A DNA stretch of 64,000 nucleotides, from the IMG/VR virus record IMGVR_UViG_3300008113_000003, positions 124,001-188,000 of that record, one strand, 5' to 3'. The notes under the pieces are model-generated. The model saw only the letters and a list, made by a program, of their open reading frames with translations, had not been told where the DNA came from and ran no database searches. The position numbers were made by a program, and so were the translations under genes. Below are positions 1 to 64,000 of this stretch, piece after piece (within the stretch, counting starts at the first letter, position 1; each line of letters begins with the position of its first letter).

Positions 1-2061
1 TGTGTTTGGGAAAATACTTCTAGTTTGATCAAACCAAAATAATTTAGATGTATTATAAACAAGACTCTTATTATTAAAATTTAATTCTTTAATTGCGGAT
101 GGATCGGTTGTGTTCCCAATAATATATAAATCATCATACCTATCAAGATTTGACGTTACCATTGGGTTTGTTATATTTAATGTGGTTAGACCGTCATTGT
201 AAACAATTTGATTATATTTTGGTAAAAAGAAGTTGTCGTTGTCCGATATTGAGTTTGGTATTGTGCGCTTTTGTGAGTATTTAAGTGCTGATGTTAAAGC
301 TTTTTGATCTAAAAATTCTGAATAAATTGTATTAATTGAAACATTATTAGGGAGATAATCATAAAAAGTTTTATAATTAAAATTTAAAACACCCAATAAA
401 TCATTATTTATATCATCGTAGTTAGTAAATGAAGATATCGTTAGACCAGTTACATATGGATCAACTAAATCGTTTGACCCAATAATGGTTGACACATTAT
501 TTGTTTTATGGTAGGTATAATTTTTATTTGAAAATAATTCTTTAACACCTATCTCACCACCGCAACTTGGGTAAACGACATATGTACCTTGTTTATCCAA
601 TGATGATAATTTAGAACTTTTTTCTGTGTTAAATTCTTTTGACCATATCGATAATAATAAAAGACCAATTTGTTCATGTTGTTTTTCAGTTGTTGCTGTT
701 AATATATTTGATAAAAAATCTGTTAATTGCAAAAAAACATTTGTTCCATGAGCAATAACTGGCATGAAGGAATTTGGGTCAACATCATATAATGATAACA
801 CCCTAAGAGTTTTATTAGGTCTTCTAGAATCTTTTTCAGCACCATCTGGGTGAAAAAGTAAATGTATTAATAAGGCGGCAAAATCTGATAAAACTACGTT
901 ACCATTTTTTGCGTTTAAATTATTAACAGTACATAAGTCTTTTATTAATGTAAAAAAATAATCTGTTGTAATATAACCGCCAAGATAATTAGCTTTAATT
1001 TTTGACAGCATTAAAAAAAACTCCGTTTTTTTGGGTGATTTTGAAAATACAAAATTAGTGTCAAACGTAATTGTTTTTGTTAATGTATCTAAAGCAGCTT
1101 TTATCCCATTAAGATCGTGTTGGATTGTGGTTCCATAACTATTGTATGAAGCTAAGAAATTAATTTGTGTATCATTGTATGTTTTAAATGTTTTTAGATT
1201 ACCTTTAAAATTACCGATAATATGGTATGGTATACCGTTATCATTTAAATTAGTACCCTCATCTGTTTGTCCATCAAGACCTTCATTAAAGAAAAAATAT
1301 GACATCGCATTCATATAATTATTTAATACACCGTACCCACTAAAAGGTATGTGTGATGCGATATTATTATTTAAAGATATATAGGTATTAAGATTATAAT
1401 CGTAATATTTTTCTCTATAATTTTTACTTATATTAGTTTTACTGAAAGAATCGCTACCATTACTAACCGAATCATCAATATGTCTTGGTGTGATTGGTTT
1501 AACAAAAGGTGCTGTTGCTAATATAAGATTTTTATCGTCATACACATACGAACCATAATGTTTATTTTTTATGATCGGGTCATCAAATAAATCATAACCG
1601 TTTTTTGCTTTTAAACCATTTATTAAATCAAGATCGATTTTAGTGTCTTTTTCATAATCATTATAGTAATAAAAATCATACATACCACCAATATATAATA
1701 TTGTGTGTATCGGTAGTTCAACTAAACCTTGTGTTGTTTTAAACGCTGTTGATAAAAATTTAAGATCTAATGGCCCACCCACGTTAGATGGGCAAGAAAT
1801 ATGTCTTAAAAACATTTGGCTGCTTTTAAAAAATTTACCTGTATTAATTTCTTTTACGATATTTTGTGCAAAAATAGCGTGGTTATTAGGTGTATTAAAA
1901 CCTAAAGTACTACCATCTGCATCATCTCTTTCTTTTTTAAGTGTATCAAAAGTTCCATCAATAGTTTCCCCTGTAACACTACTCATCATAGCGTTTATAT
2001 CAATATCAGTGTTTAACAGATATCTTTTATCTAAAAAATCTTTATTGTTATAAAATGCCAT
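1..2061 (-). CDS. Hypothetical protein, probably virion/baseplate-associated; at least 687 aa, runs off the window start (not in the ORF track)
   Basis: ATG at 2061 (MAFYNNKDFLDKRYLLNTD...), 3 nt after the stop of the 979-aa gene. I read this frame manually to position 1 and found no stop codon. Function is inferred from context only. Confidence 0.8.
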   Translation of the reverse strand, partial: MAFYNNKDFLDKRYLLNTDIDINAMMSSVTGETIDGTFDTLKKERDDADGSTLGFNTPNNHAIFAQNIVKEINTGKFFKSSQMFLRHISCPSNVGGPLDLKFLSTAFKTTQGLVELPIHTILYIGGMYDFYYYNDYEKDTKIDLDLINGLKAKNGYDLFDDPIIKNKHYGSYVYDDKNLILATAPFVKPITPRHIDDSVSNGSDSFSKTNISKNYREKYYDYNLNTYISLNNNIASHIPFSGYGVLNNYMNAMSYFFFNEGLDGQTDEGTNLNDNGIPYHIIGNFKGNLKTFKTYNDTQINFLASYNSYGTTIQHDLNGIKAALDTLTKTITFDTNFVFSKSPKKTEFFLMLSKIKANYLGGYITTDYFFTLIKDLCTVNNLNAKNGNVVLSDFAALLIHLLFHPDGAEKDSRRPNKTLRVLSLYDVDPNSFMPVIAHGTNVFLQLTDFLSNILTATTEKQHEQIGLLLLSIWSKEFNTEKSSKLSSLDKQGTYVVYPSCGGEIGVKELFSNKNYTYHKTNNVSTIIGSNDLVDPYVTGLTISSFTNYDDINNDLLGVLNFNYKTFYDYLPNNVSINTIYSEFLDQKALTSALKYSQKRTIPNSISDNDNFFLPKYNQIVYNDGLTTLNITNPMVTSNLDRYDDLYIIGNTTDPSAIKELNFNNKSLVYNTSKLFWFDQTRSIFPNT

Positions 2062-2064
2062 ATT

Positions 2065-5004
2065 TTATATTATTATTTTACTATATTTAGTCTGAGTTTT
2101 AATTTTATTTTCTGGCATAAGCTGTTTATTAAACACCTCAGTTTTAGCCGATATTGCAAGTGCGTTTGAATTTTCATTATTAGCCGCAACTTTATTGTCA
2201 ATTTTAAAATCTATCGGATAGTCCGTTAAATTAATACCATAAGTATTATTGTGCAAACCATTGCTATTTTTTGTTGTTGGTGTGTAATTTGCCCTAATTT
2301 CAGTTGGTAAATTAAACATTGTTGGGTCATTTCCCTCAATTTGATCATGGGTATCTAAACCATTAAAAAACACAGCGTGTAGTCTATCTGGCTTGTTTGG
2401 GTTTTTTCTACTCTTATACTCTAAAGGATCATAATTATACAACGATTTAAATATCTCTAAATTAGTTGCACTATTGATATAACCTTCTATTTTTTCTTTA
2501 TTAGAATTAATGTCGGCTATTGTGTATTGTACATCCATTAATTTATTCATTTCAACAATGATGTTGTTAATGTTGTTAACCAAACCAATAGAATTATTCG
2601 CACTACCAGCCATTGTTCTGGCAAAAGCATCATAATGTGTTTCTGTTGTACCAGCAGTTGGGGTAATTTTATTTTTTATGTTATTAAAAAAAACACTAAC
2701 ACTTGTTTTATCCGCATTTCTAATTGAATCATCCAGCATTAAAAATTCATGGTTTGTGATCATGTCAACCAATTTTGTGTTTATTTTTTCGGTTGACCCG
2801 AACGAAAAACCACAATATAACATTAGTTTGTCAACAAACTCATAAATTGTTTCGATTGGTGTTTGTTGTGTATCGTAATGGTCAAGGTTGTTTATAACCA
2901 ATAAAGATGATATTAAACCGTTTATCTGATTACTTACTTTAATAGCCGTTTTGTTTCTTATGTTTTCGTTATATATTTGAGACTCGCTACTAGATGTGTC
3001 GATTTGCTTATCACCAATAGCAGTCATTCTCTCTAAAGCACGAAAAATTTCTTCGGTAAACTGAACCTCAAACCAATCTTTTGTCTTACTATTCCCTGGA
3101 TACGTTTTTTTAAAAACATATGTATTACTAGCAGTGTCCAATTCTTTTTGAAAATAATTCGGAAACGGGTAAAATTTTTGTATGTCTGGGTTATTAATGT
3201 CTATTTCATATTCACCAAAAAGTGATTGTATTTTCTGTCTACTGTTACTATCAGCAATTTGTCTAAATGAGTTTAAAGCTGATAAATTTAACAACGTTAA
3301 AAATACTTGCATATTATTCATTAATATTCGAATAACATTGTCGATATTTGGTACAAACCCTATCTTTTCTTGTAATTGAAAGAATAGTTCATCTTCGGTA
3401 ATTGACTCAACCTTTTCAAAGAAAAGAATTAAGTTGGTTGTTATGATTTTATGTACCTCTCTAAAAAATTTATCGCTGAAGTATACCTCTCTAAGGTCAT
3501 CAATGTTTGTTGATGAAACATCGTTAAACAGTATTAAATCATCATTAAAAATAGTTTTTATATTATTAGTATCTATTTTTTGTATATATGAAACCTCATT
3601 TTTAAAACCAGCTGCTGCTGTTAGTTTTAATTTAATTTCATTAATGATACTTTGTTTTAAACTAATATTAGCGCCAGCGGTTGTTGTATAGTCATCCCCA
3701 GAAAATAAATCAATTTTTGTGGAAACTGTATCAGCGTAATCCCTTATTAAACGATACGGGTCAATTTTATTTTGACCAGTTTCGTTGATCATTGTTTCAT
3801 TCTTTAAATTAACCAAACTACCAGTATTTAACCTAGTTATTAAATCATCGTTAAGATAATAATCATTTACTGACCTTTTATTTTGTCTTAATAACTTTTG
3901 CCAAAGTGGTAATTGTTGTTTTAAAGACTCATTAAACTTATCTTCTAATATTGAATACGTCTCTAAAGCAACAGATCTATCATTATTAATTTTTTTAAGC
4001 TCGTCATTATAAGCTAATTCGTTTTTACCCAGAACATTACTAGTTCTAATCATATCTAATATAGATGGGTATTTTGCAAAAAAATGTTTTCTAAACTCAT
4101 TTTTACTTTTTTCGTCTGGGCCGTCTATGACTAGCTTACCATCAACCTTTTTAGTGGTTACACCGTATAAAGCTTCATATTTTTTGTTTTGTTTTTCGTA
4201 TAAACCCTGTAATAATCTTTTACCTAGATAATCGTTGCTACCCGCATCACCTATTCTATACATGTATGGTGCTAAATATGCATACACCATCAAGAAGTTG
4301 TTATATATTGAAAAGGTTCTTGATAAGAATTCAGCTCTGATTATGTAATTACCTGTGGATGAGTCAAACGTTGTTGACGTTTTTGTCATGGATAGTGGGT
4401 ATTCAATACCCTTACCATAATAACCCTTTATTGTTAAACTAAATAACGGGTATGGAAACCTATAAAAAATGTTATATGGGTTTGTTGGGTCATTTCCTCT
4501 CTCAAGCAACGTCCTACCCTGTACATCAACAAATTCTATCTTTATGATAGGTGTCATTGATGCGTTATGTGATATATCGATATTTGTTATACCAAATGTT
4601 TCTGGGTCAAAAAAGTTTTCCTGATCACTGTTAGTGGTAAAAAAATCACTCCAGTCTGTTGTAAAAACACCTTTATTTCTTTTTTTATCAAAGTTTATGG
4701 TACCATCATTGTTTTTTGTGGCTTCTTTTAGTGGGTTCATAAAATTAACCCCTATTTGACCTATCGTTACAACGTTAAAACTAGCATCATCTTGTATAAT
4801 AGCACTATCTGGATTTAAACGGGCGGTAAGATTTGCATACATAACAAGATCTTCCTGTTTAACATACCTAGGTATTATATCATTTTCGCTATTAATAACT
4901 TTATTAGGGTCAACAACAAAAACGCCATTTTTTATGGCGCTATTTGCTTCAACCGACCTTCTACCAAAACTAGATAGTATCTTTTCATCATATTTATTAT
5001 CCAT
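2065..5004 (-). CDS. Large virion protein, possibly baseplate hub-like (979 aa)
   Basis: Long ORF overlapping the gp53-like gene, in the baseplate operon; N-terminal beta-rich segment FGITNIDI...FYRFPYPLFSLTIKGYYGK. The hub assignment rests on context only. Confidence 0.45.
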   Translation of the reverse strand: MDNKYDEKILSSFGRRSVEANSAIKNGVFVVDPNKVINSENDIIPRYVKQEDLVMYANLTARLNPDSAIIQDDASFNVVTIGQIGVNFMNPLKEATKNNDGTINFDKKRNKGVFTTDWSDFFTTNSDQENFFDPETFGITNIDISHNASMTPIIKIEFVDVQGRTLLERGNDPTNPYNIFYRFPYPLFSLTIKGYYGKGIEYPLSMTKTSTTFDSSTGNYIIRAEFLSRTFSIYNNFLMVYAYLAPYMYRIGDAGSNDYLGKRLLQGLYEKQNKKYEALYGVTTKKVDGKLVIDGPDEKSKNEFRKHFFAKYPSILDMIRTSNVLGKNELAYNDELKKINNDRSVALETYSILEDKFNESLKQQLPLWQKLLRQNKRSVNDYYLNDDLITRLNTGSLVNLKNETMINETGQNKIDPYRLIRDYADTVSTKIDLFSGDDYTTTAGANISLKQSIINEIKLKLTAAAGFKNEVSYIQKIDTNNIKTIFNDDLILFNDVSSTNIDDLREVYFSDKFFREVHKIITTNLILFFEKVESITEDELFFQLQEKIGFVPNIDNVIRILMNNMQVFLTLLNLSALNSFRQIADSNSRQKIQSLFGEYEIDINNPDIQKFYPFPNYFQKELDTASNTYVFKKTYPGNSKTKDWFEVQFTEEIFRALERMTAIGDKQIDTSSSESQIYNENIRNKTAIKVSNQINGLISSLLVINNLDHYDTQQTPIETIYEFVDKLMLYCGFSFGSTEKINTKLVDMITNHEFLMLDDSIRNADKTSVSVFFNNIKNKITPTAGTTETHYDAFARTMAGSANNSIGLVNNINNIIVEMNKLMDVQYTIADINSNKEKIEGYINSATNLEIFKSLYNYDPLEYKSRKNPNKPDRLHAVFFNGLDTHDQIEGNDPTMFNLPTEIRANYTPTTKNSNGLHNNTYGINLTDYPIDFKIDNKVAANNENSNALAISAKTEVFNKQLMPENKIKTQTKYSKIII

Positions 5005-5317
5005 AATACGCTACCCTGTTTTTTAATTTAGTCTCATACTCTCTTAATGTATCCTGTAATGGATATGGTACCCTAAGTGTGGTATTATCAGGTATTTCCC
5101 ATTCACTAGACGCTACATCTGGATTGGCCATTAAAATCAACCAACCGTAATATGGTACGGAATAATATTGCTGACTGATTTTATCCAACCTACTTTTACC
5201 TGTATTATATACGGTAAATAAATCGGTCGTTTTTTCAGTTAACTTAATAAACGGTGCGGATATGTGTTTTGAGTCACTATCCAATGTTTTGTATCTGTTA
5301 AAGTATCTAAGTGCCAT
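4997..5317 (-). CDS. Baseplate wedge protein, T4 gp53-like / LysM-like (106 aa)
   Basis: Motif RLDKISQQYY...GWLILMANP...IPDNTTLRVP, small size, and position after the tube-initiator-like giant gene. Confidence 0.6.
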   Translation of the reverse strand: MALRYFNRYKTLDSDSKHISAPFIKLTEKTTDLFTVYNTGKSRLDKISQQYYSVPYYGWLILMANPDVASSEWEIPDNTTLRVPYPLQDTLREYETKLKNRVAYYG

Positions 5318-5325
5318 ATTAATAA

Positions 5326-8300
5326 TTAATTAGAGAGCTCTGGGTAAAGTTCTGGGTAAAGTATTGATAATTGTGTTTGATCATTTTGTTTTATAGACTC
5401 AGCCTCATTTGTCGTACATAAGTTAATAATAGGATCATTCTTGTATTTTGTAAAGAGTTTTAGGTTTTTAACAATAACAGGATCTGGTTTACTTGTTTCT
5501 CTAAATGTTACTAAATAATCCTCTACACCACCTTTAAACAATTTAGCACGCATTTCTGATATACCCAATACTTTGTTTTGATTGTCAACACCAAAAACAT
5601 TTTTATTTATGTTTTTAATCGTATTGTCGTTTATATTTGACATATAACTCAGAACATCACCTAGATCAGCATCGTATTTTTTAACAAAACTCTCAATAAG
5701 TTTAAAGGTATCCTCAATTGATTTTTTTATCTTTTTCTTTTGAGCCTCTACATACGCTTCACTTCTTTTTGGGTCGTTTTTAATACTAGCTGGTGGGTTA
5801 ATACCAGTTTTTTCTATTTTAGCCATGATAGCCTCAATATGTGTTGGTTTATTTATGTATAAGTTATATAAAAACTCAATGAATAAAACCTCATGCATTG
5901 CTGACATTTTTACAGTTTCACCGTATGTTATACCAGTTGTTACACCAGTTGTTATACCACTTGTGGAACCACTAAAACCATTTAATTTAATTTTTTGTTG
6001 GTCTGGTAATGAATTAACATACTCTTCTGTTATGGTATAATCATAAGCCATTAAAGTGTTAAGATTTTTTAATTGCGTATTTAATGTTGTGCCAGTTATA
6101 TTAGGGTTGTTATCATTAAATAGGTAATAATTTATATCCTTTATAAAACTATTTTGTGAATTTGTTTTTTTGTTTACACCGTAATAGAACAAAATATTAG
6201 AAACTGTATCACCTGTTGTTGAACCAGTTGGGTTTAATGTTACACCAGTCAAATTATTAACTTGTAAATCAAATCCATAAGACGGTGTATAAGCTAAATC
6301 AATATCATTGTTTTTGCTCTCAAACTGGTCAGATAACATAACCTCTAAAGTCTTATTACTAAAATCTAAAACTTCATAGTTTATTTTTTCAAACGTATAT
6401 CTCATTTGATAAACACCATCGTTATACACGTTATTAGCTGTATTTGATATACTACCATCATTTGCTCTTGTAACTAAAGAGTATGAAGTTGTTTCTAGTG
6501 ATCTGGCACTATCTGTCGTACCATATTCATATGGGTTAAATGAAAAATTTTCACTTGTTATAGGACCAGTTACTGGTGGTGTTACCTGCCCAAACTTAAA
6601 GGTGTTTGTGGCAGTTGTTCCGTTAGAATCTAGTATATTATTTGTTGGTAAGAAGTTATCAAAATCGTATTGGTTTGGTAAATCATTAAGTGTTGTGTAA
6701 CCAAACACTTTTTTGATGTACTCCATGTTTCTATTGTACTCTTTTATTATATCATCAGATGCGCCATTATCTATGTTATTTTTCATTTGTTTAAAGAAAT
6801 ACAAACCATTACCTAATGAAGCATACTGATTTATCGTGAAACCAGTCGTTGGTGATAGAGAATTTGCGTCATTAATAATATTGTACACATCCGATAAACT
6901 AATTAAATTACCACCGTCTATTGATAATTTTTTGTACTCATCATAAGGGTTATAACCAAACATAGTACTACCAGTTACTGGCGTTTTTAATTTTTTACCA
7001 TTAGGTATTACTTCATATAATTTAGCCCTACCTTCTGAATACGTGGCATCATATCCGTACAATGGTAATGATAAACCAGCTAATACAACTGACATTTTGG
7101 CCACCGAATCATTTAAAGCGTTTATAGTTGTCTCATCATCCGCATCTTTTATAGACATGAATTTTGTATACTCAACATCAAAATAAGACGTAAAATCTTT
7201 AATGTGCTGTGTGTCTAAGTTTTTATAAAAAGATTTAAATGTTTTAAGAGTGTCATCAGGGCTAAACCAAAAAGCTAAAGTGTTTGTAGCGATTTTAGTT
7301 CTAAATTCGTCTTTAAATGAACTTATGATATCTCTATATATTTTTATACCGTTAGTGTCTCTAAAGAAAATACCACCTGTTTCAGATATACCATTAAAAT
7401 TATTAGTATACCCATTTGTAAAACTACCTTGGAAATATTTACTACTTCTACCATTGTTAGTGGCACCAGTTAATGCTGTAAAATTGTAAGGTAAACCTTT
7501 ACCGTCACCAATTTTAAACATGTATTCTTGTGGGTGTAAATTAAGTTTTAACGCCTCAAATTCCTCTGGTTTGTTATTATTCTTAGTTAAGAAAAACGGG
7601 TGTTGTCTAAACACGTCACCAAGTTCAAAATATCTTTTTTCTTCAGCAACGGTATTAAATATTTCTGAGTACGTTAACCCGCTAAGGCTTACGCTAGGGA
7701 TTGTAGTACCAGAGATATTATTAATTATTTCACCTATAGTTGTACCACTAACAGATAGAGGTTTTTTATAGTTTTTATTCTTTAATACATTATCAATAAC
7801 TTTATATTTGGCCGTTGGTGTGTTATTTAAACTTTCTTTTTTACCAACTAAACCACCAAAAGCTGTTATGTATTCACCAAAAGTTGTATACAATGAATCA
7901 AATAAATCATAATATTGTACATCATATCTTTGTATGTAATACCTACCATATTCTTGTCTAAATGCAAACTCACCAAAATTAGAGTGATCTATTGCTGTCC
8001 AAGTTGTTGTATCTGTTGGTAACGTTTTTGTATATACACCATTAACAATAGGGTACTGGCTAGCTTTTCTAACATAATATTGGCCTTGGTATATAACGCA
8101 AGTTTCCGCCTTGTATTCTTTGGTTGGGTCAAATGTTGTTGCTCCAGTTAAATAATGATAGTAAGTACCACCAGCTAATTTTGGTAGTAATCTTTCGCTA
8201 ACAACCCCAATTGTACCATAAGGTATTGGTAAATTTTCGGTTGAGGGTGTTATTAACTCAGCCGCTGCAACTATTGGTATTAAATCCAATGAATTTTCAG

Positions 8301-11300
8301 CAAAGAAATCTTGTTCTAGATTTATTAGATCTCTTTCTCTTCTATCTGTGTTAGCAAAAGTTCTTTCATCATACACATCAGTGTTGGCGTAATAGTTAAA
8401 TGTTAATGCATTTTGTAATTGATCAACATATCTTCTTAAACCTTGCCCACCAATATATTTAAACGACATGTTGACTTTCGCTAACATTGGTTGTACACCA
8501 ATACCTTCTGGGTTTAAATCCCATAATAAAGGATCATAACTAATATTTAAACTATTAACTATGATTTTTGTGTGGTAAAAATCACCAATTCTTAAAACAG
8601 AAACTGGTGGTCTACCAAATGCCGTATTTTTAGCGTCACAACCTGGAACACCAATATCCTTTGTGATTGTATCACCAGGTCTCATACATTGCTGTAAAAA
8701 GGTTAATCTTGCATTTAAACCCTCGGGTGTCATTGCATGAAAAGCTGGACTAAAATATTTTAATTTTTGTTTTAAACTATCAAAAATAATAGGTGATTCC
8801 TCTGATAAATAATCGAAATAATCACACTCAGTTAATAGTTTATTAAGTATTCTTTGCGCTATTTCTCTTTTTGTTACGTTTGTTGTTGGTACCTCTTCTT
8901 CACGATACAATGGTGGCGTTTCAGCTGGTGGTTCTTTTCTTTCTAAAGGTATTTCTTTTGGAATCAAAGTTGCGTTAATTTCAACCCTTCTAGCAAAAGA
9001 CGCTATAGGTGATAAATTACCACAAACAATATCAGCCTCTCTTCTGGAAACTTGTTGGAAAGGTGCCGTATTAACAGCTATACATGTACCAATAAGTTGA
9101 CTATTTATCGGTGAAGTAATTCCAGCTGGTACCGATGGTATAAAATTATTTTTTACTTTATCAAACTCATCATAAGTTTTAACCATATAATAAGTTTTGT
9201 TGTCACCATAACTTATTGGAAAATATTCTATACCAGCAGATGTTTTTAGTGGTCTACCGAATAAAGTTGTATACTCATTTGGTTCTGGGTTTGTCTGAAA
9301 TAAATCATCAAGTGTTTGACCTCTTGAGACAATATCAAAACTGATTTCTTGTTTAGAATTAATATCACCCCTTAAGATAACAATTTTTTTAGATTTTTCT
9401 AAGTCACCGTGTAGTTTATTAACATCCGCTTCAGTTAATATAGGTTCACCATTTATTGTATAACATTTAACGTCATCATCAGACATGACATCAAGTATTA
9501 ACCATTTTGTAACCGAAACAAATCTTCTTGATGCTAATTTATCATTATATCTTTGTAATTCCGCTAAGTTTTGACCAGGAGCTGATGGTGATGCGTGTGC
9601 AACCATACTAAATCTTAAGTTATAGTCTTTAGTGCTTGCATAATTTTTCGCTGAATAAGCTTTTGCAATGTTTAAATACTGTTCCTCATAACCATAAGAT
9701 TTTCCAGGATAAGTTTTTCTATCCGTAGTAAAAAAGTGTTGGTGTTCTTTTGCCGCATTTGTACCTATTGTGTAATCGTATCTAATCCAAGCCAATCTTT
9801 CTGATGGGTCTAAGTTAGAACCACCGCCAACAGCAACTTCTTTAAACTCAGAGTTTTGATCGAGTTTTTGTCCTCTAGCTAAATTTTGATAGATATCATA
9901 ATAATCAGAATATTTGTCAACGACAAAATTCGCTTGATTTTTATACGAATTTTTTTGTATAGGGATGTCATTCTCAAAAAATAAGTTAAATTGTGTTATC
10001 TTTTGGGTTTCTAATTTCGGGGTTTCTATCGTAATACCTTCTTGTTTAAAGCTACCTGATGATTCAACTTTGGTTCTTATTTTTTCATTTGGTAATCTAA
10101 TATCCAAATCAGATATAACCTTTTTAAAATACTCAATATCACTATCACTAAACACACCCCATATTCTAGCTAATTCAAAAATATCGTAATCTAAACAACC
10201 TGCCCAGAAAGCTGCTAATAATTCATCAACTTCACCATCTGTTAATTGAGCAAATTCTTTATCTACTAATAAGTTCATTATTGTTGGGTGATCGACAACT
10301 ATATCCCATGACAATGTGCCAGATCTTTCTGTGTTGTTGTAGGTATAAATTGGTTCTGGTCTACCTAAAAATTGGTGTGTTGTCCAGTTTGTTGTTGTAT
10401 CATCTGTGAATCTAATATTGTATGGCGGGAACCACATTATTCTACCACCATTAGCACCCTTTTCACAAGGTGGTAATTCATTAAATTGAGATGAATCTCT
10501 CCAAGCTAAATTCTCAATGGAGAACATATATTTTCTGGCCCTTTTCTCACCAAAAGCCTCAACAACAGCGTCTCCAAGACCATCACCTAACCTACCGTAA
10601 CCTTCGTTAACGTTAAGCGCTGATGGGTGTATATTTAAGTTTCCGTATCTATCCAATACAGAATTTCTTTCTTTTCTATTTAACTCTTTCCATCTAATAA
10701 GATCCGTTATCTTTGAAAATGGTTTTGCTTTTGTCCAGGCTCTACAAAGAGTAACCTCATTGTACATTCTTTCGTCATCTCTTTTACCAGCTGTATCTAA
10801 ACCAGGTACTAAATAAGTGTACCCGATAACCTCATCTTTTTTATTTTTTCTTGGTGTTTTAAACGGTGTAATAACCCCAGAGCTTTTTGGGGAAAAATGA
10901 TAACCATCGGTAAATTTAGTTTTAGTTTGGTCAATAGATCTTATTGCACGATTACTTGTACCAGATTTCAATAATTGTTGTGTAACCCCCATTATTGAGC
11001 AATCTCTAAATCTACCAGTTGAGGTTGGGTCATTTGGATCCCCGCCCATTGTTCTGGATAATATATCATCGTCAAGTTTACCTAAAGAATCCCATTTAAG
11101 TACACCATTTTTACCGTCTTCTATTGTCCAACGTTGTTCATCAGTGCTACCTCTCCAAATAAATGATGTTTGTATTGATCCGTATTTAGAAACATTTTCA
11201 ACACCTGGTTCTACATAATAATCAGGAACACCATCGTTTATTCTAATAGACCTTGTTAATTCACTATTACTCTTAACTTGTAAACCGTTATTATCTTGTA

Positions 11301-14091
11301 ATAAATTAAATATGCTAACATTTTTACCTGTTGTTATATAAGGTTTAAAAACAACGTCCTCAGTACCTTTTTGTGCTTTAGTTGTTCTTTCAAATATTCT
11401 TCTATCAGTAGCACCCATTTTACTTGTATAATCTGGGGAATATTTGTTATTACCTAAATTTGAAAATAGAAAAAATCTTTGTGATCTACCTGTTTCATCT
11501 AATCTATCAATAACCCTATTATCAAGTTTATTTTCAATATTTGAATCACCGAAACAAGATGGTCTTAAAACAATTGAGTCATCGGTAAAAAAAGCAGATG
11601 TTAAACCACCCAAACCACCAATGTCCGAAATAAAACTCGCTAATTTACCCAATCCACCTTTAAATGTTGTAATATCGGCATTACCCCTTTCAAGAATTGA
11701 TGATGGGTCTTTAATAAATTCAATAACTTTAAGTGGATTTGTTAACATGTCATCGATGGTTGTTAAACCAGCAACTTCTTGTGCACTTTTTGCTAATAAT
11801 CTTGTGTTTAAATGAAACTTTAATTCTAAAGCCGCTATTTGTGCTAATAAAGTGTCATTCTTTAAAGTTGGTTCTGTTAGTAAGTTTGCAATATCCAAAT
11901 CAGCGCCCAATAAAGCGCTTAACGGTGTTGATGCCGTTGGCACGTTTAAGAAATCACCCATTCTTATTTCTGTTGGATCGGCATTACTTAGCTTGTCTTC
12001 AGTAAGATATGGATTTTGTGGTGTGTTTGGGGCTTGATTTAGTAATAAATTTTGTAAAATTTCATATACAACAACGTTTTCCGCACCATATTTATTGGTT
12101 GTTATGTTAGTTGTGTAGTTTGGTGTTAAACCAGATAATTGAGCTTGGTTTGGTACAATAAAATCGTTTATAATTGTTTGTGAACCAACTGGTACAATAC
12201 CTGGATTAGCCAATGTAAACGCATCGGTTGGATCTGTTGGATCCTTAACCATGTTTTTGTTGAACAAGCTAATCATTATTGGTCCAGCTAACGTAACAAC
12301 ATCACCAGGGTTAACATTTGAAAATGTGCTTATTTGTGCTAAGGTACCTCTACCAGCCAAATATTGTGCAGCGATTGAAGCACTTGGTGATAAAGCTGTT
12401 AAACCAGCAGAAACATCCGCTGGCGTATTTAACGTCATTGATAAGTTCAATGTTCTTGGCGCAAGTGCGTCTGTTAATACATTACCAGGGTTAACAACAT
12501 TAAAGTTATTGATTGTTGTATCTAAACCTCTACCACCCAAATACTGTGTTGCTATTAAAGCTGATGGTGTTAAATCAAAAATACCAGTGGTGATATCAGC
12601 TGGCGTGCTTAAATTCATTGCAAGATCCAAAGTTCTTGGTGCAAGTGAATCAGTAACAACATTACCAGGGTTTACGTTTATAAAGTCATTGATAACACTG
12701 TCCAAACCTCTACCAGCCAAATACTGAGCGGCCAAAGCACCACTTAATGATGTAAGACCAGCTGTAATATCTGTAGGTGTATTGAGTGTATGTGAAAAGT
12801 TTAAGTTTCTTGGTATCACTGAATCAGTAACAACATTACCAGGATTTACGTTAGGTGATGTTGTAATTGCAACAAATGTACCTTTACCTGAAAGATATTG
12901 CGCAGCATAAGCACCACTTAAATTTGTCAACCCAGCCGTAATGTCGACTGGTGTATTTAATGTTTGTGCAAAGTTTTGTGTCCTTGGTGTAATAGCCTCA
13001 CTTAATACATCGCCAGGATTTACGTTAGGTGATGTTGTGATTGCAACAAATGTACCTTTACCTGAAAGATATTGTGCAGCTAAAGTAGAGTTGGGCGACA
13101 AATCATTTACACCTGCGGTAATATCCGTTGGTGTATTTAATGTTTGTGCAAAGTTTTGTGTTCTTGGTGTGATAGCATCTGATAAAACATCACCAGGGTT
13201 AACAACATTAAATGTGTTGATAACACTAAATGTTCCAAGTCCAGCCAAGTATTGAGCCGCATAAGCAGCGTTAGGTGTTAAATCATTTACGCCAGCGGTA
13301 ATGTCCGTTGGGGTACCAATATTCATAGCAAGATCTAAAGCTCTTGGTACGATGGCATCTGTTAATACATCCCCAGGGTTTATATTAGCAAATGTATTGA
13401 TTACAGTAAAAGCGCCTTTACCTGAAAGGTATTGGGCAGCGTAAGCCGCATTAGGTGTTAAATCATTTACACCAGCTGTAATATCCGTTGGTGTGTTCAA
13501 AGTCATGGCAAAATCCAAATTTCTTGGTGCCACGGCATCTGTTAACACATCACCTGGGTTTACGTTTACAAAATCATTTACAACGGTAAATGAACCTCTA
13601 CCTGAAAGGTATTGAGCGGCAAACGCAGCGTTAGGTGTTAAGTCATTTACACCAGCAGTAATATCTGTAGGTGTGTTTAATGTGTGTGATAAATCTAAAG
13701 TTCTTGGTGCAACAGCTTCTGTTAATACATCACCAGGGTTTAAGTTAGCAAAATCGTTTATAACTGTTAATTGACCCTTACTATTAACTAAAGCGGCAAC
13801 ATAAGCGCCACTCGCTGTCGTATCTAATAAACCAGCATTAATATCAACTGGTGTATTTAATGTTTTATTAAGATTAGCTATTCTTGCTGGTATGCCGTCT
13901 GTATCAACATTACCAGGGTTTTGTACATTATAAAAATGTATAGCAGCGTCTTGTCCTAACGAACTTAAATAAGCGTTAACTGTTACCGAATTAGTTAGAT
14001 TAACTAAACCAGTTACAACATCAGGTGGTGCTTGTAAATTTAAATTAAGGATCACGTTTCTAAACTGTCCCGATATACTATTTAAGCTCAT
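5326..14091 (-). CDS. Giant multidomain baseplate/tail protein (2921 aa): N-terminal 60-aa tandem repeats, tube-initiator (gp48/gp54-like) motifs and an OmpA-like segment
   Basis: Uninterrupted ORF; motifs FLGRPEPIYTYNNTERSGTLSWDIVVD, PPVSVLRIGDFY...QPMLAKVNMSFKYIG, AHASPSA...YNDKLASRRFVSV...RRVEI. Confidence 0.7.
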   Translation of the reverse strand: MSLNSISGQFRNVILNLNLQAPPDVVTGLVNLTNSVTVNAYLSSLGQDAAIHFYNVQNPGNVDTDGIPARIANLNKTLNTPVDINAGLLDTTASGAYVAALVNSKGQLTVINDFANLNPGDVLTEAVAPRTLDLSHTLNTPTDITAGVNDLTPNAAFAAQYLSGRGSFTVVNDFVNVNPGDVLTDAVAPRNLDFAMTLNTPTDITAGVNDLTPNAAYAAQYLSGKGAFTVINTFANINPGDVLTDAIVPRALDLAMNIGTPTDITAGVNDLTPNAAYAAQYLAGLGTFSVINTFNVVNPGDVLSDAITPRTQNFAQTLNTPTDITAGVNDLSPNSTLAAQYLSGKGTFVAITTSPNVNPGDVLSEAITPRTQNFAQTLNTPVDITAGLTNLSGAYAAQYLSGKGTFVAITTSPNVNPGNVVTDSVIPRNLNFSHTLNTPTDITAGLTSLSGALAAQYLAGRGLDSVINDFINVNPGNVVTDSLAPRTLDLAMNLSTPADITTGIFDLTPSALIATQYLGGRGLDTTINNFNVVNPGNVLTDALAPRTLNLSMTLNTPADVSAGLTALSPSASIAAQYLAGRGTLAQISTFSNVNPGDVVTLAGPIMISLFNKNMVKDPTDPTDAFTLANPGIVPVGSQTIINDFIVPNQAQLSGLTPNYTTNITTNKYGAENVVVYEILQNLLLNQAPNTPQNPYLTEDKLSNADPTEIRMGDFLNVPTASTPLSALLGADLDIANLLTEPTLKNDTLLAQIAALELKFHLNTRLLAKSAQEVAGLTTIDDMLTNPLKVIEFIKDPSSILERGNADITTFKGGLGKLASFISDIGGLGGLTSAFFTDDSIVLRPSCFGDSNIENKLDNRVIDRLDETGRSQRFFLFSNLGNNKYSPDYTSKMGATDRRIFERTTKAQKGTEDVVFKPYITTGKNVSIFNLLQDNNGLQVKSNSELTRSIRINDGVPDYYVEPGVENVSKYGSIQTSFIWRGSTDEQRWTIEDGKNGVLKWDSLGKLDDDILSRTMGGDPNDPTSTGRFRDCSIMGVTQQLLKSGTSNRAIRSIDQTKTKFTDGYHFSPKSSGVITPFKTPRKNKKDEVIGYTYLVPGLDTAGKRDDERMYNEVTLCRAWTKAKPFSKITDLIRWKELNRKERNSVLDRYGNLNIHPSALNVNEGYGRLGDGLGDAVVEAFGEKRARKYMFSIENLAWRDSSQFNELPPCEKGANGGRIMWFPPYNIRFTDDTTTNWTTHQFLGRPEPIYTYNNTERSGTLSWDIVVDHPTIMNLLVDKEFAQLTDGEVDELLAAFWAGCLDYDIFELARIWGVFSDSDIEYFKKVISDLDIRLPNEKIRTKVESSGSFKQEGITIETPKLETQKITQFNLFFENDIPIQKNSYKNQANFVVDKYSDYYDIYQNLARGQKLDQNSEFKEVAVGGGSNLDPSERLAWIRYDYTIGTNAAKEHQHFFTTDRKTYPGKSYGYEEQYLNIAKAYSAKNYASTKDYNLRFSMVAHASPSAPGQNLAELQRYNDKLASRRFVSVTKWLILDVMSDDDVKCYTINGEPILTEADVNKLHGDLEKSKKIVILRGDINSKQEISFDIVSRGQTLDDLFQTNPEPNEYTTLFGRPLKTSAGIEYFPISYGDNKTYYMVKTYDEFDKVKNNFIPSVPAGITSPINSQLIGTCIAVNTAPFQQVSRREADIVCGNLSPIASFARRVEINATLIPKEIPLERKEPPAETPPLYREEEVPTTNVTKREIAQRILNKLLTECDYFDYLSEESPIIFDSLKQKLKYFSPAFHAMTPEGLNARLTFLQQCMRPGDTITKDIGVPGCDAKNTAFGRPPVSVLRIGDFYHTKIIVNSLNISYDPLLWDLNPEGIGVQPMLAKVNMSFKYIGGQGLRRYVDQLQNALTFNYYANTDVYDERTFANTDRRERDLINLEQDFFAENSLDLIPIVAAAELITPSTENLPIPYGTIGVVSERLLPKLAGGTYYHYLTGATTFDPTKEYKAETCVIYQGQYYVRKASQYPIVNGVYTKTLPTDTTTWTAIDHSNFGEFAFRQEYGRYYIQRYDVQYYDLFDSLYTTFGEYITAFGGLVGKKESLNNTPTAKYKVIDNVLKNKNYKKPLSVSGTTIGEIINNISGTTIPSVSLSGLTYSEIFNTVAEEKRYFELGDVFRQHPFFLTKNNNKPEEFEALKLNLHPQEYMFKIGDGKGLPYNFTALTGATNNGRSSKYFQGSFTNGYTNNFNGISETGGIFFRDTNGIKIYRDIISSFKDEFRTKIATNTLAFWFSPDDTLKTFKSFYKNLDTQHIKDFTSYFDVEYTKFMSIKDADDETTINALNDSVAKMSVVLAGLSLPLYGYDATYSEGRAKLYEVIPNGKKLKTPVTGSTMFGYNPYDEYKKLSIDGGNLISLSDVYNIINDANSLSPTTGFTINQYASLGNGLYFFKQMKNNIDNGASDDIIKEYNRNMEYIKKVFGYTTLNDLPNQYDFDNFLPTNNILDSNGTTATNTFKFGQVTPPVTGPITSENFSFNPYEYGTTDSARSLETTSYSLVTRANDGSISNTANNVYNDGVYQMRYTFEKINYEVLDFSNKTLEVMLSDQFESKNNDIDLAYTPSYGFDLQVNNLTGVTLNPTGSTTGDTVSNILFYYGVNKKTNSQNSFIKDINYYLFNDNNPNITGTTLNTQLKNLNTLMAYDYTITEEYVNSLPDQQKIKLNGFSGSTSGITTGVTTGITYGETVKMSAMHEVLFIEFLYNLYINKPTHIEAIMAKIEKTGINPPASIKNDPKRSEAYVEAQKKKIKKSIEDTFKLIESFVKKYDADLGDVLSYMSNINDNTIKNINKNVFGVDNQNKVLGISEMRAKLFKGGVEDYLVTFRETSKPDPVIVKNLKLFTKYKNDPIINLCTTNEAESIKQNDQTQLSILYPELYPELSN
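12313..13920 (-). repeat. Nine tandem coding repeats of 174-180 bp (58-60 aa), consensus NPG(D/N)V(L/V)TDA..PR.L....TLNTP.DITAG...L......AAQYL.G.G....IN.F.NV
   Basis: Aligned directly from the translation; each unit starts with NPG; partial units flank both ends. Confidence 0.95.
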
Positions 14092-14129
14092 ATATTATAA
14101 ATATTATTCAAATTGTTTTTTATTAAGAA

Positions 14130-16889
14130 TTATATCGGTGAAATACCAAAATCAACAATATAATTTGCGGTACCACCATCATTTTGTGACATAGTTCTTT
14201 TTATCCATTCACCCATCATAACAGGATCTGAATCATAAAACTCTTTAGCGTTTATTTTTTGTACCCCGCTTTTAGTTTTTGCTTCAATCTCTCCATTCAC
14301 AACAACTGTAATTGTTTGTTCACTAGAGTTAGTAGCGTTTGAATACTTATTGGCGTTTAATTCTGAAATTAACGCCATTGCTGATCCAGCATTTCCAGAT
14401 AATATTTTACCGTTTGATAAAGCCAAAGCATCTTGCACTTGTGACATTTCAGCACCCATTGATTCAGGTACAGCATCGAGACCAGCTAATTCTAAGAATT
14501 TTCTATCCGTATAACCACCACCTTTTAAAGCTTCAGTTGTTAAAGCTTGTTTATATTCATTACCACCAGTAAAAGCGTCAGCAAAATCAGCACCGCTTCT
14601 TCTAAATCTTGCACCAGACGTTTGATAAAAATCTTGTGCAACACTTTCCATACCCATGGCTGAAGTAACTAATCCACCAGCGCCATCAAGAACACCCATA
14701 ATACCATTACCTAGTCCACCAAAAAAATCACCAAAAAAAGAAGAATCTTCATCTTCCTTTCTAAAGTTTTTTACGATTTCTGTTAAAGCACCTTTATTAT
14801 CAATACCAATATTTTCTGTTATTTTTCTTGTTTTTTCATCACCCATTTCCATTTTAATACCAGCTTTCCATAAAGATTCACCAACGTATGGCACCTCTTT
14901 CATAGATTTAAGTATTTCACCAAAAATAACTTTTACGTATGGCATAACACCATCTAAAACAAAACGTATAACTTTATCGAATATGGTACCTATTTTATCA
15001 AAAAAGCTTTTGTTTTTATCACCCATAATAGCTCTTATGTCTGTAATAAAACCCTTAAAACCAGCTAAAAACATATCCATACCAGTTCTAAATTTACCAC
15101 CTGGGCTAAATAAGTCCCTCATAAGCGGTATTAATGTTGCGGCTATTTCTTTACCTAAGGTTTCAATTTCATTTAATAACCCACTATCAGCTAAAAGCTT
15201 ATTTAATTCCGTAAATAAAGGTGTTAAACCAATTGCGAATCTTTCTAATATATTATTAAATCTGTCCTGTAAGGTTAATCTTTGTTTTGCAGCTTCGTCA
15301 TTAGCGGTTCTTTGTGCTAATATTTGTTTTAATTGATCTTGGCTTGTTATGTTACTAACTAATTGGCTAACACCGTTAGCCATTTTAATTTCATATTGAC
15401 CTTTATCGTTGACTGTCATTAAATTAGCCAATGCCTGTTGGTCGTCATCGCTAAAACCGATTAAAGAACCTGTAGTTTTTGTTAAGTTATTTAATTTGTC
15501 AGCTGTTTTAGCTTGCTCTATACCAGCATTAACAATATCATCATAATTTTGTCCAAGTGCTTCAGCGGTCTCTCTTAATATTTGACGTTGCGCTGGTGGT
15601 ATTATAAAATCACCATTTTTGTTTTTAATAGCTAAACTTTTTGCTGAAGTTATTAATTTTTCGGCCATACCGTCCGCATTGTTCATCGAATCGTACATTA
15701 ATTGGAACGGGTCACCAAACATTTGTGCAAACTCACCACCAAGAACTTGTATCTTAGCCGCAGCTTCTACGGCCTTTTCTGGGCTAAAAAAAGCATCTTT
15801 AAATGATTTAATTGATTCGGCTAAGTTAAATCTTAATGATTCGGCTTTAGCGGCTAGTTTTGTTAAACCCTCAACGCTTCTACCAAAACCAGACCCTGTT
15901 AAAGCTTTAACAACATCTGTTGTTGTTTGTAATAATTTTGTTTGATTAATATTAAATCTAGCAGCTTCATTTCTACCTTTTTGGGCAACTTTAAGTGTTG
16001 TACCTAATGAATATCCAACATTATCAAATTCAGCAACCATTTTGGTTATACCCTCAACAGCTAATCCAGTACTATTACCAAGATTAACAATATCAGTAAT
16101 TTCTTTAGTACTAAAAATTCTGTTTTTACCAGTTGCTTCACTAAAGCCTTTTATGATCTTGCCAACGTCTTCTATTTTACCACCATACTCGAGTATTTCG
16201 TTGTATATTGTCGGCATTGCATCTAATAACTGGTAATACTCTTTACTCGTCATACCAATATCAGCGGATAAGGCACCTACGACTTTTTGCATTTCCAAAA
16301 ACAATTTCCAAGCTCTTTCTATTGGGAAGATGATTTTAAAAATTGCTTTACCAATATCCCAAGCAACACCCAAAATACTACCAAACAAACTAAATAAACC
16401 ACCAAATATGTTAGTTAATGTACCACCAACTTTACCAAATAAATCAAATGCTTTACCCAAACCACTTACGGAACCTTTAGCTGTTTGATAATTTACTTCT
16501 TGTATTTCTTTTTCAAGTTCCTTTTGTTCTTTTTTCTTTTTAACTAATTTAGCCGCTTCTTTATTACCCCTTTTTTCAAGTTCGTTAGCAACTTTACCCA
16601 GATTAACAATTTCATCTTCGGTTTTTTTAAGATTTTTCTTAGCTTTTTTAAGGTTATCAGCATCTTCAGCCATTTCCTTGGCAAATCTTTTTAAATTACC
16701 CCATATTGATTGTGTTTTTAAATCCCACTCTCTACCAGCAGCCTTTTTAGCATTTATGGCATCATACATAGACAACATCTTATTGATGTGGTCCTCTTCT
16801 TGTTGTTGGCTTATAATACCCTTTTTTCTGGCATCTGTTAACTTGTTTAAAGCCCCGTCCAAATTGTTAAAAAAATCCGCTTGCGCCAT
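14130..16889 (-). CDS. Tape-measure-like protein, paralog 1 (919 aa)
   Basis: Ala/Gly/Lys-rich helical composition with amphipathic FGGLFSLFG-type stretches; lies downstream of tube and chaperone genes. Confidence 0.7.
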   Translation of the reverse strand: MAQADFFNNLDGALNKLTDARKKGIISQQQEEDHINKMLSMYDAINAKKAAGREWDLKTQSIWGNLKRFAKEMAEDADNLKKAKKNLKKTEDEIVNLGKVANELEKRGNKEAAKLVKKKKEQKELEKEIQEVNYQTAKGSVSGLGKAFDLFGKVGGTLTNIFGGLFSLFGSILGVAWDIGKAIFKIIFPIERAWKLFLEMQKVVGALSADIGMTSKEYYQLLDAMPTIYNEILEYGGKIEDVGKIIKGFSEATGKNRIFSTKEITDIVNLGNSTGLAVEGITKMVAEFDNVGYSLGTTLKVAQKGRNEAARFNINQTKLLQTTTDVVKALTGSGFGRSVEGLTKLAAKAESLRFNLAESIKSFKDAFFSPEKAVEAAAKIQVLGGEFAQMFGDPFQLMYDSMNNADGMAEKLITSAKSLAIKNKNGDFIIPPAQRQILRETAEALGQNYDDIVNAGIEQAKTADKLNNLTKTTGSLIGFSDDDQQALANLMTVNDKGQYEIKMANGVSQLVSNITSQDQLKQILAQRTANDEAAKQRLTLQDRFNNILERFAIGLTPLFTELNKLLADSGLLNEIETLGKEIAATLIPLMRDLFSPGGKFRTGMDMFLAGFKGFITDIRAIMGDKNKSFFDKIGTIFDKVIRFVLDGVMPYVKVIFGEILKSMKEVPYVGESLWKAGIKMEMGDEKTRKITENIGIDNKGALTEIVKNFRKEDEDSSFFGDFFGGLGNGIMGVLDGAGGLVTSAMGMESVAQDFYQTSGARFRRSGADFADAFTGGNEYKQALTTEALKGGGYTDRKFLELAGLDAVPESMGAEMSQVQDALALSNGKILSGNAGSAMALISELNANKYSNATNSSEQTITVVVNGEIEAKTKSGVQKINAKEFYDSDPVMMGEWIKRTMSQNDGGTANYIVDFGISPI

Positions 16890-16942
16890 ATATTAAATTT
16901 AATGATTATTGCTTAACTATAAATATTAAACATTCTGTTTTA

Positions 16943-19516
16943 TTATGAATTGTAGACCATTTGATTTATTATTTGTTTAGATACAATATTCGTTGCATCT
17001 TTAACACCATTATTATCCAAATCATGTTTTGTTAAATCTATTGTACCAGTTAAATTTAATTTAACAACTGGTTTTTTTACTGAAGCAATTTGATTAGCTT
17101 TTTCGTCAAAAAATAAAATAGCGTCATCTTTTCTACCTTGTAATAATTGACCATTTGCAAAAACAACAGGCCTTGTTGGATCAAATAAGGTTACACCAAA
17201 TTGACTTTCTTTTTTAAAGGGTATATTTACGTTTGATGAATTTTGACCATAATTCATAAAACTAGGTGTGGGTATCATCGTATTCGGTTCATTTTTTTTA
17301 ACACCTTTATTGGCATCCTCAATTTTTGTTTTTAAGTCTGTTAATTTACCTAAATCAATTTTATCTTCAATATCATCGGTAGAATCGTTATATTGTATAA
17401 TATCGTTAATTAAGCCAGGTAAAGCTTCTTTCGCTAAAAAACTGTCTTGGCCACCAGATAAAACACCCTTTTCTTTCATTTTTAATCCATAACTTCTCAT
17501 TGAGTCGGATTCAAAAAAGCTACCAAGACCTTCTATAATTGTACCCGATGCGTATTGAAAATATGGGACAATGTCACTAACAAAAAAGCCTAAAATTAGC
17601 GCACCAGATTCACCAATTTTTTGACCGATGTCTTTTTTAGGGTCTTTAAAAATATTAAATATTTTACCAAATAAATCCGTTAAAATTGTTAAACCGTGCA
17701 TAATAGTTTCACGAAAAGAACCAGAGCTAGAAAATATACCATGTATAAATTCAATCATACCAGTTGATATGTCTTTGACCAAACTATCAAGATCACCAAT
17801 TGTATTATGGTTATTAAAAAGATTATTTAATTCAACAAAAAATTGTGAAAATCCGATTGAGAATCTATCGAGTACAATTGATAATCTTTCCGCCAATGTT
17901 TTTCTAAGTAACGCAGACTGTTCGTTTTTTCTCTCTTGATTTAAAATACCATATATTTCTGAGGTGCTTGGGGTTTCAGATAAATTTTGTATAACCCCAT
18001 TTGATAACCTTATACTATAAGATCCATCTTCATTCATTGTCATTAGGTTTGTCAATAAATCTTTTTGGTCATCATTTAAACCAAATGTCGCTACACCTCT
18101 TTTTCTTAAAGCTTCTATTTTATCCTCATATTTAGCATCCTCAATCGCTGCGTTAAATAATTCGTCAGCATCTTGGTTCATTGCCGTTGCAAACTCCCTA
18201 ATTAATTCACGATCAGCTGGTGATATTTGAAATCCGTTTTTACCTTTAAAAGCCTTACCTTTAACAACTTCCATTAAATCAGCTGTTAACTGTAAAGGGT
18301 CTTCAATACTTTTAGCCATCAACATCATTGGGTCGCTAAAATAAAAAGCAAATTTACCGCCAAGTAATCTGGCTGTTGCAGCCGCCTCAATTGCTGTTTC
18401 TGGATCAGTAAAAGCGTCTTTAAACGCCCCTACACTTTTTTTAACATCAATTCTAGCTTTTTGGGTTTTGATAATTAGTTTGGTCATACCTTCTAAACCC
18501 TTCTCAATACCAAAACCAGTTAATTCAACAACCAATTCACCAGCTTTCTTAAGAATCGTTGTTTGGTTTTGAGAAACCGACATTGATTTGTTTCTAACAA
18601 AATCGGTGAATTTTAATGTTCTGTCTAAAGAATATCCAAGGTTTTCAAAATTACCTATAAGTTCACCAGCAGCATCAACACCAAGCCCTGTACCTAAACC
18701 TAGCTCAATTATTGATTTAAATTCAGTACCACTAAAAACTCTATTCCTGTTTGTTAATCTATTATAGGCATCGTAAGCCTCACCAACTTGCTCAATGGTA
18801 CCACCAACATCTAAAACTTCGTTCATTATTGTTGGCATCTGATCTAAAAAATTTTTAGATTCACTTGCAATTAAGCCAGAGTCAGCCGCAACACGACCAA
18901 CCAATCTTTGCATTTCTAAAAATTTTTCATAAACCGCAGCAACCCCAAATTCAAAATCAAGTAAATTTTTTGCAAAAGAAAAAGCAACTTTTACGATACT
19001 TAAAGCTACTCTAAATAAAGCTTTTAAAGCACTCCACGCTAATTTAGCAACAAGCATTATTATTACCACATATGGGTTACCACCTTTGGCGCTTGATTGA
19101 ACAGAATCAGCAACGTCATCCATTGCATCTTTAATATTTTTTTCAATTTCAAGTTGTACCCTTTTTTTAAATAGCTCTTGGCTTAATTGCGTTTTATTAT
19201 CTTTTATCGCCTCGTTTTCTTTTTCTTTAAAAAGGTTTATTTGATCTTGAAGAAATATTAAATTTTCCTTTCTTTTTTGTCTTTCTTTATATAGTTTATG
19301 TTTTTCAGCTTGGATTCTTTTAAAATAAGCGTATAAACCCTCATTCTTAGAATCCCATCTATACATTTCTTTTTTCTGGGCAATAGCATCGTTATACGCA
19401 TCAATTACATCTTGTACGTACCCCTCAATCATTTGTTGTGAATCGGTTGAAGCTGCTGTGTTAACTTGCAACTTTTTAACCATTTCATCTATCGCTGATG
19501 CTATATCCCCTTGCAT
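16943..19516 (-). CDS. Tape-measure-like protein, paralog 2 (857 aa)
   Basis: Colinear similarity to paralog 1 (LEMQ...MPTI.NE.L..GG.IE.VG; FKDAF..PE.A.EAAA....LGG.FA..F.DP). Confidence 0.7.
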   Translation of the reverse strand: MQGDIASAIDEMVKKLQVNTAASTDSQQMIEGYVQDVIDAYNDAIAQKKEMYRWDSKNEGLYAYFKRIQAEKHKLYKERQKRKENLIFLQDQINLFKEKENEAIKDNKTQLSQELFKKRVQLEIEKNIKDAMDDVADSVQSSAKGGNPYVVIIMLVAKLAWSALKALFRVALSIVKVAFSFAKNLLDFEFGVAAVYEKFLEMQRLVGRVAADSGLIASESKNFLDQMPTIMNEVLDVGGTIEQVGEAYDAYNRLTNRNRVFSGTEFKSIIELGLGTGLGVDAAGELIGNFENLGYSLDRTLKFTDFVRNKSMSVSQNQTTILKKAGELVVELTGFGIEKGLEGMTKLIIKTQKARIDVKKSVGAFKDAFTDPETAIEAAATARLLGGKFAFYFSDPMMLMAKSIEDPLQLTADLMEVVKGKAFKGKNGFQISPADRELIREFATAMNQDADELFNAAIEDAKYEDKIEALRKRGVATFGLNDDQKDLLTNLMTMNEDGSYSIRLSNGVIQNLSETPSTSEIYGILNQERKNEQSALLRKTLAERLSIVLDRFSIGFSQFFVELNNLFNNHNTIGDLDSLVKDISTGMIEFIHGIFSSSGSFRETIMHGLTILTDLFGKIFNIFKDPKKDIGQKIGESGALILGFFVSDIVPYFQYASGTIIEGLGSFFESDSMRSYGLKMKEKGVLSGGQDSFLAKEALPGLINDIIQYNDSTDDIEDKIDLGKLTDLKTKIEDANKGVKKNEPNTMIPTPSFMNYGQNSSNVNIPFKKESQFGVTLFDPTRPVVFANGQLLQGRKDDAILFFDEKANQIASVKKPVVKLNLTGTIDLTKHDLDNNGVKDATNIVSKQIINQMVYNS

Positions 19517-19518
19517 TA

Positions 19519-20277
19519 TTAATAAGTAACAATTATCTGGCCACCACTTTTTCTAATATTTCTTATTTTTTTTGGTAGCGCTTTATTAACAAAATCCAAA
19601 TTACTTCTATCATTAAAATAGGCTATAATTTTGTCTATTGTTGACGGTAATATATTATTGATCTCTACTTTCCTCGTAACTTTTTGTTTATTTGTGTGTA
19701 TAACAATCGTGTTATTTAAAGTATGTACTCTAATATCATCTGGGTTATTTGGGTCCACATTTATTTTTACTTGTGTTTTTGTAAAATCATCCGATAAAAG
19801 CGCTCTTAAATTTTTATTATTTAAGTGTATTAAATTTTTATCATACTTAAGTTTAACGTCCTGATATTTCTTTTTATCAACAAAATATGCTATTGTAATA
19901 ATAATTGCCGCTAAATCCTCACCATCACCCAAAACACTTTTATCATACATTAATGTGTACGAGCTAATATTTCTATAGTGTTTACCAGCAATTTTTAATA
20001 AGTGGTCTTCGGCTTTATCTAAATAAGCATCAGCCCTATTAGCGCTAACTTGCGCTTGAACATTTGCTTTTATGTCAGGTCCACCAACATTTGGGTCATT
20101 TTGTGAATCTTCTTCAGATTTTGCTATAAACTCTTGGAAGCTTAAAGGTTTTACATTAGTCATATCTTCGTTTGGTAAATCCTTAAACTTAACTTTACTA
20201 CTCCAAGGCCAACTTATCTCACTAAGATTCTCAACTATCTTTTCTAATTGAGCTTCTGTTATAACATATTTTTTCAT
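19519..20277 (-). CDS. Hypothetical protein (252 aa)
   Basis: ORF with its own GATATTTATA motif 13 nt upstream; stop is 2 nt before the start of tape-measure paralog 2. Confidence 0.75.
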   Translation of the reverse strand: MKKYVITEAQLEKIVENLSEISWPWSSKVKFKDLPNEDMTNVKPLSFQEFIAKSEEDSQNDPNVGGPDIKANVQAQVSANRADAYLDKAEDHLLKIAGKHYRNISSYTLMYDKSVLGDGEDLAAIIITIAYFVDKKKYQDVKLKYDKNLIHLNNKNLRALLSDDFTKTQVKINVDPNNPDDIRVHTLNNTIVIHTNKQKVTRKVEINNILPSTIDKIIAYFNDRSNLDFVNKALPKKIRNIRKSGGQIIVTY

Positions 20278-20304
20278 AAACGTATTTTAATATAAATATC
20301 GAAT

Positions 20305-20336
20305 AAAACAAAAAACCCACCTTGATAGTGGGTTTT
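20305..20336 (-). terminator. Rho-independent terminator after the chaperone genes
   Basis: Stem AAAACCCAC / GTGGGTTTT (20312-20320, 20328-20336), 7-nt loop, U-rich tail on the minus strand. Confidence 0.75.
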
Positions 20337-20338
20337 AT

Positions 20339-20587
20339 TTATCTTCTTCCAGCTTTCGCTTTATTCATCTCTCTTTCTCTTGCTTCTTTTATTTTTTCGT
20401 TTTCTTCCATCAAGATATCAATAAATTTCCTTCTCTCAAAAACTGGCATAACCATTACGTCTGAATAAGTAAAATTAGCATGCTTAACCAATATGTACGA
20501 TTCGTACATCATTTGGTTTCTATACTCATACGTAAGGCCAAAGAAATTTGGCTGTAATAGGAAGTTCACCAAAAAAAAACTCTCCAC
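20339..20587 (-). CDS. Small tail-chaperone-associated ORF; either a 57-aa gene from ATG 20512 or the C-terminal extension of a frameshift product
   Basis: Overlaps the 3' end of the chaperone gene in the +1 frame; motif FTYSDVMVMPVFERRKFI. Confidence 0.6.
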   Translation of the reverse strand: MESFFLVNFLLQPNFFGLTYEYRNQMMYESYILVKHANFTYSDVMVMPVFERRKFIDILMEENEKIKEAREREMNKAKAGRR

Positions 20588-21284
20588 TTGGAGCTTCTAC
20601 ATTAATGGTCAAATCAAGACCTGGTTCGTTATCTGATAAGTGCTTCCTAAATTCAGCAGAATCCATTGGTGACATAGTGTCAATGAACTGGGCAATTGCA
20701 GCCTTTTCTCTAATACCATCAACTTCAGTGATTTGACTTTGTAATCTAAGTGTCATCAATTGGCTAATAGCGTTTGAACCCATCTTTTTGGTTCTTGCCT
20801 GATCCTCTTTAACCAATTTATCATCCTCATCAGATGTCAAATATCTAAACTTAACTGTTTTCTTACACTTTGGTAGTGTAAATGAACATTCACCGTTTTC
20901 ATCTGGTTGTAAACTATTTTCTTTTGTTGGTAATTGACTAATATCAATATCCTCGATAAATTTTTCCCCTGTTTTAGGGTCTGTTAATTCCACTGGGTAA
21001 ATTTCACCATAACCTGTGGCTCTCAAAAAGAAGATAATAGCGTTTCTATCACCTGGTAATAATTGTCCAGCTTTGATATCTTTATCTAAAATCTTTTTTT
21101 CCAATAAAATATCTAACACCTTACCACTTTGCAATAAGTTTGGTGATGTCAAAATGTTTTCATCAGCAGCGGTCATATACGCAACCTTAATGGTGTCTTT
21201 TTTATTTTTGTAAAATTTACCACCTGAAGGTAAACCAATTACGTCATGTGCTGGTTCAAAGTAAACTTGTTGTCCGTTATCCAT
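20526..21284 (-). CDS. Tail/baseplate assembly chaperone (T4 gp26-like) (252 aa)
   Basis: LPSGGKFY...VAYMTAADENIL...GDRNAIIFFLRATGYG...LPITAKFLWP; located between the tube and tape-measure genes. Confidence 0.65.
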   Translation of the reverse strand: MDNGQQVYFEPAHDVIGLPSGGKFYKNKKDTIKVAYMTAADENILTSPNLLQSGKVLDILLEKKILDKDIKAGQLLPGDRNAIIFFLRATGYGEIYPVELTDPKTGEKFIEDIDISQLPTKENSLQPDENGECSFTLPKCKKTVKFRYLTSDEDDKLVKEDQARTKKMGSNAISQLMTLRLQSQITEVDGIREKAAIAQFIDTMSPMDSAEFRKHLSDNEPGLDLTINVEAPSGEFFFGELPITAKFLWPYV

Positions 21285-21400
21285 ATTTCTTATTTATTTA
21301 AATTAATTATAGTACATTATTAAATAGTGTAAACGGTATTTTTTTCAAAATTTACCCTTTACTCGTTTTTTGACGGTACTTATTATAATAATACGCACAT

Positions 21401-21802
21401 ATGACCAAAAAGAAAAGAAAAATTGGAAAATTATTTAAAAAAATGGGTGGTACCTCAAATCTTGAAGTATCTTTTGCTGAAATACTTACAAGTTTAGGTG
21501 TTAAATTTGAACAACATTTTGTCTTTAAGAAGAGAGAATTTGATTTTTTATTAACCGAACACAACATTTTAGTTGAAACTCATGGTTGTTTTTTTCATTG
21601 TTGTAAAAAACACAATCCAGAGCCAAAATACGCCTTTCAAAGAAGAAACTTAAAGAATGATCAGTATAAGGTTAAAATCGTCAAATTTGACCTAACATAC
21701 ACCTTGTTGGTCATTTGGGAACATGAGTTGGATAAAGAGAAGGTGCTAACCGAAAGAATTAACACTTTTATTGAAAAGCACAGCAAATTGCTTAATGGAT
21801 AA
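21401..21802 (+). CDS. Free-standing Vsr/DUF559-like PD-(D/E)XK endonuclease (133 aa)
   Basis: SNLE..F...L...REFDF....ILVETHGCFFH...ND..K......LLVIWEHE resembles the Vsr HGCFWH and (L/V)WECE motifs; oriented opposite to its neighbours. Confidence 0.7.
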   Translation: MTKKKRKIGKLFKKMGGTSNLEVSFAEILTSLGVKFEQHFVFKKREFDFLLTEHNILVETHGCFFHCCKKHNPEPKYAFQRRNLKNDQYKVKIVKFDLTYTLLVIWEHELDKEKVLTERINTFIEKHSKLLNG

Positions 21803-21833
21803 AAAAAAAGGGGTCGCATAGCGTCCCCTCTTT
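21801..21833 (-). terminator. Terminator between the convergent tail tube and endonuclease genes, probably bidirectional
   Basis: AGGGGTCGC-ATA-GCGTCCCCT stem (one mismatch) with an A9 run on one side and CTTT on the other. Confidence 0.7.
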
Positions 21834-21853
21834 GTAAAATGTAATTGCAAATC

Positions 21854-22342
21854 TTAGTAAACCAATATACAACGGTCCATTCTTAATGTTGCGGTGATAT
21901 CTGCGATTTCGTCATCGCTGTATTCTAACGATCCAAAGTCAACGTTGGTCATAAATGTACCTTGAAGGATCCATTTTTCCACAACAACACCTGTTGGATC
22001 AAGCATTTCTAATTCAATATCTTTTTTATAACCAGCAGCGTAACCCATTCTACCTGTTACAGATTCAGCGTGTAGACGAACCCATTCCATTAATGCTTGA
22101 GCAGCTGAAGGACCAATAGGGTCTTTAAACGTAACGTCAATAGCATCCCAAGTAAATCTACCAGCAACCCAAGTAGATGTATTTAAGAAAGGAATCTCAA
22201 CTTCGTTTATTGCAATTTTTGGTCTTGACGTAGAGATTACAAACCACTCGTTAATTCCAAGTGAGCTTGGGAATCTTAAAATAAACCTGTTCTTTCTTTT
22301 TGGTTCGTAAGGAACAGGCATTTTCATTAATAAGTTAGCCAT
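21854..22342 (-). CDS. Tail tube protein (T4 gp19-like) (162 aa)
   Basis: YEPKRKNRF...RPKI...EIPFLN...AGRFTWDAIDVTFKDPI...MLDPTG.VVEKW.L.G...DFGSLEY; directly downstream of the sheath gene. Confidence 0.9.
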   Translation of the reverse strand: MANLLMKMPVPYEPKRKNRFILRFPSSLGINEWFVISTSRPKIAINEVEIPFLNTSTWVAGRFTWDAIDVTFKDPIGPSAAQALMEWVRLHAESVTGRMGYAAGYKKDIELEMLDPTGVVVEKWILQGTFMTNVDFGSLEYSDDEIADITATLRMDRCILVY

Positions 22343-22603
22343 ATTTTTTCTTTATTTAATTTTGTTTTATTGTTTATTAATAAATATCTTTGTTTTTGCT
22401 TTTGTACACCTTTTTAAAAAAATATTTCAAAATACTTGACTTTTGCCTGTTTTTATCTTATTTTTGTTAAGGGTCTTAACCAAAGTACTCTATTCTTATA
22501 GTACTATAATATAATACTTATTATATTCTATTCTATATATGTACTATATATTATTTTTTCTTTGTTACTTTCTTTTTTACCGTTAGCGGAAAACCACCTG
22601 TGG

Positions 22604-22638
22604 TAAAAAAATATGGGGGTACTATTAAGGCACCCCCA
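22604..22638 (-). terminator. Rho-independent terminator after the tail sheath gene
   Basis: Minus strand GGGGGTGC-CTTAATA-GTACCCCC followed by ATA and a T run. Confidence 0.75.
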
Positions 22639-22644
22639 GTTTTA

Positions 22645-25600
22645 TTATATGTTATCGAATGATACGTTTTGTGGAGTTACTGTAAATTCAAGTTCAATGA
22701 ATTCCAAAGTAGGTGTTGGTTTGATAAAGATTTTACCTTTTAAAGTATTTCTATCGTTATCTTCAACGTCCATTGCAACGCTAACTCTAAAGTCTGTTAA
22801 ACCTCTTTCTTTTCTGATGTTATCCAAGATTGGGTTAACCAAAGACAAGAATTGATTTCTAACTGTGGTATCATTTGGATCGAATAATAATCTCTTAGAT
22901 ACACTCATGATCAATCTTCTCGCTTGTAACAACAATCTTCTGATGTTCAATCTATCAAGAGCACTTGATTTAACCTGCAAGTTTCTGTTACCCCAGATAA
23001 CAACCCCAACGTCTGAATAAGTCGCTAATGGGTTAATTCTACCTGGATATAAAATATCTCTTGCTTCTTGGTCAAGAACTATACGAGCTCTATTACATTT
23101 AACTAAACCTCTATTGTAACCAGCAGTTGCAAACCAAGGGAACGCTACGTTATCTGTATAAGCCATATTTCTTACTACCTCAGCAGTAGGTGGGATATAC
23201 AAGTTTGCGTTATTGTCTGTATCTGTGATTTGTATCCAAGGATAGTAAACCGCAGTGTAGTTAGAATCGATGTCAGTGTTTTCTAATTCATCAACGATAT
23301 CTTCAGCAAAATACCAGTTTTCAGTATCTGATGGGTTGTTGTTGTTTAACAACTTGATATCAGGTAATGTTGGTAAATAAATCGCATCCAATCTCTTTTC
23401 TTCAACAACTTCAATAGCGTCTCTAACCAAATCAGTGTTGTTTAACACGTCAATACCAGGAGTTGCCAAGATGTTGATAGCGGTTTCTTCTGGGTTTTGG
23501 AATGTTCTGATACCGTACATTGTTGCATAGTAGTCAGAAGTACCGAATAACTCAGCGTACTCAACATTTGTAAATGTATCGAATGTACCAGCTACGAAAC
23601 CAGTTCTACCGATTTTGTACTCATCTGTGTTTGTTCTGTTAACTCTATAAGCATCCCAACCATCAAAACCACCAGCAAATAAAGCTGTGAATTTTCTTGT
23701 TCTCATGTTATTATAAGGGTGAGTTGTTGTTCCGTCAACCACAATTGGGTCAACAAATGAAGCAACACCAACCGCAAAAACTTGTTCTCCAGTAACAGAG
23801 TCAACAATGGTACTAGCATTGATATCCATGTGGAAACCTTTTGTTTTTGTTGTATAATCATCACCAGTATTGTAGGCGTTGTCACCTAAGATACTAATTT
23901 TACCTTTAAACAATAATAGGTCTTTATCAAATCCAAATTGGCTTGAGAAACCTAAATAGTTTTTAGTTACTCTATCACCACTAGAAACTGTAGCATTAGC
24001 AAATGGTGGGTTGTAAATTGTGTCACCAGGTGCATAATATTTCAATTTGTAAGGCATTTCAGGAACAGCTGTTGCTGTGTAACCACTAGCACTATTTGTT
24101 CTAAATTCGTAACCTTCAAAACCAGCTGGTACACCATCAGTTGGTGCGTTTACAGCCATTTCAAGAACAACATAAGCGCTCTTTAATGGGTATTTGTTAT
24201 CAATTGTACCTATTTTTCTACCAACGAAATTGTCTAATGACTCATCCATCGTACAATCAACAAATTTTTCAATTATTGATACAGCTCTATCTGTGTCGCT
24301 AAATGATCTGATGTAGATATCAAAAGTTTTCTTAGATAAATCAACATTAGCGATTGAAGCTTTGATTTCAGTGTTAGCACTTGTACCGTCAGAAATTGAA
24401 ATTAATCTGAATAATCTTTGTGGTAAACCACCTCTTAACTCAGATACAAAGAAAGGTGTTACTGGTGATTGATATTGGAATCTATAGTGATCCCAGTTAT
24501 TAACAGATGTTAATTCACTGTATAAACCTTTAATTTTACCACTTAACCAACCAAATTTCAGAGAGTTATCATAAACTTCCTCAACATAGATTTGAGAATC
24601 TTTGTCAGATGGTGTAGTACCGATTACTTTTTTGATATAGTTAGATTTTGTGCTATCTAAAGAAACTGTATAAGAGAATGTACCGCCAGTTGGGTTTGCT
24701 GTTGTACCAGTTAAATCAAAAGCTAAATATGGGTCGTTAACAACACCTGTTGGAGCGACCATATCTAATGAATTAACTTTATAACCTAACACATCTGAAG
24801 TGTAAGTACCTCTACTTCTAACGGTTGCAACGTTTTTGTTGTGACCTTCAGCGAAAGGATCAGCTGTTAACGTAACAGTGAACAATTCTAATTTACCGTT
24901 AAGTGTGTGAGCACCAGCACCTGTAAATGTATGGCAATATAAAGCAAATGATGGTCCACTGTATGTCTCGGTAGCGGTATTGTACGCTAACTCATTATTT
25001 AAAATATAAGCGTCTCTATCACTTGTTGGAACTGTGAACGGTAATTCATATGCGTCAATATAAACTGGGGTTATACCATGTGTAGCCGCATCAACCGTTA
25101 AATCAGTATCCATATCGTCAGTCAAAAGACCCCAATATAAAGCGTTTCCGTTATAGAAATCAGCATTAATGTAACTACCAACAGTTGTAAAGAATTGGTT
25201 AAACACGGTGTCAAAGTCAGTTGTAGCAACACCAGTTAAGTTAGCGATATAATCAATAAGATCGGTGTTACCAGAGTTACCAGTAACATAAAAACTATTG
25301 TTATTCGTGTCAACTTTAAAATTAATGGTTGTTTGTGTAATACCAGTGTGTGATAATGTTGATTCATCACATGCACCTAATGTTTTAATAACCCAAGCCA
25401 TACCAGCATCATAGCCAGATAATCCTAAAAGTCTTGTAACATACAATTGGTTTGATTGTGTTAAATACTGTTTTGCTATGTATGGTAATTCATACTTAAC
25501 AATTTGTGTATTTTTAAATTTTTCTGGATTAGTACCACCAAAAGTAGTCTTAAATTCATCAAAATTTCTGATGAATATTGGTTGGAACGCTGGACCCTTT

Positions 25601-25710
25601 AAGGTTTCACCCACTACACCTAATGTTGTAACACCAACTGTCTCAGTTGTGAATGTTAAATCTTTTTCGGTTGTGTAGACACCTGGAGATGCATAAACTT
25701 TGTTTGCCAT
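22645..25710 (-). CDS. Contractile tail sheath protein (T4 gp18-like) (1021 aa)
   Basis: N-terminal SPGVYTTEKD...VGETLKGPAF; C-terminal YYPW...PWFATAGYNRG...INP...WGNRNLQ..SSALDRLNIRRLL...EFIEL. Confidence 0.95.
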   Translation of the reverse strand: MANKVYASPGVYTTEKDLTFTTETVGVTTLGVVGETLKGPAFQPIFIRNFDEFKTTFGGTNPEKFKNTQIVKYELPYIAKQYLTQSNQLYVTRLLGLSGYDAGMAWVIKTLGACDESTLSHTGITQTTINFKVDTNNNSFYVTGNSGNTDLIDYIANLTGVATTDFDTVFNQFFTTVGSYINADFYNGNALYWGLLTDDMDTDLTVDAATHGITPVYIDAYELPFTVPTSDRDAYILNNELAYNTATETYSGPSFALYCHTFTGAGAHTLNGKLELFTVTLTADPFAEGHNKNVATVRSRGTYTSDVLGYKVNSLDMVAPTGVVNDPYLAFDLTGTTANPTGGTFSYTVSLDSTKSNYIKKVIGTTPSDKDSQIYVEEVYDNSLKFGWLSGKIKGLYSELTSVNNWDHYRFQYQSPVTPFFVSELRGGLPQRLFRLISISDGTSANTEIKASIANVDLSKKTFDIYIRSFSDTDRAVSIIEKFVDCTMDESLDNFVGRKIGTIDNKYPLKSAYVVLEMAVNAPTDGVPAGFEGYEFRTNSASGYTATAVPEMPYKLKYYAPGDTIYNPPFANATVSSGDRVTKNYLGFSSQFGFDKDLLLFKGKISILGDNAYNTGDDYTTKTKGFHMDINASTIVDSVTGEQVFAVGVASFVDPIVVDGTTTHPYNNMRTRKFTALFAGGFDGWDAYRVNRTNTDEYKIGRTGFVAGTFDTFTNVEYAELFGTSDYYATMYGIRTFQNPEETAINILATPGIDVLNNTDLVRDAIEVVEEKRLDAIYLPTLPDIKLLNNNNPSDTENWYFAEDIVDELENTDIDSNYTAVYYPWIQITDTDNNANLYIPPTAEVVRNMAYTDNVAFPWFATAGYNRGLVKCNRARIVLDQEARDILYPGRINPLATYSDVGVVIWGNRNLQVKSSALDRLNIRRLLLQARRLIMSVSKRLLFDPNDTTVRNQFLSLVNPILDNIRKERGLTDFRVSVAMDVEDNDRNTLKGKIFIKPTPTLEFIELEFTVTPQNVSFDNI

Positions 25711-25813
25711 ATTTAGTTAATTTTATTTATTTAATTTTATCTTATTCATAAATATCAGATTTTTTACCAAAAAACCAGAATACCTCTTCATTTTTAAAAT
25801 TCTTTATTTATTT

Positions 25814-26581
25814 TTAAGTATTTTCCGTTATTGTAAAAGTTCTACTAATCGCTGGTGTTACAATATAATCATCGGGATCTGATATAAACCCTTGTAGGTT
25901 AAAATTGTATAACTGTACGTAAAACCTTTTATTATTAAGGTCAGTAACTTGACTTTCATCTGAAGAGTCTTCTAACACAATTGGTATATAGTGTCCGTTA
26001 ACTACAGTATATGCCTGCCTGCTTTGAAAATTTTTTAAAACAGTGGCGTTAAATTTGTTTAGTTCTTGCTGTCTATAAGCAAAAATTCTAACATCATAGG
26101 TAATATCAACTGGAATTGGTTGAGGTATTTTATAAACATCAACCCCCATTTTATTACCATCCCAAGTAGGTACTTCCGCATATGTATAATGTCTACCAGT
26201 TGGTATATTATAAATCAAAGAAGGGTTTGTGCCGTATTTCGTATCTGGGTTTCTAACAATATTAACAAAAGGTATTTTTAAATTTTTATACTCATCTGAA
26301 AATTTCCATGTTTGTGAAAATTCGTTCCATTTTTGAATACCCATCATAAACACAGGGACTTTTTCACCATCAATTGAAATTGCCAATTGATTAGTTACAA
26401 AATCTTTAAAACCCCTATCCAAATCAATATGCATAACACCTTTTGGTAGGTAGGTATCGTTGTTGATGATCATATCTTTCATATTTTCAGCAGCACCGCT
26501 TTGCATTGAGTAAGGATACTCGATGTTAGCACGTTGTTGTGTTAGATTGATCTTCTTTTTAAATGAACCTGGTAAAGCCAT
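25814..26581 (-). CDS. Tail completion/terminator-like protein (255 aa)
   Basis: Between neck and sheath genes; IDLDRGF.DFV...P.PVDITYDVRI motif. Confidence 0.5.
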   Translation of the reverse strand: MALPGSFKKKINLTQQRANIEYPYSMQSGAAENMKDMIINNDTYLPKGVMHIDLDRGFKDFVTNQLAISIDGEKVPVFMMGIQKWNEFSQTWKFSDEYKNLKIPFVNIVRNPDTKYGTNPSLIYNIPTGRHYTYAEVPTWDGNKMGVDVYKIPQPIPVDITYDVRIFAYRQQELNKFNATVLKNFQSRQAYTVVNGHYIPIVLEDSSDESQVTDLNNKRFYVQLYNFNLQGFISDPDDYIVTPAISRTFTITENT

Positions 26582-26583
26582 AA

Positions 26584-27117
26584 TTATACCCCTTTAAATA
26601 CGTTAGGATCAACGTTTGTACATTTTATTCTTCTAAAATAACCAGAATAACCAAATTGAGTACTTGGGTTATCCGTATTTACAGTATCGTCATCAAACAC
26701 AGTAAAATATTTAAAATTATTTTGTCTGTCAGAATAACCGATAATATCACCGTAACTTATCTCAGCATTTTTTTCGTCAAGTTGTTTTTGTAAAACAGTA
26801 AACTCAAGATTACCATAGTCTTGGTACCTTAAATTTCCGTTTGGTGAGTATGATTTATTTTCACCGTTTTCAAGGCTAAGTATAACTTTTAATTCAACTG
26901 GTGATAAAAATCTAATATCGTTTACATTACTTTCACCGTAAACGTCATCCATTTGGGTGTTAACTCTGTCAACTCTAAATAAAACAACAGTAAAGTTCAT
27001 GTCCCCCTCGATTAGTTCTGTTGCCATATCAAGCTCAAGTTGAAAATCCTCTTCATCGTAAAACCTATTCAACCTTGTATTTGGTATTCTAGTTTTTCTT
27101 TCCATTGTTCTTTTCAT
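26584..27117 (-). CDS. Neck / head-closure protein (T4 gp14-like) (177 aa; second Met at 27105 is an alternative start)
   Basis: VVLFRVD....DDVYGES...F..PVEL...ISYGDIIGY motif; first gene of the leftward tail unit. Confidence 0.55.
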   Translation of the reverse strand: MKRTMERKTRIPNTRLNRFYDEEDFQLELDMATELIEGDMNFTVVLFRVDRVNTQMDDVYGESNVNDIRFLSPVELKVILSLENGENKSYSPNGNLRYQDYGNLEFTVLQKQLDEKNAEISYGDIIGYSDRQNNFKYFTVFDDDTVNTDNPSTQFGYSGYFRRIKCTNVDPNVFKGV

Positions 27118-27142
27118 ATAAATACTTTGATTTATTAATGAA

Positions 27143-27173
27143 TTGACTTTGTCAGAAAAATTTATTATTATTA
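27143..27173 (+). promoter_or_regulatory. Putative host-type (early/middle) promoter of the helicase
   Basis: TTGACT at 27143-27148, 17-nt spacer, TATTAT at 27166-27171. Confidence 0.45.
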
Positions 27174-27205
27174 GATAATAATAAATTAAAGGAAAAGGAA
27201 CGTAA

Positions 27206-28984
27206 ATGCAGTTACCGATAGAAAAGAGAGCGCTGGATATATTAAAAACATATAAAGGGTCAAATGACTACATATTGGGTATACAAAAGACCTACTTTAC
27301 GAGTAAAAGTTTTATACCAACAAAAAACCAAAGTGATTACATTATTAAAAACGGTAATGTTGATCCAGTTGTTGTTAACAAATTATTCGACATTAGTAAA
27401 TCTTGTAGACCTTTTATTGCTGAGCAATTAAAACTAGATTTTATACCAGACAAAATATTCATAAACAAATTACTTAGCAGAAAGGAGAACTTTTTACACA
27501 TTTATGGTTGTTTTGAAGAGGGTTGTGATCAATACTACACCTTCTATATTTCAAAGGAATGTGTTAAAGTTAGCAGACCTGAACCAGAAATTGACCCAAC
27601 AAAATATGAAAGGGACCCAAAACCGCACCAAATAACAGCGATTAAAAAATTATTGACAAACGATAAATTTATCTTGGCCGATGAAATGGGCCTTGGTAAA
27701 ACCACGTCAGCTATTATTGCGGCTATGGAAGGTCAATTCAAAAAAATATTGGTTGTTTGTCCAGCATCACTTAAACTTAACTGGAAAATTGAGATTTCAA
27801 ACTATGATTCTCCAGATAATATCAGTGTTGTTGACGGAAGTAATCTTACTGTAAAAAAATGGACAATTGTAAACTACGACATTCTTAAGAATTTTCACCA
27901 TTTACCTAGACGTGGTGTTAAAACAGCTGATCTACCTATTTCACCGATTGACTATCATAAATTTGATTTAGTTATTGCTGATGAAGCTCATTATCTTAAA
28001 AACGCTGCATCAAATAGAACCAAAATATTTAATGATTTTGCCATGAAAATACCAGTAAGATGGTTATTGACAGGTACTCCGATCACAAATAAACCAATCG
28101 ATTTCTATAATCTTTTATATTTGTGTGAATCACCTGTTGCCTCTAACTGGGTTGGTTATGTTAAAAGATATTGTGCTGGTAGACAATTTAACCGAAAAGG
28201 TACCAAACAAAAGTATTGGGTTTGTTCAGGATCATCAAACCTAGAAGAGTTGAAAGATTTTTCAGCCGATGTAATTTTAAGAAGAACTAAGAACGATTCT
28301 ATTGATTTACCACAAAAGACGATCAAACCTGTTTATTTACCACTAGAATTCTCAACTAGCTATAACGCCTATATTGATGAGTATGAAGCTTGGATTGAGG
28401 AAATGGAAGCTGCTGGTGAAAAACCAACAATTACCGATCACTTAACAAAATTGATCAAAGTTAGGCAGTTATTATCTTACGATAAGATTGCACACACAAT
28501 TGAAATGGCGGAAGAAATGTTGGAGAATGGTCAGAAAGTAATTATATTTAGTTGTTTTACAAACACAATCAAAGAGTTACAAGCTCATTTTGGTAAAAAA
28601 GCTGTGACAATTGATGGGTCGGTTTCAAAAGAAAAAAGACAACAAGCTGTTGATGCATTTCAAAATGATGATAAAATAACTGTTTTCTTGGGTAATATTG
28701 TAGCCGCTGGGGTTGGTTTAACTTTAACTGAAAGTAGCGTTGTAATATTCAATGATTTGGATTGGACACCAGCTAATCACATGCAAGCTGAGGATAGGGC
28801 ACATAGAATTGGTCAACAAAACCAGGTTCATATCATTTACCCATTATTTGCCGACACCTTAGATATGATTATGTATAAGGCGCTCCAAAGTAAAATGAAG
28901 ATTATTAGTACGATTATGGGTGATAACCCATCTGAAGAGGAAATATCAGTTGGTAAAGAGGTTATTATGCACCTTAGACGTTAA
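27206..28984 (+). CDS. SNF2-family (SMARCAL1/HARP-like) helicase/ATPase (592 aa)
   Basis: LADEMGLGKT, VVCPASLKLNW, DEAHYLKN, LLTGTPITN, FQND...AAGVGLTLT, DWTPANHMQAEDRAHRIGQ. Confidence 0.93.
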   Translation: MQLPIEKRALDILKTYKGSNDYILGIQKTYFTSKSFIPTKNQSDYIIKNGNVDPVVVNKLFDISKSCRPFIAEQLKLDFIPDKIFINKLLSRKENFLHIYGCFEEGCDQYYTFYISKECVKVSRPEPEIDPTKYERDPKPHQITAIKKLLTNDKFILADEMGLGKTTSAIIAAMEGQFKKILVVCPASLKLNWKIEISNYDSPDNISVVDGSNLTVKKWTIVNYDILKNFHHLPRRGVKTADLPISPIDYHKFDLVIADEAHYLKNAASNRTKIFNDFAMKIPVRWLLTGTPITNKPIDFYNLLYLCESPVASNWVGYVKRYCAGRQFNRKGTKQKYWVCSGSSNLEELKDFSADVILRRTKNDSIDLPQKTIKPVYLPLEFSTSYNAYIDEYEAWIEEMEAAGEKPTITDHLTKLIKVRQLLSYDKIAHTIEMAEEMLENGQKVIIFSCFTNTIKELQAHFGKKAVTIDGSVSKEKRQQAVDAFQNDDKITVFLGNIVAAGVGLTLTESSVVIFNDLDWTPANHMQAEDRAHRIGQQNQVHIIYPLFADTLDMIMYKALQSKMKIISTIMGDNPSEEEISVGKEVIMHLRR

Positions 28985-30156
28985 TGTTGTAGCAAATAGC
29001 TCCCTTTAACATCTTTTCTCTGAGCACCAACATCACTATCACCAGTTGGTAATACAATCACATTGTATTTAAGTGGTTCTCCTTGCGTTGTTGGTAGTTC
29101 ATCTGTGTATACGATTGATTCGTAAGGTACGTTGTATTTAACACTTATACGGTTCTTTAAACTTTCTTTAGCCGCATCATCAATAAATGTCGCTTTACCT
29201 TTTTCATCTTTAACATAATGAGGACCCTCTTTTTTGAAAATATCTTTAAATAATTCTTTTGGTACTATTTTAGAAATTTTAGCTGTTTCTGTATCGACTT
29301 TAGCTGTTTCTTTCTTATTTGCATCATCCGAAAAATTCATAACAAAGTTTGGATCAGCAATATTAGCGATATCCCCCATTTTTGTATACGCATAAGACTC
29401 AACGTTGTAACCAGCTTCAAGTAATTGATTTGTTACACTAATTGCTATATCATAGTATCTTTTAGCAAAAAAATCACCCGCATCGTTCCATCTCAAGATT
29501 AATTTAATATCAACCTTATCTTTTTTTGATTGTCTTTTAAGACTATAAGCTAAAGGGTCTAATTCATCCATTATTATGTTTTCATAAGTTTCTGGATCGT
29601 TTAATAGTAAATTAAGTCTTTGTGTATATTTTAGGTTTTTACCATCGTTCATAATGTAGAAACCTTTTCTAGCGTAGCAATCAATCGCACAAGATCCAGC
29701 CCCAGGACAAGTATTTATTGTGTAGAATTTACCTTGGTCCTTATCGTAAAGAATACTTCTTAACGCTGGTATACCAGTATTAACAGTATATTGTAAACCA
29801 CCCCTATCACTTTTTTCCATTTTAGGGTTTCTATCAAATATTTGTTTTGGTAATGCCGTAATTTGTTTAATAAAATGGTCGATATCTATTTCACCCTCGT
29901 TATCAGTTGGTATATTACCACCACTAATAATAGGTTCATTTGCACTTATCTTACCCCTATCTTTTGACGGTTTACCTAATCTATCTAGTTGCGAATTTAA
30001 CATACTAACAACAGATTCTGGGGATAAACAACTCTTTTTAACATCACTAAAATCCTTTTCCCAGTCAACCTCAGATATATTTGTAGACTCATTTAAACGA
30101 AAACTAAATAATTCTTTTGTTCTGAGTATTGCGTTATTAAATTTGTTATTGGTCAT
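28981..30156 (-). CDS. GP88-like protein with a Cys cluster (about 391 aa; start at 30156 preferred over 30246)
   Basis: TCPGAGSCAIDCYARKG, LRWNDAGDF and YAYTK motifs; the longer start would overlap the divergent neck gene. Confidence 0.6.
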   Translation of the reverse strand: MTNNKFNNAILRTKELFSFRLNESTNISEVDWEKDFSDVKKSCLSPESVVSMLNSQLDRLGKPSKDRGKISANEPIISGGNIPTDNEGEIDIDHFIKQITALPKQIFDRNPKMEKSDRGGLQYTVNTGIPALRSILYDKDQGKFYTINTCPGAGSCAIDCYARKGFYIMNDGKNLKYTQRLNLLLNDPETYENIIMDELDPLAYSLKRQSKKDKVDIKLILRWNDAGDFFAKRYYDIAISVTNQLLEAGYNVESYAYTKMGDIANIADPNFVMNFSDDANKKETAKVDTETAKISKIVPKELFKDIFKKEGPHYVKDEKGKATFIDDAAKESLKNRISVKYNVPYESIVYTDELPTTQGEPLKYNVIVLPTGDSDVGAQRKDVKGSYLLQH

Positions 30157-30199
30157 AATATTCCCGTATTTAAAAGTATTTATTATAAATATTAGGAAC

Positions 30200-31291
30200 A
30201 TGAGAATAAATCCAACCGAAAAGCAAAAAATATACAAACAAGCCAAACATAGGCTTGGGGCTCCTATTAGGAAGATTCAATTAGAAGATGAACAAATGGA
30301 CTCACTTCTTGAAATCGCTACAGAAGATTATGTTGAGTTTATTAATAATTGGTTGATTGAACACCAATGGCCGAGTTTGATTGGTTTAAGCGTTAGCGAA
30401 GCTGATTTAACCAGGGCTTTTATTTATAGAACTTTTGATTTAGTCACACAATACACATACTCCTACTCAAAAATTGTTGGTTTGGGTGCTGGTGAGGGTG
30501 GTTATGTTCTTAAAAAAGATTACGTTGAGTTAGTTAAGGGTCAACAAATATATGAGATTCCAGCAAATAGAGAGATAAATGAAGTGTTATGGTTTACACC
30601 AGCTTCATTGGATCAATCTGTAATCGACCCATTCTTAGGTGTTTGGAACAATCAATTCGGTGCCGAATATATGGGTTTGGGTAGTTATTACATTTTACCA
30701 GCTTTTGACATTTTAATGAGAACAACGGATAGAAACCTTAAAAATAGGATGATTCGTTCTGAGTTAATATATAAGATCACAAATGCGCCTGATGGCAAAA
30801 AATATCTTCATTTAATGAATACGCCAGGTGGTAAATTTGACTTTAGGGGTTCAATGCTAGATCAAGGTAAATGTTGGTATTGGTATTATGATATTAACCC
30901 ATTAATTAAAGATGATTGTTTGGCAAAAAACAAAGATATCATTAAATCACCAGCTGATGTTCCTCTGGATGATATATCATTTGATGACCTAAATGATCCA
31001 GCTAAAGTTTGGATTAGAAGATATTTTATTGCTTTGTGTAAAGAAACTTTGGGTAGAGTAAGAGGTACTTTTGGTGGTAAAATACCAGTTCCAGACGCAA
31101 ATATGGAAATTGAATACCAGTCACTTTTATCAGAAGGTAAGGATGAAATGGTTACACTTAAAAAAGAATTAGAGGACAGAATGTTCAAATTAAACCCATT
31201 GGAAATTCTTAAAAGAATGTCTACTGAGGCTGAAGAAATTAACAAAGCTCTTAAATACAGAGCGTTCCAAAAACCAATTAAGATTATATAA
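30200..31291 (+). CDS. Neck / head-tail adaptor (T4 gp13-like), about 363 aa; start at 30200 preferred
   Basis: HRLGAPIRKIQLEDEQM..LLEIA; WIRRYFIALCKETLGRVRG.FGG.IP. Confidence 0.75.
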   Translation: MRINPTEKQKIYKQAKHRLGAPIRKIQLEDEQMDSLLEIATEDYVEFINNWLIEHQWPSLIGLSVSEADLTRAFIYRTFDLVTQYTYSYSKIVGLGAGEGGYVLKKDYVELVKGQQIYEIPANREINEVLWFTPASLDQSVIDPFLGVWNNQFGAEYMGLGSYYILPAFDILMRTTDRNLKNRMIRSELIYKITNAPDGKKYLHLMNTPGGKFDFRGSMLDQGKCWYWYYDINPLIKDDCLAKNKDIIKSPADVPLDDISFDDLNDPAKVWIRRYFIALCKETLGRVRGTFGGKIPVPDANMEIEYQSLLSEGKDEMVTLKKELEDRMFKLNPLEILKRMSTEAEEINKALKYRAFQKPIKII

Positions 31292-32946
31292 TGTTTTATA
31301 CAGCCCTAGATAATAGTGATTATTTTGATTTAATTGTCACAAAAGATTGTCGTGATTTTTATCGTGATTATAACGAATGTAATTTAATAAATATTAATAT
31401 TACTGAAAATCTATGCTCAATACCTGGGAGTATTCAAACAGAAGAAGTTGAATTAAAAAACATAACGTTAACAGGTTATGATAATTTTTTTATACCCAAC
31501 GGAGAGATATCAAATATCAATAATTTCACGGGTGACACAATAGGATACACTGTGAATGAAAATATTGTTGTTGACGTTAATAAAGATTTAACATATGTTA
31601 TTGAAACTGGTGATACTTTTTGTTTTCATGAAATATCTGGTTATAGCGGAAATTACTGTTATGAGATTGATCACCTAAATGTTGACAATGGTATATACTA
31701 TAATAAATTAAATGGCGGTTTTTACCAGGGATTCTACAAAATTTTTGGTGAAAATGTTGAGTGGTTCCCAGCTAGAGCAAAAATGGGTTGGACCGTTGAT
31801 ATGGTTGTCCATTTCCCAATGGATGTACCAGGTAGTTCAGGGTCATCTGGTAGTTCAGGGTCTTCTGGATCATCTGGCAGTTCTGGTTCTTTTGGGTCTT
31901 CTGGATCATCAGGTAGTTCTGGGTCATCTGGTAGTTCAGGGTCTTCTGGATCATCTGGTAATTGCGTAACTCTAAATAAAGTATATCCAAATAATAGCGG
32001 TTTTATTTTTTATCTGGGGACAAGAGCTGAAAATAAATTTGCTGATAAAACTGATATTGAAATTCAAAGATTTGAGGATAATTACGACATAGTACCTCTA
32101 AACACAACAAATTTATTTACCTATAATAACCTAATAACATTAAATGGTTTAACGAATTATATTGGTTATTTTAATTATTATAATGGTTTAATGTATACTG
32201 GTAGAAATTATACAGTAGACTCACAACCTTTACAATACCACCAAGAATATAGTGATCTCACGTATAATGCGTTTGGTATAAGAGTCACCAATGATGGTAG
32301 AATCGGTTACAGAACAATATACCCAACTGATATATGTTATACAGGCGTAACCCAAGAAGTTAGTGGTATAACAAACAACTCGTTTATTATGGACCCAATT
32401 GATGACTGTGTTAATTATACAAGATCACTAATTGTTACAAAATATTTTACAATAGAGGAGTGTTATACAAAAAACCCTGTTATTGATGTAACGGAAAATA
32501 AATTCTTGAATATAACTGGTGTATTTGAAAGAGATTTTTCTTATGGGAATAACTGTCAGTTAAAATATGGTGATTATAAAAAAGGTACCTTCTCAATATA
32601 CCTTAATGGGTTCTTAGTTTTTAGGAATAGGAATTTTGTTGAGGTGATACCACATGAATTAGATATTGATTCGAAATACCAGGAAGGTGTCCCCTTTAAT
32701 ATTTCATTTGGTGGTGGGACCCAAAGCTTAATCGACCCTGTGGTATTTGATGAAAACAAAGTACTTGGTACTGTTTTAGAAAGATTTTTTGCTGGAACAT
32801 TCCTAGGTGGTGTTAAATCAATTAAAATGTATTGTGTACCATTGTACACTGTTGAGGTTAAAAAAGAATTTAGAAATATTGCGGGTATATATAATTTGCC
32901 GATAATAAAGGGTGGTAGACAGATATTTATAAAAAATTTATTCTAA
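31291..32946 (+). CDS. Hypothetical virion protein with an internal (Gly-Ser-Ser)n tract (551 aa)
   Basis: TAATG coupling to the neck gene; beta-rich, possibly LamG-like C-terminal part (weak). Confidence 0.7.
   Translation: MFYTALDNSDYFDLIVTKDCRDFYRDYNECNLININITENLCSIPGSIQTEEVELKNITLTGYDNFFIPNGEISNINNFTGDTIGYTVNENIVVDVNKDLTYVIETGDTFCFHEISGYSGNYCYEIDHLNVDNGIYYNKLNGGFYQGFYKIFGENVEWFPARAKMGWTVDMVVHFPMDVPGSSGSSGSSGSSGSSGSSGSFGSSGSSGSSGSSGSSGSSGSSGNCVTLNKVYPNNSGFIFYLGTRAENKFADKTDIEIQRFEDNYDIVPLNTTNLFTYNNLITLNGLTNYIGYFNYYNGLMYTGRNYTVDSQPLQYHQEYSDLTYNAFGIRVTNDGRIGYRTIYPTDICYTGVTQEVSGITNNSFIMDPIDDCVNYTRSLIVTKYFTIEECYTKNPVIDVTENKFLNITGVFERDFSYGNNCQLKYGDYKKGTFSIYLNGFLVFRNRNFVEVIPHELDIDSKYQEGVPFNISFGGGTQSLIDPVVFDENKVLGTVLERFFAGTFLGGVKSIKMYCVPLYTVEVKKEFRNIAGIYNLPIIKGGRQIFIKNLF
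31831..31959 (+). repeat. About 14 tandem Gly-Ser-Ser triplets (9-bp degenerate coding repeat)
   Basis: ggtagttcagggtcatct... repeated; translation GSSGSS...GSFGSS...G. Confidence 0.95.
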
Positions 32947-33347
32947 TGATATTCAGTATAAGACAAAATGCAACATTACCTATCTTAAAAATGAAAGTTT
33001 TTAGAGATGGACGCAACGATTTTAGACGCTTTGAGGAGTTGATTGAAAATTGTGTGGCCACATTTGCCATGAAAGATGAAAAAACTGGTATATATAAAGT
33101 TGCTAATAAAGCTGCAAATGTTGTACTTGAAAATCCTTGTGATGAAAATGGTTACAAACATTATATCATAACATACCAGTTTACAAAAGATGACACGGAC
33201 AAACCTGGGGTTTTTCTTGGTGAGTTTAAATTAACGTTATTCGATCTTGCCAACCCAACAGAAGTCTATGGCGAACTAATAGCCCCTATTCAAGAGGAAC
33301 TATACATACACATCTTAGATTCATTCGTAAAAACAGATATTATTTAA
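32946..33347 (+). CDS. Small virion protein, BppU N-terminal-like Ig fold (133 aa)
   Basis: IRQNATLPILKM...YQFTKDDTDKPGVFLGEFKL pattern; GATATTTATA 14 nt upstream. Confidence 0.5.
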   Translation: MIFSIRQNATLPILKMKVFRDGRNDFRRFEELIENCVATFAMKDEKTGIYKVANKAANVVLENPCDENGYKHYIITYQFTKDDTDKPGVFLGEFKLTLFDLANPTEVYGELIAPIQEELYIHILDSFVKTDII

Positions 33348-33352
33348 GTTTT

Positions 33353-33383
33353 TTTGTTTTTTTAGATTTTATACTTATATTTG
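33353..33383 (+). promoter_or_regulatory. Bacteroidota-type housekeeping promoter of the DNA polymerase
   Basis: TTTG (33353-33356), 19-nt spacer, TATATTTG (33376-33383), matching TTTG-N19-21-TAnnTTTG. Confidence 0.7.
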
Positions 33384-33393
33384 TGCCAAAATA

Positions 33394-36300
33394 ATGATTA
33401 TGGCCGAATACAAGATTTCCCTTGAAGAGATAGAAAAGTTTTTAAATGGGCACGATGATGAGAAATACATCGTGAATGTTGAGTACGATGCCGAAACTAA
33501 TCTGATCCATAAAGTTAAACAAGATCCAGAAAGGGGTAATTATATTGAAACCGAACCATTACTCGCTTTCATGTGGATTAAAAACCTTAATAAAATTAAG
33601 GAACTAACCAATTTTTACGGTAATAGTGATGCCAAAATTAAGTCCGCTAGACAAAGATTTGGTATTGAAATCAAAGCTTTAGGTGGTGACCACCCAAAGT
33701 TAATTGACGGTTATAGGTATTTGGTTACATGTAATCAGGGTCACAAAAGAATGTTAGATTTTTTTAGAGAGGGTGGTATTTTTGTTTACGACAAAAGACA
33801 TGATATTAACACTCATTTCTTAATGATATCACCTGTCGAGCAGTATTTTATACATACTGGTAAGCGTTTGTTTAAGGGATTTGAAGAATACGATGAGATT
33901 CACAAATTTATATTTGACTTAGAGACAACAGGGTTAGACCCAGCCATCAATCGTATTTTCTTGATTGGTATCTACACCAATTTAGGCGTTAGAGAAATCA
34001 TACCCGTTGAAGATGATGATGAATCTGAAAGACAAGCCATTACAAAATTCTTTGAGAAAATTAATGAGATTAAACCAACCATCATTGCTGGTTATAATAG
34101 TGCAAACTTTGACTGGCCATTCTTCTTTAAAAGATGTGAAATTCTTGGTTTAAATATTCAGGATATCGCAATTACCTTAAAAGTTGGTGAATTAATCAAC
34201 AACAAAGATAGTATTTTAAAGCTGGGTAACGAGGTTGAGGACTACACCCAAACTAATATGTTTGGTTATAGCGTTATCGATATCATACACTCAGCTAGAC
34301 GTGCACAAGCAATTGATTCAAGCATGAAATCGGTTGGTTTGAAATATGTTTGTAAGTATAACAAGATTGCAAAAAAGAATCGTGTTTATATTGTTGGTGA
34401 TAAAATTGGTAACACATGGTACTCAAAAGATAAATTTTATTTTGATGATAGAACAGGTGCCTACTCTAAAACAAAACCAGCTTTGGAGTTCATGGATTAC
34501 ATTCGTAGAGAAGATGTTCAGGCTAACCCAGATAAAGTGTTTGTTTTTGGTGATAATATTTTAAGACAAGGACTTGGCGGTCAGGCAAAAGAAATGCGTG
34601 GAGAACCGAATGTCATTGGTATCGTAACCAAGCACACCCCAGAATCAACACCAGAATCTTATTTCAATGATAAGGATTTTGAAATACTTAAAAAACACAT
34701 AGATTCCGATATTAATCAAATAATCGAAAAGATTAAAGAAGGTAAGACAATCGTTTTCCCTAAAATGGGTATCGGTACAGGTTTGGCTCAGTTAGATATG
34801 AGAGCCCCAAAAACATTCAAGTATCTAAAGGGTTTATTAAGTGCGTTACGTGATTACATTAATACTTTTCAAGAAGTTGATGGTAGATATATCGTTGAGC
34901 GTTACTTGATTGATGACTTATGGGAAACTATGGAAGTGGACGATGTTTATAACCAGTCATCGTTCTTGTTAGCTAAATTAGTACCAACAACATATCAAAG
35001 GGTTTCTACCATGGGTACAGCTGGTCTATGGAAATTATTGATGATGACGTATTCATTTGAAAATGATTTGGCAATACCAGTATCGGATGTTAAAAGAGAT
35101 TACACAGGTGGTTTATCAAGATTATTTAAAGTTGGTTATTCAACCACTTTAAGAAAGATGGACTACAACTCACTTTACCCAGCTATTCAGTTGGCCCATG
35201 ATGTATTCCCAAGTGTTGATGTTAACGGTGCGATGAAATCGATGTTAAAGTATTTCCACACCGAACGTTTTAAAGCTAAAAACTTAGCCAGCAAATACAA
35301 AAAAGAAGGTAATTACCAATTGGCTGACAAATATAAACGTAAACAATTACCACTTAAGATCTTTATTAACTCGATGTTCGGTGCCCTTGGTGCACCTATG
35401 GCTTTCCAATGGGCTGAAATTGATGTCAGTGAACGTATTACTTGTACGGCAAGACAATACTTAAGATTAATGGTTACATTCTTCCTTAAACGTGGGTACA
35501 CGCCTTTAGTACTTGATACGGATGGTGTTAACTTCATGGCACCAAAGAACGGTGAGCCATTTACCTATATCGGTAAGGGTTTAAATGATGAGGTTGAAGC
35601 TGGTAAAGAATATACTGGTGTTAAAGCTGTGGTAGCTGAATTTAATGACACCTATATGCGTGGTGAGATGGGTCTTGGTTTAGATGGTATTTGGCCAGCG
35701 ACAATTAACTTATCTAGGAAAAATTACGCTTTACTAGAAGATGACGGGTCAATTAGTTTAACTGGTAACAGTATCAAATCAAAAGCTATGCCCGTTTACA
35801 TTGAAGAGTTTTTGGGTAAGGGTATGAAAATGTTATTGAATGGTCATGGCTATGAGTTTGTACAATATTACTACGAATACGCTGAGAAAGTGTGTAATAG
35901 AGAAATACCTTTAGCTAAGATTGCCACAAAAGCTAGGGTTAAGAAGTCGATAAATGCTTATATAAATCGTGGTGGTGATAAAAATGGTAAGCAGTTGGCA
36001 AAACAAGCTCACATGGAGTTGGCAATAAAACATAATCTTGATGTTAATCTTGGTGATACAATTTATTATGTTAATAATGGTAAAACAAAATCACATGGTG
36101 ATGCCCAAGAAAATAAGGATGGGGAAATGTATGCAACATTGGTACCAAATGAAATTATTGAAAACCAACCAGATTATATTGGTGAATACAATGTACCTAA
36201 ATATTTAGAAGCCTTAAATAAAAAGGTTGAACCTTTATTAGTTGCGTTTCCACTTGAAGTTAGAGATAAAATTTTAATTAAAAAATCTGGCGAAAGAACA

Positions 36301-36498
36301 ATGTTCTTAAGATCTGAGTTAGATTTGGTAAACGACCAACCTACAGATATTGAAGACCAAGACACTTTAGAAGAATTTTTTACCCCATCTCAAATGGAAA
36401 AAGAATTCTGGGCTAAAATGAATTATGAATCAGATTATTGGTTTTCAGATAAAATAACTTTCAAAATACCTGGTTTAGACGAAGAATTTACGGTATAG
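33394..36498 (+). CDS. polB: Family B DNA polymerase with an inserted extra domain (1034 aa)
   Basis: ExoI FDLETTGL, ExoII YNSANFD, ExoIII YLIDD; Pol motifs DYNSLYP, KIFINSMFG, DTDG; insertion at about aa 367-482. Confidence 0.95.
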   Translation: MIMAEYKISLEEIEKFLNGHDDEKYIVNVEYDAETNLIHKVKQDPERGNYIETEPLLAFMWIKNLNKIKELTNFYGNSDAKIKSARQRFGIEIKALGGDHPKLIDGYRYLVTCNQGHKRMLDFFREGGIFVYDKRHDINTHFLMISPVEQYFIHTGKRLFKGFEEYDEIHKFIFDLETTGLDPAINRIFLIGIYTNLGVREIIPVEDDDESERQAITKFFEKINEIKPTIIAGYNSANFDWPFFFKRCEILGLNIQDIAITLKVGELINNKDSILKLGNEVEDYTQTNMFGYSVIDIIHSARRAQAIDSSMKSVGLKYVCKYNKIAKKNRVYIVGDKIGNTWYSKDKFYFDDRTGAYSKTKPALEFMDYIRREDVQANPDKVFVFGDNILRQGLGGQAKEMRGEPNVIGIVTKHTPESTPESYFNDKDFEILKKHIDSDINQIIEKIKEGKTIVFPKMGIGTGLAQLDMRAPKTFKYLKGLLSALRDYINTFQEVDGRYIVERYLIDDLWETMEVDDVYNQSSFLLAKLVPTTYQRVSTMGTAGLWKLLMMTYSFENDLAIPVSDVKRDYTGGLSRLFKVGYSTTLRKMDYNSLYPAIQLAHDVFPSVDVNGAMKSMLKYFHTERFKAKNLASKYKKEGNYQLADKYKRKQLPLKIFINSMFGALGAPMAFQWAEIDVSERITCTARQYLRLMVTFFLKRGYTPLVLDTDGVNFMAPKNGEPFTYIGKGLNDEVEAGKEYTGVKAVVAEFNDTYMRGEMGLGLDGIWPATINLSRKNYALLEDDGSISLTGNSIKSKAMPVYIEEFLGKGMKMLLNGHGYEFVQYYYEYAEKVCNREIPLAKIATKARVKKSINAYINRGGDKNGKQLAKQAHMELAIKHNLDVNLGDTIYYVNNGKTKSHGDAQENKDGEMYATLVPNEIIENQPDYIGEYNVPKYLEALNKKVEPLLVAFPLEVRDKILIKKSGERTMFLRSELDLVNDQPTDIEDQDTLEEFFTPSQMEKEFWAKMNYESDYWFSDKITFKIPGLDEEFTV

Positions 36499-36520
36499 TT
36501 GAAATATTACTTAAATTACC

Positions 36521-36530
36521 GATATTTATA
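36521..36530 (+). promoter_or_regulatory. Putative phage late promoter GATATTTATA
   Basis: Exact motif 13 nt upstream of ATG 36544; recurs before many genes (see findings). Confidence 0.65.
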
Positions 36531-36543
36531 GATAAAATATCGA

Positions 36544-37116
36544 ATGTCACAAAGTAATAATATAAAAGAATTTATTGATCAGGATGGTGATATAATCAGT
36601 GGTGACAAAAAATACATTGATTACACTAGCACAACCCATGATACAACCGATGCTACTATTTTGAAAACAAGACAACCGTTTGTTTTTCAAAACTATAGAA
36701 GATATTACGGTGAATCTGTACTACCTTTTAATAACGAAGCTGACTATTGTAAAGGTAACCCTAAAAAGTTTTATGAGTTTTTAGAAAAAAAGGGTATGGA
36801 GCATACTTTTGAGGACTACTTCACTGAGGTAAAACCCAAAAAAGATGTTAAACCAGTAATTGACCCAAAAGATAAGCTAAAAGAAATCGCTAAAGAAAAA
36901 GCGTTTAAAATGCTTGAAGACCTTCTTTCAAAAAGAACTGATAGTGATTACCTTATCTCGAAAGAGATGCCAACGAGCATTGAAGAGGTTAAAGATAAAG
37001 AAAAATTACTTTTTGATAAATTTGACAAGATAGTTGAATTTTTCAGAGACAACCTAAATGAAGGGGAGAAAAAATTATTACTTTCTTATTTTGAAAACTC
37101 ATTAAAAAATGGATAA
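36544..37116 (+). CDS. Hypothetical protein (190 aa)
   Basis: ORF track; coupled to the next gene. Confidence 0.75.
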   Translation: MSQSNNIKEFIDQDGDIISGDKKYIDYTSTTHDTTDATILKTRQPFVFQNYRRYYGESVLPFNNEADYCKGNPKKFYEFLEKKGMEHTFEDYFTEVKPKKDVKPVIDPKDKLKEIAKEKAFKMLEDLLSKRTDSDYLISKEMPTSIEEVKDKEKLLFDKFDKIVEFFRDNLNEGEKKLLLSYFENSLKNG

Positions 37117-37597
37117 TATACATGAAGAAAACTCAAAACTTTTAGGTAATTTCTATGAAGTACCTGAGGAAGTGTTGGTTTACGTAAAGTACGCTTTAAA
37201 TAAACATGGTGAGGATAATAAAACGGCTAAGGGTTATAAAAGAGCTAATCATATTGTTAATAACCCAAATCAACCGTTTGTTAATTTAGTTAACATTAAA
37301 AACTATTTTGACACCCTTGATCCAAATAACATTAATAACGTTGAGTTTGATTTGCATGGTGGTAAAGTAATGAATACTTGGGTCCAGGATTTAATAAAAA
37401 GGGAGAGAGAGCGAGTTGAGGGTAATAAAGTTGCTAGAACAAACGCTGGTATGGATGGTCAATTTAGAAAAGACTCTGAGGGTGATGAATTTAACACCGA
37501 TTTACCAAAAAACGTAATGGATACACCAGACATAATGTTTAATAGTGCATTACTTGAGGATATCAATAAAATAAAAAATTTAATAAATAAAATCTAA
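37109..37597 (+). CDS. Hypothetical protein (162 aa)
   Basis: ORF track; 8-nt overlap with the previous gene. Confidence 0.75.
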   Translation: MDNIHEENSKLLGNFYEVPEEVLVYVKYALNKHGEDNKTAKGYKRANHIVNNPNQPFVNLVNIKNYFDTLDPNNINNVEFDLHGGKVMNTWVQDLIKRERERVEGNKVARTNAGMDGQFRKDSEGDEFNTDLPKNVMDTPDIMFNSALLEDINKIKNLINKI

Positions 37598-37599
37598 TC

Positions 37600-37863
37600 A
37601 TGGCTGACAATATTTTAAAAGTACCAGCGTCAGAGCAATTAAGACAAGTTGCTTTTGAGGAAAGAGAGGGTAAATTAGTCCCAATCAACGAATATAAACC
37701 GAACTCTTTTGAATATAGCGCAACAAACCCTAACGCACTTAGTGGTGACGCTAAAGGAAAAGGTGACATTGGTAATACTACTGATGTTGAAGAAAGATCA
37801 AAATTAGTTGCTGTTAACAATTATAAAGATACCAACACATATCCAGATTCATCTGTAGTTTAA
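37600..37863 (+). CDS. Hypothetical protein (87 aa)
   Basis: ORF track; tight operon spacing. Confidence 0.7.
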   Translation: MADNILKVPASEQLRQVAFEEREGKLVPINEYKPNSFEYSATNPNALSGDAKGKGDIGNTTDVEERSKLVAVNNYKDTNTYPDSSVV

Positions 37864-37875
37864 TTTTTTTTATTT

Positions 37876-38442
37876 ATGCTTATTATTGAACAAAACGAGA
37901 ATGAAAAATTGTCCTTATTACGTCAAGCAATTGAAGATAAGGTAGAAATTTCATTTTGGTATAGAGGTGTCAAAGTTAGCGACCCTAAGAATAAGAAATA
38001 CACCAAACAAAACTGGAGATTTGCTCAACCAACCGATTTAGGTAAGAGTAAAGGTGAAGGTAATAGATGGATGTTAAGGGCTTATCAAAAAAGTGGAGTT
38101 AGCAACACCAATAATAGAGCGTGGAAAACATTTTTAGTGGATGAAATGAATAACATAACCCTGTTAAACGCAGATAATAAGGCATACGTTTTACAAAAAT
38201 ATGGCTATTTTGAAAAACCAGACGGATCTGGTTTTAGTTTGAGTGGGGATAAAAAAATGGTTAATGATAAACCAGAAATTAAAATAGATATAAATAAAAA
38301 AAGACCAGAAAATAAACCAGAAGAAAAACCAGCTGAACCTCAAGCTCAAGTACAAAATGTGCCTGGGACCACAGATGATAAGGAAACAATAGCTGAACAC
38401 AGTTCTGGATTCTTAAAATGGATATATAATATATATGGATAA
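37876..38442 (+). CDS. WYL-like domain protein (188 aa)
   Basis: LRQAIEDKVEISFWY...WRFAQPTDLG......RWMLRAYQ......WKTFLVDEMNNI fits the WYL pattern (AI....V...Y...R.V.P..L...WYL......R.F..DRI). Confidence 0.6.
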   Translation: MLIIEQNENEKLSLLRQAIEDKVEISFWYRGVKVSDPKNKKYTKQNWRFAQPTDLGKSKGEGNRWMLRAYQKSGVSNTNNRAWKTFLVDEMNNITLLNADNKAYVLQKYGYFEKPDGSGFSLSGDKKMVNDKPEIKIDINKKRPENKPEEKPAEPQAQVQNVPGTTDDKETIAEHSSGFLKWIYNIYG

Positions 38443-39043
38443 TCAAGATAAAGCTGCACTATTAGCGCAAGGAATCGCTAAAGCAAGAATGGTGATGGAA
38501 AAAGTTGAGGCCAACACAGGCGGTAAAATGGCTCAAGATAGAGGTATGTCTGGAATCAACAGAGAAATCTATTCAGACAATTACCAAGAACGTGAACCAG
38601 AATACTTAACCGAAGAGGAAGTTGCTGCAAGAACAAGAAATGCCGCTGGTAATGTACCAAAAAACACAATGAGAAATTTAGCAACATCAAAAATGCCAAA
38701 AGAAATACTACAATCATTCATCGACAACCCGATTGTTGATCCAACAATCCCAGTTGGGATGGATAGTTTAATGGAGCAAGTTGCTAAAACGCAACCTAAA
38801 ATGAAACAAATTGAGGAAATGGCTCAACCAAGGCCTGCTGCACCAGCTCAATCGGCACCAGCTATAACAATGGATAAGGAATTAATTGAATATATCATTA
38901 AAAAGACTGTTGAGACTGTTCTTGAAGAACAAGCTAAAAAAACAAGTATTGATGAAAATTTTCAAATTAAAATAGGTGACAAAGTATTTGGTGGTAAACT
39001 AAATGTTTTGAAAGAAAATAATAATAAAACAAATAAAAAGTAA
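38435..39043 (+). CDS. Hypothetical protein (202 aa)
   Basis: ORF track; coupled to the WYL-like gene. Confidence 0.75.
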   Translation: MDNQDKAALLAQGIAKARMVMEKVEANTGGKMAQDRGMSGINREIYSDNYQEREPEYLTEEEVAARTRNAAGNVPKNTMRNLATSKMPKEILQSFIDNPIVDPTIPVGMDSLMEQVAKTQPKMKQIEEMAQPRPAAPAQSAPAITMDKELIEYIIKKTVETVLEEQAKKTSIDENFQIKIGDKVFGGKLNVLKENNNKTNKK

Positions 39044-39047
39044 AACT

Positions 39048-39212
39048 ATGACAAAAGAACAAGTATTAGGAATCGTAAGACACTTATTAACATTTGTTGG
39101 TGGTGTTTTGGTCGCAAAAGGTTTAGCGACTGATGTTTTGTCTAACGAATTAATCGGTGCCGCTATGACATTAGTTGGTGGTATATGGTCAATCGTAGCA
39201 AAAAATAAATAA
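39048..39212 (+). CDS. Small two-TM putative holin (54 aa; below the ORF-track cutoff)
   Basis: Manual translation MTKEQVLGIVRHLLTFVGGVLVAKGLATDVLSNELIGAAMTLVGGIWSIVAKNK; two hydrophobic helices and a basic C-terminus; resembles the Pam3-gp28-type putative holins. Confidence 0.7.
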   Translation: MTKEQVLGIVRHLLTFVGGVLVAKGLATDVLSNELIGAAMTLVGGIWSIVAKNK

Positions 39213-39229
39213 CTAAAAAAGGTAAAAAC

Positions 39230-39418
39230 ATGCATGTAATTAAATTTTGTAAGAATAAGTGTTGCCCAGTTATCGAGGTTCAAGAAAACGCCATAGTATT
39301 AGGCGACAAAGATGGACCAGAAGGTATAACAACATGGACCAAAAACCAATTTGCTGACTTTGTTGAAGCAGCTAAAGAAGGTAAATTTGACGAGATTGTT
39401 AACGAATCTGAAAACTAA
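39230..39418 (+). CDS. DUF397-like small protein (62 aa)
   Basis: CCPVIEV...IVLGD...PEG...WT..QF..FV.AAKEGKFD parallels the DUF397 pattern CVEVA...V.VRDSK.P.G..L.F...W.AF....K.GEF. Confidence 0.5.
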   Translation: MHVIKFCKNKCCPVIEVQENAIVLGDKDGPEGITTWTKNQFADFVEAAKEGKFDEIVNESEN

Positions 39419-39442
39419 GATTCTAACTAGAAAAAATAAATG

Positions 39443-39472
39443 ATGGGGGATTTGATATTCCCCATTTTTTTT
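39443..39472 (+). terminator. Rho-independent terminator ending the 36.5-39.4 kb operon
   Basis: ATGGGGGA-TTTGATA-TTCCCCAT followed by a T run. Confidence 0.8.
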
Positions 39473-39531
39473 GTACTTTTGTTTTGATTTTTCCTTAATT
39501 TTTACTATTATTATGGAAACATAGTCAACTT

Positions 39532-40752
39532 ATGAGTAAAATTAACATATTGGTACAACCAAATGACCGAGCTGGTTCGGGTAAATATAGATGCGTAGAT
39601 CCTCACGTGACTTTACAAAATAATAATCCAGATGATTTTTTTGTTGAAATTAATGAAAACGTTAATTTTAATGATGATAGCTATTTAAAAAAGTTCCAAT
39701 TATTCTTTTTCCATAGGGCTCCAGGCGGTAACTATCTACAGGGTGTTGAGATTATTAAGAAGATTAAGTCATTTGGTGGTAAAGTAATCATTGACTTGGA
39801 TGACCATTGGAATTTAGACCCATCACACGGTTTATATCAAACTTCAAAAAAGAATGATATTCCGCTACACACAATTAATATTGTAAGAGAGGCTGATTTA
39901 GTAACAGTTTCAACCCACTTTTTACAGAAAGAGGTTTTAAAATATAACAAAAAATGCGTTGTATTGGCAAACGCTATAAACCCTAACGAAACACAGTTTA
40001 AACCACAACCCAGTCAGTCTGATAAATTAAGATTTGGTTGGTTAGGTGGTTCTTCACACGTTAAGGATATCGAATTGTTAAAAGGCGTACCACAAAGATC
40101 AAATGAGTACGGTGATAAAATGCAAATTGTTTTATGTGGGTATGACACCAGGGGTAAAGTTAAAGCAATACACCCAGAAACTGGTCAGGTTATGGAAAGA
40201 GATATGCAACCTGTTGAAACAACTTGGTTTATGTACGAAATATTTTTAACAGACCACTTTAAAACCATCAAAGATCAAGAGTACATCAAACATTTATTAA
40301 AATTTGATCAAACCCTTAATTATGATGATAAGAACATGCCGTATAGAAGAATATGGACTAAATCTATTGATACTTACGCAAAGGGTTATAATGAATTTGA
40401 TGTGGCTTTAGCGCCATTAAACGATAGTTCTTTTAACATGTATAAATCACAATTAAAAGTTATTGAGGCTGGTTTCCATAAAAAGGCTATTATTGCACAA
40501 AATTATGGCCCTTACACTATTGATCTAATTTCTTCAATTGAAAAAGGTGGTGGATTTAACCCAAAAGGTAACGCTTTGTTAGTTGAGCCGAGTAAAAATC
40601 ACAAACAATGGAGTCAACATATCAAAAGATTAATTGATAATCCTAATCTTGTTGAGGATCTTGGTGAAAAATTATACGAAACTGTTAAAGACAGATATGA
40701 TATAAATTACGTAACAAAATTGAGAGTTGAAATTTATAAAACATTAATATAA
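39532..40752 (+). CDS. GT-B fold glycosyltransferase (406 aa)
   Basis: IDLDDHW, ADLVTVST, RFGWLGGSSH, FDVALAPL...FN..KSQLKVIEAG. Confidence 0.8.
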   Translation: MSKINILVQPNDRAGSGKYRCVDPHVTLQNNNPDDFFVEINENVNFNDDSYLKKFQLFFFHRAPGGNYLQGVEIIKKIKSFGGKVIIDLDDHWNLDPSHGLYQTSKKNDIPLHTINIVREADLVTVSTHFLQKEVLKYNKKCVVLANAINPNETQFKPQPSQSDKLRFGWLGGSSHVKDIELLKGVPQRSNEYGDKMQIVLCGYDTRGKVKAIHPETGQVMERDMQPVETTWFMYEIFLTDHFKTIKDQEYIKHLLKFDQTLNYDDKNMPYRRIWTKSIDTYAKGYNEFDVALAPLNDSSFNMYKSQLKVIEAGFHKKAIIAQNYGPYTIDLISSIEKGGGFNPKGNALLVEPSKNHKQWSQHIKRLIDNPNLVEDLGEKLYETVKDRYDINYVTKLRVEIYKTLI

Positions 40753-40753
40753 C

Positions 40754-41338
40754 ATGAACGATAGATTAGAAAATTTAAACATGGACGATCTTTTTGATGA
40801 TGAAACCAAAAATGAACTGGATAATATCCTAAAACAAACCCAACATATGATGGGTGATTGGGATTATGATCCAAATGACATGACAATTAAATTAAAGGTT
40901 TCTTTTATTAATAAATCAAATAACCCCGATCCAACTTATGAAAAAGAGGGTGATAGTGGTTTTGATATCAGAGCGAATAATGATAAAACGATTGAAATTG
41001 AGCCTGGACACAGAGCTTTAATACCAACAGGCTTGTATTTTGAAATACCCATGGGTTATGAATTACAAGTTAGGTCCAGAAGTGGACTTGCATTAAAAAA
41101 TGGTATTATGGTTTTAAATAGCCCTGGCACCGTTGATTCTGGTTATAGGGGTGAGGTTGGTGTTATTTTACATAACTCAGATAAATCAGCACCTTTTTAT
41201 GTTCACAAAGGTGATAGAATAGCACAAGGTGTTATCGCTGCTGTACAAACAATGGGTAAAACTAAATTTATAAAAACAAACGAACTATCAAGTAGCGACA
41301 GAGGTACTGGTGGTTTCGGATCAACTGGTATTAATTAA
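40754..41338 (+). CDS. dut: Trimeric dUTPase (194 aa)
   Basis: SGFDI, RSRSGLA, GTVDSGYRGEV, GDRIAQ, RGTGGFGSTG. Confidence 0.95.
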   Translation: MNDRLENLNMDDLFDDETKNELDNILKQTQHMMGDWDYDPNDMTIKLKVSFINKSNNPDPTYEKEGDSGFDIRANNDKTIEIEPGHRALIPTGLYFEIPMGYELQVRSRSGLALKNGIMVLNSPGTVDSGYRGEVGVILHNSDKSAPFYVHKGDRIAQGVIAAVQTMGKTKFIKTNELSSSDRGTGGFGSTGIN

Positions 41339-41643
41339 TGGTAGTATTTAAAGATCAAATAAAAGCTTATAAAGCGATCACACAAGATATCTTAAACCAG
41401 ATAGAATATAAAACTGTTTGGTCTGGTAAAAGAATTGAGGTGGGTGATAAAGTTTTGTACGCATTTGTATACCCTTTAAATTCAGAGGACTATAAATTAG
41501 CAACGTTCCTTGAACGTGAATTAGATGAAGTTAACCAAATCTTCACCTATGTACAAACAATAAAAGGTATTATACCTGTATTAAAATATAAAAATGATAA
41601 TCTTGTGAGAGATTTAATCATAGAGGAAGAGGATGAGTCATAA
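41338..41643 (+). CDS. Hypothetical protein (101 aa)
   Basis: TAATG-coupled to dUTPase. Confidence 0.7.
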   Translation: MVVFKDQIKAYKAITQDILNQIEYKTVWSGKRIEVGDKVLYAFVYPLNSEDYKLATFLERELDEVNQIFTYVQTIKGIIPVLKYKNDNLVRDLIIEEEDES

Positions 41644-43069
41644 AATTAGTATCGTTTTCTCAACGAGAAAAATAGAAAATAGTTTCATTGAACATGTTAA
41701 AAAAACATGTATGTATAAGGGTGTTGAAGTTTTGCCTTATGAAAATAAGGGTGAATATTCTTTAACCGAAATATATAATAAGGGTTTAAACGAGGCATCA
41801 AGCGATATTGTTATTTTTTGTCATGACGATATCTTGTTTGAAACAAAAAATTGGGGTGAAAAAGTTTTAAAAGCTTTTGAAAAAAACCCTGAATATGGTA
41901 TTCTTGGTGTTGCTGGTACTAACCACATGATTAGTGGTATGTGGTGGGAAGTGCGTAATGCGATGCATGGAACTGTTAAACATACCGATGGTGTAAAAAC
42001 ATGGACAAACAAATACTCCGCAAATTACGGCAACCAATTAAAAGAAATGGTTGCTGTTGACGGTTTATTTATTGCTGTTAATAAGGCCAAAATAGAAAAT
42101 GTTTTTGATGATAGATTTAAAGGTTTTCATTTTTATGATATATCATTTTGTTTATCAAACCATATTAACGGTGTCAATATTGGGTTAATATCAAATATAA
42201 CAATATTACATAAATCTGTTGGCCAAGTTAATGAACAATGGATGGAAAATAAAACTTTGTTTGAAGAAATATATGGCGATAAATTACCTATTTGTTTAAA
42301 CGAAGAAACAAAACATATTATCTTCGATAAAGAATTACCAAAGATTGATATGCATGTTCTTTGTTGGAATGAGGAAAAGATTATACCATACTTCTTAAAT
42401 CACTATGAAAATTTTGTTACAAACATTATTGTTTACGATAATAAATCAAATGATAACACCAATAAACTTTTAAAAGCGCACCCAAAGGTTACTATTATAC
42501 CTTATGACACAAATGGGGAAATAAGAGATGACGCTTATCTTCAAATAAAAAACAACGCCTGGAAAAATTCAATCGGTAAAGCTGATATTGTTATAGTTTG
42601 CGATATGGATGAATTTTTGTATGCGGAAGATTTTAAATCAGCGATTATTGAGTTTAATAACAGCGATGCCACGATAGTTAAACCAACTGGGTATGATATG
42701 ATTGTTTCTGATTTTAATTTTGATTATACAAATAAATTAACAGACCTTGTTAAAACTGGTTATAAAAACAACCTCTTTGATAAGATGGTTATGTTTAAGA
42801 CAAAAAACATAACTGATATGAATTATAACGGTGGTTGTCACGTAGCGGCACCTAGAGGTAACAAAGTTAGTCTATTTGAAAATAAATTCTTATTACTACA
42901 TTATAAAAGACTTGGGTTAAAATATTTTTTAAATAAAATGTCTGCTTACAGAAAAAGGTTAAGTGATTTTAATAAAAAATATAAGCTTGGTTATGAATAT
43001 GAATTTGATAACAATAAACATACCGAAGATTTTAATGAGTCTTTAAATAAAATAGTTGAGGTTATTTAA
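41633..43069 (+). CDS. Two-domain GT-A family glycosyltransferase (478 aa)
   Basis: N-terminal domain IFCHDDI...GVAG...VDGLFIA...FHFYD; second domain LCWNEE..IPYFL.HY...VYDN.S.D...CDMDEF. Confidence 0.75.
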   Translation: MSHKISIVFSTRKIENSFIEHVKKTCMYKGVEVLPYENKGEYSLTEIYNKGLNEASSDIVIFCHDDILFETKNWGEKVLKAFEKNPEYGILGVAGTNHMISGMWWEVRNAMHGTVKHTDGVKTWTNKYSANYGNQLKEMVAVDGLFIAVNKAKIENVFDDRFKGFHFYDISFCLSNHINGVNIGLISNITILHKSVGQVNEQWMENKTLFEEIYGDKLPICLNEETKHIIFDKELPKIDMHVLCWNEEKIIPYFLNHYENFVTNIIVYDNKSNDNTNKLLKAHPKVTIIPYDTNGEIRDDAYLQIKNNAWKNSIGKADIVIVCDMDEFLYAEDFKSAIIEFNNSDATIVKPTGYDMIVSDFNFDYTNKLTDLVKTGYKNNLFDKMVMFKTKNITDMNYNGGCHVAAPRGNKVSLFENKFLLLHYKRLGLKYFLNKMSAYRKRLSDFNKKYKLGYEYEFDNNKHTEDFNESLNKIVEVI

Positions 43070-43102
43070 GTTTAGCAACTATTTAATTTAAAAAAATATT
43101 GT

Positions 43103-44110
43103 ATGGGATTTTTTAGGATAAAAAAAAGAGTAAAGACTGATAATAATTCTGAGGTCAATACCGTTGATTTTAATAATGAAAGTGATGACATTGTGGAAGA
43201 AAGATTACCTGAAACGCAAAAATCTTCAATCAGAAAAAAATATACAGGTGATAACACTGGTGAACCATACATGAGTAAGCAACCAAAAATTATTAAAGTA
43301 GAAACCGAAAAACCTATAAATAAGTTTTTTAAGAAGAATGATCGTATTATAGATTATTCAATGCCAGATATAACTGAAACGTTTGGTGTTATCGATAACA
43401 TTAATAAAGTAAAACCTTACCCTTTTAGACAAAGAAGATTAGCGGTCTTTATACATATGTATTACCCAGATTTATGGGATACACTAGATTCATACTTAAA
43501 TAATATCAGGTGTGATTTTGATTTATATGTTAATATTGTTATAGATAACTATGATCAAGAAACTGTGTATAAAATAATTGACAAATACCCAAATGCTAAA
43601 ATAATAAAAAATATTAATAAAGGTAGGGATATCGGTGGGTTAATAACGATGTCAAAATATATTATTAAAAATCAGTATGACTCCATATATTTTATACACA
43701 CAAAGAAAAGCCCGCATTTAAAAAGTGGTCATGTTTGGAGAACTGATATGTTAAACACTTTAATGGGTAGTGAAACAAAAATAACTAATTTTATAAAAGA
43801 TATAAGATATAACGATGTTGGTTTAATAGCACCTGGATTATATCTGACAAAATCAATGGGTAGTAACTACAATAACCTAAAAAGACTTTTAAATTTATAT
43901 GAAATCGAATATGATTTAAATAATTTAGAGTTTTCGGCTGGAACTTTTTTCTTATGTAGTGCGGAATTAATTGAAGAAATAGGTTCATTAATGGATTTAT
44001 CTTATTTTGAAGACGGTTCTGATTTAGATGGGCAGATGGCTCATGCTTTTGAAAGATTTTTACCTATACTAATAACAAAGAAAATTAATAAAACAACAAA
44101 ATATGTCTAA
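43103..44110 (+). CDS. Rhamnan-synthesis RgpF-like protein with an N-terminal extension (335 aa)
   Basis: LAVFIHMYYPDL, NKGRDIGG, IHTKKSPH...WR..M...L, FSAGTFF, DG.MAHAFER. Confidence 0.75.
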   Translation: MGFFRIKKRVKTDNNSEVNTVDFNNESDDIVEERLPETQKSSIRKKYTGDNTGEPYMSKQPKIIKVETEKPINKFFKKNDRIIDYSMPDITETFGVIDNINKVKPYPFRQRRLAVFIHMYYPDLWDTLDSYLNNIRCDFDLYVNIVIDNYDQETVYKIIDKYPNAKIIKNINKGRDIGGLITMSKYIIKNQYDSIYFIHTKKSPHLKSGHVWRTDMLNTLMGSETKITNFIKDIRYNDVGLIAPGLYLTKSMGSNYNNLKRLLNLYEIEYDLNNLEFSAGTFFLCSAELIEEIGSLMDLSYFEDGSDLDGQMAHAFERFLPILITKKINKTTKYV

Positions 44111-45185
44111 GCCAAAAATTATTTGTTTTTATTTACCACAATTCCATCCTTTTGACGAAAACGATACTTTTTGGGGGCGTGGTTTTACCGAGTGGAATAA
44201 TTTATATGATGTAAAAACATTTCACAAAGACCAAAAATTTATGAGAACATCATATGAATTTGGGGATTATGATTTAAGAAGTTATAAAGTTAGAAAAAGA
44301 CATGCTGAATTAGCTAAAGAGCATGGTATTGACGGTTTTTGTCTTTACCATTATTGGTTTTATGGGCACCCAGGTAATAAAGTTATGTACGAAGTTGCGG
44401 AAAGGATGTTAGAAGACGGTGAACCAAACATAAATTTTTGTTTTGAATGGGCAAATGAACCGTGGACAAAAACATGGGATGGGATGGAGAAAAACTATCT
44501 GATTAAACAAGAGTATGGTTCTGAAAAAGACTGGACCGAACATTTTAATTATTTACTTAAGTTTTTTAAACATAAAAATTACATAAAAGTGGATAATAAA
44601 CCAATGTTTCTTGTTTATAGAATGGAGCATTTTAAAGAGTTTGATAAATTTAAAGATTTTTTTAATCAACTGGCTATAAAAGAAGGTTTTGACGGAATTA
44701 TTTTTTCACAAACATTAAACCATTTTAACCAGGATGGTAGTAATTATGGTGTTAATAAAAACGCTGATGCTTATATTGAATACCACCCAATGTTCATAAA
44801 TAGGTTTTCTAAACCAGAACCAGAAAGCAATGAAAAAGCGACAATTTTTTATGCGCCAAAAAAATGGGAAAAAATTGTTAAATTTAAAAAACCAGAAGAA
44901 ATTGGTGACAAGCCGTACATACGTGGTTTTTATAGCGGTTGGGATTCTTCGCCAAGAGCTAAGAATAGATCGGCTACTATTGATCTTTACAATGACCCAA
45001 AAACCTTTGAATTTTATTTAAAACAACAAATAGAAAATGTTGTTGAAGATAACAACGAACCGTATAATTATTTATTTATTTTTGCCTGGAATGAGTGGGG
45101 TGAAGGTGCGGTAATTGAACCAAGTGATTTATACGGAAATCAATATTTACTTGCTATAAAAAATTCATTGAATGGCGTTAAATAA
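44103..45185 (+). CDS. WbsX-like glycosyltransferase / GH99-like domain protein (360 aa)
   Basis: FYLPQFHP..END.FWG.GFTEW, LAKEHGIDGFC.YHYWF, WANEPWT.TWDG, GWDSSPR, FAWNEWGEG...EP. Confidence 0.85.
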   Translation: MSKPKIICFYLPQFHPFDENDTFWGRGFTEWNNLYDVKTFHKDQKFMRTSYEFGDYDLRSYKVRKRHAELAKEHGIDGFCLYHYWFYGHPGNKVMYEVAERMLEDGEPNINFCFEWANEPWTKTWDGMEKNYLIKQEYGSEKDWTEHFNYLLKFFKHKNYIKVDNKPMFLVYRMEHFKEFDKFKDFFNQLAIKEGFDGIIFSQTLNHFNQDGSNYGVNKNADAYIEYHPMFINRFSKPEPESNEKATIFYAPKKWEKIVKFKKPEEIGDKPYIRGFYSGWDSSPRAKNRSATIDLYNDPKTFEFYLKQQIENVVEDNNEPYNYLFIFAWNEWGEGAVIEPSDLYGNQYLLAIKNSLNGVK

Positions 45186-45813
45186 AGTCTGCATAATATC
45201 ATTAAAATATTTAGAACCGTATTGGGAGTCAACGCAAAAAAATATAGTTGACTCGAAATTGCCAGTAATATACGTTGACAGGGGTGGTGTTGGCTCAATG
45301 ACAACAGCTTTTAATAGTTGCATACCAAAATTACACGAATTGTTTAATGATAATTTACCAGAATATTTGTTTTTTGTAACAAATAATAATTTTACATTAG
45401 ATACTATTAATAGATTAGTTGAATCAATGGATAGTACAGGTTTTGCTGCAATACACCCAACACATGATAGTGATCACCCATCTCATGTGAATAATAAATC
45501 TGGACAAGTTATTGAAACAAAATACATTGAGTGGACATCACCAATTGTTAGAACTGATTTGTTTTTAAAATATCCTTTAAATGAAAATTATCATTATTGG
45601 TTTTTTGATTTGGTTTGGAGTTTTGAAATCAAAAAGCTTGGTTATAAAATTGGTGTCGATCATGGCGCTTTTGTTGATCACAGGTATCTTGTGAAAGATT
45701 TATCAAACCCAATATCCAAAAAAAGAAAAGAATTAAGAGACGCTAGAAATGCTATTGAATATCAAATACTAAATAAGGATTATGGTAATAATTGGCAATT
45801 AATTCTTATGTAA
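45172..45813 (+). CDS. Putative GT-A-like protein (213 aa)
   Basis: IEWTSPIVR, YWFFDL.W...G..IGVDH pattern; context in the glycan cassette. Confidence 0.45.
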   Translation: MALNKVCIISLKYLEPYWESTQKNIVDSKLPVIYVDRGGVGSMTTAFNSCIPKLHELFNDNLPEYLFFVTNNNFTLDTINRLVESMDSTGFAAIHPTHDSDHPSHVNNKSGQVIETKYIEWTSPIVRTDLFLKYPLNENYHYWFFDLVWSFEIKKLGYKIGVDHGAFVDHRYLVKDLSNPISKKRKELRDARNAIEYQILNKDYGNNWQLILM

Positions 45814-45823
45814 ATAAATTTAG

Positions 45824-46261
45824 ATGGAAGTAACAAAAATATTAATTGATTTTGATGGTGTCTTAACGGATGGTAAGATATATTATACACACAATGGTGA
45901 ACAGTTTAAAGGTACCAACACACGTGATGTTAGGGCTATTAGGGAATTAATATCATATGGATATGATGTTATTATATTAACTGCAAGTAGTTGGCCAGGT
46001 TCAGAAACTTTCGCCAAAAAAACGGGATCGGAGATTGTTATATCAAAGGATAAAAAACTTTTTGCCGACCAGTTAAACGAAAAATTTATTGCTGTTGGTG
46101 ATGATGTCTGGGATCTTGGTTTAATAGAAAAATCAGAAAGATTCTTCGCACCAAAAGATTGCGATAGGGCAATTCGTTATAGTAGTAATAAAATTGAAAT
46201 ACTTAACTGTAAAGGCGGTGAAGGCGTTATAGCCGAACTGGTATGGTTATTATGTAAATAA
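45824..46261 (+). CDS. KdsC-like HAD sugar-phosphate phosphatase (145 aa)
   Basis: DFDGVLTDG.IYY...GE..K....RD, VGDD..D, GGEGVIAEL. Confidence 0.8.
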   Translation: MEVTKILIDFDGVLTDGKIYYTHNGEQFKGTNTRDVRAIRELISYGYDVIILTASSWPGSETFAKKTGSEIVISKDKKLFADQLNEKFIAVGDDVWDLGLIEKSERFFAPKDCDRAIRYSSNKIEILNCKGGEGVIAELVWLLCK

Positions 46262-46280
46262 ATAAAAACAAAAAAAATCT

Positions 46281-47045
46281 ATGAACACAAACAAAACAAA
46301 AACATCTTCTAGAAGAACAAGAAAAAAATTAACACCTGAAGAGGAGTATGAAGCTTTTGAGGCTATTAACAGAGCGCATAGCGGCAACGTTCTTGATAAG
46401 ATGAAAATTGACATCAAGTGTAAAACACAAAATCAAAAAAAATTAGTAACTGAAATAAAAAACAAAGAGATTGTTATTTGTTCTGGGTTACCAGGTACTG
46501 GTAAAACCTTCTTATCTTGCGCTGTAGCGCTAGAACTCCTTAAGACTGACCCTAAATACCGAAAAATTGTTATCGTTAAATCTGTAACAACTTTGAAAGA
46601 TGAGGAGATTGGGTTTTTAAAAGGTACTATGAAAGAAAAGATGGAACCATTTATGTACTCATTTATGCATAATTTTGAAAAAGTGGTTGGTAGACATAAT
46701 GTCGAGCTTTTAAGGGCTAATAATATGATTGAGGAAATGCCTATTGCTTATATGAGAGGTATTAATATTGATAACTCAATCACAATTATTGACGAGGCCC
46801 AAAACATCTCAATTGATAATATTAGAACTATTATGACCAGACTTGGTGAGAATTCTAAAATGATATTCTTGGGTGACGAGAATCAAATTGATATGAAAAA
46901 GAAGGGTGAAAGTTCTTTAAATTTCATTATCCAAAAATTTAGCGATTTTGACGAAGTTGGTACAATTACTTTGGGTGAGGATGATGTTGTTAGAAACCCG
47001 CTAATTAAAAAAATCGAAAAAATATTTAACGAAAGTAAAATGTAG
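46281..47045 (+). CDS. phoH: PhoH-family ATPase (254 aa)
   Basis: GLPGTGKT, IGFLKG...EKM.P, AYMRG, IIDEAQN, TRLGENSKMIFLGD..QID, DVVRNPLI. Confidence 0.93.
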   Translation: MNTNKTKTSSRRTRKKLTPEEEYEAFEAINRAHSGNVLDKMKIDIKCKTQNQKKLVTEIKNKEIVICSGLPGTGKTFLSCAVALELLKTDPKYRKIVIVKSVTTLKDEEIGFLKGTMKEKMEPFMYSFMHNFEKVVGRHNVELLRANNMIEEMPIAYMRGINIDNSITIIDEAQNISIDNIRTIMTRLGENSKMIFLGDENQIDMKKKGESSLNFIIQKFSDFDEVGTITLGEDDVVRNPLIKKIEKIFNESKM

Positions 47046-47097
47046 ACTTTATTTTAGGCTGAAACCATGTTATTTTTATACAAAAATAATCCATAAT

Positions 47098-47733
47098 ATG
47101 GTAATAGGTATTACGATAAATAACATTTTAAGAGAACACGTTAGTAAGTTAAAGGATTTATATGAATTTGAGTTTGAAAAAGAACCTATTTTACCTATAA
47201 ATCCTTTTGACTTATCTAAATCATTCCCAGATATTGAGGGTGAAACTGTTGACACAAATTTTGAAGTTGACAAAGAATTGGAGCTGTCCGAAAATAAAAA
47301 AGACACTTCTTTTAATTTAAGTAGATTCATGTATGAAGATGCGTGTTTTGAAGTATTTGGCCGTGTTGAGGAGAGCCAACCTGGGATTATTAAACAGATA
47401 TCCGATTTTTCAAATAAAAACAAAATAAAAATCGTTTTATTGAATAACGAGAGTCAAAGATCCAAATCAGCCACACTATTTTTTCTAAGTAAAAATTATT
47501 ACAATCTTGAGCAAATAATCTTCCCAAGTAAGTGGAAAGATTTTTGGTCGCATTGCGATGTTTTGGTTACAGATAACCCTAAACTGTTAAAAACCAAACC
47601 AAAGGATAAAATATCGATAAAATACAAAAATGATTTTAATGTTGACATTAAATCAGATTATACTATAATTAACATTGAAGAATTATTTAAAATCCTAAAA
47701 AAATTAAAGAAAGAACAAAATGGAAAAAACTAA
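47098..47733 (+). CDS. HAD-like 5'-nucleotidase-related protein, apparently degenerate (211 aa)
   Basis: Overall NT5C-like layout (IGI.IN.ILR...; DVLVTDNP), but motif I reads ITINN rather than DxD. Confidence 0.45.
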   Translation: MVIGITINNILREHVSKLKDLYEFEFEKEPILPINPFDLSKSFPDIEGETVDTNFEVDKELELSENKKDTSFNLSRFMYEDACFEVFGRVEESQPGIIKQISDFSNKNKIKIVLLNNESQRSKSATLFFLSKNYYNLEQIIFPSKWKDFWSHCDVLVTDNPKLLKTKPKDKISIKYKNDFNVDIKSDYTIINIEELFKILKKLKKEQNGKN

Positions 47734-48802
47734 CGAAATAGTTAAAAACATTGAATCAGCTATAAGTAAGATTCAAAACAAAGAACAAAAAATTGTTTTT
47801 TTGGTCCCAGACACTAAGGGTAATGCTAAATCAAGCGTTATTCACTTATATAAGCAAGCGTTAACACTTAAAAACTTAGGTTATAACGTTAGTATGCTAC
47901 ACGAAAAAAATGACTACATTAAAGTTGGGTCATGGTTAACGCCAGAATGCGATGAACTAGAGCATCTATCAATCGAAGATAACAATTTGGTTGTTGGTGC
48001 GTCAGATTTTATTATTGTACCAGAGGTGTACGGTAGTGTTTTTGAACAAATAAATAAAATGCCTTTAGAGAAAGTTATTTACGTACAATCATTTGATTAC
48101 ATGCTTGAAGCTTTTGCTCCTGGTAAATCTTGGGTTGATTTAGGTGCTGAGGAATGTATCACAACATCAAACACACTTAAAACAATGATTGAAGATACGG
48201 TTCCAGTTGAAGATGTTCAATTTATTGAACCAGCTATTTCAAACGAAACTTTCAATTTAAACGACAAACCGCAAAAACCTATTATTGCAATATATTGTCG
48301 TGAAGCTAGAAAAGCGGCTAAAATGATTAAGTCGTTTTACTTAAAATATCCAATCTACAGGTTTGTTTCTTTTAAAGATATGCACACAATGCCACAGGAT
48401 ACTTTTGCTAAGAACTTAAAGGAATGTTGTGTTTCTATATGGATTGATGATGACTCATCATTTGGTAGATACCCAGTTGAATCAATTAAATGTAATGTAC
48501 CTGTTATCGGTAAAGTACCTAATATTATCCCAGAGTGGATGACAGATGAAAATGGGGTTTGGGTTTATGACGAAAATCAAATACCTGAAATTTTATCTAG
48601 TTACATTAAAAATTGGTTAGAAGATACTTTACCAGAAAATTTATTAAATGTGGCAAAAACTGTCGATGGTAGATATACTGAAGAGACTTTTGAAAAAAGT
48701 ACTAAAGAGGTTTATGAATATCTTTTTAACAAGAAAATTTCAAAACTAGAAACAATAAAAGAAAATTTTAAAAAAGACCTAGAACAAAATGAACAAAACT
48801 AA
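47720..48802 (+). CDS. GT-B fold glycosyltransferase (360 aa)
   Basis: DFIIVPEVY, SFGRYPVESIKCNVPVIG (E-x7 type nucleotide-sugar-binding region). Confidence 0.65.
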   Translation: MEKTNEIVKNIESAISKIQNKEQKIVFLVPDTKGNAKSSVIHLYKQALTLKNLGYNVSMLHEKNDYIKVGSWLTPECDELEHLSIEDNNLVVGASDFIIVPEVYGSVFEQINKMPLEKVIYVQSFDYMLEAFAPGKSWVDLGAEECITTSNTLKTMIEDTVPVEDVQFIEPAISNETFNLNDKPQKPIIAIYCREARKAAKMIKSFYLKYPIYRFVSFKDMHTMPQDTFAKNLKECCVSIWIDDDSSFGRYPVESIKCNVPVIGKVPNIIPEWMTDENGVWVYDENQIPEILSSYIKNWLEDTLPENLLNVAKTVDGRYTEETFEKSTKEVYEYLFNKKISKLETIKENFKKDLEQNEQN

Positions 48803-49619
48803 TTTAACCGTTATAATTCCCGTACACTCAGTTGCTGATATTGGGAAACAAAAATTTGATGATTTATTCGATATAGCTTTATCATCAATCAGTAGAAATG
48901 AAACCAAACCAGAAAAGGTATTAATTGTAAGATGTAATTGCGTTGAAGTTGACGCTAAGTTAGAATCAATGGATTTTTCAAAATACGATTTGAACGTTGA
49001 AGTCATAGCAAATGATGGGGATACCGACTATCAAAGTCAAATAAATTACGCAGCAAAGCATGTTGACACAGAATACATGTCGATCTTAGAGTTTGATGAT
49101 GAGGTATCAAAAACATGGTATGGTAACGTTAAAACACATATTGAAGCTTATCCAGAAGTTGATATGTTTTTACCTATTGTTAATGATGTTTCTGAAGATA
49201 ACAGTTTTATAGGTTTATCAAATGAAGCTGTCTGGGCCTACAACTTTACCGAATCACTTGGTAATGTTGATTTAGAATGTTTATTGGAATACCCAAACAT
49301 CAGTCTTTGTGGTATGGTTATTAAAACAGCTGTTTTTAACGAAATTAACGGGTTTAAACAAATTAAGTTAACATTTAATTATGAATTTTTGTTACGTTTT
49401 CATAAAAACGGACATAAATCAATGGTTATTCCAAAAATTGGTTACAAACATGTTAACATGAGACAAGAATCATTGTTCTGGTTATATAAAAACAGTGAAG
49501 CTGTTGAATATAAAATGGACCCTAAACAAGCTTTATTTTGGATGGAAACCGCTAAAAAAGAATATTTGTTTAACGATGATAGGTATATAATATATGAGGA
49601 AAATGAAGTTAGTGAATAA
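48789..49619 (+). CDS. GT-A (GT2-like) glycosyltransferase (276 aa)
   Basis: LTVIIPVH, YMSILEFDD (DxD-like), YEFLLR. Confidence 0.7.
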   Translation: MNKTNLTVIIPVHSVADIGKQKFDDLFDIALSSISRNETKPEKVLIVRCNCVEVDAKLESMDFSKYDLNVEVIANDGDTDYQSQINYAAKHVDTEYMSILEFDDEVSKTWYGNVKTHIEAYPEVDMFLPIVNDVSEDNSFIGLSNEAVWAYNFTESLGNVDLECLLEYPNISLCGMVIKTAVFNEINGFKQIKLTFNYEFLLRFHKNGHKSMVIPKIGYKHVNMRQESLFWLYKNSEAVEYKMDPKQALFWMETAKKEYLFNDDRYIIYEENEVSE

Positions 49620-50332
49620 TGGCAAGACAGAAAAAAGATCGCAACTACTATGGTGTAGACCAGGAAAAAGCGGTGATCATGTTTCTGGAAGCTAAAACGG
49701 TTGGTGAAAGAGAAAAAATTTATAGAGAATACTTACAAGAACCTATCAATACCATGATAGAAAGTATTATCAGAACTTATAAATTATATAGACAATCATA
49801 CGAATTCCACGATTTACATGCTGACACGCTGTCATTCTTGATGACAAAATTTGATAAATTTAAACCTGAAAAGGGTAAAAGATCATTTTCGTACTTCGGT
49901 ACAATATGTAAAAATTACCTTTTTGGTGAAATGGTCAAAGAATATAAGAAAAATACATCTATCGTTGACATTGATCAATCAGAGGGTGATATTTTAAAAA
50001 GAGATGAATTATTATATCGTATTGATAATGAAGATCTTGACCTAACACTTTTTATTGAAACTTTAGCCAGCAATATAAAAGATGAATTGAAATCGGATGA
50101 TTTAAGTGAGAACGAATTTAAAGTCGGCCATTCACTGGTTAAAATACTTGAGGAGTGGCGTGAGCTATTTTCACAAGTTAATGACGGTAAAAACTCACCA
50201 AAATTCAATAAAAACCTAATATTATTATACATTCGTAATATGACTGGCCTAAATACTAAGGAAATTAGGAACAGTATGAAAAGATTTAAGTCATTATACC
50301 GTATTTTTAAGGATAATTATTTAGATGGTTGA
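49619..50332 (+). CDS. Phage sigma factor, T4 gp55-like (237 aa)
   Basis: EREKIY.E.L.......ESII; LSFLMTKFDKFKPEKGKRSFSYFGTICKNYL resembles sigma region 2 of gp55-like proteins. Confidence 0.6.
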   Translation: MARQKKDRNYYGVDQEKAVIMFLEAKTVGEREKIYREYLQEPINTMIESIIRTYKLYRQSYEFHDLHADTLSFLMTKFDKFKPEKGKRSFSYFGTICKNYLFGEMVKEYKKNTSIVDIDQSEGDILKRDELLYRIDNEDLDLTLFIETLASNIKDELKSDDLSENEFKVGHSLVKILEEWRELFSQVNDGKNSPKFNKNLILLYIRNMTGLNTKEIRNSMKRFKSLYRIFKDNYLDG

Positions 50333-50340
50333 TATTTATA
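50331..50340 (+). promoter_or_regulatory. Putative phage late promoter GATATTTATA
   Basis: Exact motif at the sigma-factor stop, 16 nt upstream of ATG 50357. Confidence 0.65.
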
Positions 50341-50356
50341 TGAAATAACATTTATT

Positions 50357-50743
50357 ATGGTACCAAAAAAGAAAAAAGTTGACGTTTCAGAGGATAGCAT
50401 GAAAGAGCTCATGCAAGAGACTTATAATGAAATTGTTGACGAAAGAAATAGAGCCTTAACAGCTTACAAAAAGTTTACAAAGGATATCAATGAAAATTCT
50501 GATATTGCTTTAGTTGGTAAAATTACGAATGATTTATTAAAAATAATCGATTCATCAATTGAAAAAAAACTAAGGTTAATCAAAATCCAAGGTGACATAC
50601 TTTATAAATCTGGTAAACCATCCGATGCCGCTGGTGTTGGAAATATGACAATTACCGATGAGGATAGGAAATGGGCTGAGGATTTTATCAAAAAACAAGC
50701 AACTACAAGTGAATCGGATACGAACGAAAAAGAGTATGAATAA
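50357..50743 (+). CDS. Hypothetical helical protein (128 aa); possibly a small terminase (weak)
   Basis: ORF with late motif; coiled-coil-like; function unsupported. Confidence 0.65.
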   Translation: MVPKKKKVDVSEDSMKELMQETYNEIVDERNRALTAYKKFTKDINENSDIALVGKITNDLLKIIDSSIEKKLRLIKIQGDILYKSGKPSDAAGVGNMTITDEDRKWAEDFIKKQATTSESDTNEKEYE

Positions 50744-50745
50744 TA

Positions 50746-52650
50746 ATGGGTTCACAAAGCGAAATATTCTCAAGATATAGATCATTAGTGGTTTCTAATA
50801 AACAGAAACCATACGCTACCGATGCGCAAAAAAAATTAGATAAATTAGAATTTGTTGATTTTTTAATTGAACTAATCAAATCAACCAGGGGTCAAAAAGA
50901 ATTTAAAAGTTTAATTCTAAAAGGTAGTTTATCCCAATTAAAAAAATTTGATGAAATCAACAAGGTTATTGTTGATAGTTTTATAGCAGCATTTGGTTGT
51001 GACAGTAATTTAATTATACCGCAAAAATATACAACATTAGCGGTTGGTGGTATAGAAATAACCAAACAAGAAATTGACTCTTTTGGTTTATTGAATATTG
51101 ATCCTGACACAAAAACAGGTAAATTAATGTATGAGGGTAATGATATTACCAAACATGCAAATTACTTTTTCAGTAAAGCACAAAATGCTATAAGTGACGC
51201 ACCTTTAGTTTTAAAAAAGGGTAGTAGGGTTTTATTCACACTATACGCAAAAGATTCATCAACGTTTGTTTTTAAATTTGGTGAATTTTACTCTAAAAAA
51301 CAATTTTCAATTTTTTTAGAAGATTATTTATCCGTTGCAACACCAGTTTTTAATTTCCCTAATTTTATGGCCATATTAATGGACATATTAACTGGTTCAT
51401 TATCAGTTAAAGCTAAACTAAATAAAAAAATAATAGTTAAACAAAGTGCTTTAATTAAAGGTTTAAAAAAAATGTTTGGGTTCTGTAATGAGGATGATAA
51501 TGAAAATCCTGATTCCTCAAACAAATCTTTTTTAGATAAAGAGTTTAATCCAGCTGACGCACAAAAAAATGGCGAAGATGGCGGTGTTTTAAATAATGAC
51601 GCTGATTTTGATAACGTATTTAACTTTAATAAAAAGGAGTTAGACGATATAGAGAATACTGGTAATCTTAGAGCCAATGGGTTTTTAAGATTTTCATCTT
51701 GTGGTAATCTTGATATTGCTATAAACCCAGATGACATTATAAACTCATTAGAGGAGTTATTTAATAATAGTCAGGGTAATAAACTATTATTTCCTGATGA
51801 AAACCCACAAAATGTTGTACCGCAAGAAAATAATCCTTTAATTGATAACTCAAAAAAAATACCAAATTTAGATCAAGCATCCGATGTTTTGGACAAAGCT
51901 TTAAAAAATGGTATCAATGATGTTGTTAATTCTGGTGAAATAGGTGTGTCACTTAATTTACCTAATATAAATGCCGAGATTCAATTAAATATATTAAAAG
52001 CAATACCATATGCGTTAATGCAAATGATTGCAACACCTAAATTACTGCTGGTGCCTAAACTATTTTTAGTTTTAAAAGGTGATAACACGAAAAAAACACC
52101 AGAAGAAATGATTTCTTTTATAAAACCATTAATTAAAAAAATTGGTAGCTTTATAACAGATTTATTAATTAAGAATATATTTAATTTAATAAAAAAGGAT
52201 TTAATTGGTTTAGCTAAAAAAATCAGCGCTGATTTCTTAAAACAAAGAGGTCTTGATTATATATCATCACTAAAAAGTTTATTATCATTATTAAAAGCTT
52301 TAAAAGGTTTTAAAGTTGGTGGTTGCCAATCAATAATAGAACAAATACTTCGTTTGTTAAAATTATTAAATGTGGCACCAATGCCACCAATGCCACCACC
52401 ATTGGTATTATTGGGTGGTGCACTAAAACCTGGTTTAAATCAAATTGCTATGATTAATGATCTTAAATCTAATTTAAGTGAAAAAGGTATTGAAACAGCC
52501 GCAACTTTTCCAGACGGAACACCAAACCATCTTATGATTGCTTTGGAAGAAAGTATGAAAGTTATGATTGGACATATAAAAACAAACGCAAAAATTGAAG
52601 TAACTACAGTTGGTGCTGGTTTTACAACAGGATTCGGACAAATACAGTAA
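50746..52650 (+). CDS. Hypothetical protein, probably structural (634 aa)
   Basis: Long ORF in a late operon; Pro-rich PMPPMPPPL segment. Confidence 0.75.
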   Translation: MGSQSEIFSRYRSLVVSNKQKPYATDAQKKLDKLEFVDFLIELIKSTRGQKEFKSLILKGSLSQLKKFDEINKVIVDSFIAAFGCDSNLIIPQKYTTLAVGGIEITKQEIDSFGLLNIDPDTKTGKLMYEGNDITKHANYFFSKAQNAISDAPLVLKKGSRVLFTLYAKDSSTFVFKFGEFYSKKQFSIFLEDYLSVATPVFNFPNFMAILMDILTGSLSVKAKLNKKIIVKQSALIKGLKKMFGFCNEDDNENPDSSNKSFLDKEFNPADAQKNGEDGGVLNNDADFDNVFNFNKKELDDIENTGNLRANGFLRFSSCGNLDIAINPDDIINSLEELFNNSQGNKLLFPDENPQNVVPQENNPLIDNSKKIPNLDQASDVLDKALKNGINDVVNSGEIGVSLNLPNINAEIQLNILKAIPYALMQMIATPKLLLVPKLFLVLKGDNTKKTPEEMISFIKPLIKKIGSFITDLLIKNIFNLIKKDLIGLAKKISADFLKQRGLDYISSLKSLLSLLKALKGFKVGGCQSIIEQILRLLKLLNVAPMPPMPPPLVLLGGALKPGLNQIAMINDLKSNLSEKGIETAATFPDGTPNHLMIALEESMKVMIGHIKTNAKIEVTTVGAGFTTGFGQIQ

Positions 52651-52653
52651 TAT

Positions 52654-52872
52654 ATGAATAACCCAAAACTAAAAGAAATTTTTGAAAACGTTGATAAAAA
52701 ATCAAATAAAGATTTAGCAACATTATTAGTTGCCTTAAAAAATGATTTTGAGGACGTTAAAGAAACTGTTTTAAAATTAACAGCAACCATGGAAGAACTT
52801 GAGATTACATATGACAAAGTTTACAATGAATTAAAACAAAGATTAAAATTCGAAGATAAAAATGAAGGGTGA
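52654..52872 (+). CDS. Hypothetical coiled-coil protein (72 aa)
   Basis: ORF track; tight coupling. Confidence 0.7.
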   Translation: MNNPKLKEIFENVDKKSNKDLATLLVALKNDFEDVKETVLKLTATMEELEITYDKVYNELKQRLKFEDKNEG

Positions 52873-54535
52873 ATTTAGTTTAGGTATTTGTTTTAACAAC
52901 AACGATCCATTGAATCATGGTAGAATTCTTGTGGCTCCGTATGAAGAATACAAGGGGCAAGTCTCGTACACGTCTATTGAGAATGCTATTGATCGTTTAA
53001 ACATAGGGTCAACCAAATATACAAAATGGTCCGATAGGGGTTCAGCTAACAATAAAACAGCCGATCCTTATATCGCCACCCCATTTTTACCTAACCAAAT
53101 ATCAGTAATACCAAAACCTGGTCAAGTTGTTAGATTAATTAAATACGATGACGGTACTTTAAATTATATTGGGCCAGTAACGCAAAACCCAGTAACATTA
53201 AACACAACTTATTTCGAAGAAAATAGTAGACGAAAATTCCCAGTATCGGATGACATATCAAATAGTGTCAATGACGCTGTTTTTTCTGGTTACAATAATG
53301 AACAACTTTCTTTAGGTAACAATAGAATTTTATTAAGGTTAGACCATTTATCAAATCGTTCTAGAAAAAAAACTTACCCAATATTTCAAATATCAAAATT
53401 TACAAAAACCATAAACTATTCTGTTAAAGATGTTACTGAAACTGTTAAACCAGACGTTTTTTTGGATTATATAGTAGAAATAACCTTTGATTATAAAAGA
53501 AAAGATGATTTTAATAGTAAAAACATTGTTTGTAGTATTAATTTATACAATACTTTAGAAATTGTAACTAGTAAGCAAAGTAATCAATCGACAGTTGTTA
53601 GAGGTTTAATGAAAAAAGATTATAACAGATTCCAAGATTACACATCAGGTTTAAATTATAACCAATATACTGTTAGTCATACATTAGAATTCAATGATAT
53701 CGAATCAATGGATAAAGCTATCGAAGATATAATATCTTCGTACAAGACAAAAAAAATTAAATATTACAACCCACAATTAGTTGGTACTCAAAAAATTGAA
53801 ACCGCAGCTAATACAATTGTTTTAAGTAATAGAATACCATCTAAAGCCAATAATTCTGGTGCTAATCACGACACACCAGATGAGGTTGCTGATTTAAAAA
53901 ACTTTGTTATTAGAATAAACCCAACGAGCAGGGATTTATACACTAATCCAAGCGCTGACTTACAGAATAAACTTAACATACCAGCAACTCAGCCAGTTGA
54001 TACAACATCATTGAATTATATTAGGTTTAATGAATTTAACAATTTTATACGTAAAATTAAAAAATATAACAATGAAAGATTTTTGGGTGATCAGGAACTA
54101 CAAACACCTATTACAACAACAAGCAAAAAAACTCAACAAAATTTAAATGATAAAGAAGTTACTGTAAATGTTAACTATTCCGATAAATTTTTGTTTTTAA
54201 GCAGTATTAACTCAGTAGATTATCTTGAAAATGCCAGGGAAGGGATGAGTAATGAAACCGTTTCAAAATTTTTATCAAATTTAACTGTAGATGATTCAGG
54301 TAGAAGTTACCAAACATATGGCTTCATTAGGGGAGAAAAAGTTCTCGAGCTTTTAGACCAGATACTGTCTATTTTCTTGTCTCACGGACATTCTATTGGG
54401 CAATCTGAGGGTTCTTTAAGTAAAAACGCTGTTGAATTAATCAAAAATTTGAGGGGTGATATTGCTCAAGAAATAAACGGAAATACAACAAATTCAACAA
54501 CAAAGATAATTAATCATAACTTACGTCTTAATTAA
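52862..54535 (+). CDS. Baseplate hub/spike-like protein with a gp5/VgrG-type OB-fold N-terminus (557 aa)
   Basis: GIC.NNNDPLNHGRILV...PFLP...IPKPGQVVRLI matches the DP...GR(I/V).V...P..G..V pattern. Confidence 0.5.
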   Translation: MKGEFSLGICFNNNDPLNHGRILVAPYEEYKGQVSYTSIENAIDRLNIGSTKYTKWSDRGSANNKTADPYIATPFLPNQISVIPKPGQVVRLIKYDDGTLNYIGPVTQNPVTLNTTYFEENSRRKFPVSDDISNSVNDAVFSGYNNEQLSLGNNRILLRLDHLSNRSRKKTYPIFQISKFTKTINYSVKDVTETVKPDVFLDYIVEITFDYKRKDDFNSKNIVCSINLYNTLEIVTSKQSNQSTVVRGLMKKDYNRFQDYTSGLNYNQYTVSHTLEFNDIESMDKAIEDIISSYKTKKIKYYNPQLVGTQKIETAANTIVLSNRIPSKANNSGANHDTPDEVADLKNFVIRINPTSRDLYTNPSADLQNKLNIPATQPVDTTSLNYIRFNEFNNFIRKIKKYNNERFLGDQELQTPITTTSKKTQQNLNDKEVTVNVNYSDKFLFLSSINSVDYLENAREGMSNETVSKFLSNLTVDDSGRSYQTYGFIRGEKVLELLDQILSIFLSHGHSIGQSEGSLSKNAVELIKNLRGDIAQEINGNTTNSTTKIINHNLRLN

Positions 54536-54548
54536 AATATTTATTACT

Positions 54549-55922
54549 ATGGGCATATACAGAACATATTTTGATAAAAACAACACTATTGTTAGAGATA
54601 GTGATGTTAATACTGGCAGAAACCAAGTGTCAGAGCTATATTTTGGTAATCTCATCAGTAGATTTTTGTTCTATTGCTCATTTGATGAGATTAGAAACCT
54701 TGTAAATTCTGGTGTTATAAATCCAAGCGGTAATATAAAACATATCTTAACGATTAAAAATACAAGTAATTTTAATATTAAGGATATATTGAGTATCGAT
54801 AATAATTTAATGTTTGGTGATTATTTCAGACCAACCTCATTTGACCTTGAATTACACGGAGTCAACCAATTTTGGGATGAGGGTAATGGGTATGATTTTG
54901 CCACTGGAATTCAATCATTTCCACAAAATATTGAATATGTTTTAGGGCCATCAAACTGGACTAAAGCAACAAATACGACAAATTTTTCAACACCTGGTGT
55001 TGTCCCTAATAATTCAATACCAATTGCAACCCAACATTTGGATCTAGGTAATGAAGATATTAAAATGGACATAACCAATTTTGTTAATGCTATTATAACT
55101 GGAACCACAAATGGTACGCACAATGGATTTTGTTTAAAATATTCAAACGCCATTGAATCTTTGACATTTCCAGATAGTAGAGTTTGTGCACTTGGTTTGT
55201 TCACAAGACACACACAAACCTTTTTTGAACCGTATATTGAAACAGTATATGATGATCATATTGATGATGAGAGAGTTACTTTTTATTTAGGTAAAGACAA
55301 TAAAATTTTCTTTTACTCAGTAATTAATGGTAAGCTAGAAAATTTAGATCAATTACCAACATGCACAATTAATGGTACTGGATATACTGTCAACCAAAAA
55401 ACAAAGGGTGTTTATTATGTAACGGTTAATGGTGACGAATCAAATTTTGTGAGTTATACAGAGTATAATGACATTTGGAGTGATATTGTTTATAATGGTA
55501 ATACTAGACCAGACGTAAAATTAAGATTTGTTCCAATTGATGCTGATAAGTATTATAATTTTAACATAGATGCTTTGGATGATACGAGATATGGTTTATC
55601 TTTGAGCGGTATTAAAGTTGGTGAGGGTTTGCAACAAGGTGAACAAAGAAAGGTTAACATTCTTTTAAGAAAGCCTTACACCGTATCAGAATACTATGTA
55701 AGTAATAGTGTTTATTATAAACTTTACGTTAAACAAGGGCCAGCTATTATTGATATTTTTGATTGGCAGCCAGCTAATAAAGCCTTAAATAATAACTATT
55801 TTACAATAGATACAACTTGGATGGTACCACAAAGATATTTTGTTGACATCAAGATCGAAACCAACGGTGAAACAACATTACATAGTAATGAATTGCATTT
55901 TGACGTTGTAAATAAAGCTTAA
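54549..55922 (+). CDS. Hypothetical beta-rich virion protein (457 aa)
   Basis: ORF; AATATTTATT motif directly upstream. Confidence 0.75.
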   Translation: MGIYRTYFDKNNTIVRDSDVNTGRNQVSELYFGNLISRFLFYCSFDEIRNLVNSGVINPSGNIKHILTIKNTSNFNIKDILSIDNNLMFGDYFRPTSFDLELHGVNQFWDEGNGYDFATGIQSFPQNIEYVLGPSNWTKATNTTNFSTPGVVPNNSIPIATQHLDLGNEDIKMDITNFVNAIITGTTNGTHNGFCLKYSNAIESLTFPDSRVCALGLFTRHTQTFFEPYIETVYDDHIDDERVTFYLGKDNKIFFYSVINGKLENLDQLPTCTINGTGYTVNQKTKGVYYVTVNGDESNFVSYTEYNDIWSDIVYNGNTRPDVKLRFVPIDADKYYNFNIDALDDTRYGLSLSGIKVGEGLQQGEQRKVNILLRKPYTVSEYYVSNSVYYKLYVKQGPAIIDIFDWQPANKALNNNYFTIDTTWMVPQRYFVDIKIETNGETTLHSNELHFDVVNKA

Positions 55923-55926
55923 CAAC

Positions 55927-56331
55927 ATGTATTTAATTTATATAAACCCACTTAATAAGAATTTTAAAGGTCAATACACCTACGAGTTTATCTTTACAAA
56001 GCGTTTAGATAATGTCGAGTATGGTGATGATTGGGATGTTCAACCAGCTTCAAGCGGAACACCAACACCACCAAGTGTTAGACAGATCGAATCAATTGGT
56101 ATGTTAAAATCAGATGATATTGAATTGGATCTCGCAATGAATTCGGACACATTTTCAATGTATGACTGTGTTGAAGGTATTATCGCACTTGGTTGGGAAT
56201 CAGAATCACCTGAAATCGAAGATAGACTAGTGTTCAGATATGGGGAAACCATTGAATCGATAAAAGAAAAAATATATAGTAGAGATAAGCTACTAACAAT
56301 AATAAATAAAGAAGAAATAGATAAATTCTAA
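55927..56331 (+). CDS. Hypothetical protein (134 aa)
   Basis: ORF track. Confidence 0.75.
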   Translation: MYLIYINPLNKNFKGQYTYEFIFTKRLDNVEYGDDWDVQPASSGTPTPPSVRQIESIGMLKSDDIELDLAMNSDTFSMYDCVEGIIALGWESESPEIEDRLVFRYGETIESIKEKIYSRDKLLTIINKEEIDKF

Positions 56332-56339
56332 CGGAAAAT

Positions 56340-57176
56340 ATGGAAACAAATAACAATGATGATGTAATGGGTAAAGCAGCTGCCTCAGCAATTGAAAACC
56401 CAGAGGGTATGGCGCAAAGTTTGGATAATTTAAAAAATACATTACAACAACTTGCGGATAAAGCTAAAGAAGTAAAAGCTACTGCTGGTGTACAAGATAC
56501 AAACACTGGGGTACAAACAGAAGGTGAATCGGGAAGTCCTTGGACTGAAGAGGATACTATAGATGAGTTAATGTCTAAAGTTTTAGGTTATACCTATTAC
56601 GACTCACCATGGAACCAAAGAAATAGATTAAAATCTAGCAGTGAAAGGTATAATATTAATGATGAATCTGGTAAGACAGTTAAAGCAAACGCTTCCGAAG
56701 AAGACGTTATTGAATACGCTAACACCGTTTATCATTACGATATGGTTGATAACGATGGCGAGGAAATTAAAAGCTTTGAGGACGCTAAAAACGCTTTAGA
56801 GAATGAAGGTAGTTTTAAACTTGTTAATGTTAAAGACACTAAACAAATGAGTTTGTTCCCAGCAGAGAAAAAACAAGAAGTGGAAAAACCAAATACCGTT
56901 ATTAGTAAAATGGACGATGCTTCATACCAACGCTTTCTTGATGGTATTAGTAATGCTTTTGTACGTAACAGAGTTAGTGAAGTGATTGAAATGTTAAAAG
57001 CTGGGGATAAAAAAGGTGCCTACGTTAAATTAAGAAGTTTGGTTGATTCATTAAAAGAATCAAAAGAAAATTTGGTTAATTCAGAAACATTTCGTATTAT
57101 TGCAGAGTCAGAAAGACCAAAATTGACAAAATCAGATATTTTGGAATTTGTTAAACAACGTAAAAATACACTATAA
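56340..57176 (+). CDS. Hypothetical acidic protein (278 aa)
   Basis: ORF track. Confidence 0.75.
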   Translation: METNNNDDVMGKAAASAIENPEGMAQSLDNLKNTLQQLADKAKEVKATAGVQDTNTGVQTEGESGSPWTEEDTIDELMSKVLGYTYYDSPWNQRNRLKSSSERYNINDESGKTVKANASEEDVIEYANTVYHYDMVDNDGEEIKSFEDAKNALENEGSFKLVNVKDTKQMSLFPAEKKQEVEKPNTVISKMDDASYQRFLDGISNAFVRNRVSEVIEMLKAGDKKGAYVKLRSLVDSLKESKENLVNSETFRIIAESERPKLTKSDILEFVKQRKNTL

Positions 57177-57177
57177 A

Positions 57178-57309
57178 ATGAAAAATAATCAAATGCCACT
57201 ACCGACAGAAACGCCTGTTGAAACACCAGTAAAAACACCTAACCCAGTTAAGGACCCGTCAAAAATTGACATACCAAAACCAAAAGCTGATCCGAAACCA
57301 AAAGCATAA
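57178..57309 (+). CDS. Pro/Lys/Thr-rich micro-ORF (43 aa; below the track cutoff)
   Basis: MKNNQMPLPTETPVETPVKTPNPVKDPSKIDIPKPKADPKPKA; starts 1 nt after the previous stop. Confidence 0.55.
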   Translation: MKNNQMPLPTETPVETPVKTPNPVKDPSKIDIPKPKADPKPKA

Positions 57310-57312
57310 AAA

Positions 57313-57344
57313 TTTGGTTATTTAAAAAGTTTTACTTATATTTG
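57313..57344 (+). promoter_or_regulatory. Bacteroidota-type housekeeping promoter
   Basis: TTTG 57313-57316, 20-nt spacer, TATATTTG 57337-57344. Confidence 0.65.
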
Positions 57345-57375
57345 CCTTGTTAATAATAAACAAGGCATTTTTTTT
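57343..57375 (+). terminator. Rho-independent terminator overlapping the promoter and abutting the next ATG
   Basis: Perfect 9-bp stem TGCCTTGTT / AACAAGGCA, 7-nt loop, then T8. Confidence 0.7.
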
Positions 57376-58512
57376 ATGAGAAAATCAGGACTACAATTGG
57401 GTGATTACCCAAACTACATCGCTAAATCAACGGTTGATAAACTATCTAAGCGAACTCACCCATTGGCTAAAATGCCATACTATGACCAATCTACTCATCC
57501 AGAAACGTGGAGAGAAGAAGTTATTGCATCAGATCGTTATAAAGAATTGGTTGATTCTTATTGTAACACATTTGGTATGGACAAATCCCAGTTAAACCCA
57601 ATGGATGTTATGATGTCCGCTGGCTCAGCTAATTATATTGCTGTTAGTAAAGAAAATGGTAAGAGACCAGCGCTTTGCAATTTAGCCGAAAAAATCATTA
57701 GAGATGAATGGTTTATTGGTAAAGATGAGGTTATTTTTGACCTTGAGATACTAGAACCAGGTAAAATTAAACTACCTGAAAACATGAGTATGGAATCACC
57801 TTTAAACGAAGAAGAGAAAGAGGAGATTGAAAATGAGATGGGTGATGAGGTTGTGAAAAGAAGAACAATTAATGCGCTTGCACAAGGTGCTTCATTAAGG
57901 GGTCATTACTTATTCCATTTATATCGTACTGAAATTGAAGAAATTGTACCCGATATTACAAGCTATTACCAAAAAGCTTTAATTGCAAATGATTTATTTT
58001 ATTACTTGATTAGTGACGAAATGTTCCAAAAGCAAATTGAGGCTGACGATTCAAATAACGCTGGTTACGTTAAGCTTGACTTTAGCGGAGAAATACCTAA
58101 AATTATAGCAAAAGCGATTAATTTGCCGATATTAATCCATGAAATGATAAAAGGTATTATCTCTTTGTTATCTGTAGCTGGTTTACCAGAAGAAGATGCG
58201 GATAAAGTGATTGAATATACTGATACTATCATTGCTGAATTGTGGGATATTCGTTTATTTCCTGTTGTATGGGCTAATTTTCACGCTTTAATTGATGACG
58301 AAGATTATGACATTAAAAAATTAATCTTAATTGATCTCTTTAAACGAGATGCTGAAGATTTTATTGATTTTATGTCATTGTTGGAACATCGACCTGATTA
58401 TGCAAGAAAAGAGATAAAAGATATTGTTAAGGAAAAAAGAATGGAAATTATGGAATATAATTTTATTAAAGATGACCTTGATAATCTTGATTTAAGCGAT
58501 TTAGGACTATAA
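57376..58512 (+). CDS. Hypothetical protein (378 aa)
   Basis: ORF track; has its own promoter. Confidence 0.8.
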   Translation: MRKSGLQLGDYPNYIAKSTVDKLSKRTHPLAKMPYYDQSTHPETWREEVIASDRYKELVDSYCNTFGMDKSQLNPMDVMMSAGSANYIAVSKENGKRPALCNLAEKIIRDEWFIGKDEVIFDLEILEPGKIKLPENMSMESPLNEEEKEEIENEMGDEVVKRRTINALAQGASLRGHYLFHLYRTEIEEIVPDITSYYQKALIANDLFYYLISDEMFQKQIEADDSNNAGYVKLDFSGEIPKIIAKAINLPILIHEMIKGIISLLSVAGLPEEDADKVIEYTDTIIAELWDIRLFPVVWANFHALIDDEDYDIKKLILIDLFKRDAEDFIDFMSLLEHRPDYARKEIKDIVKEKRMEIMEYNFIKDDLDNLDLSDLGL

Positions 58513-58540
58513 TAAACTATTTATATGGAAACAATAGGCC

Positions 58541-60349
58541 TTGGCAAAACAAATTACCGATAAAAAAGAATTACTTTTAGAGTTCGCAAAATGTTCTCAA
58601 GACCCTTGCTATGTCATAGAAAGTTATTTTGAAACTTTTGATAAGACTAGAGAGGGTTATGTACCTTTCGAACTTTTTGATGGTCAAAAAAAGCTTGTTT
58701 CCAATTATAGAAAACATAGGTTTAACCTAGTTCTAAAATATCGCCAGGCTGGTATCTCAACAGTAACAGCGGCATATTCTGCTGTACTTACAGCTTTTGC
58801 TAGCCCAGATCGACCTGAAAAAGTTTTGATCTTAGCAAACAAGCAGGAAACAGCAATTGAATTCCAAAACAAAATCATTAACTTTATTAAACAATTACCT
58901 GACTGGGTAAATGTTTCGTTTGATAAATCATCACAAAAACACGTTAGATTATCTAACGGTTCAGAAATTAAAGCCGTTGCAACATCACAAGATGCTTTGC
59001 GTGGTTATACACCTACTGTCCTATTAATTGATGAGGCTGCCTTCGTTGAAGGTGGACAAGAACTATGGACAGCGTGTTTGGCTTCAATTGGTACTGGTGG
59101 TAAAGCTGTATTAATTTCAACACCTAACGGTTTAGATCCTATCTACTACGCCTCATATGAAGGTGCTATTAAAGGTGATAATAGTTTCTGTGTAACACAC
59201 TTAAAATGGTGGCAAGATCCACGATTCAACAAAGATTTACGTTTAATTAAAACTAAAGATATTGTAGACTGGATTCAAAAACCAAATACAGAAAAACACG
59301 AAGAGGTTGTTGAATCTGTAATCGATCTACACCCTGATGTTATAGCTAAATTTATTAGCGATGGCTATAAACCACACTCTACATGGTATGAAAACATGTG
59401 TAGAGACATGAACTTTAACAAACGTATGATCAACCAGGAGTTGGAATGTGCGTTTATTGGTTCTGGTGATAACGTTATTGAGGGTGAGGTAATTAGAAAA
59501 CAAGAACAAGAGAATGTTATTGACCCAATTGTTAAAGACAAAGCTTGGGATAGTAATTTATGGATATGGAAACTACCTGAAAAGGGTCATAGGTATATCT
59601 TAGCACTTGACGTATCTCGTGGTGACTCTGAGGATGCCACTGGTATGTGTATTATTGATTATGATACATTCGAACAGGTTTTAGAGTATCATGGTAAAGT
59701 TCCACCAGACGTTGCAGCGCTAATAGTTGATCAGTATGGAAGAATGTACGATGCGTTATCAACTTTTGATATCACTGGTGGTATGGGCATAGCGTCAACA
59801 CAAAAACTTAAAGAACTAGGGTTCCCTAAAAAACTATTACACTATGATAATGATGGTGATAGTAACAGCATGTATTACATGCCAGATGAAAATGCTATAC
59901 CAGGTATAAATTTTGCGTCTAAAAATAGAAGAAGTCAAATTGTGGCGGCTTTAGAAGAAGCTGTTGCTAGAGGTGGCTTTAAAATACGTAGCGAAAGATT
60001 GACAGCTGAGCTAAAAAAATTCGTTTATAAAAACGGTAAACCAGACCACATGAAGGGCTCACATGATGACCTTATCATGGCTCTTGGTATGTGTTTGTTT
60101 GTTGCCAATACATCATTTAAAAGATTACAAGAATCTGATAATATGACTAGGGCTATGTTAGATAGTTGGAAAATAACAACTAGTAACACAAAAACAGATG
60201 CAGACTATTTATTAAAAGACGTGACTAGTTCACCAAATCCAGATAAATCATATTATAATTCGGATGAATTTGCCACCAATAATAATATGATGAACACAAA
60301 AGAATTTGGTTGGCTATTTGGCGTAACTAAACCTAAACCTAATAATTAA
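58541..60349 (+). CDS. terL: Terminase large subunit (T4 gp17-like), TTG start (602 aa)
   Basis: KYRQAGIST (Walker A), LLIDEAAFV (Walker B), ISTPNG, nuclease LALDVSRG and HDDLIMAL. Confidence 0.93.
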   Translation: MAKQITDKKELLLEFAKCSQDPCYVIESYFETFDKTREGYVPFELFDGQKKLVSNYRKHRFNLVLKYRQAGISTVTAAYSAVLTAFASPDRPEKVLILANKQETAIEFQNKIINFIKQLPDWVNVSFDKSSQKHVRLSNGSEIKAVATSQDALRGYTPTVLLIDEAAFVEGGQELWTACLASIGTGGKAVLISTPNGLDPIYYASYEGAIKGDNSFCVTHLKWWQDPRFNKDLRLIKTKDIVDWIQKPNTEKHEEVVESVIDLHPDVIAKFISDGYKPHSTWYENMCRDMNFNKRMINQELECAFIGSGDNVIEGEVIRKQEQENVIDPIVKDKAWDSNLWIWKLPEKGHRYILALDVSRGDSEDATGMCIIDYDTFEQVLEYHGKVPPDVAALIVDQYGRMYDALSTFDITGGMGIASTQKLKELGFPKKLLHYDNDGDSNSMYYMPDENAIPGINFASKNRRSQIVAALEEAVARGGFKIRSERLTAELKKFVYKNGKPDHMKGSHDDLIMALGMCLFVANTSFKRLQESDNMTRAMLDSWKITTSNTKTDADYLLKDVTSSPNPDKSYYNSDEFATNNNMMNTKEFGWLFGVTKPKPNN

Positions 60350-60364
60350 AAACAATTAAACAAA

Positions 60365-60604
60365 ATGGCAAACATAATTAAACAAGGTAGAAGCACTGGT
60401 CCTGGATCAACATCAATCGTTAGAGGTATTGACCCAAAAAATTTAGATAAAAGAGATGGTAGAGCGTTGCAAAGAAATGTTGACGCTATCAAATGTTCTA
60501 TAGAATCTGATGGTACAACAACTTATGTGCAAAAAAAAGAATGGGATGAAGCTGTAGAAAACTACAAGTTTCCACCATATGTAGAATGTGAATACGTAAA
60601 TTAA
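60365..60604 (+). CDS. Hypothetical protein (79 aa)
   Basis: ORF between terminase and portal. Confidence 0.65.
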   Translation: MANIIKQGRSTGPGSTSIVRGIDPKNLDKRDGRALQRNVDAIKCSIESDGTTTYVQKKEWDEAVENYKFPPYVECEYVN

Positions 60605-60610
60605 AAATAT

Positions 60611-62467
60611 ATGGCAGATAATAGATTAACAATATTCCAAAGGTTAAATAAGGTTCTTGGCAATGAAGTCGATGGGCCAAAATATGTCATTGACCCTAGT
60701 TCGTTTAATGGGTTAAGTGGTGACGATTTGGAACAAAAAAAGTTAGAGGCGCAACAAACGCTATATCTACAAAATCAATGGAAAAAAATTGATAATGAGC
60801 TTTATCAAAAAGCTGTTTATTACGAACCAACAAGAATTGCATCGTATTATGATTACGAAGCTATGGAATATACGCCAGAAATTTCTGTTGCATTGGATAT
60901 TTTTGCTGAAGAGGCTACAACAGCAAATGAAAACGGTAAAGTTTTAACAATTTATTCTGATAGTACCAGAATAAAAAAAGAATTAACAGATTTATTTGAA
61001 AATGTGTTAGATATTAACGCTAACCTAACATCTTGGGCTAGAAACGTATGTAAATATGGTGATAACTTTGTTTACAACAAGATTGTACCTAACCAAGGTA
61101 TCGTGGGTGTTACCCAATTACCAAATATTGAAATGACAAGATCTGAACCTGGTTTTTCAAAGATTACCAGTTTAGATGATCAACAAAAAGAAAAGAACAT
61201 TAAGTTTTTCTGGAAAGATAAAAACGTTGAATTTAATTCATTTGAAATTTCTCACTTTAGATTACTTGGTGATGATAGAAGATTACCTTACGGTACATCA
61301 ATGCTTGAAAAAGTAAGAAGAATTTGGAAACAATTGTTGTTATCTGAAGATGCGATGTTAGTTTATCGTGTTACCAGAGCACCAGAAAGACGTGTTTACA
61401 AAGTATTCGTTGGTAACATGGATGATAAAGATGTTGATGCTTATGTTGACAAAATCGCAAATAACTTTAAAAGAGTTAATATGGTTGATAAGAGCAACGG
61501 ACAACAAGACACACGTTATAACGCACTAGCTGTTGACCAAGACTACTTTATACCTGTTAGAGACCCAAGCCTTGCAATGCCAATTGAAACGCTTCCTGGG
61601 GCTCAAAACCTATCAGAAATAGCCGATATCGAATATATCCAAAAGAAAATGCTTGCCGCACTTAGAGTACCTAAAGCTTTTATTGGTTTTGAAGAAACTA
61701 CTGGTGACGGTAAAAACTTGGCCATTCTTGATGTTCGTTTTGCAAGAGCGGTACATAGGATACAAAAAGCTCTTATCCAAGAGTTAAATAAAATGGCTAT
61801 TATCCATTTATACACCAAAGGATTTACTGATGATTTGGAAAACTTTACATTAACGTTAACAAGCCCATCAACACAGGCTGAAATGCTTAAGATCCAAAAC
61901 TGGAAAGAGAAAGTTACTTTATATCGTGATGCGGTTTCTGACGCTGGTAACGGATTCTCAGCTATGTCAATGACTTATGCTAAGAAAGAAATCTTAAATA
62001 TGAGCGATGATGAGATTAAACTTGATATCCAAAGACAAGCTGTTGAAAAAGCTGGTGGTGAGGAAATTAAAGCTCTTGGTGAAACGATTAAACAAACTGG
62101 TATATTCAGAGACATTTATAAGATTTATAAAATTGACCCTAACAACATGACGCTTGGTGCTTCTGGAACTGGTAGTGATATGGGTGCTGCTGGTGGTGGC
62201 GGTGGTGGTAGTATGTCTGACATGGGTGGTGGTGATACCGCTGGTGGAACCGATTTTACAGCACCATTGGAAGTTCCTGGGGCTGAAGCTGGAGCTGAAA
62301 TACCTGGTCCTGAAACAGGTGGTGAAACACCCGAAGCTGGAGCTGAAATACCTGGTACTGAGGAACCTTTGGCTGAAATAACCAAAAGAAAATTAGAGGC
62401 TAAAAATAGATTAATCAACGAAGCTCTTAAAAAAACAATTGACGAAATTGATGATTTATTAGTATAA
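60611..62467 (+). CDS. Portal protein (T4 gp20-like) (618 aa)
   Basis: YEAMEYTPEISVALDIFAEE, YRVTRAPERRVYKV.VGNM, DYFIPVR, IETLPGAQNLSEIADIEY..KKMLAALRVP. Confidence 0.93.
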   Translation: MADNRLTIFQRLNKVLGNEVDGPKYVIDPSSFNGLSGDDLEQKKLEAQQTLYLQNQWKKIDNELYQKAVYYEPTRIASYYDYEAMEYTPEISVALDIFAEEATTANENGKVLTIYSDSTRIKKELTDLFENVLDINANLTSWARNVCKYGDNFVYNKIVPNQGIVGVTQLPNIEMTRSEPGFSKITSLDDQQKEKNIKFFWKDKNVEFNSFEISHFRLLGDDRRLPYGTSMLEKVRRIWKQLLLSEDAMLVYRVTRAPERRVYKVFVGNMDDKDVDAYVDKIANNFKRVNMVDKSNGQQDTRYNALAVDQDYFIPVRDPSLAMPIETLPGAQNLSEIADIEYIQKKMLAALRVPKAFIGFEETTGDGKNLAILDVRFARAVHRIQKALIQELNKMAIIHLYTKGFTDDLENFTLTLTSPSTQAEMLKIQNWKEKVTLYRDAVSDAGNGFSAMSMTYAKKEILNMSDDEIKLDIQRQAVEKAGGEEIKALGETIKQTGIFRDIYKIYKIDPNNMTLGASGTGSDMGAAGGGGGGSMSDMGGGDTAGGTDFTAPLEVPGAEAGAEIPGPETGGETPEAGAEIPGTEEPLAEITKRKLEAKNRLINEALKKTIDEIDDLLV

Positions 62468-62480
62468 TAAAAAAATAACG

Positions 62481-62490
62481 GATATTTATA
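62481..62490 (+). promoter_or_regulatory. Putative phage late promoter GATATTTATA
   Basis: Exact motif 16 nt upstream of ATG 62507. Confidence 0.65.
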
Positions 62491-62506
62491 TAAAAATATT
62501 AAACAA

Positions 62507-63220
62507 ATGTTTGGACAATTAAAAGAAAGTATTCTTTCAGATTTAGAAAAAACTTACCAAGAAAAGGGTGAAAAAGATTTTAAAAAATCTTTTGCTAAGT
62601 ATGTTAAAGTATTAAAAGAAAATAATGTGTTGAGAGAATTTAATGAGGTTTACAACTTATTAAATACAATGAGATTTGAAAACGAAGATATAGCAAAAGA
62701 GTTTGTTGAAGAATCAATTGCACACTTAAAATCTTTTGATTTAACAAAAGTTGATGCGTTAAAAACTTTAACCGAAAATATTACCATTGTTAATAATGTT
62801 GTTAATGAGAGCATCGACCAATTAATCTTTAATAAAAAATTATCGCTTATTGATAAGGTTAAATATAAAACAAACTTAATTAAGCATTTAACTAGAGTTG
62901 ATGAGAATATTGTTTCAATAAAAGAATCAATTGACAAGATCAATGAAAGTTTATCTGATAAAATTTCAAAATTAAATGAGGAGCAAGTTAAAGTTTTAAA
63001 TTTATTCGCTGAAAACGATGAATCGGCTATTAATAGCTATTACGCAACATTGATCGAAAGCACACAAAACGTGGTTGAGGAAACAATAAATAAATCTGAT
63101 GATATTATTGTTGTTAAAAAACTGTTAGAAGTCAGATCAAAGTTAAATGAGATGAAAAATCAAAAACCATCTTTAGATGTTATTGATAATGTTCTTGATT
63201 TAAAGAAAAGTTTCGAATAA
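62507..63220 (+). CDS. Hypothetical helical protein, head region (237 aa)
   Basis: ORF after the portal; Glu/Lys-rich. Confidence 0.75.
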   Translation: MFGQLKESILSDLEKTYQEKGEKDFKKSFAKYVKVLKENNVLREFNEVYNLLNTMRFENEDIAKEFVEESIAHLKSFDLTKVDALKTLTENITIVNNVVNESIDQLIFNKKLSLIDKVKYKTNLIKHLTRVDENIVSIKESIDKINESLSDKISKLNEEQVKVLNLFAENDESAINSYYATLIESTQNVVEETINKSDDIIVVKKLLEVRSKLNEMKNQKPSLDVIDNVLDLKKSFE

Positions 63221-63244
63221 AAAACACATTTTACCATAAAAAGT

Positions 63245-63275
63245 AAAGCCAGGGTAGCGAATCCTGGCTTTTTTT
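63245..63275 (+). terminator. Rho-independent terminator between convergent genes
   Basis: AAAGCCAGG...CCTGGCTTT stem followed by a T run. Confidence 0.8.
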
Positions 63276-63322
63276 GTTCCATAACTGGAACGGTCCTAAA
63301 ACACCGCTTATAGCGGAATATC

Positions 63323-63634
63323 TTATTTGGTTTCCTCAACCGTAGTATCAACCTCATTAGCCGAAGCTTCAGCATTTGATTTTGCTATTGATACTTTGTG
63401 ACCCGTATAGTTTTTATAACCGATTAAAGCAGCGCCAATCATGGTAAAAGCCACCGCTTGGTTAATTACGTCCATACTTTTGTCAATGAACATTTTATCA
63501 ATCACCCCCAATAAGAATGATAAGCAGCCAATCATAACGATGATAAAGCCTGATGTTGATGTTACAGATGTTTTTCCGTCTGGGTTCGATGTCATTTCAC
63601 CGAAAGACCATTTTTTGATGTCTCCTATTTTCAT
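63323..63634 (-). CDS. Small two-TM membrane protein, holin/antiholin-like (103 aa)
   Basis: Hydrophobic helices GFIIVMIGCLSFLLGVI and AVAFTMIGAALIGY; GATATTTATA 16 nt upstream. Confidence 0.6.
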   Translation of the reverse strand: MKIGDIKKWSFGEMTSNPDGKTSVTSTSGFIIVMIGCLSFLLGVIDKMFIDKSMDVINQAVAFTMIGAALIGYKNYTGHKVSIAKSNAEASANEVDTTVEETK

Positions 63635-63650
63635 AATATGTGTGTTTAAT

Positions 63651-63660
63651 TATAAATATC
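63651..63660 (-). promoter_or_regulatory. Putative phage late promoter GATATTTATA
   Basis: Plus strand TATAAATATC; 16 nt upstream of the start at 63634. Confidence 0.6.
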
Positions 63661-63740
63661 TGAAATTTGCTTTAATGAACATTTTTTCTTATTATTATAA
63701 TAAGAAAAAAATAAAATATACTAAAACATGAAGAAACAAA

Positions 63741-64000
63741 ATGCAATGCAAATTTGGGAAAGAAAAGAAACTCTTTACAGACGAGAGATTTCGAGTTAAA
63801 TACGGTACAATTGATGCTGTTAAATTAAACGCTGTGTATCTAAATGTTGAATCATGGGTCCAACCCAAAGAGATAGACAACTACGATTCATACATTAGAA
63901 TAATGAGAAGACAGATTATTGTCAAAATAAAGGATAATATTGACGTAACAACGTTTAACGAAAATTTTATTGTTGATCTAGACTTAAGAGCATCTGGTAT
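63741..64000 (+). CDS. Hypothetical protein, truncated by the window end
   Basis: Manual translation MQCKFGKEKKLFTDERFRVKYGTIDAVKLNAVYLNVESWVQPK...IVDLDLRASG; open to position 64000. Confidence 0.65.
   Translation, partial: MQCKFGKEKKLFTDERFRVKYGTIDAVKLNAVYLNVESWVQPKEIDNYDSYIRIMRRQIIVKIKDNIDVTTFNENFIVDLDLRASG

What the first reader, a model, noticed from the sequence alone, without database searches (positions are those of the whole stretch)
8440..10540. OmpA-like segment inserted between the two halves of a tube-initiator fold in the 2921-aa protein
Seen: the first half of a tail-tube-initiator-type motif (W..HQFLGRPEPIYTYNNTERSGTLSWDIVVD, about 10300-10400) lies several hundred residues from its usual second half (PPVSVLRIGDFY..IIVNSL.ISYD...WD...QPM.A.V.MSF.YIG, about 8440-8620). 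Between them are FFEND (about 9970), AHASPSA...YNDKLASRR..SV (about 9510-9605) and RRVEI (about 8975). Known: these match the OmpA/MotB-like peptidoglycan-binding signature (G.T/AS...YN..LS.RRA..V...NRRVE). Inference: a baseplate tube-capping protein carries a cell-wall anchor that could hold the penetrating tube on the periplasmic peptidoglycan.
Basis: partly seen in the sequence, partly recalled or inferred. Interest (0 to 1): 0.6.

Follow-up and report, generated by a model that had tools for sequence, protein, structure and literature searches.

The report
OmpA-like domain nested in tube-initiator fold
A giant baseplate protein of an uncultured jumbo phage has a tail-tube-type domain split in two by an inserted OmpA-like cell-wall-binding-type domain, a new variant of the known habit of tube initiators to carry a peptidoglycan-binding-type module.

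Summary
The architecture he inferred holds.

- **Tube fold.** Residues ~1185-1267 and ~1826-1885 together give a tail-tube fold. Its best structural matches are baseplate tube initiators (Afp7, Pvc7, phiCD508, diffocin; Z 9.0-9.3 on a close relative).
- **Nested domain.** The segment between them holds an OmpA/Pal/MotB-like domain. A family profile matches only OmpA-like PDB chains (E 1.2e-7), with structural Z of 6-7.
- **True insertion.** 29 relatives join the two halves with a short acidic linker instead.

Three details are wrong or weaker than stated.
- No sequence link to T4 gp48 or gp54 was found.
- HMMER places the canonical first OmpA motif at 1452-1457, not at FFEND.
- The canonical DAP-binding Asp is an invariant Ser (119 of 119). 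The Asn, Leu and Arg contacts are near-invariant.

Peptidoglycan binding is untested. The closest precedent is the LysM module carried by the tube initiators of Mu, Milano and R2 pyocin, which is read as structural. The family is large (about 2000 clusters in each of two searches), has no Pfam or PHROG model, and is absent from 50,697 deposited phage genomes. I rate it a new variant of a known kind, of moderate interest.

The parts
5326..14091 (-). Giant ORF, 2921 aa (P0001). It sits in the tail/baseplate module, between the hub-side genes and a small wedge-type gene.
   Evidence: Neighbours: sheath 22645-25710 (phrog_23, 2.9e-55), gp19-like tube 21854-22342 (PF06841, 3.8e-6), T4_baseplate PF12322 at 20526-21284, and phrog_7145 wedge subunit at 4997-5317. 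The insert-less relative L003 has the same gene order.
10291..10539 (-). N-terminal half of the tube-like beta domain, aa ~1185-1267 (short strands plus a long beta-hairpin).
   Evidence: AF2 strands at aa 1191-1194, 1216-1219, 1224-1239 and 1248-1265. VIA alignments to tube initiators run from model residue 40 to 732. The homologous part of P0212 has pLDDT 81-89.
10042..10290 (-). First part of the helix-rich excursion, aa ~1268-1350 (4-5 helices). It leaves the tube domain where canonical tube proteins have one outer helix.
   Evidence: Helices. The segment is conserved in relatives with and without the insert.
8956..10002 (-). Inserted OmpA/Pal/MotB-like domain with two internal expansions, aa ~1364-1712.
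   Evidence: pLDDT about 90. VIA: 3td3_A Z 6.9 (117 of 120 aligned), 4g4v_A 6.4, plus OprF, TagL, Pal, PorE and MotB. Profile against PDB found OmpA-like chains only, E 7.7e-5 and 1.2e-7. PF00691 hits in relatives P0091 and P0115 align here.
9487..9738 (-). Canonical OmpA core by sequence, aa 1452-1535: first motif HFFTTD, strand ending in AHAS (Ser1501 in place of the GHTD Asp), then the helix YNDKLASRR.
   Evidence: HMMER alignments. Conservation: S1501 119/119, N1516 118/119, L1519 116/119, R1523 119/119. TagL DAP contacts are Asp486, Asn494, Leu497 and Arg501 (PMC8253398).
9022..9474 (-). Beta-rich sub-insertion inside the OmpA-like domain, aa ~1540-1690. Fold not identified. Its length varies widely among relatives.
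   Evidence: Strands. The spacing from RR to RRVE is 64-196 aa in relatives, against about 45 in canonical domains.
8962..8994 (-). Last OmpA-like strand, (A)RRVEI, aa 1700-1710.
   Evidence: R1701 is 119/119. Strand at aa 1702-1711.
8617..8868 (-). Second part of the helix-rich excursion, aa ~1742-1825. It is highly conserved, and a Pro/Glu-rich linker (aa 1713-1741) precedes it.
   Evidence: mean column identity 67%.
8437..8616 (-). C-terminal half of the tube-like beta domain, aa ~1826-1885 (three strands).
   Evidence: Strands at aa 1831-1834, 1841-1852 and 1870-1880. The homologous strands of P0212 have pLDDT up to 93. VIA ranges end at about model residue 732, or 390-400 in P0212.

Best explanation
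Shown: residues ~1185-1885 of the giant baseplate protein form one tail-tube-fold domain of the baseplate tube-initiator type. Its strands come from two stretches about 560 residues apart. A helix-rich excursion leaves the domain where ordinary tube proteins have their single helix. In that excursion, at the place where sister lineages have only a short acidic linker, sits a complete OmpA/Pal/MotB-like domain with two variable internal expansions. Inferred: by analogy with solved tube proteins, that helix faces the outside of the ring, so the excursion and the OmpA-like domain project outward. The protein forms a ring at the centre of the baseplate on which the gp19-like tube starts. The OmpA-like domain is an accessory, lineage-specific module that contacts the host cell wall (peptidoglycan or a related envelope polymer) once the tail tip has crossed the outer membrane. 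It would steady the tip on the sacculus during penetration and DNA delivery. Its pocket keeps the Asn, Leu and Arg that contact DAP in canonical domains but has an invariant Ser for the Asp, so specificity may differ. My confidence is about 0.85-0.9 in the architecture and about 0.4-0.45 in cell-wall binding during infection. The figure given here is for the whole statement.
For: Architecture:
- The AF2 model of P0001:1150-1920 gives only two classes of VIA matches. Tube-fold chains span model residues 40-732. OmpA-like chains span about 210-562.
- For the model of the insert-less relative P0212:520-948, all 50 best rows are tube-fold. Baseplate initiators are on top (6j0n_b, 6rao_G and 9gb2_S at Z 9.3; 8v3w_G at 9.0). 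True tube proteins and Hcp score 6.8 or less.
- 29 relatives lack the insert, and their halves are joined by 20-100 aa of acidic linker.
- Presence of the insert needs only 2 changes on the flank tree, against 26.6 for shuffled labels.
- The gene sits in a T4-like tail module with conserved order.

OmpA-like identity.

Ligand-binding function:
- N1516, L1519 and R1523 are the counterparts of the TagL DAP contacts Asn494, Leu497 and Arg501 (PMC8253398). They are kept in 116-119 of 119 sequences.
- The short-insert OmpA domains average only 29% column identity.
- The domain can be swapped for a disordered linker. That fits an accessory host-interaction role better than an indispensable assembly role.
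Against: - The canonical DAP-binding Asp (GHTD; TagL Asp486) is Ser in 119 of 119 sequences.
- The domain carries two large expansions of unknown fold.
- In solved systems the peptidoglycan-binding-type module of tube initiators (LysM in Mu gp43, Milano, R2 pyocin) is read as a structural baseplate element, not as a wall anchor.
- A ring of 2921-aa subunits is hard to picture passing the outer membrane with the tube.
- The flanks of the window's own model have only pLDDT 50-70.
- Structural Z scores are 6-9, which is middling by the tool's own warning.
- Foldseek found nothing at E <= 0.001.
- There is no evidence that the protein is in the virion.
Confidence: 0.45

Rival explanations
1. Structural glue. 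The OmpA-like domain does no wall binding. It is a protein-protein adaptor inside the baseplate, filling the role that LysM modules or BH1a proteins play between hub, tube initiator and wedges in other contractile tails.
For: Mu gp43, Milano and R2 pyocin tube initiators carry a LysM module inside a helix-rich domain that contacts the wedges. In A-1(L) and T4 the LysM is on a separate protein (gp16, gp53). Here too the module sits within a helix-rich excursion of about 8 helices. No LysM (PF01476) is detectable in the 206-kb record. The DAP-binding Asp is lost.
Against: Sister lineages with the same gene order replace the domain by a disordered acidic linker. That is odd for a load-bearing assembly element. 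The pocket residues Asn, Leu and Arg are invariant although the rest of the domain is very divergent. The internal expansions vary strongly in length, as expected for a surface-exposed, host-facing part.
Confidence: 0.3
2. Retargeted pocket. The domain binds a ligand other than DAP-type peptidoglycan, for example another envelope polymer or a different stem peptide, or a phage partner protein. The invariant Ser (and perhaps the conserved FFEND loop) would redefine specificity.
For: Ser1501 is invariant at the Asp position. FFENDxP upstream of the canonical core is more conserved than the core's own first motif (F 117, N 115, D 104, P 118 of 119). HMMER and AF2 disagree on which strand is beta1. 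Relatives occur in assemblies labelled as very different bacteria, including an actinobacterial MAG, though binning is unreliable.
Against: Three of the four canonical DAP contacts are kept. No ligand data exist. OmpA-like domains are not known to me to bind non-peptidoglycan ligands through this pocket (own knowledge).
Confidence: 0.2
3. Chance resemblance. The motifs are coincidental and there is neither an OmpA-like nor a tube-like fold.
For: The window's own protein has no Pfam or PHROG hit. Foldseek E-values are all above 0.001.
Against: The profile against the PDB returns only OmpA-like chains (35 at E < 0.01, best 1.2e-7). All top VIA rows belong to just two fold families, each covering the expected segment. 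The key residues are invariant. Some relatives reach the PF00691 cut-off.
Confidence: 0.02

Closest known systems
Tube initiators of eCIS and simple myophages (Afp7 6rao_G, Pvc7 6j0n_b/9qgl_7A, phiCD508 9gb2_S, diffocin 8v3w, A-1(L) gp18 8kea)
   Same: They share the tube-like beta-barrel domain and are the best structural matches (Z 8.3-9.3 for the listed Afp7, Pvc7, phiCD508 and diffocin chains, 123-148 residues aligned; A-1(L) gp18 scores Z 6.8-7.2). The gene sits between the tube/hub genes and the wedge genes.
   Different: Those proteins have about 140-280 residues and a contiguous barrel, with any extra alpha/beta domain appended at the C-terminus. Here the barrel is split by about 560 residues and embedded in a 2921-aa protein. 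No sequence similarity is detectable.
Mu gp43, Milano gp25 and R2 pyocin tube initiators with a LysM module
   Same: A tube-like domain plus a helix-rich domain that contains a peptidoglycan-binding-type module (PMC11915804).
   Different: The module here is OmpA-like, not LysM. The helix-rich part and the module are nested inside the tube domain rather than following it. In Mu the LysM is read as a structural element.
T4 gp48 (PF11091) and gp54
   Same: Tube-fold proteins at the base of the tube. The tail module is T4-like (gp19-like tube, T4_baseplate, gp32 in a relative). There is an ESM-feature lead to a PF11091-bearing cluster, score 0.91.
   Different: No match by HMMER, PHROGs or Pfam. 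No match by hhalign to T4 gp48 or gp54 alone, or to a 117-sequence gp48 alignment. The T4 proteins have no OmpA-like insert.
OmpA/Pal/MotB-family peptidoglycan-binding domains, including the T6SS anchor TagL and the T9SS protein PorE
   Same: Same fold and signature (YN..L..RR...V, RRVE). The Asn, Leu and Arg DAP contacts are conserved. In TagL and PorE the domain immobilises a large machine on the wall (PMC8253398).
   Different: Ser replaces the DAP-binding Asp. There are two large internal expansions (PorE also has one in the beta3-alpha3 loop). The domain sits in a virion tail protein and would attack the wall from outside, rather than in a resident envelope protein.

Membership tests
OmpA-like / OmpA_C peptidoglycan-binding domain (PF00691) | Significant sequence-profile match to the family | tested here: met
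   The window protein alone has no PF00691 hit. Homologous segments of relatives do: P0091 at 27.2 bits (equal to the cut-off), P0115 at 26.2. Family profiles match only OmpA-like PDB chains, at 7.7e-5 and 1.2e-7 with 35 chains below 0.01.
OmpA-like / OmpA_C peptidoglycan-binding domain (PF00691) | Beta-alpha-beta-alpha-beta-beta sandwich fold | tested here: met
   The AF2 centre has pLDDT about 90. VIA: 3td3_A Z 6.9 with 117 of 120 aligned, 4g4v_A Z 6.4 with 102 of 111, 9uu2_A Z 6.3 with 108 of 109, plus OprF, TagL, Pal, MotB and PorE. The Z values are moderate, and which strand is beta1 is ambiguous.
OmpA-like / OmpA_C peptidoglycan-binding domain (PF00691) | DAP-contacting residues (TagL Asp486, Asn494, Leu497, Arg501; PMC8253398) | tested here: inconclusive
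   Asn1516 118/119, Leu1519 116/119 and Arg1523 119/119 are kept. The Asp position is Ser1501 in 119/119.
OmpA-like / OmpA_C peptidoglycan-binding domain (PF00691) | Non-covalent binding to peptidoglycan | not testable with these tools
   This needs a sacculus or muropeptide binding assay.
Tail-tube fold, baseplate tube-initiator class | Tube-like beta-barrel domain matching solved initiators over most of their tube domain | tested here: met
   Relative P0212: Z 9.3 (6j0n_b, 139 aligned; 6rao_G, 142; 9gb2_S, 123) and Z 9.0 (8v3w_G, 131 of 136). Initiators rank above tube proteins and Hcp. Window protein: Z 7.5 to 8kea_P over model residues 40-732.
Tail-tube fold, baseplate tube-initiator class | Gene position in the tail module, next to the tube/hub and wedge genes | tested here: met
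Tail-tube fold, baseplate tube-initiator class | Hexameric ring that docks the first tube ring; present in the virion | not testable with these tools
No isolate or proteome is available.
T4 gp48 (PF11091 T4_tail_cap) / T4 gp54 | Sequence or profile similarity to the family | tested here: not met
   No PF11091 in the genome at E <= 1. No Pfam or PHROG hit on the flanks at E <= 10. No T4 baseplate chain in the PDB profile search at E <= 10. hhalign probability below 1% against gp54, gp48 and a 117-sequence gp48 alignment. The only support is a feature-based lead.
LysM-bearing tube initiators (Mu gp43 type) | LysM module in the initiator | tested here: not met
   No PF01476 in P0001 or in the 206-kb record at E <= 1. 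Divergent baseplate LysM folds could escape this model.

The most novel reading that the evidence does not exclude
An abundant, uncultured lineage of large aquatic myoviruses has replaced a disordered loop on the outside of its tube-initiator ring with a remodelled OmpA-like domain (Ser in place of the DAP-binding Asp, plus a conserved FFEND element). This domain clamps the tail tip to the host sacculus, or to a non-canonical wall ligand, from outside. That would be a wall anchor on a phage injection tube that works like the TagL or PorE anchors of secretion systems, and it has not been described for phage tails.
Probability: 0.35. Interest if true: 0.65.

Novelty: new variant of a known kind. 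Interest (0 to 1): 0.5.

Why it matters
Tube initiators and their neighbours often carry a LysM module, which has a peptidoglycan-binding fold. Whether such modules ever touch the wall is unsettled. This family offers a second, unrelated peptidoglycan-binding fold at the equivalent place. The domain is present in some lineages and replaced by a linker in others. Its binding pocket is strictly conserved but altered. That natural presence/absence contrast makes the question testable with binding assays on the isolated domain and with comparison of virions. The work also gives a first structural annotation (tube-initiator-like module, helix-rich excursion, OmpA-like insert) to a protein family with thousands of metagenomic members, no Pfam or PHROG model, and no representative among deposited phage genomes.

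Tried and rejected
- Pfam and PHROGs on the whole protein and on the separate flanks and centre: no usable hit.
- phmmer of the region against the PDB: nothing.
- tblastn against 50,697 phage genomes with the 771-aa region (E <= 1e-3) and with the most conserved 174 aa (E <= 1): no match.
- Foldseek against the PDB for both models: no row at E <= 0.001, only weak initiator rows with probability 0.6-0.9.
- hhalign of the family profile against T4 gp54, T4 gp48, a 117-sequence gp48 alignment and the window's own gp19-like tube protein: no similarity.
- Complex prediction of the N-half against the C-half: verdict 'no answer'. It counts neither for nor against.
- ESM Atlas search with the C-terminal 1001 aa: no usable hit (one search was a size slip).
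- BLASTP of T4 baseplate proteins against the window's tail genes: only gp19 matches the tube.
- I rejected the idea that the tube-like domain is a gp27/VgrG-type hub domain or a Dit. Those chains score lower (Z 5.4-6.9) than initiators. A difference of about 2 Z units is not decisive.
Full report
**What is there**

The window is low in G+C (about 31%). It lies at positions 124001-188000 of a 206-kb IMG/VR virus record that is estimated 69% complete, so this is a jumbo-size phage. The finding lies inside one ORF, window 5326-14091 on the minus strand, 2921 aa (P0001).

- the first 'tube' motif at aa 1239-1267
- FFEND at 1371-1375
- AHASPSA at 1498-1504
- YNDKLASRR at 1515-1523
- RRVEI at 1701-1705
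- PPVSVLRIGDFY at 1828-1839
- MSFKYIG at 1875-1881

**Context**

On the same strand the genes run in this order:
- a 1021-aa sheath (phrog_23, 2.9e-55)
- a 162-aa gp19-like tube protein (PF06841, 3.8e-6; BLASTP to T4 gp19, 1.8e-6)
- a T4_baseplate/PF12322 hub-type protein
- a 252-aa ORF
- two paralogous ORFs of 857 and 919 aa
- the giant ORF
- a 106-aa protein matching a 'baseplate wedge subunit' PHROG
- ORFs of 979 aa and more than 687 aa

Terminase, portal, DNA polymerase and helicase lie further on. This is therefore the tail/baseplate module of a distant T4-like myovirus.

**Relatives**

The giant protein has no Pfam or PHROG hit. The region has no match among 50,697 deposited phage genomes, even for its most conserved 174 residues at E <= 1. 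In metagenomes the region has a very large family: 1996 and 2026 clusters at E <= 0.001 in two length windows. Protein lengths run from 476 to about 2900 aa. The contigs reach 360 kb and many are marine (TARA). JGI's pipeline named a few relatives 'OmpA-like peptidoglycan-associated protein'. Two relatives reach or nearly reach the PF00691 cut-off: P0091 at 27.2 bits and P0115 at 26.2 bits. Those hits align exactly with aa 1490-1530 of the window protein.

**The middle is OmpA-like**

A profile of 34 aligned regions (A1) searched against all PDB sequences returned OmpA/Pal/MotB-family chains as every row at E < 0.07 (best 7.7e-5); a few weak unrelated rows appeared above that. A profile of only the domain, from 44 relatives with short insertions (A3), gave 35 such chains below E 0.01 and no other family. 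The best was 1.2e-7.

An AlphaFold2 model of P0001:1150-1920 predicts aa ~1364-1714 with pLDDT about 90. An exhaustive structural comparison matched this part to:
- A. baumannii OmpA, 3td3_A (Z 6.9, rmsd 3.2, 117 of 120 residues)
- A. baumannii Pal, 4g4v_A (Z 6.4)
- OprF, TagL, Y. pestis Pal, PorE, MotB and others

Two stretches are much longer than in canonical domains and vary among relatives. FFEND to the AxAS strand is 70-157 aa. RR to RRVE is 64-196 aa. In the window protein the second stretch is a beta-rich subdomain (aa ~1540-1690) whose fold I could not search separately.

**The binding pocket**

In TagL the residues that contact DAP are Asp486, Asn494, Leu497 and Arg501 (PMC8253398). 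Going by the HMMER alignments, their counterparts here are Ser1501, Asn1516, Leu1519 and Arg1523. Among 119 insert-bearing relatives they are S 119, N 118, L 116 and R 119. In many relatives the spacing from Ser to Asn is the canonical 8 residues. These short-insert domains average only 29% column identity. The pocket is therefore under strong constraint, yet the acidic residue that canonical domains use is replaced throughout the family.

One point stays unresolved. HMMER aligns the canonical first motif and helix to aa 1452-1484, a motif conserved as [FY]-F-x-x-[VI]-[IV]. The AF2 model instead uses the upstream FFEND strand (aa 1365-1371) as a sheet strand, and the structural alignments start there. 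FFENDxP is the more conserved of the two. It may be an extra strand, or it may supply an acid to the pocket.

**The flanks form one tube-type domain**

In the window protein's own model the flanks have only pLDDT 50-70. Even so, every non-OmpA row of the structural search was a tail-tube-fold protein aligned from model residue about 40 to about 732, that is, across both flanks. Cyanophage A-1(L) baseplate initiators were on top (8kea_P, Z 7.5, 144 residues).

The second protein search gave the decisive help. 29 of the listed relatives have the N-flank joined to the C-flank by only 20-100 residues of acidic low-complexity linker, with no room for an OmpA-like domain. I folded one of them, P0212:520-948, which is 49% identical to the window protein across the aligned region; insert-less relatives are 51-62% identical in each flank. 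The alignment had 148 sequences, and the beta core reached pLDDT 81-93.

All 50 best rows of the exhaustive structural search were tube-fold proteins aligned over residues about 39-400. In the second look, baseplate tube initiators came first:
- Pvc7, 6j0n_b: Z 9.3, 139 aligned
- Afp7, 6rao_G: Z 9.3, 142 aligned
- phiCD508, 9gb2_S: Z 9.3
- diffocin, 8v3w: Z 9.0-9.1, 131 of 136-138 aligned
- Streptomyces and Anabaena CIS chains: Z 8.1-8.3

True tube proteins, Hcp and Dit scored 6.9 or less. The Z values are moderate and Foldseek E-values never passed 0.001. What carries the argument is the uniformity of the lists and their coverage of whole target domains.

**Where the insert sits**

The order of elements is:
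1. three to four strands
2. four to five helices
3. the linker, or the OmpA-like domain
4. about four helices
5. three strands

Canonical tube proteins have a single helix at that point, on the outer face of the ring (established knowledge of the Hcp/gp19 fold). The helix-rich excursion and the nested OmpA-like domain should therefore project outward from the ring. This is an inference.

**Insertion as an evolutionary state**

On a tree built from flank columns only (148 sequences), insert presence needs 2 changes, against 26.6 for shuffled labels. Gain cannot be told from loss. An insert-less relative on an 81-kb contig shows the same gene order: sheath, an 80%-identical tube protein, T4_baseplate, a 709-aa gene, the module protein (1028 aa), a 365-aa gene, a 105-aa wedge-type gene, a 2130-aa gene, then gp32.

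**What is not supported**

I found no sequence-level link to T4 gp48 or gp54.
- No T4 baseplate chain appeared in the profile search against the PDB at E <= 10.
- PF11091 is absent from the genome.
- The flanks have no Pfam or PHROG hit.
- hhalign probabilities were below 1% against gp54, gp48 and a 117-sequence gp48 alignment.

A protein-language-model search gave one lead: the nearest named cluster of P0241 carries PF11091, with score 0.91. That is a lead only. The right label is therefore 'tube-initiator-like by fold and position', not 'gp48/gp54 family member'.

**Mechanism**

The closest functional precedent is the LysM module. Mu gp43, Milano gp25 and the R2 pyocin initiator combine a tube-like domain with a helix-rich domain that contains LysM, and this domain contacts the wedges. 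In A-1(L) and T4 the LysM sits on a separate protein (PMC11915804 and PMC10966104). Those modules are interpreted as structural. The window genome has no detectable LysM.

Two readings compete for the OmpA-like domain.

I favour the wall-contact reading at about 0.4-0.45, for three reasons. The domain is dispensable in sister lineages with the same baseplate gene order. Its internal expansions vary like a host-facing part. Its pocket residues are invariant.

The structural-glue reading gets about 0.3. The precedent supports it, and so does the loss of the Asp. It also avoids the difficulty of moving a ring of 2921-aa subunits through the outer membrane with the tube.

A retargeted pocket that binds another ligand is a third possibility, at about 0.2.

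**Novelty**

A peptidoglycan-binding-type module on a tube initiator is a known theme. OmpA-like anchors on secretion machines (TagL, PorE) are also known. Three things are new here:
- the fold used (OmpA-like instead of LysM)
- its nested position inside the tube domain
- the altered pocket

All of this occurs in a very large, unannotated family with no cultured member. My literature searches for OmpA-like domains in phage baseplates or tube initiators found only the T6SS papers. I rate it a new variant of a known kind.

**Limits**

- The complex test of the two halves gave no answer.
- The host is unknown. Relatives occur in assemblies labelled Flavobacteriaceae, Gammaproteobacteria, Polynucleobacter, Aquiluna and a Prochlorococcus single-cell genome, and binning makes these labels weak evidence.

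Noticed in passing
window 12300-13900 (aa ~60-600 of P0001); TRF array 12949-13754: The N-terminus of the giant protein is an array of about 60-aa repeats. At the DNA level the period is 180 nt, with 4.5 copies at 74% matches, and more degenerate copies lie on either side. No family hit. Relatives have much shorter N-termini.
   Followed up: partly
window 14130-16889 (-) and 16943-19516 (-): Two adjacent large ORFs (919 and 857 aa) are paralogues. Both match the single 709-aa gene that precedes the module protein in relative L003 (25% identity; E 1e-31 and 5e-11). They have no Pfam or PHROG hit and could be hub or tape-measure-side components.
   Followed up: partly
L003:13105-14202: The insert-less relative has an extra 365-aa gene between the module protein and the 105-aa wedge-type gene. 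It has no BLAST counterpart in the window. Its size fits a gp27-like hub. In the window that function may lie in the giant protein's C-terminal 1000 aa or elsewhere.
   Followed up: no
window 8956-10002 (aa 1365-1377 versus 1452-1457): Sequence and model disagree on beta1 of the OmpA-like domain. HMMER aligns the canonical first motif to aa 1452-1457. AF2 and VIA use the more conserved FFENDxP strand about 80 residues upstream.
   Followed up: partly
L005-L012 (genome contigs): Relatives of the conserved C-half occur in MAG or SAG assemblies labelled Polynucleobacter, Aquiluna, Flavobacteriaceae (248-kb contig), Bacteroidetes, Gammaproteobacteria, Alphaproteobacteria and Prochlorococcus sp. 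AG-409-L21. The spacing between halves suggests inserts of about 335-340 aa in L007 and L009, and only about 150 aa in the Prochlorococcus SAG contig.
   Followed up: partly
window ~27000-31000: Gene orientation flips from minus to plus, and the GC skew changes sign near 29-30 kb (the cumulative skew minimum). This marks a divergent boundary between the tail module and the replication and glycosyltransferase genes.
   Followed up: no
window 39532-50332: A run of plus-strand genes includes glycosyltransferase-type PHROG hits (phrog_7162, 8e-41; phrog_1721, 1e-4). This may be a sugar-modification cluster in the phage.
   Followed up: no
window 4997-5317 (-): The 106-aa gene after the giant ORF matches phrog_7145 'baseplate wedge subunit' (2e-4). 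It has a faint BLASTP hint to T4 gp53, the LysM-bearing wedge protein (E 0.05), and none to gp25, so its identity is open.
   Followed up: partly

What the first reader, a model, noticed from the sequence alone, without database searches (positions are those of the whole stretch)
12313..13920. Nine tandem 58-60-aa repeats at the N-terminus of the giant baseplate protein
Seen: nine colinear NPG-initiated units with conserved TP.DI.AG and AAQYL.G.G, plus degenerate flanking units. The tract looks more GC-rich than the rest of the window. I do not recognise the repeat family. Inference: an expandable beads-on-a-string module forming a fibre or stalk, or a lattice/adhesin array, whose copy number may vary between related phages.
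Basis: partly seen in the sequence, partly recalled or inferred. Interest (0 to 1): 0.6.

Follow-up and report, generated by a model that had tools for sequence, protein, structure and literature searches.

The report
New 60-residue repeat array, phage tail giant
A giant tail protein of an uncultured freshwater jumbo phage starts with nine copies of a 60-residue module matching no described family; relatives carry one to nine copies, so it looks like a length-adjustable structural arm, but its fold and function remain unknown.

Summary
Nine in-frame units of 58-60 aa fill window 12313-13920 on the minus strand. That is residues 58-593 of a 2921-aa ORF (5326-14091). A degenerate half-unit lies before the array and a truncated unit after it. 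It is not an assembly expansion.

The unit matches nothing in Pfam, PHROGs, NCBIfam or PDB sequences. A profile search of 1.84 billion proteins found it only at the N-termini of orthologous 2000-2900-aa phage proteins, or fragments of them.

Copy number varies: 1-4 (often degenerate) in most lineages, 8-9 in one clade. Two independent one-unit changes occurred in the middle of the array, while the end units stay positionally orthologous.

The array is under purifying selection (dN/dS 0.10-0.22, at or below the rest of the protein). Its higher GC comes from amino-acid composition alone, since GC3 is unchanged.

The host protein follows two tape-measure-like genes. It carries an OmpA-like domain and weak tube-like fold signals, so a baseplate or tail-tip location is plausible but unproven.

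AlphaFold2 and ESMFold2 gave no confident fold. The function, an adjustable structural arm, is inferred.

The parts
5326..14091 (-). Giant ORF, 2921 aa (P0001). Structural protein of the tail-tip or baseplate region that hosts the repeat array.
   Evidence: Orthologues of 2000-2900 aa. Conserved synteny.
13921..14091 (-). N-terminal cap, residues 1-57. The first ~25 aa (S..FR..L..NL..P) are shared with the wider 1600-aa family. Residues 11-56 are a degenerate half-unit.
   Evidence: HMM 23 bits. N-termini of IMG/VR relatives. dN/dS 0.06-0.10.
12313..13920 (-). Array of nine tandem units, residues 58-593. Unit starts are at nt 13920, 13740, 13560, 13380, 13200, 13020, 12846, 12672 and 12492. 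Seven units are 60 aa and units 6-7 are 58 aa.
   Evidence: Unit tree. dN/dS.
12208..12312 (-). Truncated, degenerate tenth unit (NPGDVVT... then diverging), residues 594-628. It forms the junction to the body of the protein.
10159..10746 (-). Conserved core block 1, residues 1116-1311. It holds the family signatures S[IL]ENLAW[RK] and GR[IV]MWFP. It is possibly the first half of a tail-tube-like beta-sandwich.
   Evidence: Invariant columns. Patterns found in at least 592 IMG/VR contigs. Weak tube-like matches at Z about 4 and weak BFVD matches to contractile-injection tube proteins (E 0.13-0.44).
8959..10023 (-). Confidently modelled insertion, residues ~1357-1711, containing an OmpA/PAL/MotB-like peptidoglycan-binding domain. 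The YN..L..RR motif lies at residues 1515-1523.
   Evidence: Profile against PDB: top 10 hits all OmpA-like, E 0.012-0.6. VIA-align: ranks 1-21 nearly all OmpA-like, Z 5-6.9. Pfam OmpA in homologues, E about 1e-4.
8284..8874 (-). Conserved core block 2, residues 1740-1936. It is possibly the second half of the tube-like domain.
14130..16889 (-). Tape-measure-like protein, 919 aa, directly upstream of the giant gene. It is assigned by position and composition only.
   Evidence: Helix-rich composition with a hydrophobic stretch. Paralogue of the 857-aa protein. No family hit.
16943..19516 (-). Second tape-measure-like paralogue, 857 aa.
   Evidence: 34% identity over 683 aa, E 1e-109
20526..21284 (-). 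Baseplate hub-type protein (Pfam T4_baseplate, PHROG 150).
21854..22342 (-). Tail tube protein (gp19-like).
22645..25710 (-). Tail sheath protein.

Best explanation
The tract is a lineage-specific tandem amplification of a previously undescribed module of about 60 residues. The module is probably mostly alpha-helical. It sits between a conserved N-terminal cap and the body of a giant tail-tip or baseplate-region structural protein. The phage is an uncultured freshwater T4-like jumbo myophage.

Shown: the ancestral state in the family is the cap plus 1-3 units, and one clade amplified this to 8-9. Duplication, loss or gene conversion continues in the middle of the array, while the first and the last three units stay positionally orthologous. 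Every unit is held under purifying selection as strong as that on the conserved core.

Inferred: the array is a folded, modular arm or strut. Its length, set by the unit number, fixes how far the conserved N-terminal cap sits from the hub-proximal body of the protein. The role is structural and length-adjusting, not catalytic.
For: Anatomy and register.

Restriction of the unit to the N-termini of orthologous giants: only 25 hits among 1.84 billion representatives, and all credible ones start near residue 58-64 (75 in a protein with an N-terminal extension) of 2000-2900-aa proteins or their fragments.

Copy number: 9 in P0002-P0013, 8 in P0014 and P0016, 2 in P0017-P0025, about 4 degenerate in P0026 and P0032, and 1-3 elsewhere.

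Unit tree: u1, u7, u8 and u9 are orthologous across homologues. The middle units cluster within lineages, and the two 8-unit proteins each lack a different middle unit.

Purifying selection: dN/dS in the array is 0.095-0.22, against 0.16-0.31 for the rest of the protein and 0.14-0.28 for the core.

Hydrophobic spacing of i, i+1, i+4, i+5 and conserved N-cap-like NPGD and TPxD motifs fit short helices. The low-confidence AlphaFold2 secondary structure agrees.

Tail-tip or baseplate context.

The N-terminal region is a hotspot for such expansions. Two other branches of the wider family (L030, L073) carry 7-8 copies of an unrelated ~54-aa unit where typical members have about two.
Against: No fold could be obtained: AlphaFold2 gave pLDDT 42 and ESMFold2 gave pLDDT under 50. 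'Arm or strut' therefore rests on analogy with other phage tail repeat arrays and on the selection pattern.

The location of the protein in the virion is inferred from gene order and from weak fold matches. There are no proteomic or imaging data.

The 8-9-unit state is one clade, so copy-number change has been observed only a few times.

The expansion co-occurs with a duplication of the tape-measure-like gene. That could point to a role inside the tail instead.
Confidence: 0.55

Rival explanations
1. Multivalent adhesin: each unit is a small binding domain for a repetitive host-surface polymer, and amplification raises avidity.
For: Tandem small domains on phage tail and baseplate proteins often bind surface carbohydrates weakly (established knowledge of Ig-like, BIG2 and FN3 decorations). 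The most conserved positions recur identically in every unit, as expected for a repeated binding site. The protein also carries other envelope-directed parts: an OmpA-like domain and a weak CBM5/12-like motif.
Against: There is no match to any carbohydrate-binding or Ig-like family. dN/dS is as low as in the core, and the array is conserved unit for unit between phages that differ by 30-40% elsewhere. That is unlike typical receptor-binding regions. The composition is acidic, Lys-poor and aromatic-poor, which is unusual for glycan binders.
Confidence: 0.2
2. Ruler accessory: the helical N-terminal array runs up the tail-tube lumen or along the tail tip together with the tape measure. Its expansion is coupled to the duplication of the tape-measure-like gene.
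For: The giant gene directly follows the tape-measure-like genes. The 8-9-unit clade has two such paralogues in the window, L008 and L009. The 2-unit clade has one in L004 and L007. Tandem units in tape measures are known to tune tail length (PMC3271669, PMC5099701, PMC13585406). The combination of helical propensity and very low pLDDT resembles tape measures.
Against: The co-occurrence is a single phylogenetic event on each side, so it is no evidence of coupling. Most family members have only 1-3 units, and the wider family has none, so the module cannot be a general ruler. Tape measures usually tolerate sequence drift, whereas these units keep Gly/Pro/Asn turn motifs typical of compact folds.
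Confidence: 0.15
3. The array is an assembly expansion, or the units belong to a well-described repeat family with a fixed copy number.
For: One homologue (P0015) has a scaffold gap of N inside its array, so the region can trouble assemblers. Logan contigs break at 12866-13158.
Against: Units differ at 18-46% of nucleotides. The longest exact repeat is 35 nt. Independent contigs tile the array colinearly. Eleven other protein clusters show the same nine units. There is no hit in Pfam, PHROGs, NCBIfam or PDB. Copy number is not fixed.
Confidence: 0.03

Closest known systems
Tandem Ig-like / BIG2 / FN3 decoration domains on phage tail, baseplate and fibre proteins (own knowledge of the families)
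   Same: These are small modules repeated head to tail in virion structural proteins. Their number varies between related phages, and their roles are structural or weakly adhesive.
   Different: The unit here has 58-60 aa and a helix-type hydrophobic pattern, not a ~90-aa beta-sandwich. It matches no such Pfam family. It occurs only at the N-terminus of one protein family and is under strong purifying selection.
Repeat units of tail tape measure proteins that tune tail length (PMC3271669, PMC5099701, PMC13585406)
   Same: Both are helical-looking tandem units with gain and loss in the tail module, and the gene here lies next to the tape-measure-like genes.
   Different: The host protein is not the tape measure. 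It is mostly non-helical by composition, carries an OmpA-like domain and a conserved core, and its wider family lacks the units altogether.
Tube-initiator or hub proteins that combine a tube-like domain with a peptidoglycan-binding domain (T4 gp53/gp48/gp54, Afp7/Pvc7 with LysM; own knowledge)
   Same: The protein has a conserved split domain with weak tube-like fold matches and an inserted peptidoglycan-binding-type domain. It is encoded just after the tape-measure-like genes.
   Different: The inserted domain is OmpA-like, not LysM. The protein is 10-20 times larger. The tube-like assignment rests on Z of about 4 in low-confidence parts of the model.
OmpA/PAL/MotB peptidoglycan-binding domain (Pfam PF00691)
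   Same: The fold match has Z 5-6.9 over 100-134 residues. The N..L..RR motif is invariant or nearly so. Pfam OmpA hits occur in 4 of 27 homologues, plus L025.
   Different: All hits fall below Pfam's gathering score. The Asp of the usual GHTD motif is not conserved (A.ASP.AP instead). This domain concerns the body of the protein, not the repeat.

Membership tests
Known protein repeat or domain families (Pfam-A, PHROGs, NCBIfam) | Significant profile match of the unit or the array | tested here: not met
   The best Pfam hit is DUF5642 (E 0.001, 19 bits against a cut-off of 26). PHROG hits have no significant stretch, and NCBIfam gives nothing relevant.
Any solved structure (PDB sequences) | Sequence or profile match of the unit | tested here: not met
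   phmmer with the whole protein and hmmsearch with the 62-unit profile both returned 0 hits, even at E up to 10.
Ig-like / FN3 / BIG2 phage decoration domains | A beta-sandwich domain of ~80-100 aa recognised by Pfam | tested here: not met
   There is no Pfam hit. The unit has 58-60 aa and helix-type hydrophobic periodicity. The fold itself could not be modelled.
Tail tape measure protein | A long, predominantly alpha-helical protein encoded between the tube or chaperone genes and the hub, with length proportional to tail length | tested here: not met
   The giant protein has 33% helix-forming residues, against 43-45% in the two upstream candidates. It lies downstream of those candidates. Tail length is not testable here.
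OmpA-like peptidoglycan-binding domain (body of the protein) | The beta-alpha-beta-alpha-beta-beta fold | tested here: met
   VIA-align ranks 1-21 are nearly all OmpA/PAL/MotB-like domains, with Z 5-6.9 and 100-134 aligned residues in the confident part of the model (pLDDT 80-93).
OmpA-like peptidoglycan-binding domain (body of the protein) | Conserved ligand-contacting Asp (GHTD) and Arg (N..L..RR) motifs, and a Pfam score above gathering | tested here: inconclusive
   N1516, L1519 and R1523 are invariant, and R1522 is at least 90% conserved. The Asp position reads A.ASP.AP instead. Pfam OmpA reaches 23.6 bits against a cut-off of 27.2.
Tail-tube-like fold (gp19 / Hcp / gp27 tube domain) | A beta-sandwich superposable on tube proteins | tested here: inconclusive
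   Matches have Z 3.7-4.3 to P1, SPP1, SaPI1, Pa193 and Bas63 tail chains, and Foldseek E of 0.1-0.5 to contractile-injection tube proteins. All fall in model parts with pLDDT under 50.
Virion baseplate component | Presence in the particle at the baseplate | not testable with these tools
   The only evidence is conserved gene order in the tail module.

The most novel reading that the evidence does not exclude
The N-terminal region of a very widespread but wholly uncharacterised tail-tip protein family acts as a general adjustable-length element. The family occurs in at least 592 IMG/VR contigs and in none of the GenBank phages. Different lineages have independently filled this region with unrelated tandem modules. 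One is the 60-aa NPG unit described here, amplified to 8-9 copies together with a duplicated tape-measure-like gene. The other is a 54-aa YGP unit amplified to 7-8 copies elsewhere. On this reading, unit number would set a physical dimension of the injection machinery, such as the reach across a thick envelope or capsule. It would be a second ruler beside the tape measure, built on a new fold.
Probability: 0.15. Interest if true: 0.65.

Novelty: new variant of a known kind. Interest (0 to 1): 0.45.

Why it matters
Tandem-module arrays are a known way for phages to tune the size and reach of tail parts. This unit belongs to no described family. It is confined to one position in one giant protein, and it is strongly conserved. 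The protein family that hosts it is common in environmental viral contigs and absent from sequenced cultured phages.

If the unit number sets a dimension of the tail tip, these phages offer a natural series (1, 2, 4, 8, 9 units) for studying how contractile tails adapt to host envelopes. On a practical level, the unit profile (A1) and the core signatures give annotators a handle on a large unannotated protein family.

Tried and rejected
- AlphaFold2 on residues 1-357, using a 29-row alignment that included shifted windows, gave mean pLDDT 42. It was unusable for fold search, and only its secondary-structure trend is mentioned.
- Complex prediction with three copies of a three-unit segment (ESMFold2) gave 'no answer': score 0.00 and fold pLDDT under 50. 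This is no evidence for or against oligomerisation.
- The ESM Atlas feature search on the array had recognition below the useful range and returned only unnamed clusters.
- The GenBank phage collection gave no DNA or protein match for the array or for the core.
- Foldseek against PDB with the 861-residue core model gave nothing significant. The atlas shape search returned only unnamed viral clusters with TM of 0.22 or less.
- Pfam, PHROGs and NCBIfam gave nothing for the two tape-measure-like proteins, the 979-aa and 687-aa downstream proteins, or the 106-aa ORF. PDB sequence searches of the 106-aa and 979-aa proteins also gave nothing.
- The idea that the NPG unit and the YGP unit of L030 and L073 are homologous is rejected (hhalign probability 0.1%).
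- The idea that the GC excess marks foreign origin is rejected, because GC3 is equal.
- Low-scoring hits of the big search (P0035, P0047-P0051) share only a 13-residue L-[ST]-T-P-[FY]-D-[IV]-[ST]-x-G motif in other repeat contexts. They were not taken as relatives.
- A backward 'joint' in run X17 (13212 to 12518, 13 letters between) sits on a contig of higher depth than the phage. It was left unexplained and not counted as a copy-number variant.
- A literature search for a described giant baseplate repeat protein in jumbo phages found nothing relevant.

Full report
**Source and context**

The window is part of a 206-kb IMG/VR virus record that CheckV estimates at 69% complete. GC is about 32%. 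The minus strand between roughly 1 and 27100 carries a contractile-tail module.

- The module includes a sheath (22645-25710, PHROG 23), a gp19-like tube (21854-22342) and a T4_baseplate/PHROG 150 protein (20526-21284).
- Next come two paralogous proteins of 857 and 919 aa. They are helix-rich, contain a hydrophobic stretch and match no family. I read them as tape-measure candidates from position and composition only.
- Then follow the 2921-aa ORF 5326-14091, a 106-aa ORF, a 979-aa ORF and the start of a further large ORF.
- The same order recurs in relatives. There the last large protein (1640-2500 aa) carries Peptidase_M23, DUF2272 or Hydrolase_2 hits.
- The plus strand holds a helicase, a DNA polymerase, the large terminase and the portal.
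- The nearest cultured terminase is that of Flavobacterium phage vB_FspM_immuto, at 30% identity.
- The DNA occurs in lake, river, freshwater, subsurface and 'fungus' metagenome runs from 14 studies.

**The observation**

- Nine NPG-initiated units of 60, 60, 60, 60, 60, 58, 58, 60 and 60 aa occupy residues 58-593. This corresponds exactly to nt 13920-12313.
- A unit HMM scores each unit at 92-116 bits. It also detects a degenerate half-unit at residues 11-56 and a truncated tenth start at 594.
- Across 62 units from 12 proteins, P2, G3, T23, P24 and D26 are invariant. N1, V5, R13, L21, I27, G30, L34, Y44, L45, G47, G49 and I54 are at least 90% conserved.
- Units are 38-86% identical at the protein level and 54-82% at the DNA level.
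- The longest exact internal DNA repeat is 35 nt.
- Logan contigs from four independent runs tile the region colinearly, breaking only around that 35-nt repeat.
- Eleven other protein clusters have the same nine units.
- One homologue that looked N-terminally truncated (P0015) has a run of N inside its array. Such arrays can trouble scaffolding, but the window's copy is sound.
- The higher GC is real (0.386 vs 0.322) but lies entirely at codon positions 1 and 2, and GC3 is 0.207 vs 0.203. It reflects an Ala/Thr/Gly/Pro-rich, Lys/Glu-poor composition.

**What the unit is**

- The unit matches nothing in Pfam, PHROGs or NCBIfam. It matches nothing among PDB sequences either, even as a profile at E up to 10.
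- A profile of 62 units was run against 1.84 billion representative proteins. Only 25 proteins scored E of 0.001 or better.
- Every credible hit places the units at about residue 58-120 of a 2000-2900-aa protein with the same N-terminal cap, or of a fragment of one. The family is thus confined to one position in one protein family.
- The hydrophobic columns follow an i, i+1, i+4, i+5 spacing. Conserved NPGD and TPxD motifs look like helix N-caps.
- The low-confidence AlphaFold2 model also draws three helices and a short strand per unit.
- Neither AlphaFold2 (pLDDT 42) nor ESMFold2 (pLDDT under 50) gives a usable fold, so the fold is unknown.

**Evolution of the array**

Copy number varies between relatives:

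| Copies | Proteins |
|---|---|
| 9 | P0002-P0013 |
| 8 | P0014 and P0016 |
| 2, plus degenerate remnants | the 2450-2540-aa clade, P0017-P0025 and P0028 |
| about 4, degenerate | P0026 and P0032 |
| 1-3 | the other 50%-identity representatives |

- In a unit tree, the first unit and the last three units are positionally orthologous across the 8- and 9-unit proteins. The middle units cluster within lineages: u5/u6 of the window's protein, u2/u3 and u6/u7 of P0006, and u2/u3 of P0012 and P0013.
- The two 8-unit proteins, which belong to different sub-lineages, each lack a middle unit. The array therefore turns over in its middle.
- Selection is purifying. dN/dS in the array is 0.095, 0.20, 0.22 and 0.18 against four orthologues. 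The corresponding values are 0.16-0.31 for the rest of the protein and 0.14-0.28 for the conserved core.
- The youngest paralogous pair (units 5 and 6) has dS 0.48 and dN/dS 0.29.

**The host protein**

- A 27-sequence full-length alignment shows two very conserved blocks (residues 1116-1311 and 1740-1936) around a more variable insertion.
- The full-length profile finds only OmpA-like domains in the PDB. The top 10 hits are all OmpA-like, with E 0.012-0.6.
- AlphaFold2 models residues ~1359-1714 with pLDDT 80-93.
- An exhaustive structural comparison ranks OmpA/PAL/MotB/TagL-type peptidoglycan-binding domains first. Ranks 1-21 have Z 5-6.9 and 100-134 aligned residues.
- Pfam OmpA appears just below threshold in five homologues.
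- The two conserved blocks are modelled poorly. They give repeated weak matches to tail-tube, tail-completion and baseplate chains (Z about 4) and to contractile-injection tube proteins.
- Together with the position right after the tape-measure-like genes, this suggests a hub-proximal or tail-tip protein with a tube-like domain interrupted by a cell-wall-binding domain. That arrangement is reminiscent of LysM-bearing tube initiators (own knowledge). It remains a lead, not a demonstrated membership.

**A wider family**

- Scanning IMG/VR with two core signatures found at least 592 viral contigs encoding relatives. The GenBank phage collection has none.
- The typical relative is 1570-1790 aa. 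It shares the first ~25 residues of the cap but has no NPG unit at all.
- Two relatives of about 2000 aa (L030, L073) carry 7-8 tandem copies of a different ~54-aa unit at the same place. Ordinary members have about two copies there.
- Profile-profile comparison finds no relation between the two unit types. The N-terminal region of this family has therefore been lengthened by tandem amplification at least twice, with unrelated modules.

**Interpretation**

- The anatomy and evolution are shown. The function is inferred.
- The best-supported reading is a folded, modular structural arm whose unit number sets the distance between the conserved cap and the body of a tail-tip or baseplate protein (confidence about 0.55).
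- A multivalent adhesin (0.2) is not excluded. It fits poorly with the low dN/dS and the lack of any binding-domain signal.
- A ruler-type role with the tape measure (0.15) is suggested only by the co-occurrence of the expansion with a duplicated tape-measure-like gene: three loci against two, but a single event on each side.
- An artefact or a known family is excluded.
- The unit is a new family within a known kind of phage architecture. It is moderately interesting in itself, and more so because the host protein family is abundant and entirely uncharacterised.

Noticed in passing
window 14130-16889 and 16943-19516 (-); L008 4532-9972; L009 4230-9968; L004 7276-9984; L007 7054-9987: The 8-9-unit clade has two paralogous tape-measure-like genes (34% identity, E 1e-109). 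The 2-unit clade has one. This co-occurs with the repeat expansion, but it is a single event on each side.
   Followed up: partly
window 8959-10023 (-), residues ~1357-1711 of the giant protein: An OmpA/PAL/MotB-like peptidoglycan-binding domain is inserted between the two most conserved blocks of the protein. Those blocks give weak tail-tube-like fold matches.
   Followed up: partly
L030 3457-4602 and L073 3517-4455: Other branches of the same protein family carry 7-8 tandem copies of an unrelated ~54-aa unit (LYV.N.YGP...SN.G.Y) at the same N-terminal place. Typical members have about two copies.
   Followed up: yes
IMG/VR loci L010-L089: The conserved core (S[IL]ENLAW[RK], GR[IV]MWFP) occurs in at least 592 IMG/VR viral contigs, mostly in 1570-1790-aa proteins. 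It has no match in 50,697 GenBank phage records.
   Followed up: partly
window 21401-21802 (+): A 133-aa ORF lies on the opposite strand between the tube and baseplate genes. It has a Vsr-type endonuclease hit (Pfam E 4.5e-5, below cut-off). An ORF of the same size and orientation is kept in relatives (L004, L008, L009).
   Followed up: no
window 4997-5317 (-): A conserved 106-aa ORF sits just after the giant gene. Its middle part looks LysM-like to the eye, but there was no Pfam hit and only an E 2.4 PDB hit to a LysM protein. This is an untested lead.
   Followed up: partly
window 5920-5970 (-), residues 2708-2724: A Thr/Ser-Gly micro-repeat ((T/S)TG(x) units) near the C-terminus varies in length and position among homologues. 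It is longer in P0005 and P0012, also seen in P0010, found elsewhere in P0017, and absent in several others.
   Followed up: no
window 8071-8133 (-), residues 1987-2007: A weak CBM5/12-like carbohydrate-binding motif (Pfam E 0.1, far below threshold).
   Followed up: no
P0049-P0051 (hits): The 13-residue L-[ST]-T-P-[FY]-D-[IV]-[ST]-x-G motif of the unit also recurs in ~53-aa repeats of unrelated bacterial proteins. This is probably a convergent local motif.
   Followed up: no
L003 about 2850-2950: In one metagenome scaffold, the array of a close homologue is interrupted by a run of N. This made the gene caller report an N-terminally truncated protein (P0015).
   Followed up: yes
window 12251-12727 and 12941-13255 (+): Antisense ORFs of 158 and 104 aa lie inside the array. 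There is no evidence that they are genes. They are probably a by-product of the repeat's composition.
   Followed up: no

What the first reader, a model, noticed from the sequence alone, without database searches (positions are those of the whole stretch)
34492..34839. Macrodomain-like (DUF7831-type) domain inserted inside the proofreading exonuclease of the phage DNA polymerase
Seen: aa ~367-482 of PolB (MDYIRREDVQANPDKVFVFGDNILRQGLGGQAKEMRGEPNVIGIVTKHTP...YFND...IVFPKMGIGTGLAQLDMRAPKTFKYL) lie between ExoII (aa ~234) and ExoIII (YLIDD, aa ~504). The insert begins with its own Met, has no intein hallmarks, and all Exo/Pol catalytic motifs are intact. Known from motif memory: this matches, end to end, a family of small standalone phage/bacterial proteins (I..R.D..ANP...(Y/F)VFGDN..R.G.GGQA..MRGEPN..GI.TK; DUF7831-like). 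Its G.GGQA loop and P.(M/D)GIGTGLA loop resemble the two ADP-ribose-binding loops of macrodomains such as DarG/TARG1. DarT toxins of DarTG anti-phage systems ADP-ribosylate ssDNA and stall phage replication. Inference: a captured gene fused into the polymerase, giving a replisome-tethered eraser or sensor of ADP-ribosylated DNA, i.e. a built-in anti-defence module. I know of no described polymerase with this architecture.
Basis: partly seen in the sequence, partly recalled or inferred. Interest (0 to 1): 0.85.

Follow-up and report, generated by a model that had tools for sequence, protein, structure and literature searches.

The report
Unknown-function domain inside phage DNA polymerase
A jumbo phage's replicative DNA polymerase carries, inside its proofreading domain, an intact copy of a small widespread viral domain of unknown function (DUF7831). 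That domain elsewhere travels with enzymes that process ADP-ribose, so it may be a built-in counter-defence module, but it is not a recognisable macrodomain.

Summary
The 1034-aa family B polymerase (33394-36498, +) holds a full-length DUF7831 domain (Pfam E = 2.6e-44, aa 365-479) between ExoII and ExoIII. All exonuclease and polymerase motifs are intact.

The same domain exists as about 120-200-aa standalone proteins (743 hits). Sister polymerases of 919-948 aa have only a short linker at this site.

In this phage's lineage the insert is as constrained as the polymerase core (dN/dS 0.03-0.07). In at least 4-6 other polymerase lineages its 20 family-invariant residues have decayed, so it is an accessory function.

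The macrodomain reading is not supported:
- Foldseek found no PDB match at E <= 1e-3 and no macrodomain in the top 50.
- No Macro hit appeared in Pfam.
- hhalign against a Macro profile gave 0.2% probability.

The ADP-ribose idea gains independent support from context:
- In other viral proteins DUF7831 is fused to NADAR, SLOG (cpYpsA, DprA-like), DUF4326 and DUF488 domains, to helicases, and to giant virion proteins.
- Standalone copies sit next to NAMPT/NMNAT-Nudix and PARG genes in some phages.

Best reading: an uncharacterised nucleotide- or ribose-phosphate-binding enzyme or sensor, tethered beside the exonuclease site, acting against ADP-ribose-type interference with replication. The biochemistry is untested.

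The parts
33394..36498 (+). Family B (archaeal-type) replicative DNA polymerase gene, 1034 aa, no in-frame stop
   Evidence: ORF listing. Pfam DNA_pol_B_exo1, RNase_H_2 and DNA_pol_B. PHROG 262 DNA polymerase. AF2 model with pLDDT 88.7 matches KOD/9N/Tgo/Pfu polymerases at E about 1e-30.
34486..34848 (+). DUF7831 domain insert (aa 365-485; Pfam match aa 365-479)
   Evidence: Pfam E = 2.6e-44. 743 standalone homologues. AF2 pLDDT 93 alone and 74-92 in context with the same secondary structure. dN/dS 0.03-0.07. It is the only DUF7831 copy in the window.
34546..34557 (+). FGDN motif at the end of strand 1 of the insert (aa 385-388), family-invariant
34576..34611 (+). GGQAKEMRGEPN: first Gly-rich loop, short helix and the loop before strand 2 (aa 395-406), mostly invariant
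34768..34788 (+). GIGTGLA: second Gly-rich loop at a helix N-terminus (aa 459-465); probable phosphate-binding loop
   Evidence: A local motif match to the phosphate-gripping loop 6 of triosephosphate isomerase, E = 0.04, is motif-level only.
33913..33933 (+). ExoI motif FDLETTG (aa 174-180)
   Evidence: D175 and E177 invariant.
34093..34122 (+). ExoII motif (aa 234-243)
   Evidence: N235, F239 and D240 invariant; aligned to ExoII of P. abyssi PolB.
34903..34917 (+). ExoIII motif YLIDD (aa 504-508), in helix 497-519, which begins 12 residues after the insert ends
35158..35526 (+). Polymerase motifs A (aa 589-596), B (655-663) and C (DTDG, 708-711)

Best explanation
The insert is an intact DUF7831 domain kept under selection. 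DUF7831 is a compact alpha/beta domain. Two glycine-rich loops sit at helix N-termini, and a ring of invariant polar residues (D387, N388, Q397, R402, E404, N406, plus nearly invariant K399, E400, T412, K413, D426, T462) lies at the C-terminal edge of a small parallel sheet. That is the usual layout of a site for a phosphorylated ribose or nucleotide.

The domain is a mobile accessory module of large phages and giant viruses. Its fusion partners and neighbours place it in the viral toolkit that processes NAD+/ADP-ribose derivatives.

Here it was inserted into the surface loop just before the ExoIII helix of an archaeal-type family B polymerase. The host is a roughly 206-kb myovirus with T4-like morphogenesis genes. 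Polymerisation and proofreading do not need the insert.

Most likely it recognises or removes an ADP-ribose-type (ribose-phosphate) adduct, or an ADPr-derived molecule, at the replication fork. Replication could then continue in hosts whose defences ADP-ribosylate DNA or act through NAD-derived products.

Shown: domain identity, integrity, purifying selection, optionality, repeated decay, and the association network. Inferred: the ligand, catalysis, and the counter-defence role.
For: Identity and integrity:
- Pfam E = 2.6e-44 with all 20 family-invariant residues kept.
- The fold prediction is confident, both alone and inside the polymerase, with short connectors to the exonuclease domain.

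Selection: in close relatives with intact motifs, the insert's dN/dS of 0.03-0.07 equals that of the rest of PolB.

Accessory nature:
- The insert is absent from a syntenic sister group of phages and from distant outgroups.
- Its motifs have decayed at least 4-6 times independently, including in polymerases 77-83% identical to this one.

ADPr/NAD network:
- Of 42 multidomain DUF7831 proteins, 7 carry DUF488-N3a, 4 NADAR, 3 cpYpsA SLOG and 2 DUF4326.
- Minimal fusions exist: DUF4326+DUF7831 in 236 aa, and DUF7831+cpYpsA.
- One protein combines a DprA-like SLOG, DUF7831 and a Dda helicase.
- 6 of 74 viral cpYpsA loci carry DUF7831 in the same frame.
- 4 of 29 dereplicated standalone loci lie within 4 kb of NAMPT + NMNAT-Nudix, and one is immediately followed by a PARG gene.
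- Iyer et al. 2022 (PMC9503650) describe the same partner set (SLOG, Macro, NADAR, DUF4326) as the phage ADPr-processing toolkit, with the same spread across phages and giant viruses (for giant-virus DUF7831).

Other support:
- DUF7831 is embedded in giant virion proteins (phrog_16227), which fits deployment early in infection.
- The polymerase is a known point of conflict with DarT: SECphi18 escapes DarTG2 through DNA polymerase mutations (PMC11825919).
Against: - There is no biochemical datum for any DUF7831 protein.
- The fold could not be assigned to any known ADPr-binding superfamily.
- The association evidence is guilt by association. Giant polyvalent proteins hold many unrelated domains, and NadV is common in large phages (22-33% of them).
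- Other recurrent neighbours point elsewhere: SNF2 helicase, rIIA/B, metallophosphatase, RNA ligase, RtcB and a tRNA nucleotidyltransferase suggest general early, replication or RNA-repair modules.
- No NAD/ADPr gene was found in the 64-kb window.
- The spatial relation of the insert to DNA could not be measured, because the tools return no coordinates.
Confidence: 0.4

Rival explanations
1. One reading: the insert is a divergent macrodomain, homologous to DarG/TARG1-type erasers, and removes ADP-ribose from DarT-modified ssDNA.
For: There is a motif-level resemblance: a strand ending in FGDN followed by a GGQA helix start, and a P..GIGTG loop. This recalls the NAAN...GGG and G.G loops of macrodomains (plus memory of macrodomain motifs). 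The ADPr-related context is as listed for the best explanation.
Against: - Foldseek with a pLDDT-93 model gave no PDB hit at E <= 1e-3 and no macrodomain in the top 50 of PDB or BFVD, although both libraries hold many macrodomains.
- Pfam at E <= 10 shows no Macro family for any of 46 members.
- An A1 profile search of PDB sequences finds no macrodomain.
- hhalign against a Macro alignment gives 0.2% probability; that alignment was shallow, so this test is weak.
- The domain has about 116 aa and about 4 strands, against the 6-7-stranded, 130-190-aa macro fold.
Confidence: 0.06
2. The domain is a non-catalytic sensor. It binds an NAD+/ADPr-derived or other nucleotide signal made during host defence and allosterically tunes proofreading or polymerisation, or holds the ligand as a sponge.
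For: - Iyer et al. 2022 propose this logic for SLOG domains fused to 3'-5' exonucleases, SF1 helicases and other nucleic-acid enzymes.
- DUF7831 is fused to PolB and to a Dda/PIF1-type helicase.
- The short, rigid connection to the ExoIII helix would suit allosteric coupling.
Against: Twenty invariant residues, many of them charged or polar, across about 50%-identical sequences look more like an active site than a binding pocket. The partners NADAR, DUF4326 and DUF488 are enzymes.
Confidence: 0.2
3. The domain is a phosphoesterase or end-processing enzyme unrelated to ADP-ribose. It might remove a 3'-blocking phosphate or another group from primer ends, or clean nucleotides, beside the proofreading site.
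For: - The weak top Foldseek hits are cysteine phosphatases (Tk-PTP E = 0.013, DUSPs, MKP5) and CbiL-type methylases. From memory, Burroughs and Aravind 2023 place these in one rhodanese-phosphatase superfamily together with DUF488 and DUF4326 (that paper is not held).
- The second Gly-rich loop resembles a phosphate-gripping loop.
- Neighbours include metallophosphatase, RNA ligase, RtcB and a CCA-adding enzyme.
- The insert ends 12 residues before the ExoIII helix.
Against: - The Foldseek scores are insignificant (TM 0.3-0.4, rmsd about 8 A).
- There is no catalytic Cys or CX5R loop.
- By eye the DUF4326 sequence shows no similarity to DUF7831.
Confidence: 0.15
4. The insert is now only a structural or protein-docking subdomain of the polymerase, for example for a clamp, helicase or SSB, and its original chemistry is irrelevant.
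For: Several polymerase lineages keep an insert of similar length after losing nearly all family-invariant residues. Something other than the pocket therefore keeps the body in place.
Against: - In the window's lineage every invariant residue is kept and dN/dS matches the catalytic core.
- Lineages that lost the motifs show 3-4 times faster amino-acid change in the insert. This implies the intact ones are held by an additional constraint.
- A whole clade works with a roughly 9-residue linker.
Confidence: 0.1

Closest known systems
Standalone DUF7831 proteins (Pfam PF25176; PHROG 2072), e.g. Caulobacter phage phiCbK gp184 (AFO71699.1) and giant-virus homologues
   Same: Same domain end to end, 40-57% identical, same invariant residues and same predicted fold (TM 0.88-0.92 to BFVD models).
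   Different: Those are free proteins of 120-220 aa, all annotated as hypothetical. Here the domain is an internal insertion in a polymerase.
Macrodomain ADP-ribose erasers (DarG2, TARG1, YmdB) and phage DarG2-like anti-DarT proteins
   Same: Possibly the same kind of job, handling ADP-ribose adducts. Both have two Gly-rich loops after strands. Both co-occur with SLOG, NADAR and DUF4326 in viral proteins.
   Different: No detectable sequence or fold relationship. DUF7831 is smaller, with about 4 strands. The known ones are not fused to polymerases.
NADAR DNA ADP-ribosylglycohydrolases (DarG1, phage AdfN)
   Same: A phage-encoded enzymatic counter to DNA ADP-ribosylation is an established strategy (PMC11825919). 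NADAR is fused to DUF7831 in 4 of 42 multidomain proteins.
   Different: A different, helical fold. AdfN is a free protein. No activity is known for DUF7831.
[quoted passage not shown]
   Same: Same host range (large phages plus giant viruses of microbial eukaryotes), same fusion partners and direct fusions with DUF7831. The weak Foldseek hits fall in the same superfamily.
   Different: DUF4326 has a Cys-rich signature that DUF7831 lacks. Homology was not shown.
Archaeal family B polymerases (KOD, 9N, Tgo, Pfu) with the N-terminal uracil read-ahead pocket
   Same: Closest solved polymerases (E about 1e-30). They are a precedent for a replicative PolB carrying its own detector of a template-strand lesion (established knowledge).
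   Different: Their sensor is a pocket in the N-terminal domain, not an inserted foreign domain. They lack anything at the pre-ExoIII loop and are about 250 aa shorter.
Inteins in family B polymerases
   Same: Foreign sequence inside a polB reading frame. One relative (P0173) has a true intein as well.
   Different: There is no Hint or LAGLIDADG domain, no Cys/Ser at the N-terminal junction and no HN plus nucleophile at the C-terminal junction. The insert is predicted to stay in the mature protein as a folded domain.

Membership tests
DUF7831 (PF25176) | HMM match above the gathering score over the whole model | tested here: met
   150 bits against a cut-off of 27, model positions 2-116 of 118.
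DUF7831 (PF25176) | Family-invariant residues (FGDN, G..GGQA..MRGE.N..G, P, P..G.G.G, P) | tested here: met
   20 of 20 kept.
Family B DNA polymerase with 3'-5' exonuclease | ExoI/II/III and polymerase motifs A/B/C present with catalytic residues; PolB fold | tested here: met
Macrodomain | Sequence-profile membership (Pfam Macro families or profile-profile match) | tested here: not met
   No Macro family at E <= 10 for 46 members. hhalign against a YmdB-type alignment gives 0.2% probability; the Macro alignment was shallow. A profile search of PDB sequences finds none.
Macrodomain | Three-layer alpha/beta/alpha fold with a 6-7-stranded mixed sheet | tested here: not met
   The AF2 model has about 4 strands. 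Foldseek finds no macrodomain in the top 50 of PDB or BFVD and nothing at E <= 1e-3 in PDB.
Macrodomain | Binds ADP-ribose or hydrolyses ADPr conjugates | not testable with these tools
   Needs biochemistry.
SLOG superfamily (YpsA/cpYpsA, LOG, DprA) | Profile or fold similarity to SLOG domains | tested here: not met
   hhalign against 54 viral cpYpsA sequences gives 0.27% probability. No YpsA, LOG or DprA structure appears in the Foldseek top 50. An apparent 93% hit was an artefact of DUF7831 residues in the template.
Rhodanese-phosphatase superfamily (PTP/DSP, DUF4326, DUF488) | Fold similarity plus an active-site loop between a strand and a helix (CX5R or a variant) | tested here: inconclusive
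   The best Foldseek hits are PTPs/DSPs and CbiL, but at E = 0.013-1 and TM 0.3-0.4. There is no catalytic Cys.
Intein | Hint domain, N-terminal Cys/Ser, C-terminal His-Asn plus Cys/Ser/Thr | tested here: not met
   No Hint or intein Pfam hit. The junctions read ...LEF|MDY... and ...SAL|RDY....
Anti-DarT counter-defence factor | Neutralises DarT or removes ADPr from DNA | not testable with these tools
   Context only.

The most novel reading that the evidence does not exclude
DUF7831 is a new, non-macro, non-NADAR class of enzyme that removes ADP-ribose-type adducts. In this phage lineage it is built into the proofreading domain of the replicative polymerase, so the replisome erases defence-inflicted DNA ADP-ribosylation (DarT-like) in cis as it meets it. 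This would be the first polymerase with an integrated anti-defence eraser.
Probability: 0.2. Interest if true: 0.9.

Novelty: new variant of a known kind. Interest (0 to 1): 0.7.

Why it matters
DUF7831 is large: 2587 clusters at 50% identity. It is highly conserved, spans phages, prophages and giant viruses, and has no known function or paper.

This polymerase shows the domain physically coupled to the replication machinery and under strong selection. Its repeated decay in sister lineages marks it as an arms-race accessory rather than core machinery.

The fusion network (NADAR, SLOG, DUF4326, DUF488, helicases, virion cargo proteins) gives a concrete, testable hypothesis about NAD+/ADP-ribose-based immunity and how replisomes cope with it.

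If the domain is an eraser or sensor at the fork, that would add a new enzyme family to ADP-ribose biology and a new principle, defence evasion built into a polymerase. If it turns out to be a phosphoesterase or a docking module, it would still explain an abundant viral 'dark matter' family.

Tried and rejected
- **Macrodomain homology.** Rejected by Foldseek against PDB and BFVD, Pfam at E <= 10, an A1 profile search of PDB sequences, and hhalign against a YmdB alignment. The Macro alignment was shallow (70-99% identity), so that last test is weak on its own.
- **SLOG homology.** By eye, the motifs 'DGTVWFG-N..GG..LT..A..GKP' and 'FVFGDN..G.GGQAKEMRGEP' look alike. A first hhalign gave 93%, but the template accidentally included DUF7831 residues from P0371. 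Clean alignments gave 0.2-0.3%.
- **DUF4326 relationship.** The sequence was inspected and shows no obvious similarity. An iterative HMM found only 4 fusions.
- **PDB sequence search.** It returned only a local match to TIM loop 6.
- **Domain tree for a single capture into PolB.** The tree is unresolved: 6 changes, with starred branches forcing only 2.
- **Gain versus loss of the insert.** With very long outgroup branches the root falls on an open polytomy. The insert-less clade is sister to an intact-insert polymerase (97*). This favours loss but does not show it.
- **Isoelectric point** of family members was uninformative.
- **Gene fission.** A standalone DUF7831 gene next to polB was looked for in the insert-less phage; none lies within 10 kb.
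- **Literature.** No paper mentions DUF7831, PF25176 or phrog_2072. Burroughs and Aravind 2023 on the rhodanese-phosphatase superfamily is not held, so statements about it rest on memory.
- **Spatial position of the insert.** It could not be measured because models are returned without coordinates.
Full report
**1. What is there**

The + strand ORF 33394-36498 encodes a 1034-aa protein with no internal stop.
- Pfam finds DNA_pol_B_exo1 (aa 210-318), RNase_H_2, DNA_pol_B, and between them DUF7831 (PF25176). The DUF7831 match is at aa 365-479, E = 2.6e-44, 150 bits against a cut-off of 27, covering positions 2-116 of the 118-position model.
- PHROGs gives phrog_262 (DNA polymerase) plus phrog_2072 (unknown function) for the insert.
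- The exonuclease motifs are ExoI aa 174-180, ExoII 234-243 and ExoIII 504-508. The polymerase motifs are A 589-596, B 655-663 and C 708-711. Their catalytic residues are invariant in a 43-sequence alignment.
- The closest solved relatives are archaeal family B polymerases, by sequence and by fold (AF2 pLDDT 88.7, Foldseek E about 1e-30 to KOD/9N/Tgo/Pfu).
- The rest of the window encodes a T4-type portal, terminase, tail tube, baseplate and sheath, PhoH, dUTPase, an SNF2 helicase and several glycosyltransferases.
- Identical DNA occurs on IMG/VR contigs of up to 206 kb. The source is therefore a jumbo myovirus, AT-rich at 32% GC.

**2. A captured, optional, complete domain**

- The excised segment finds 743 proteins, nearly all 113-206 aa, at 45-57% identity over their whole length.
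- Twenty columns are invariant in a 46-sequence alignment, and the window copy has all of them.
- An exhaustive profile search finds 2587 clusters at 50% identity.
- Related polymerases fall into three states:
  - an intact insert, with 18-20 of 20 invariants, down to about 50% polymerase identity;
  - an insert of similar length whose motifs are largely gone (2-14 of 20);
  - no insert, with a short linker (919-948 aa).
- Distant phage PolBs (Salinibacter and Nostoc phages) also lack the insert.
- Insert GC and GC3 match the gene. The architecture recurs in more than 60 clusters from ENA, JGI, NCBI and Logan. Chimeric assembly is therefore excluded.
- There are no intein features.

**3. Selection**

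- Against close relatives with intact motifs, the insert's dN/dS is 0.03-0.07. The rest of the polymerase gives the same 0.03-0.07.
- In lineages where motifs are eroding or lost, the insert changes 3-4 times faster than the rest (dN 0.32-0.39 against 0.08-0.15). dS there is near saturation, so these ratios are rough.
- On polymerase trees built without the insert columns, 'decayed' needs 7-8 changes, of which well-supported branches force 4-6.
- The nearest decayed group is 77-83% identical to the window's polymerase.
- The insert-less clade is sister to an intact-insert polymerase (97-100% support). With very distant outgroups the root falls on an unresolved polytomy. Secondary loss is therefore favoured but not shown.
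- Together this marks a function that is strongly maintained where present but dispensable for replication itself.

**4. Fold**

- AF2 on the domain with 46 homologues gives pLDDT 93 and pTM 0.85. The order of elements is a short strand, helix, strand (ending FGDN), Gly-rich loop and short helix (GGQAKEM), strand, long helix, strand, Gly-rich loop (GIGTGLA), and two helices.
- The same pattern appears inside the full-length model at pLDDT 74-92, with short connectors. The last domain helix (aa 472-489) leads through a 4-residue strand into the ExoIII helix (aa 497-519).
- Foldseek against PDB gives nothing at E <= 1e-3. The best hits are cysteine phosphatases (Tk-PTP E = 0.013, TM 0.37), DUSPs, CobU, Get3 and CbiL. 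No macrodomain, SLOG, UDG or Toprim protein is among the top 50.
- Against BFVD the only significant hits are other DUF7831 proteins. These come from giant viruses (Hyperionvirus, Tupanvirus, Yasminevirus), Caulobacter and Rhizobium phages, and pieces of huge crAss-like phage proteins.
- Pfam at E <= 10 on 46 members gives only DUF7831.
- A profile search of PDB sequences gives only a local match of P..GIGTGLA to the phosphate-gripping loop 6 of triosephosphate isomerase (E = 0.04).
- hhalign gives 0.2% against a Macro alignment and 0.27% against 54 viral cpYpsA SLOG domains.
- The domain is therefore a small Rossmann-like alpha/beta unit that these tools cannot place in a superfamily. The macrodomain label fails every test I could run.

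**5. Context**

Standalone genes are always annotated 'hypothetical' (102 phage records, mostly large alphaproteobacterial phages). Examples:
- phiCbK: rIIA-rIIB-DUF7831...N-glycosylase...SNF2 helicase.
- RcXuper and a 271-kb contig: metallophosphatase-DUF7831 with HicA nearby.
- Erythrobacter phage XM05: primase, RtcB, DUF7831, phosphoesterase.
- A Bradyrhizobium prophage: DUF4326-YAcAr(SLOG), dCMP deaminase, MT-A70, DUF7831, DndB.
- A 297-kb contig: DUF7831 immediately followed by a microbial PARG, then NMNAT-Nudix and NAMPT.

Among 29 dereplicated IMG/VR loci, the recurrent neighbours within 4 kb are SNF2 helicase (7 loci), rII-like genes (4-5) and the NAMPT + NMNAT-Nudix pair (4).

Fusions are more telling.
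- Of the 150 best representatives, 92 are free, 27 are mid-sized and 31 exceed 1300 aa, up to 6835 aa.
- In 42 multidomain members Pfam finds DUF488-N3a in 7, NADAR in 4, cpYpsA in 3 and DUF4326 in 2. It also finds SF1 helicases, P-loop kinases (AAA_33, Zeta toxin) and Phage_Mu_F.
- Minimal fusions include DUF4326+DUF7831 in 236 aa and DUF7831+cpYpsA.
- One 1800-aa protein combines a DprA-like SLOG, DUF7831 and a Dda helicase.
- One giant host protein is a virion structural protein (phrog_16227).
- Reciprocally, 6 of 74 viral cpYpsA loci carry DUF7831 in frame.

Iyer et al. 2022 describe this same partner set (SLOG, NADAR, Macro, DUF4326) as the phage apparatus for processing ADPr derivatives. 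They note that it is often virion-packaged and is shared between large phages and giant viruses. They also note SLOG fusions to 3'-5' exonucleases and SF1 helicases (PMC9503650). They do not mention DUF7831 or a polymerase insertion, and neither does the jumbo-phage survey from the same group.

**6. Mechanism**

The two Gly-rich loops at helix N-termini, and the invariant Asp, Asn, Gln, Arg, Glu and Asn (with nearly invariant Lys, Glu, Thr, Lys, Asp and Thr) at the C-terminal edge of the sheet, are the standard geometry for binding a phosphate-bearing ribose or nucleotide and doing chemistry on it. This is inference from the model and from general knowledge of Rossmann-like folds.

The insertion point corresponds to the loop before the ExoIII helix of archaeal PolBs. 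This places the domain about a dozen residues of chain from the catalytic Tyr/Asp of ExoIII.

In RB69 and archaeal PolB structures the 5' template overhang runs between the N-terminal and exonuclease domains. This is established knowledge recalled from memory. Reach to template or primer ssDNA is therefore plausible but unmeasured.

DNA ADP-ribosylation by DarT blocks replication. Phages counter it with free NADAR or DarG-like enzymes or inhibitors, and one phage escapes through polymerase mutations (PMC11825919).

My preferred reading (confidence about 0.4) is an accessory module that recognises or removes an ADP-ribose-type adduct or derivative at the fork. The rivals are:
- a ligand sensor regulating the enzyme (0.2);
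- a phosphoesterase or end-cleaning activity unrelated to ADPr (0.15);
- a structural or docking subdomain (0.1);
- a true macrodomain (0.06).

**7. Novelty and verdict**

The domain family is catalogued as a DUF, and the polymerase architecture is visible in automatic annotation. I found no description of either in the literature available here.

I file the finding as a new variant of known kinds: a family B polymerase with a foreign accessory domain, and an additional member of the viral NAD/ADPr-associated domain network.

The macrodomain interpretation is not supported. The ADP-ribose/counter-defence idea is strengthened by independent contextual evidence but remains untested.

Noticed in passing
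PolB homologues P0125-P0135, P0173, P0183-P0185, P0199, P0201-P0204: Several polymerase lineages keep an insert of nearly the same length after losing most DUF7831 invariant residues. These 'fossil' domains include close relatives, 77-83% identical outside the insert.
   Followed up: yes
P0173 (1392 aa): A polymerase of the same family carries a true intein (LAGLIDADG_3 and Intein_splicing hits) as well as a decayed DUF7831 insert.
   Followed up: no
L027, L032, L042, L044, L054, L071, L079, L082, L088, L089; P0363, P0410, P0501 and others: DUF7831 lies inside giant viral ORFs of 1500-6835 aa. One matches a 4401-position 'virion structural protein' PHROG. BFVD hits point to crAss-like phages. 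Most of these proteins have no other recognisable domain.
   Followed up: partly
P0361 (300 aa): A protein with two matched DUF7831 stretches.
   Followed up: no
window 31291-32946 (+): A 551-aa ORF two genes upstream of polB with a long (GSS)n tract that scores as a collagen-like repeat. Probably a fibre or baseplate-associated protein.
   Followed up: no
window 2065-19516 (-) and 22645-25710 (-): A run of very large ORFs (979, 2921, 919 and 857 aa) with no Pfam hit, next to an unusually long (1021 aa) tail sheath protein.
   Followed up: partly
window 39532-63220 (+), e.g. 41633-43069: Several glycosyltransferase genes (GT2, WbsX-type, RgpF-type) sit among replication and morphogenesis genes, together with dUTPase/DCD (40754-41338), PhoH and a Vsr-like endonuclease. 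The related phages L166 and L167 share this set.
   Followed up: partly
window 27206-28984 (+): An SNF2-family helicase lies 4.4 kb upstream of polB; it is 86% identical to the SNF2 protein of L167. SNF2 helicases are also the commonest neighbour of standalone DUF7831 genes (7 of 29 loci). This is possibly just shared membership of replication modules.
   Followed up: partly
L006:4887-6050: A TnpB (OrfB_IS605/Cas12f-like) gene in a 271-kb phage-like contig, a few genes from DUF7831.
   Followed up: no
L004 (Bradyrhizobium chromosome): A prophage early region beside an integrase. It combines a DUF4326-YAcAr protein, a dCMP deaminase, an MT-A70 methylase, DUF7831 and two DndB-like genes. One source labels the DUF7831 protein '5-methylthioribose kinase' (UNVERIFIED), which looks like a mis-annotation.
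   Followed up: no
The polymerase ORF has no in-frame stop.
   Followed up: yes
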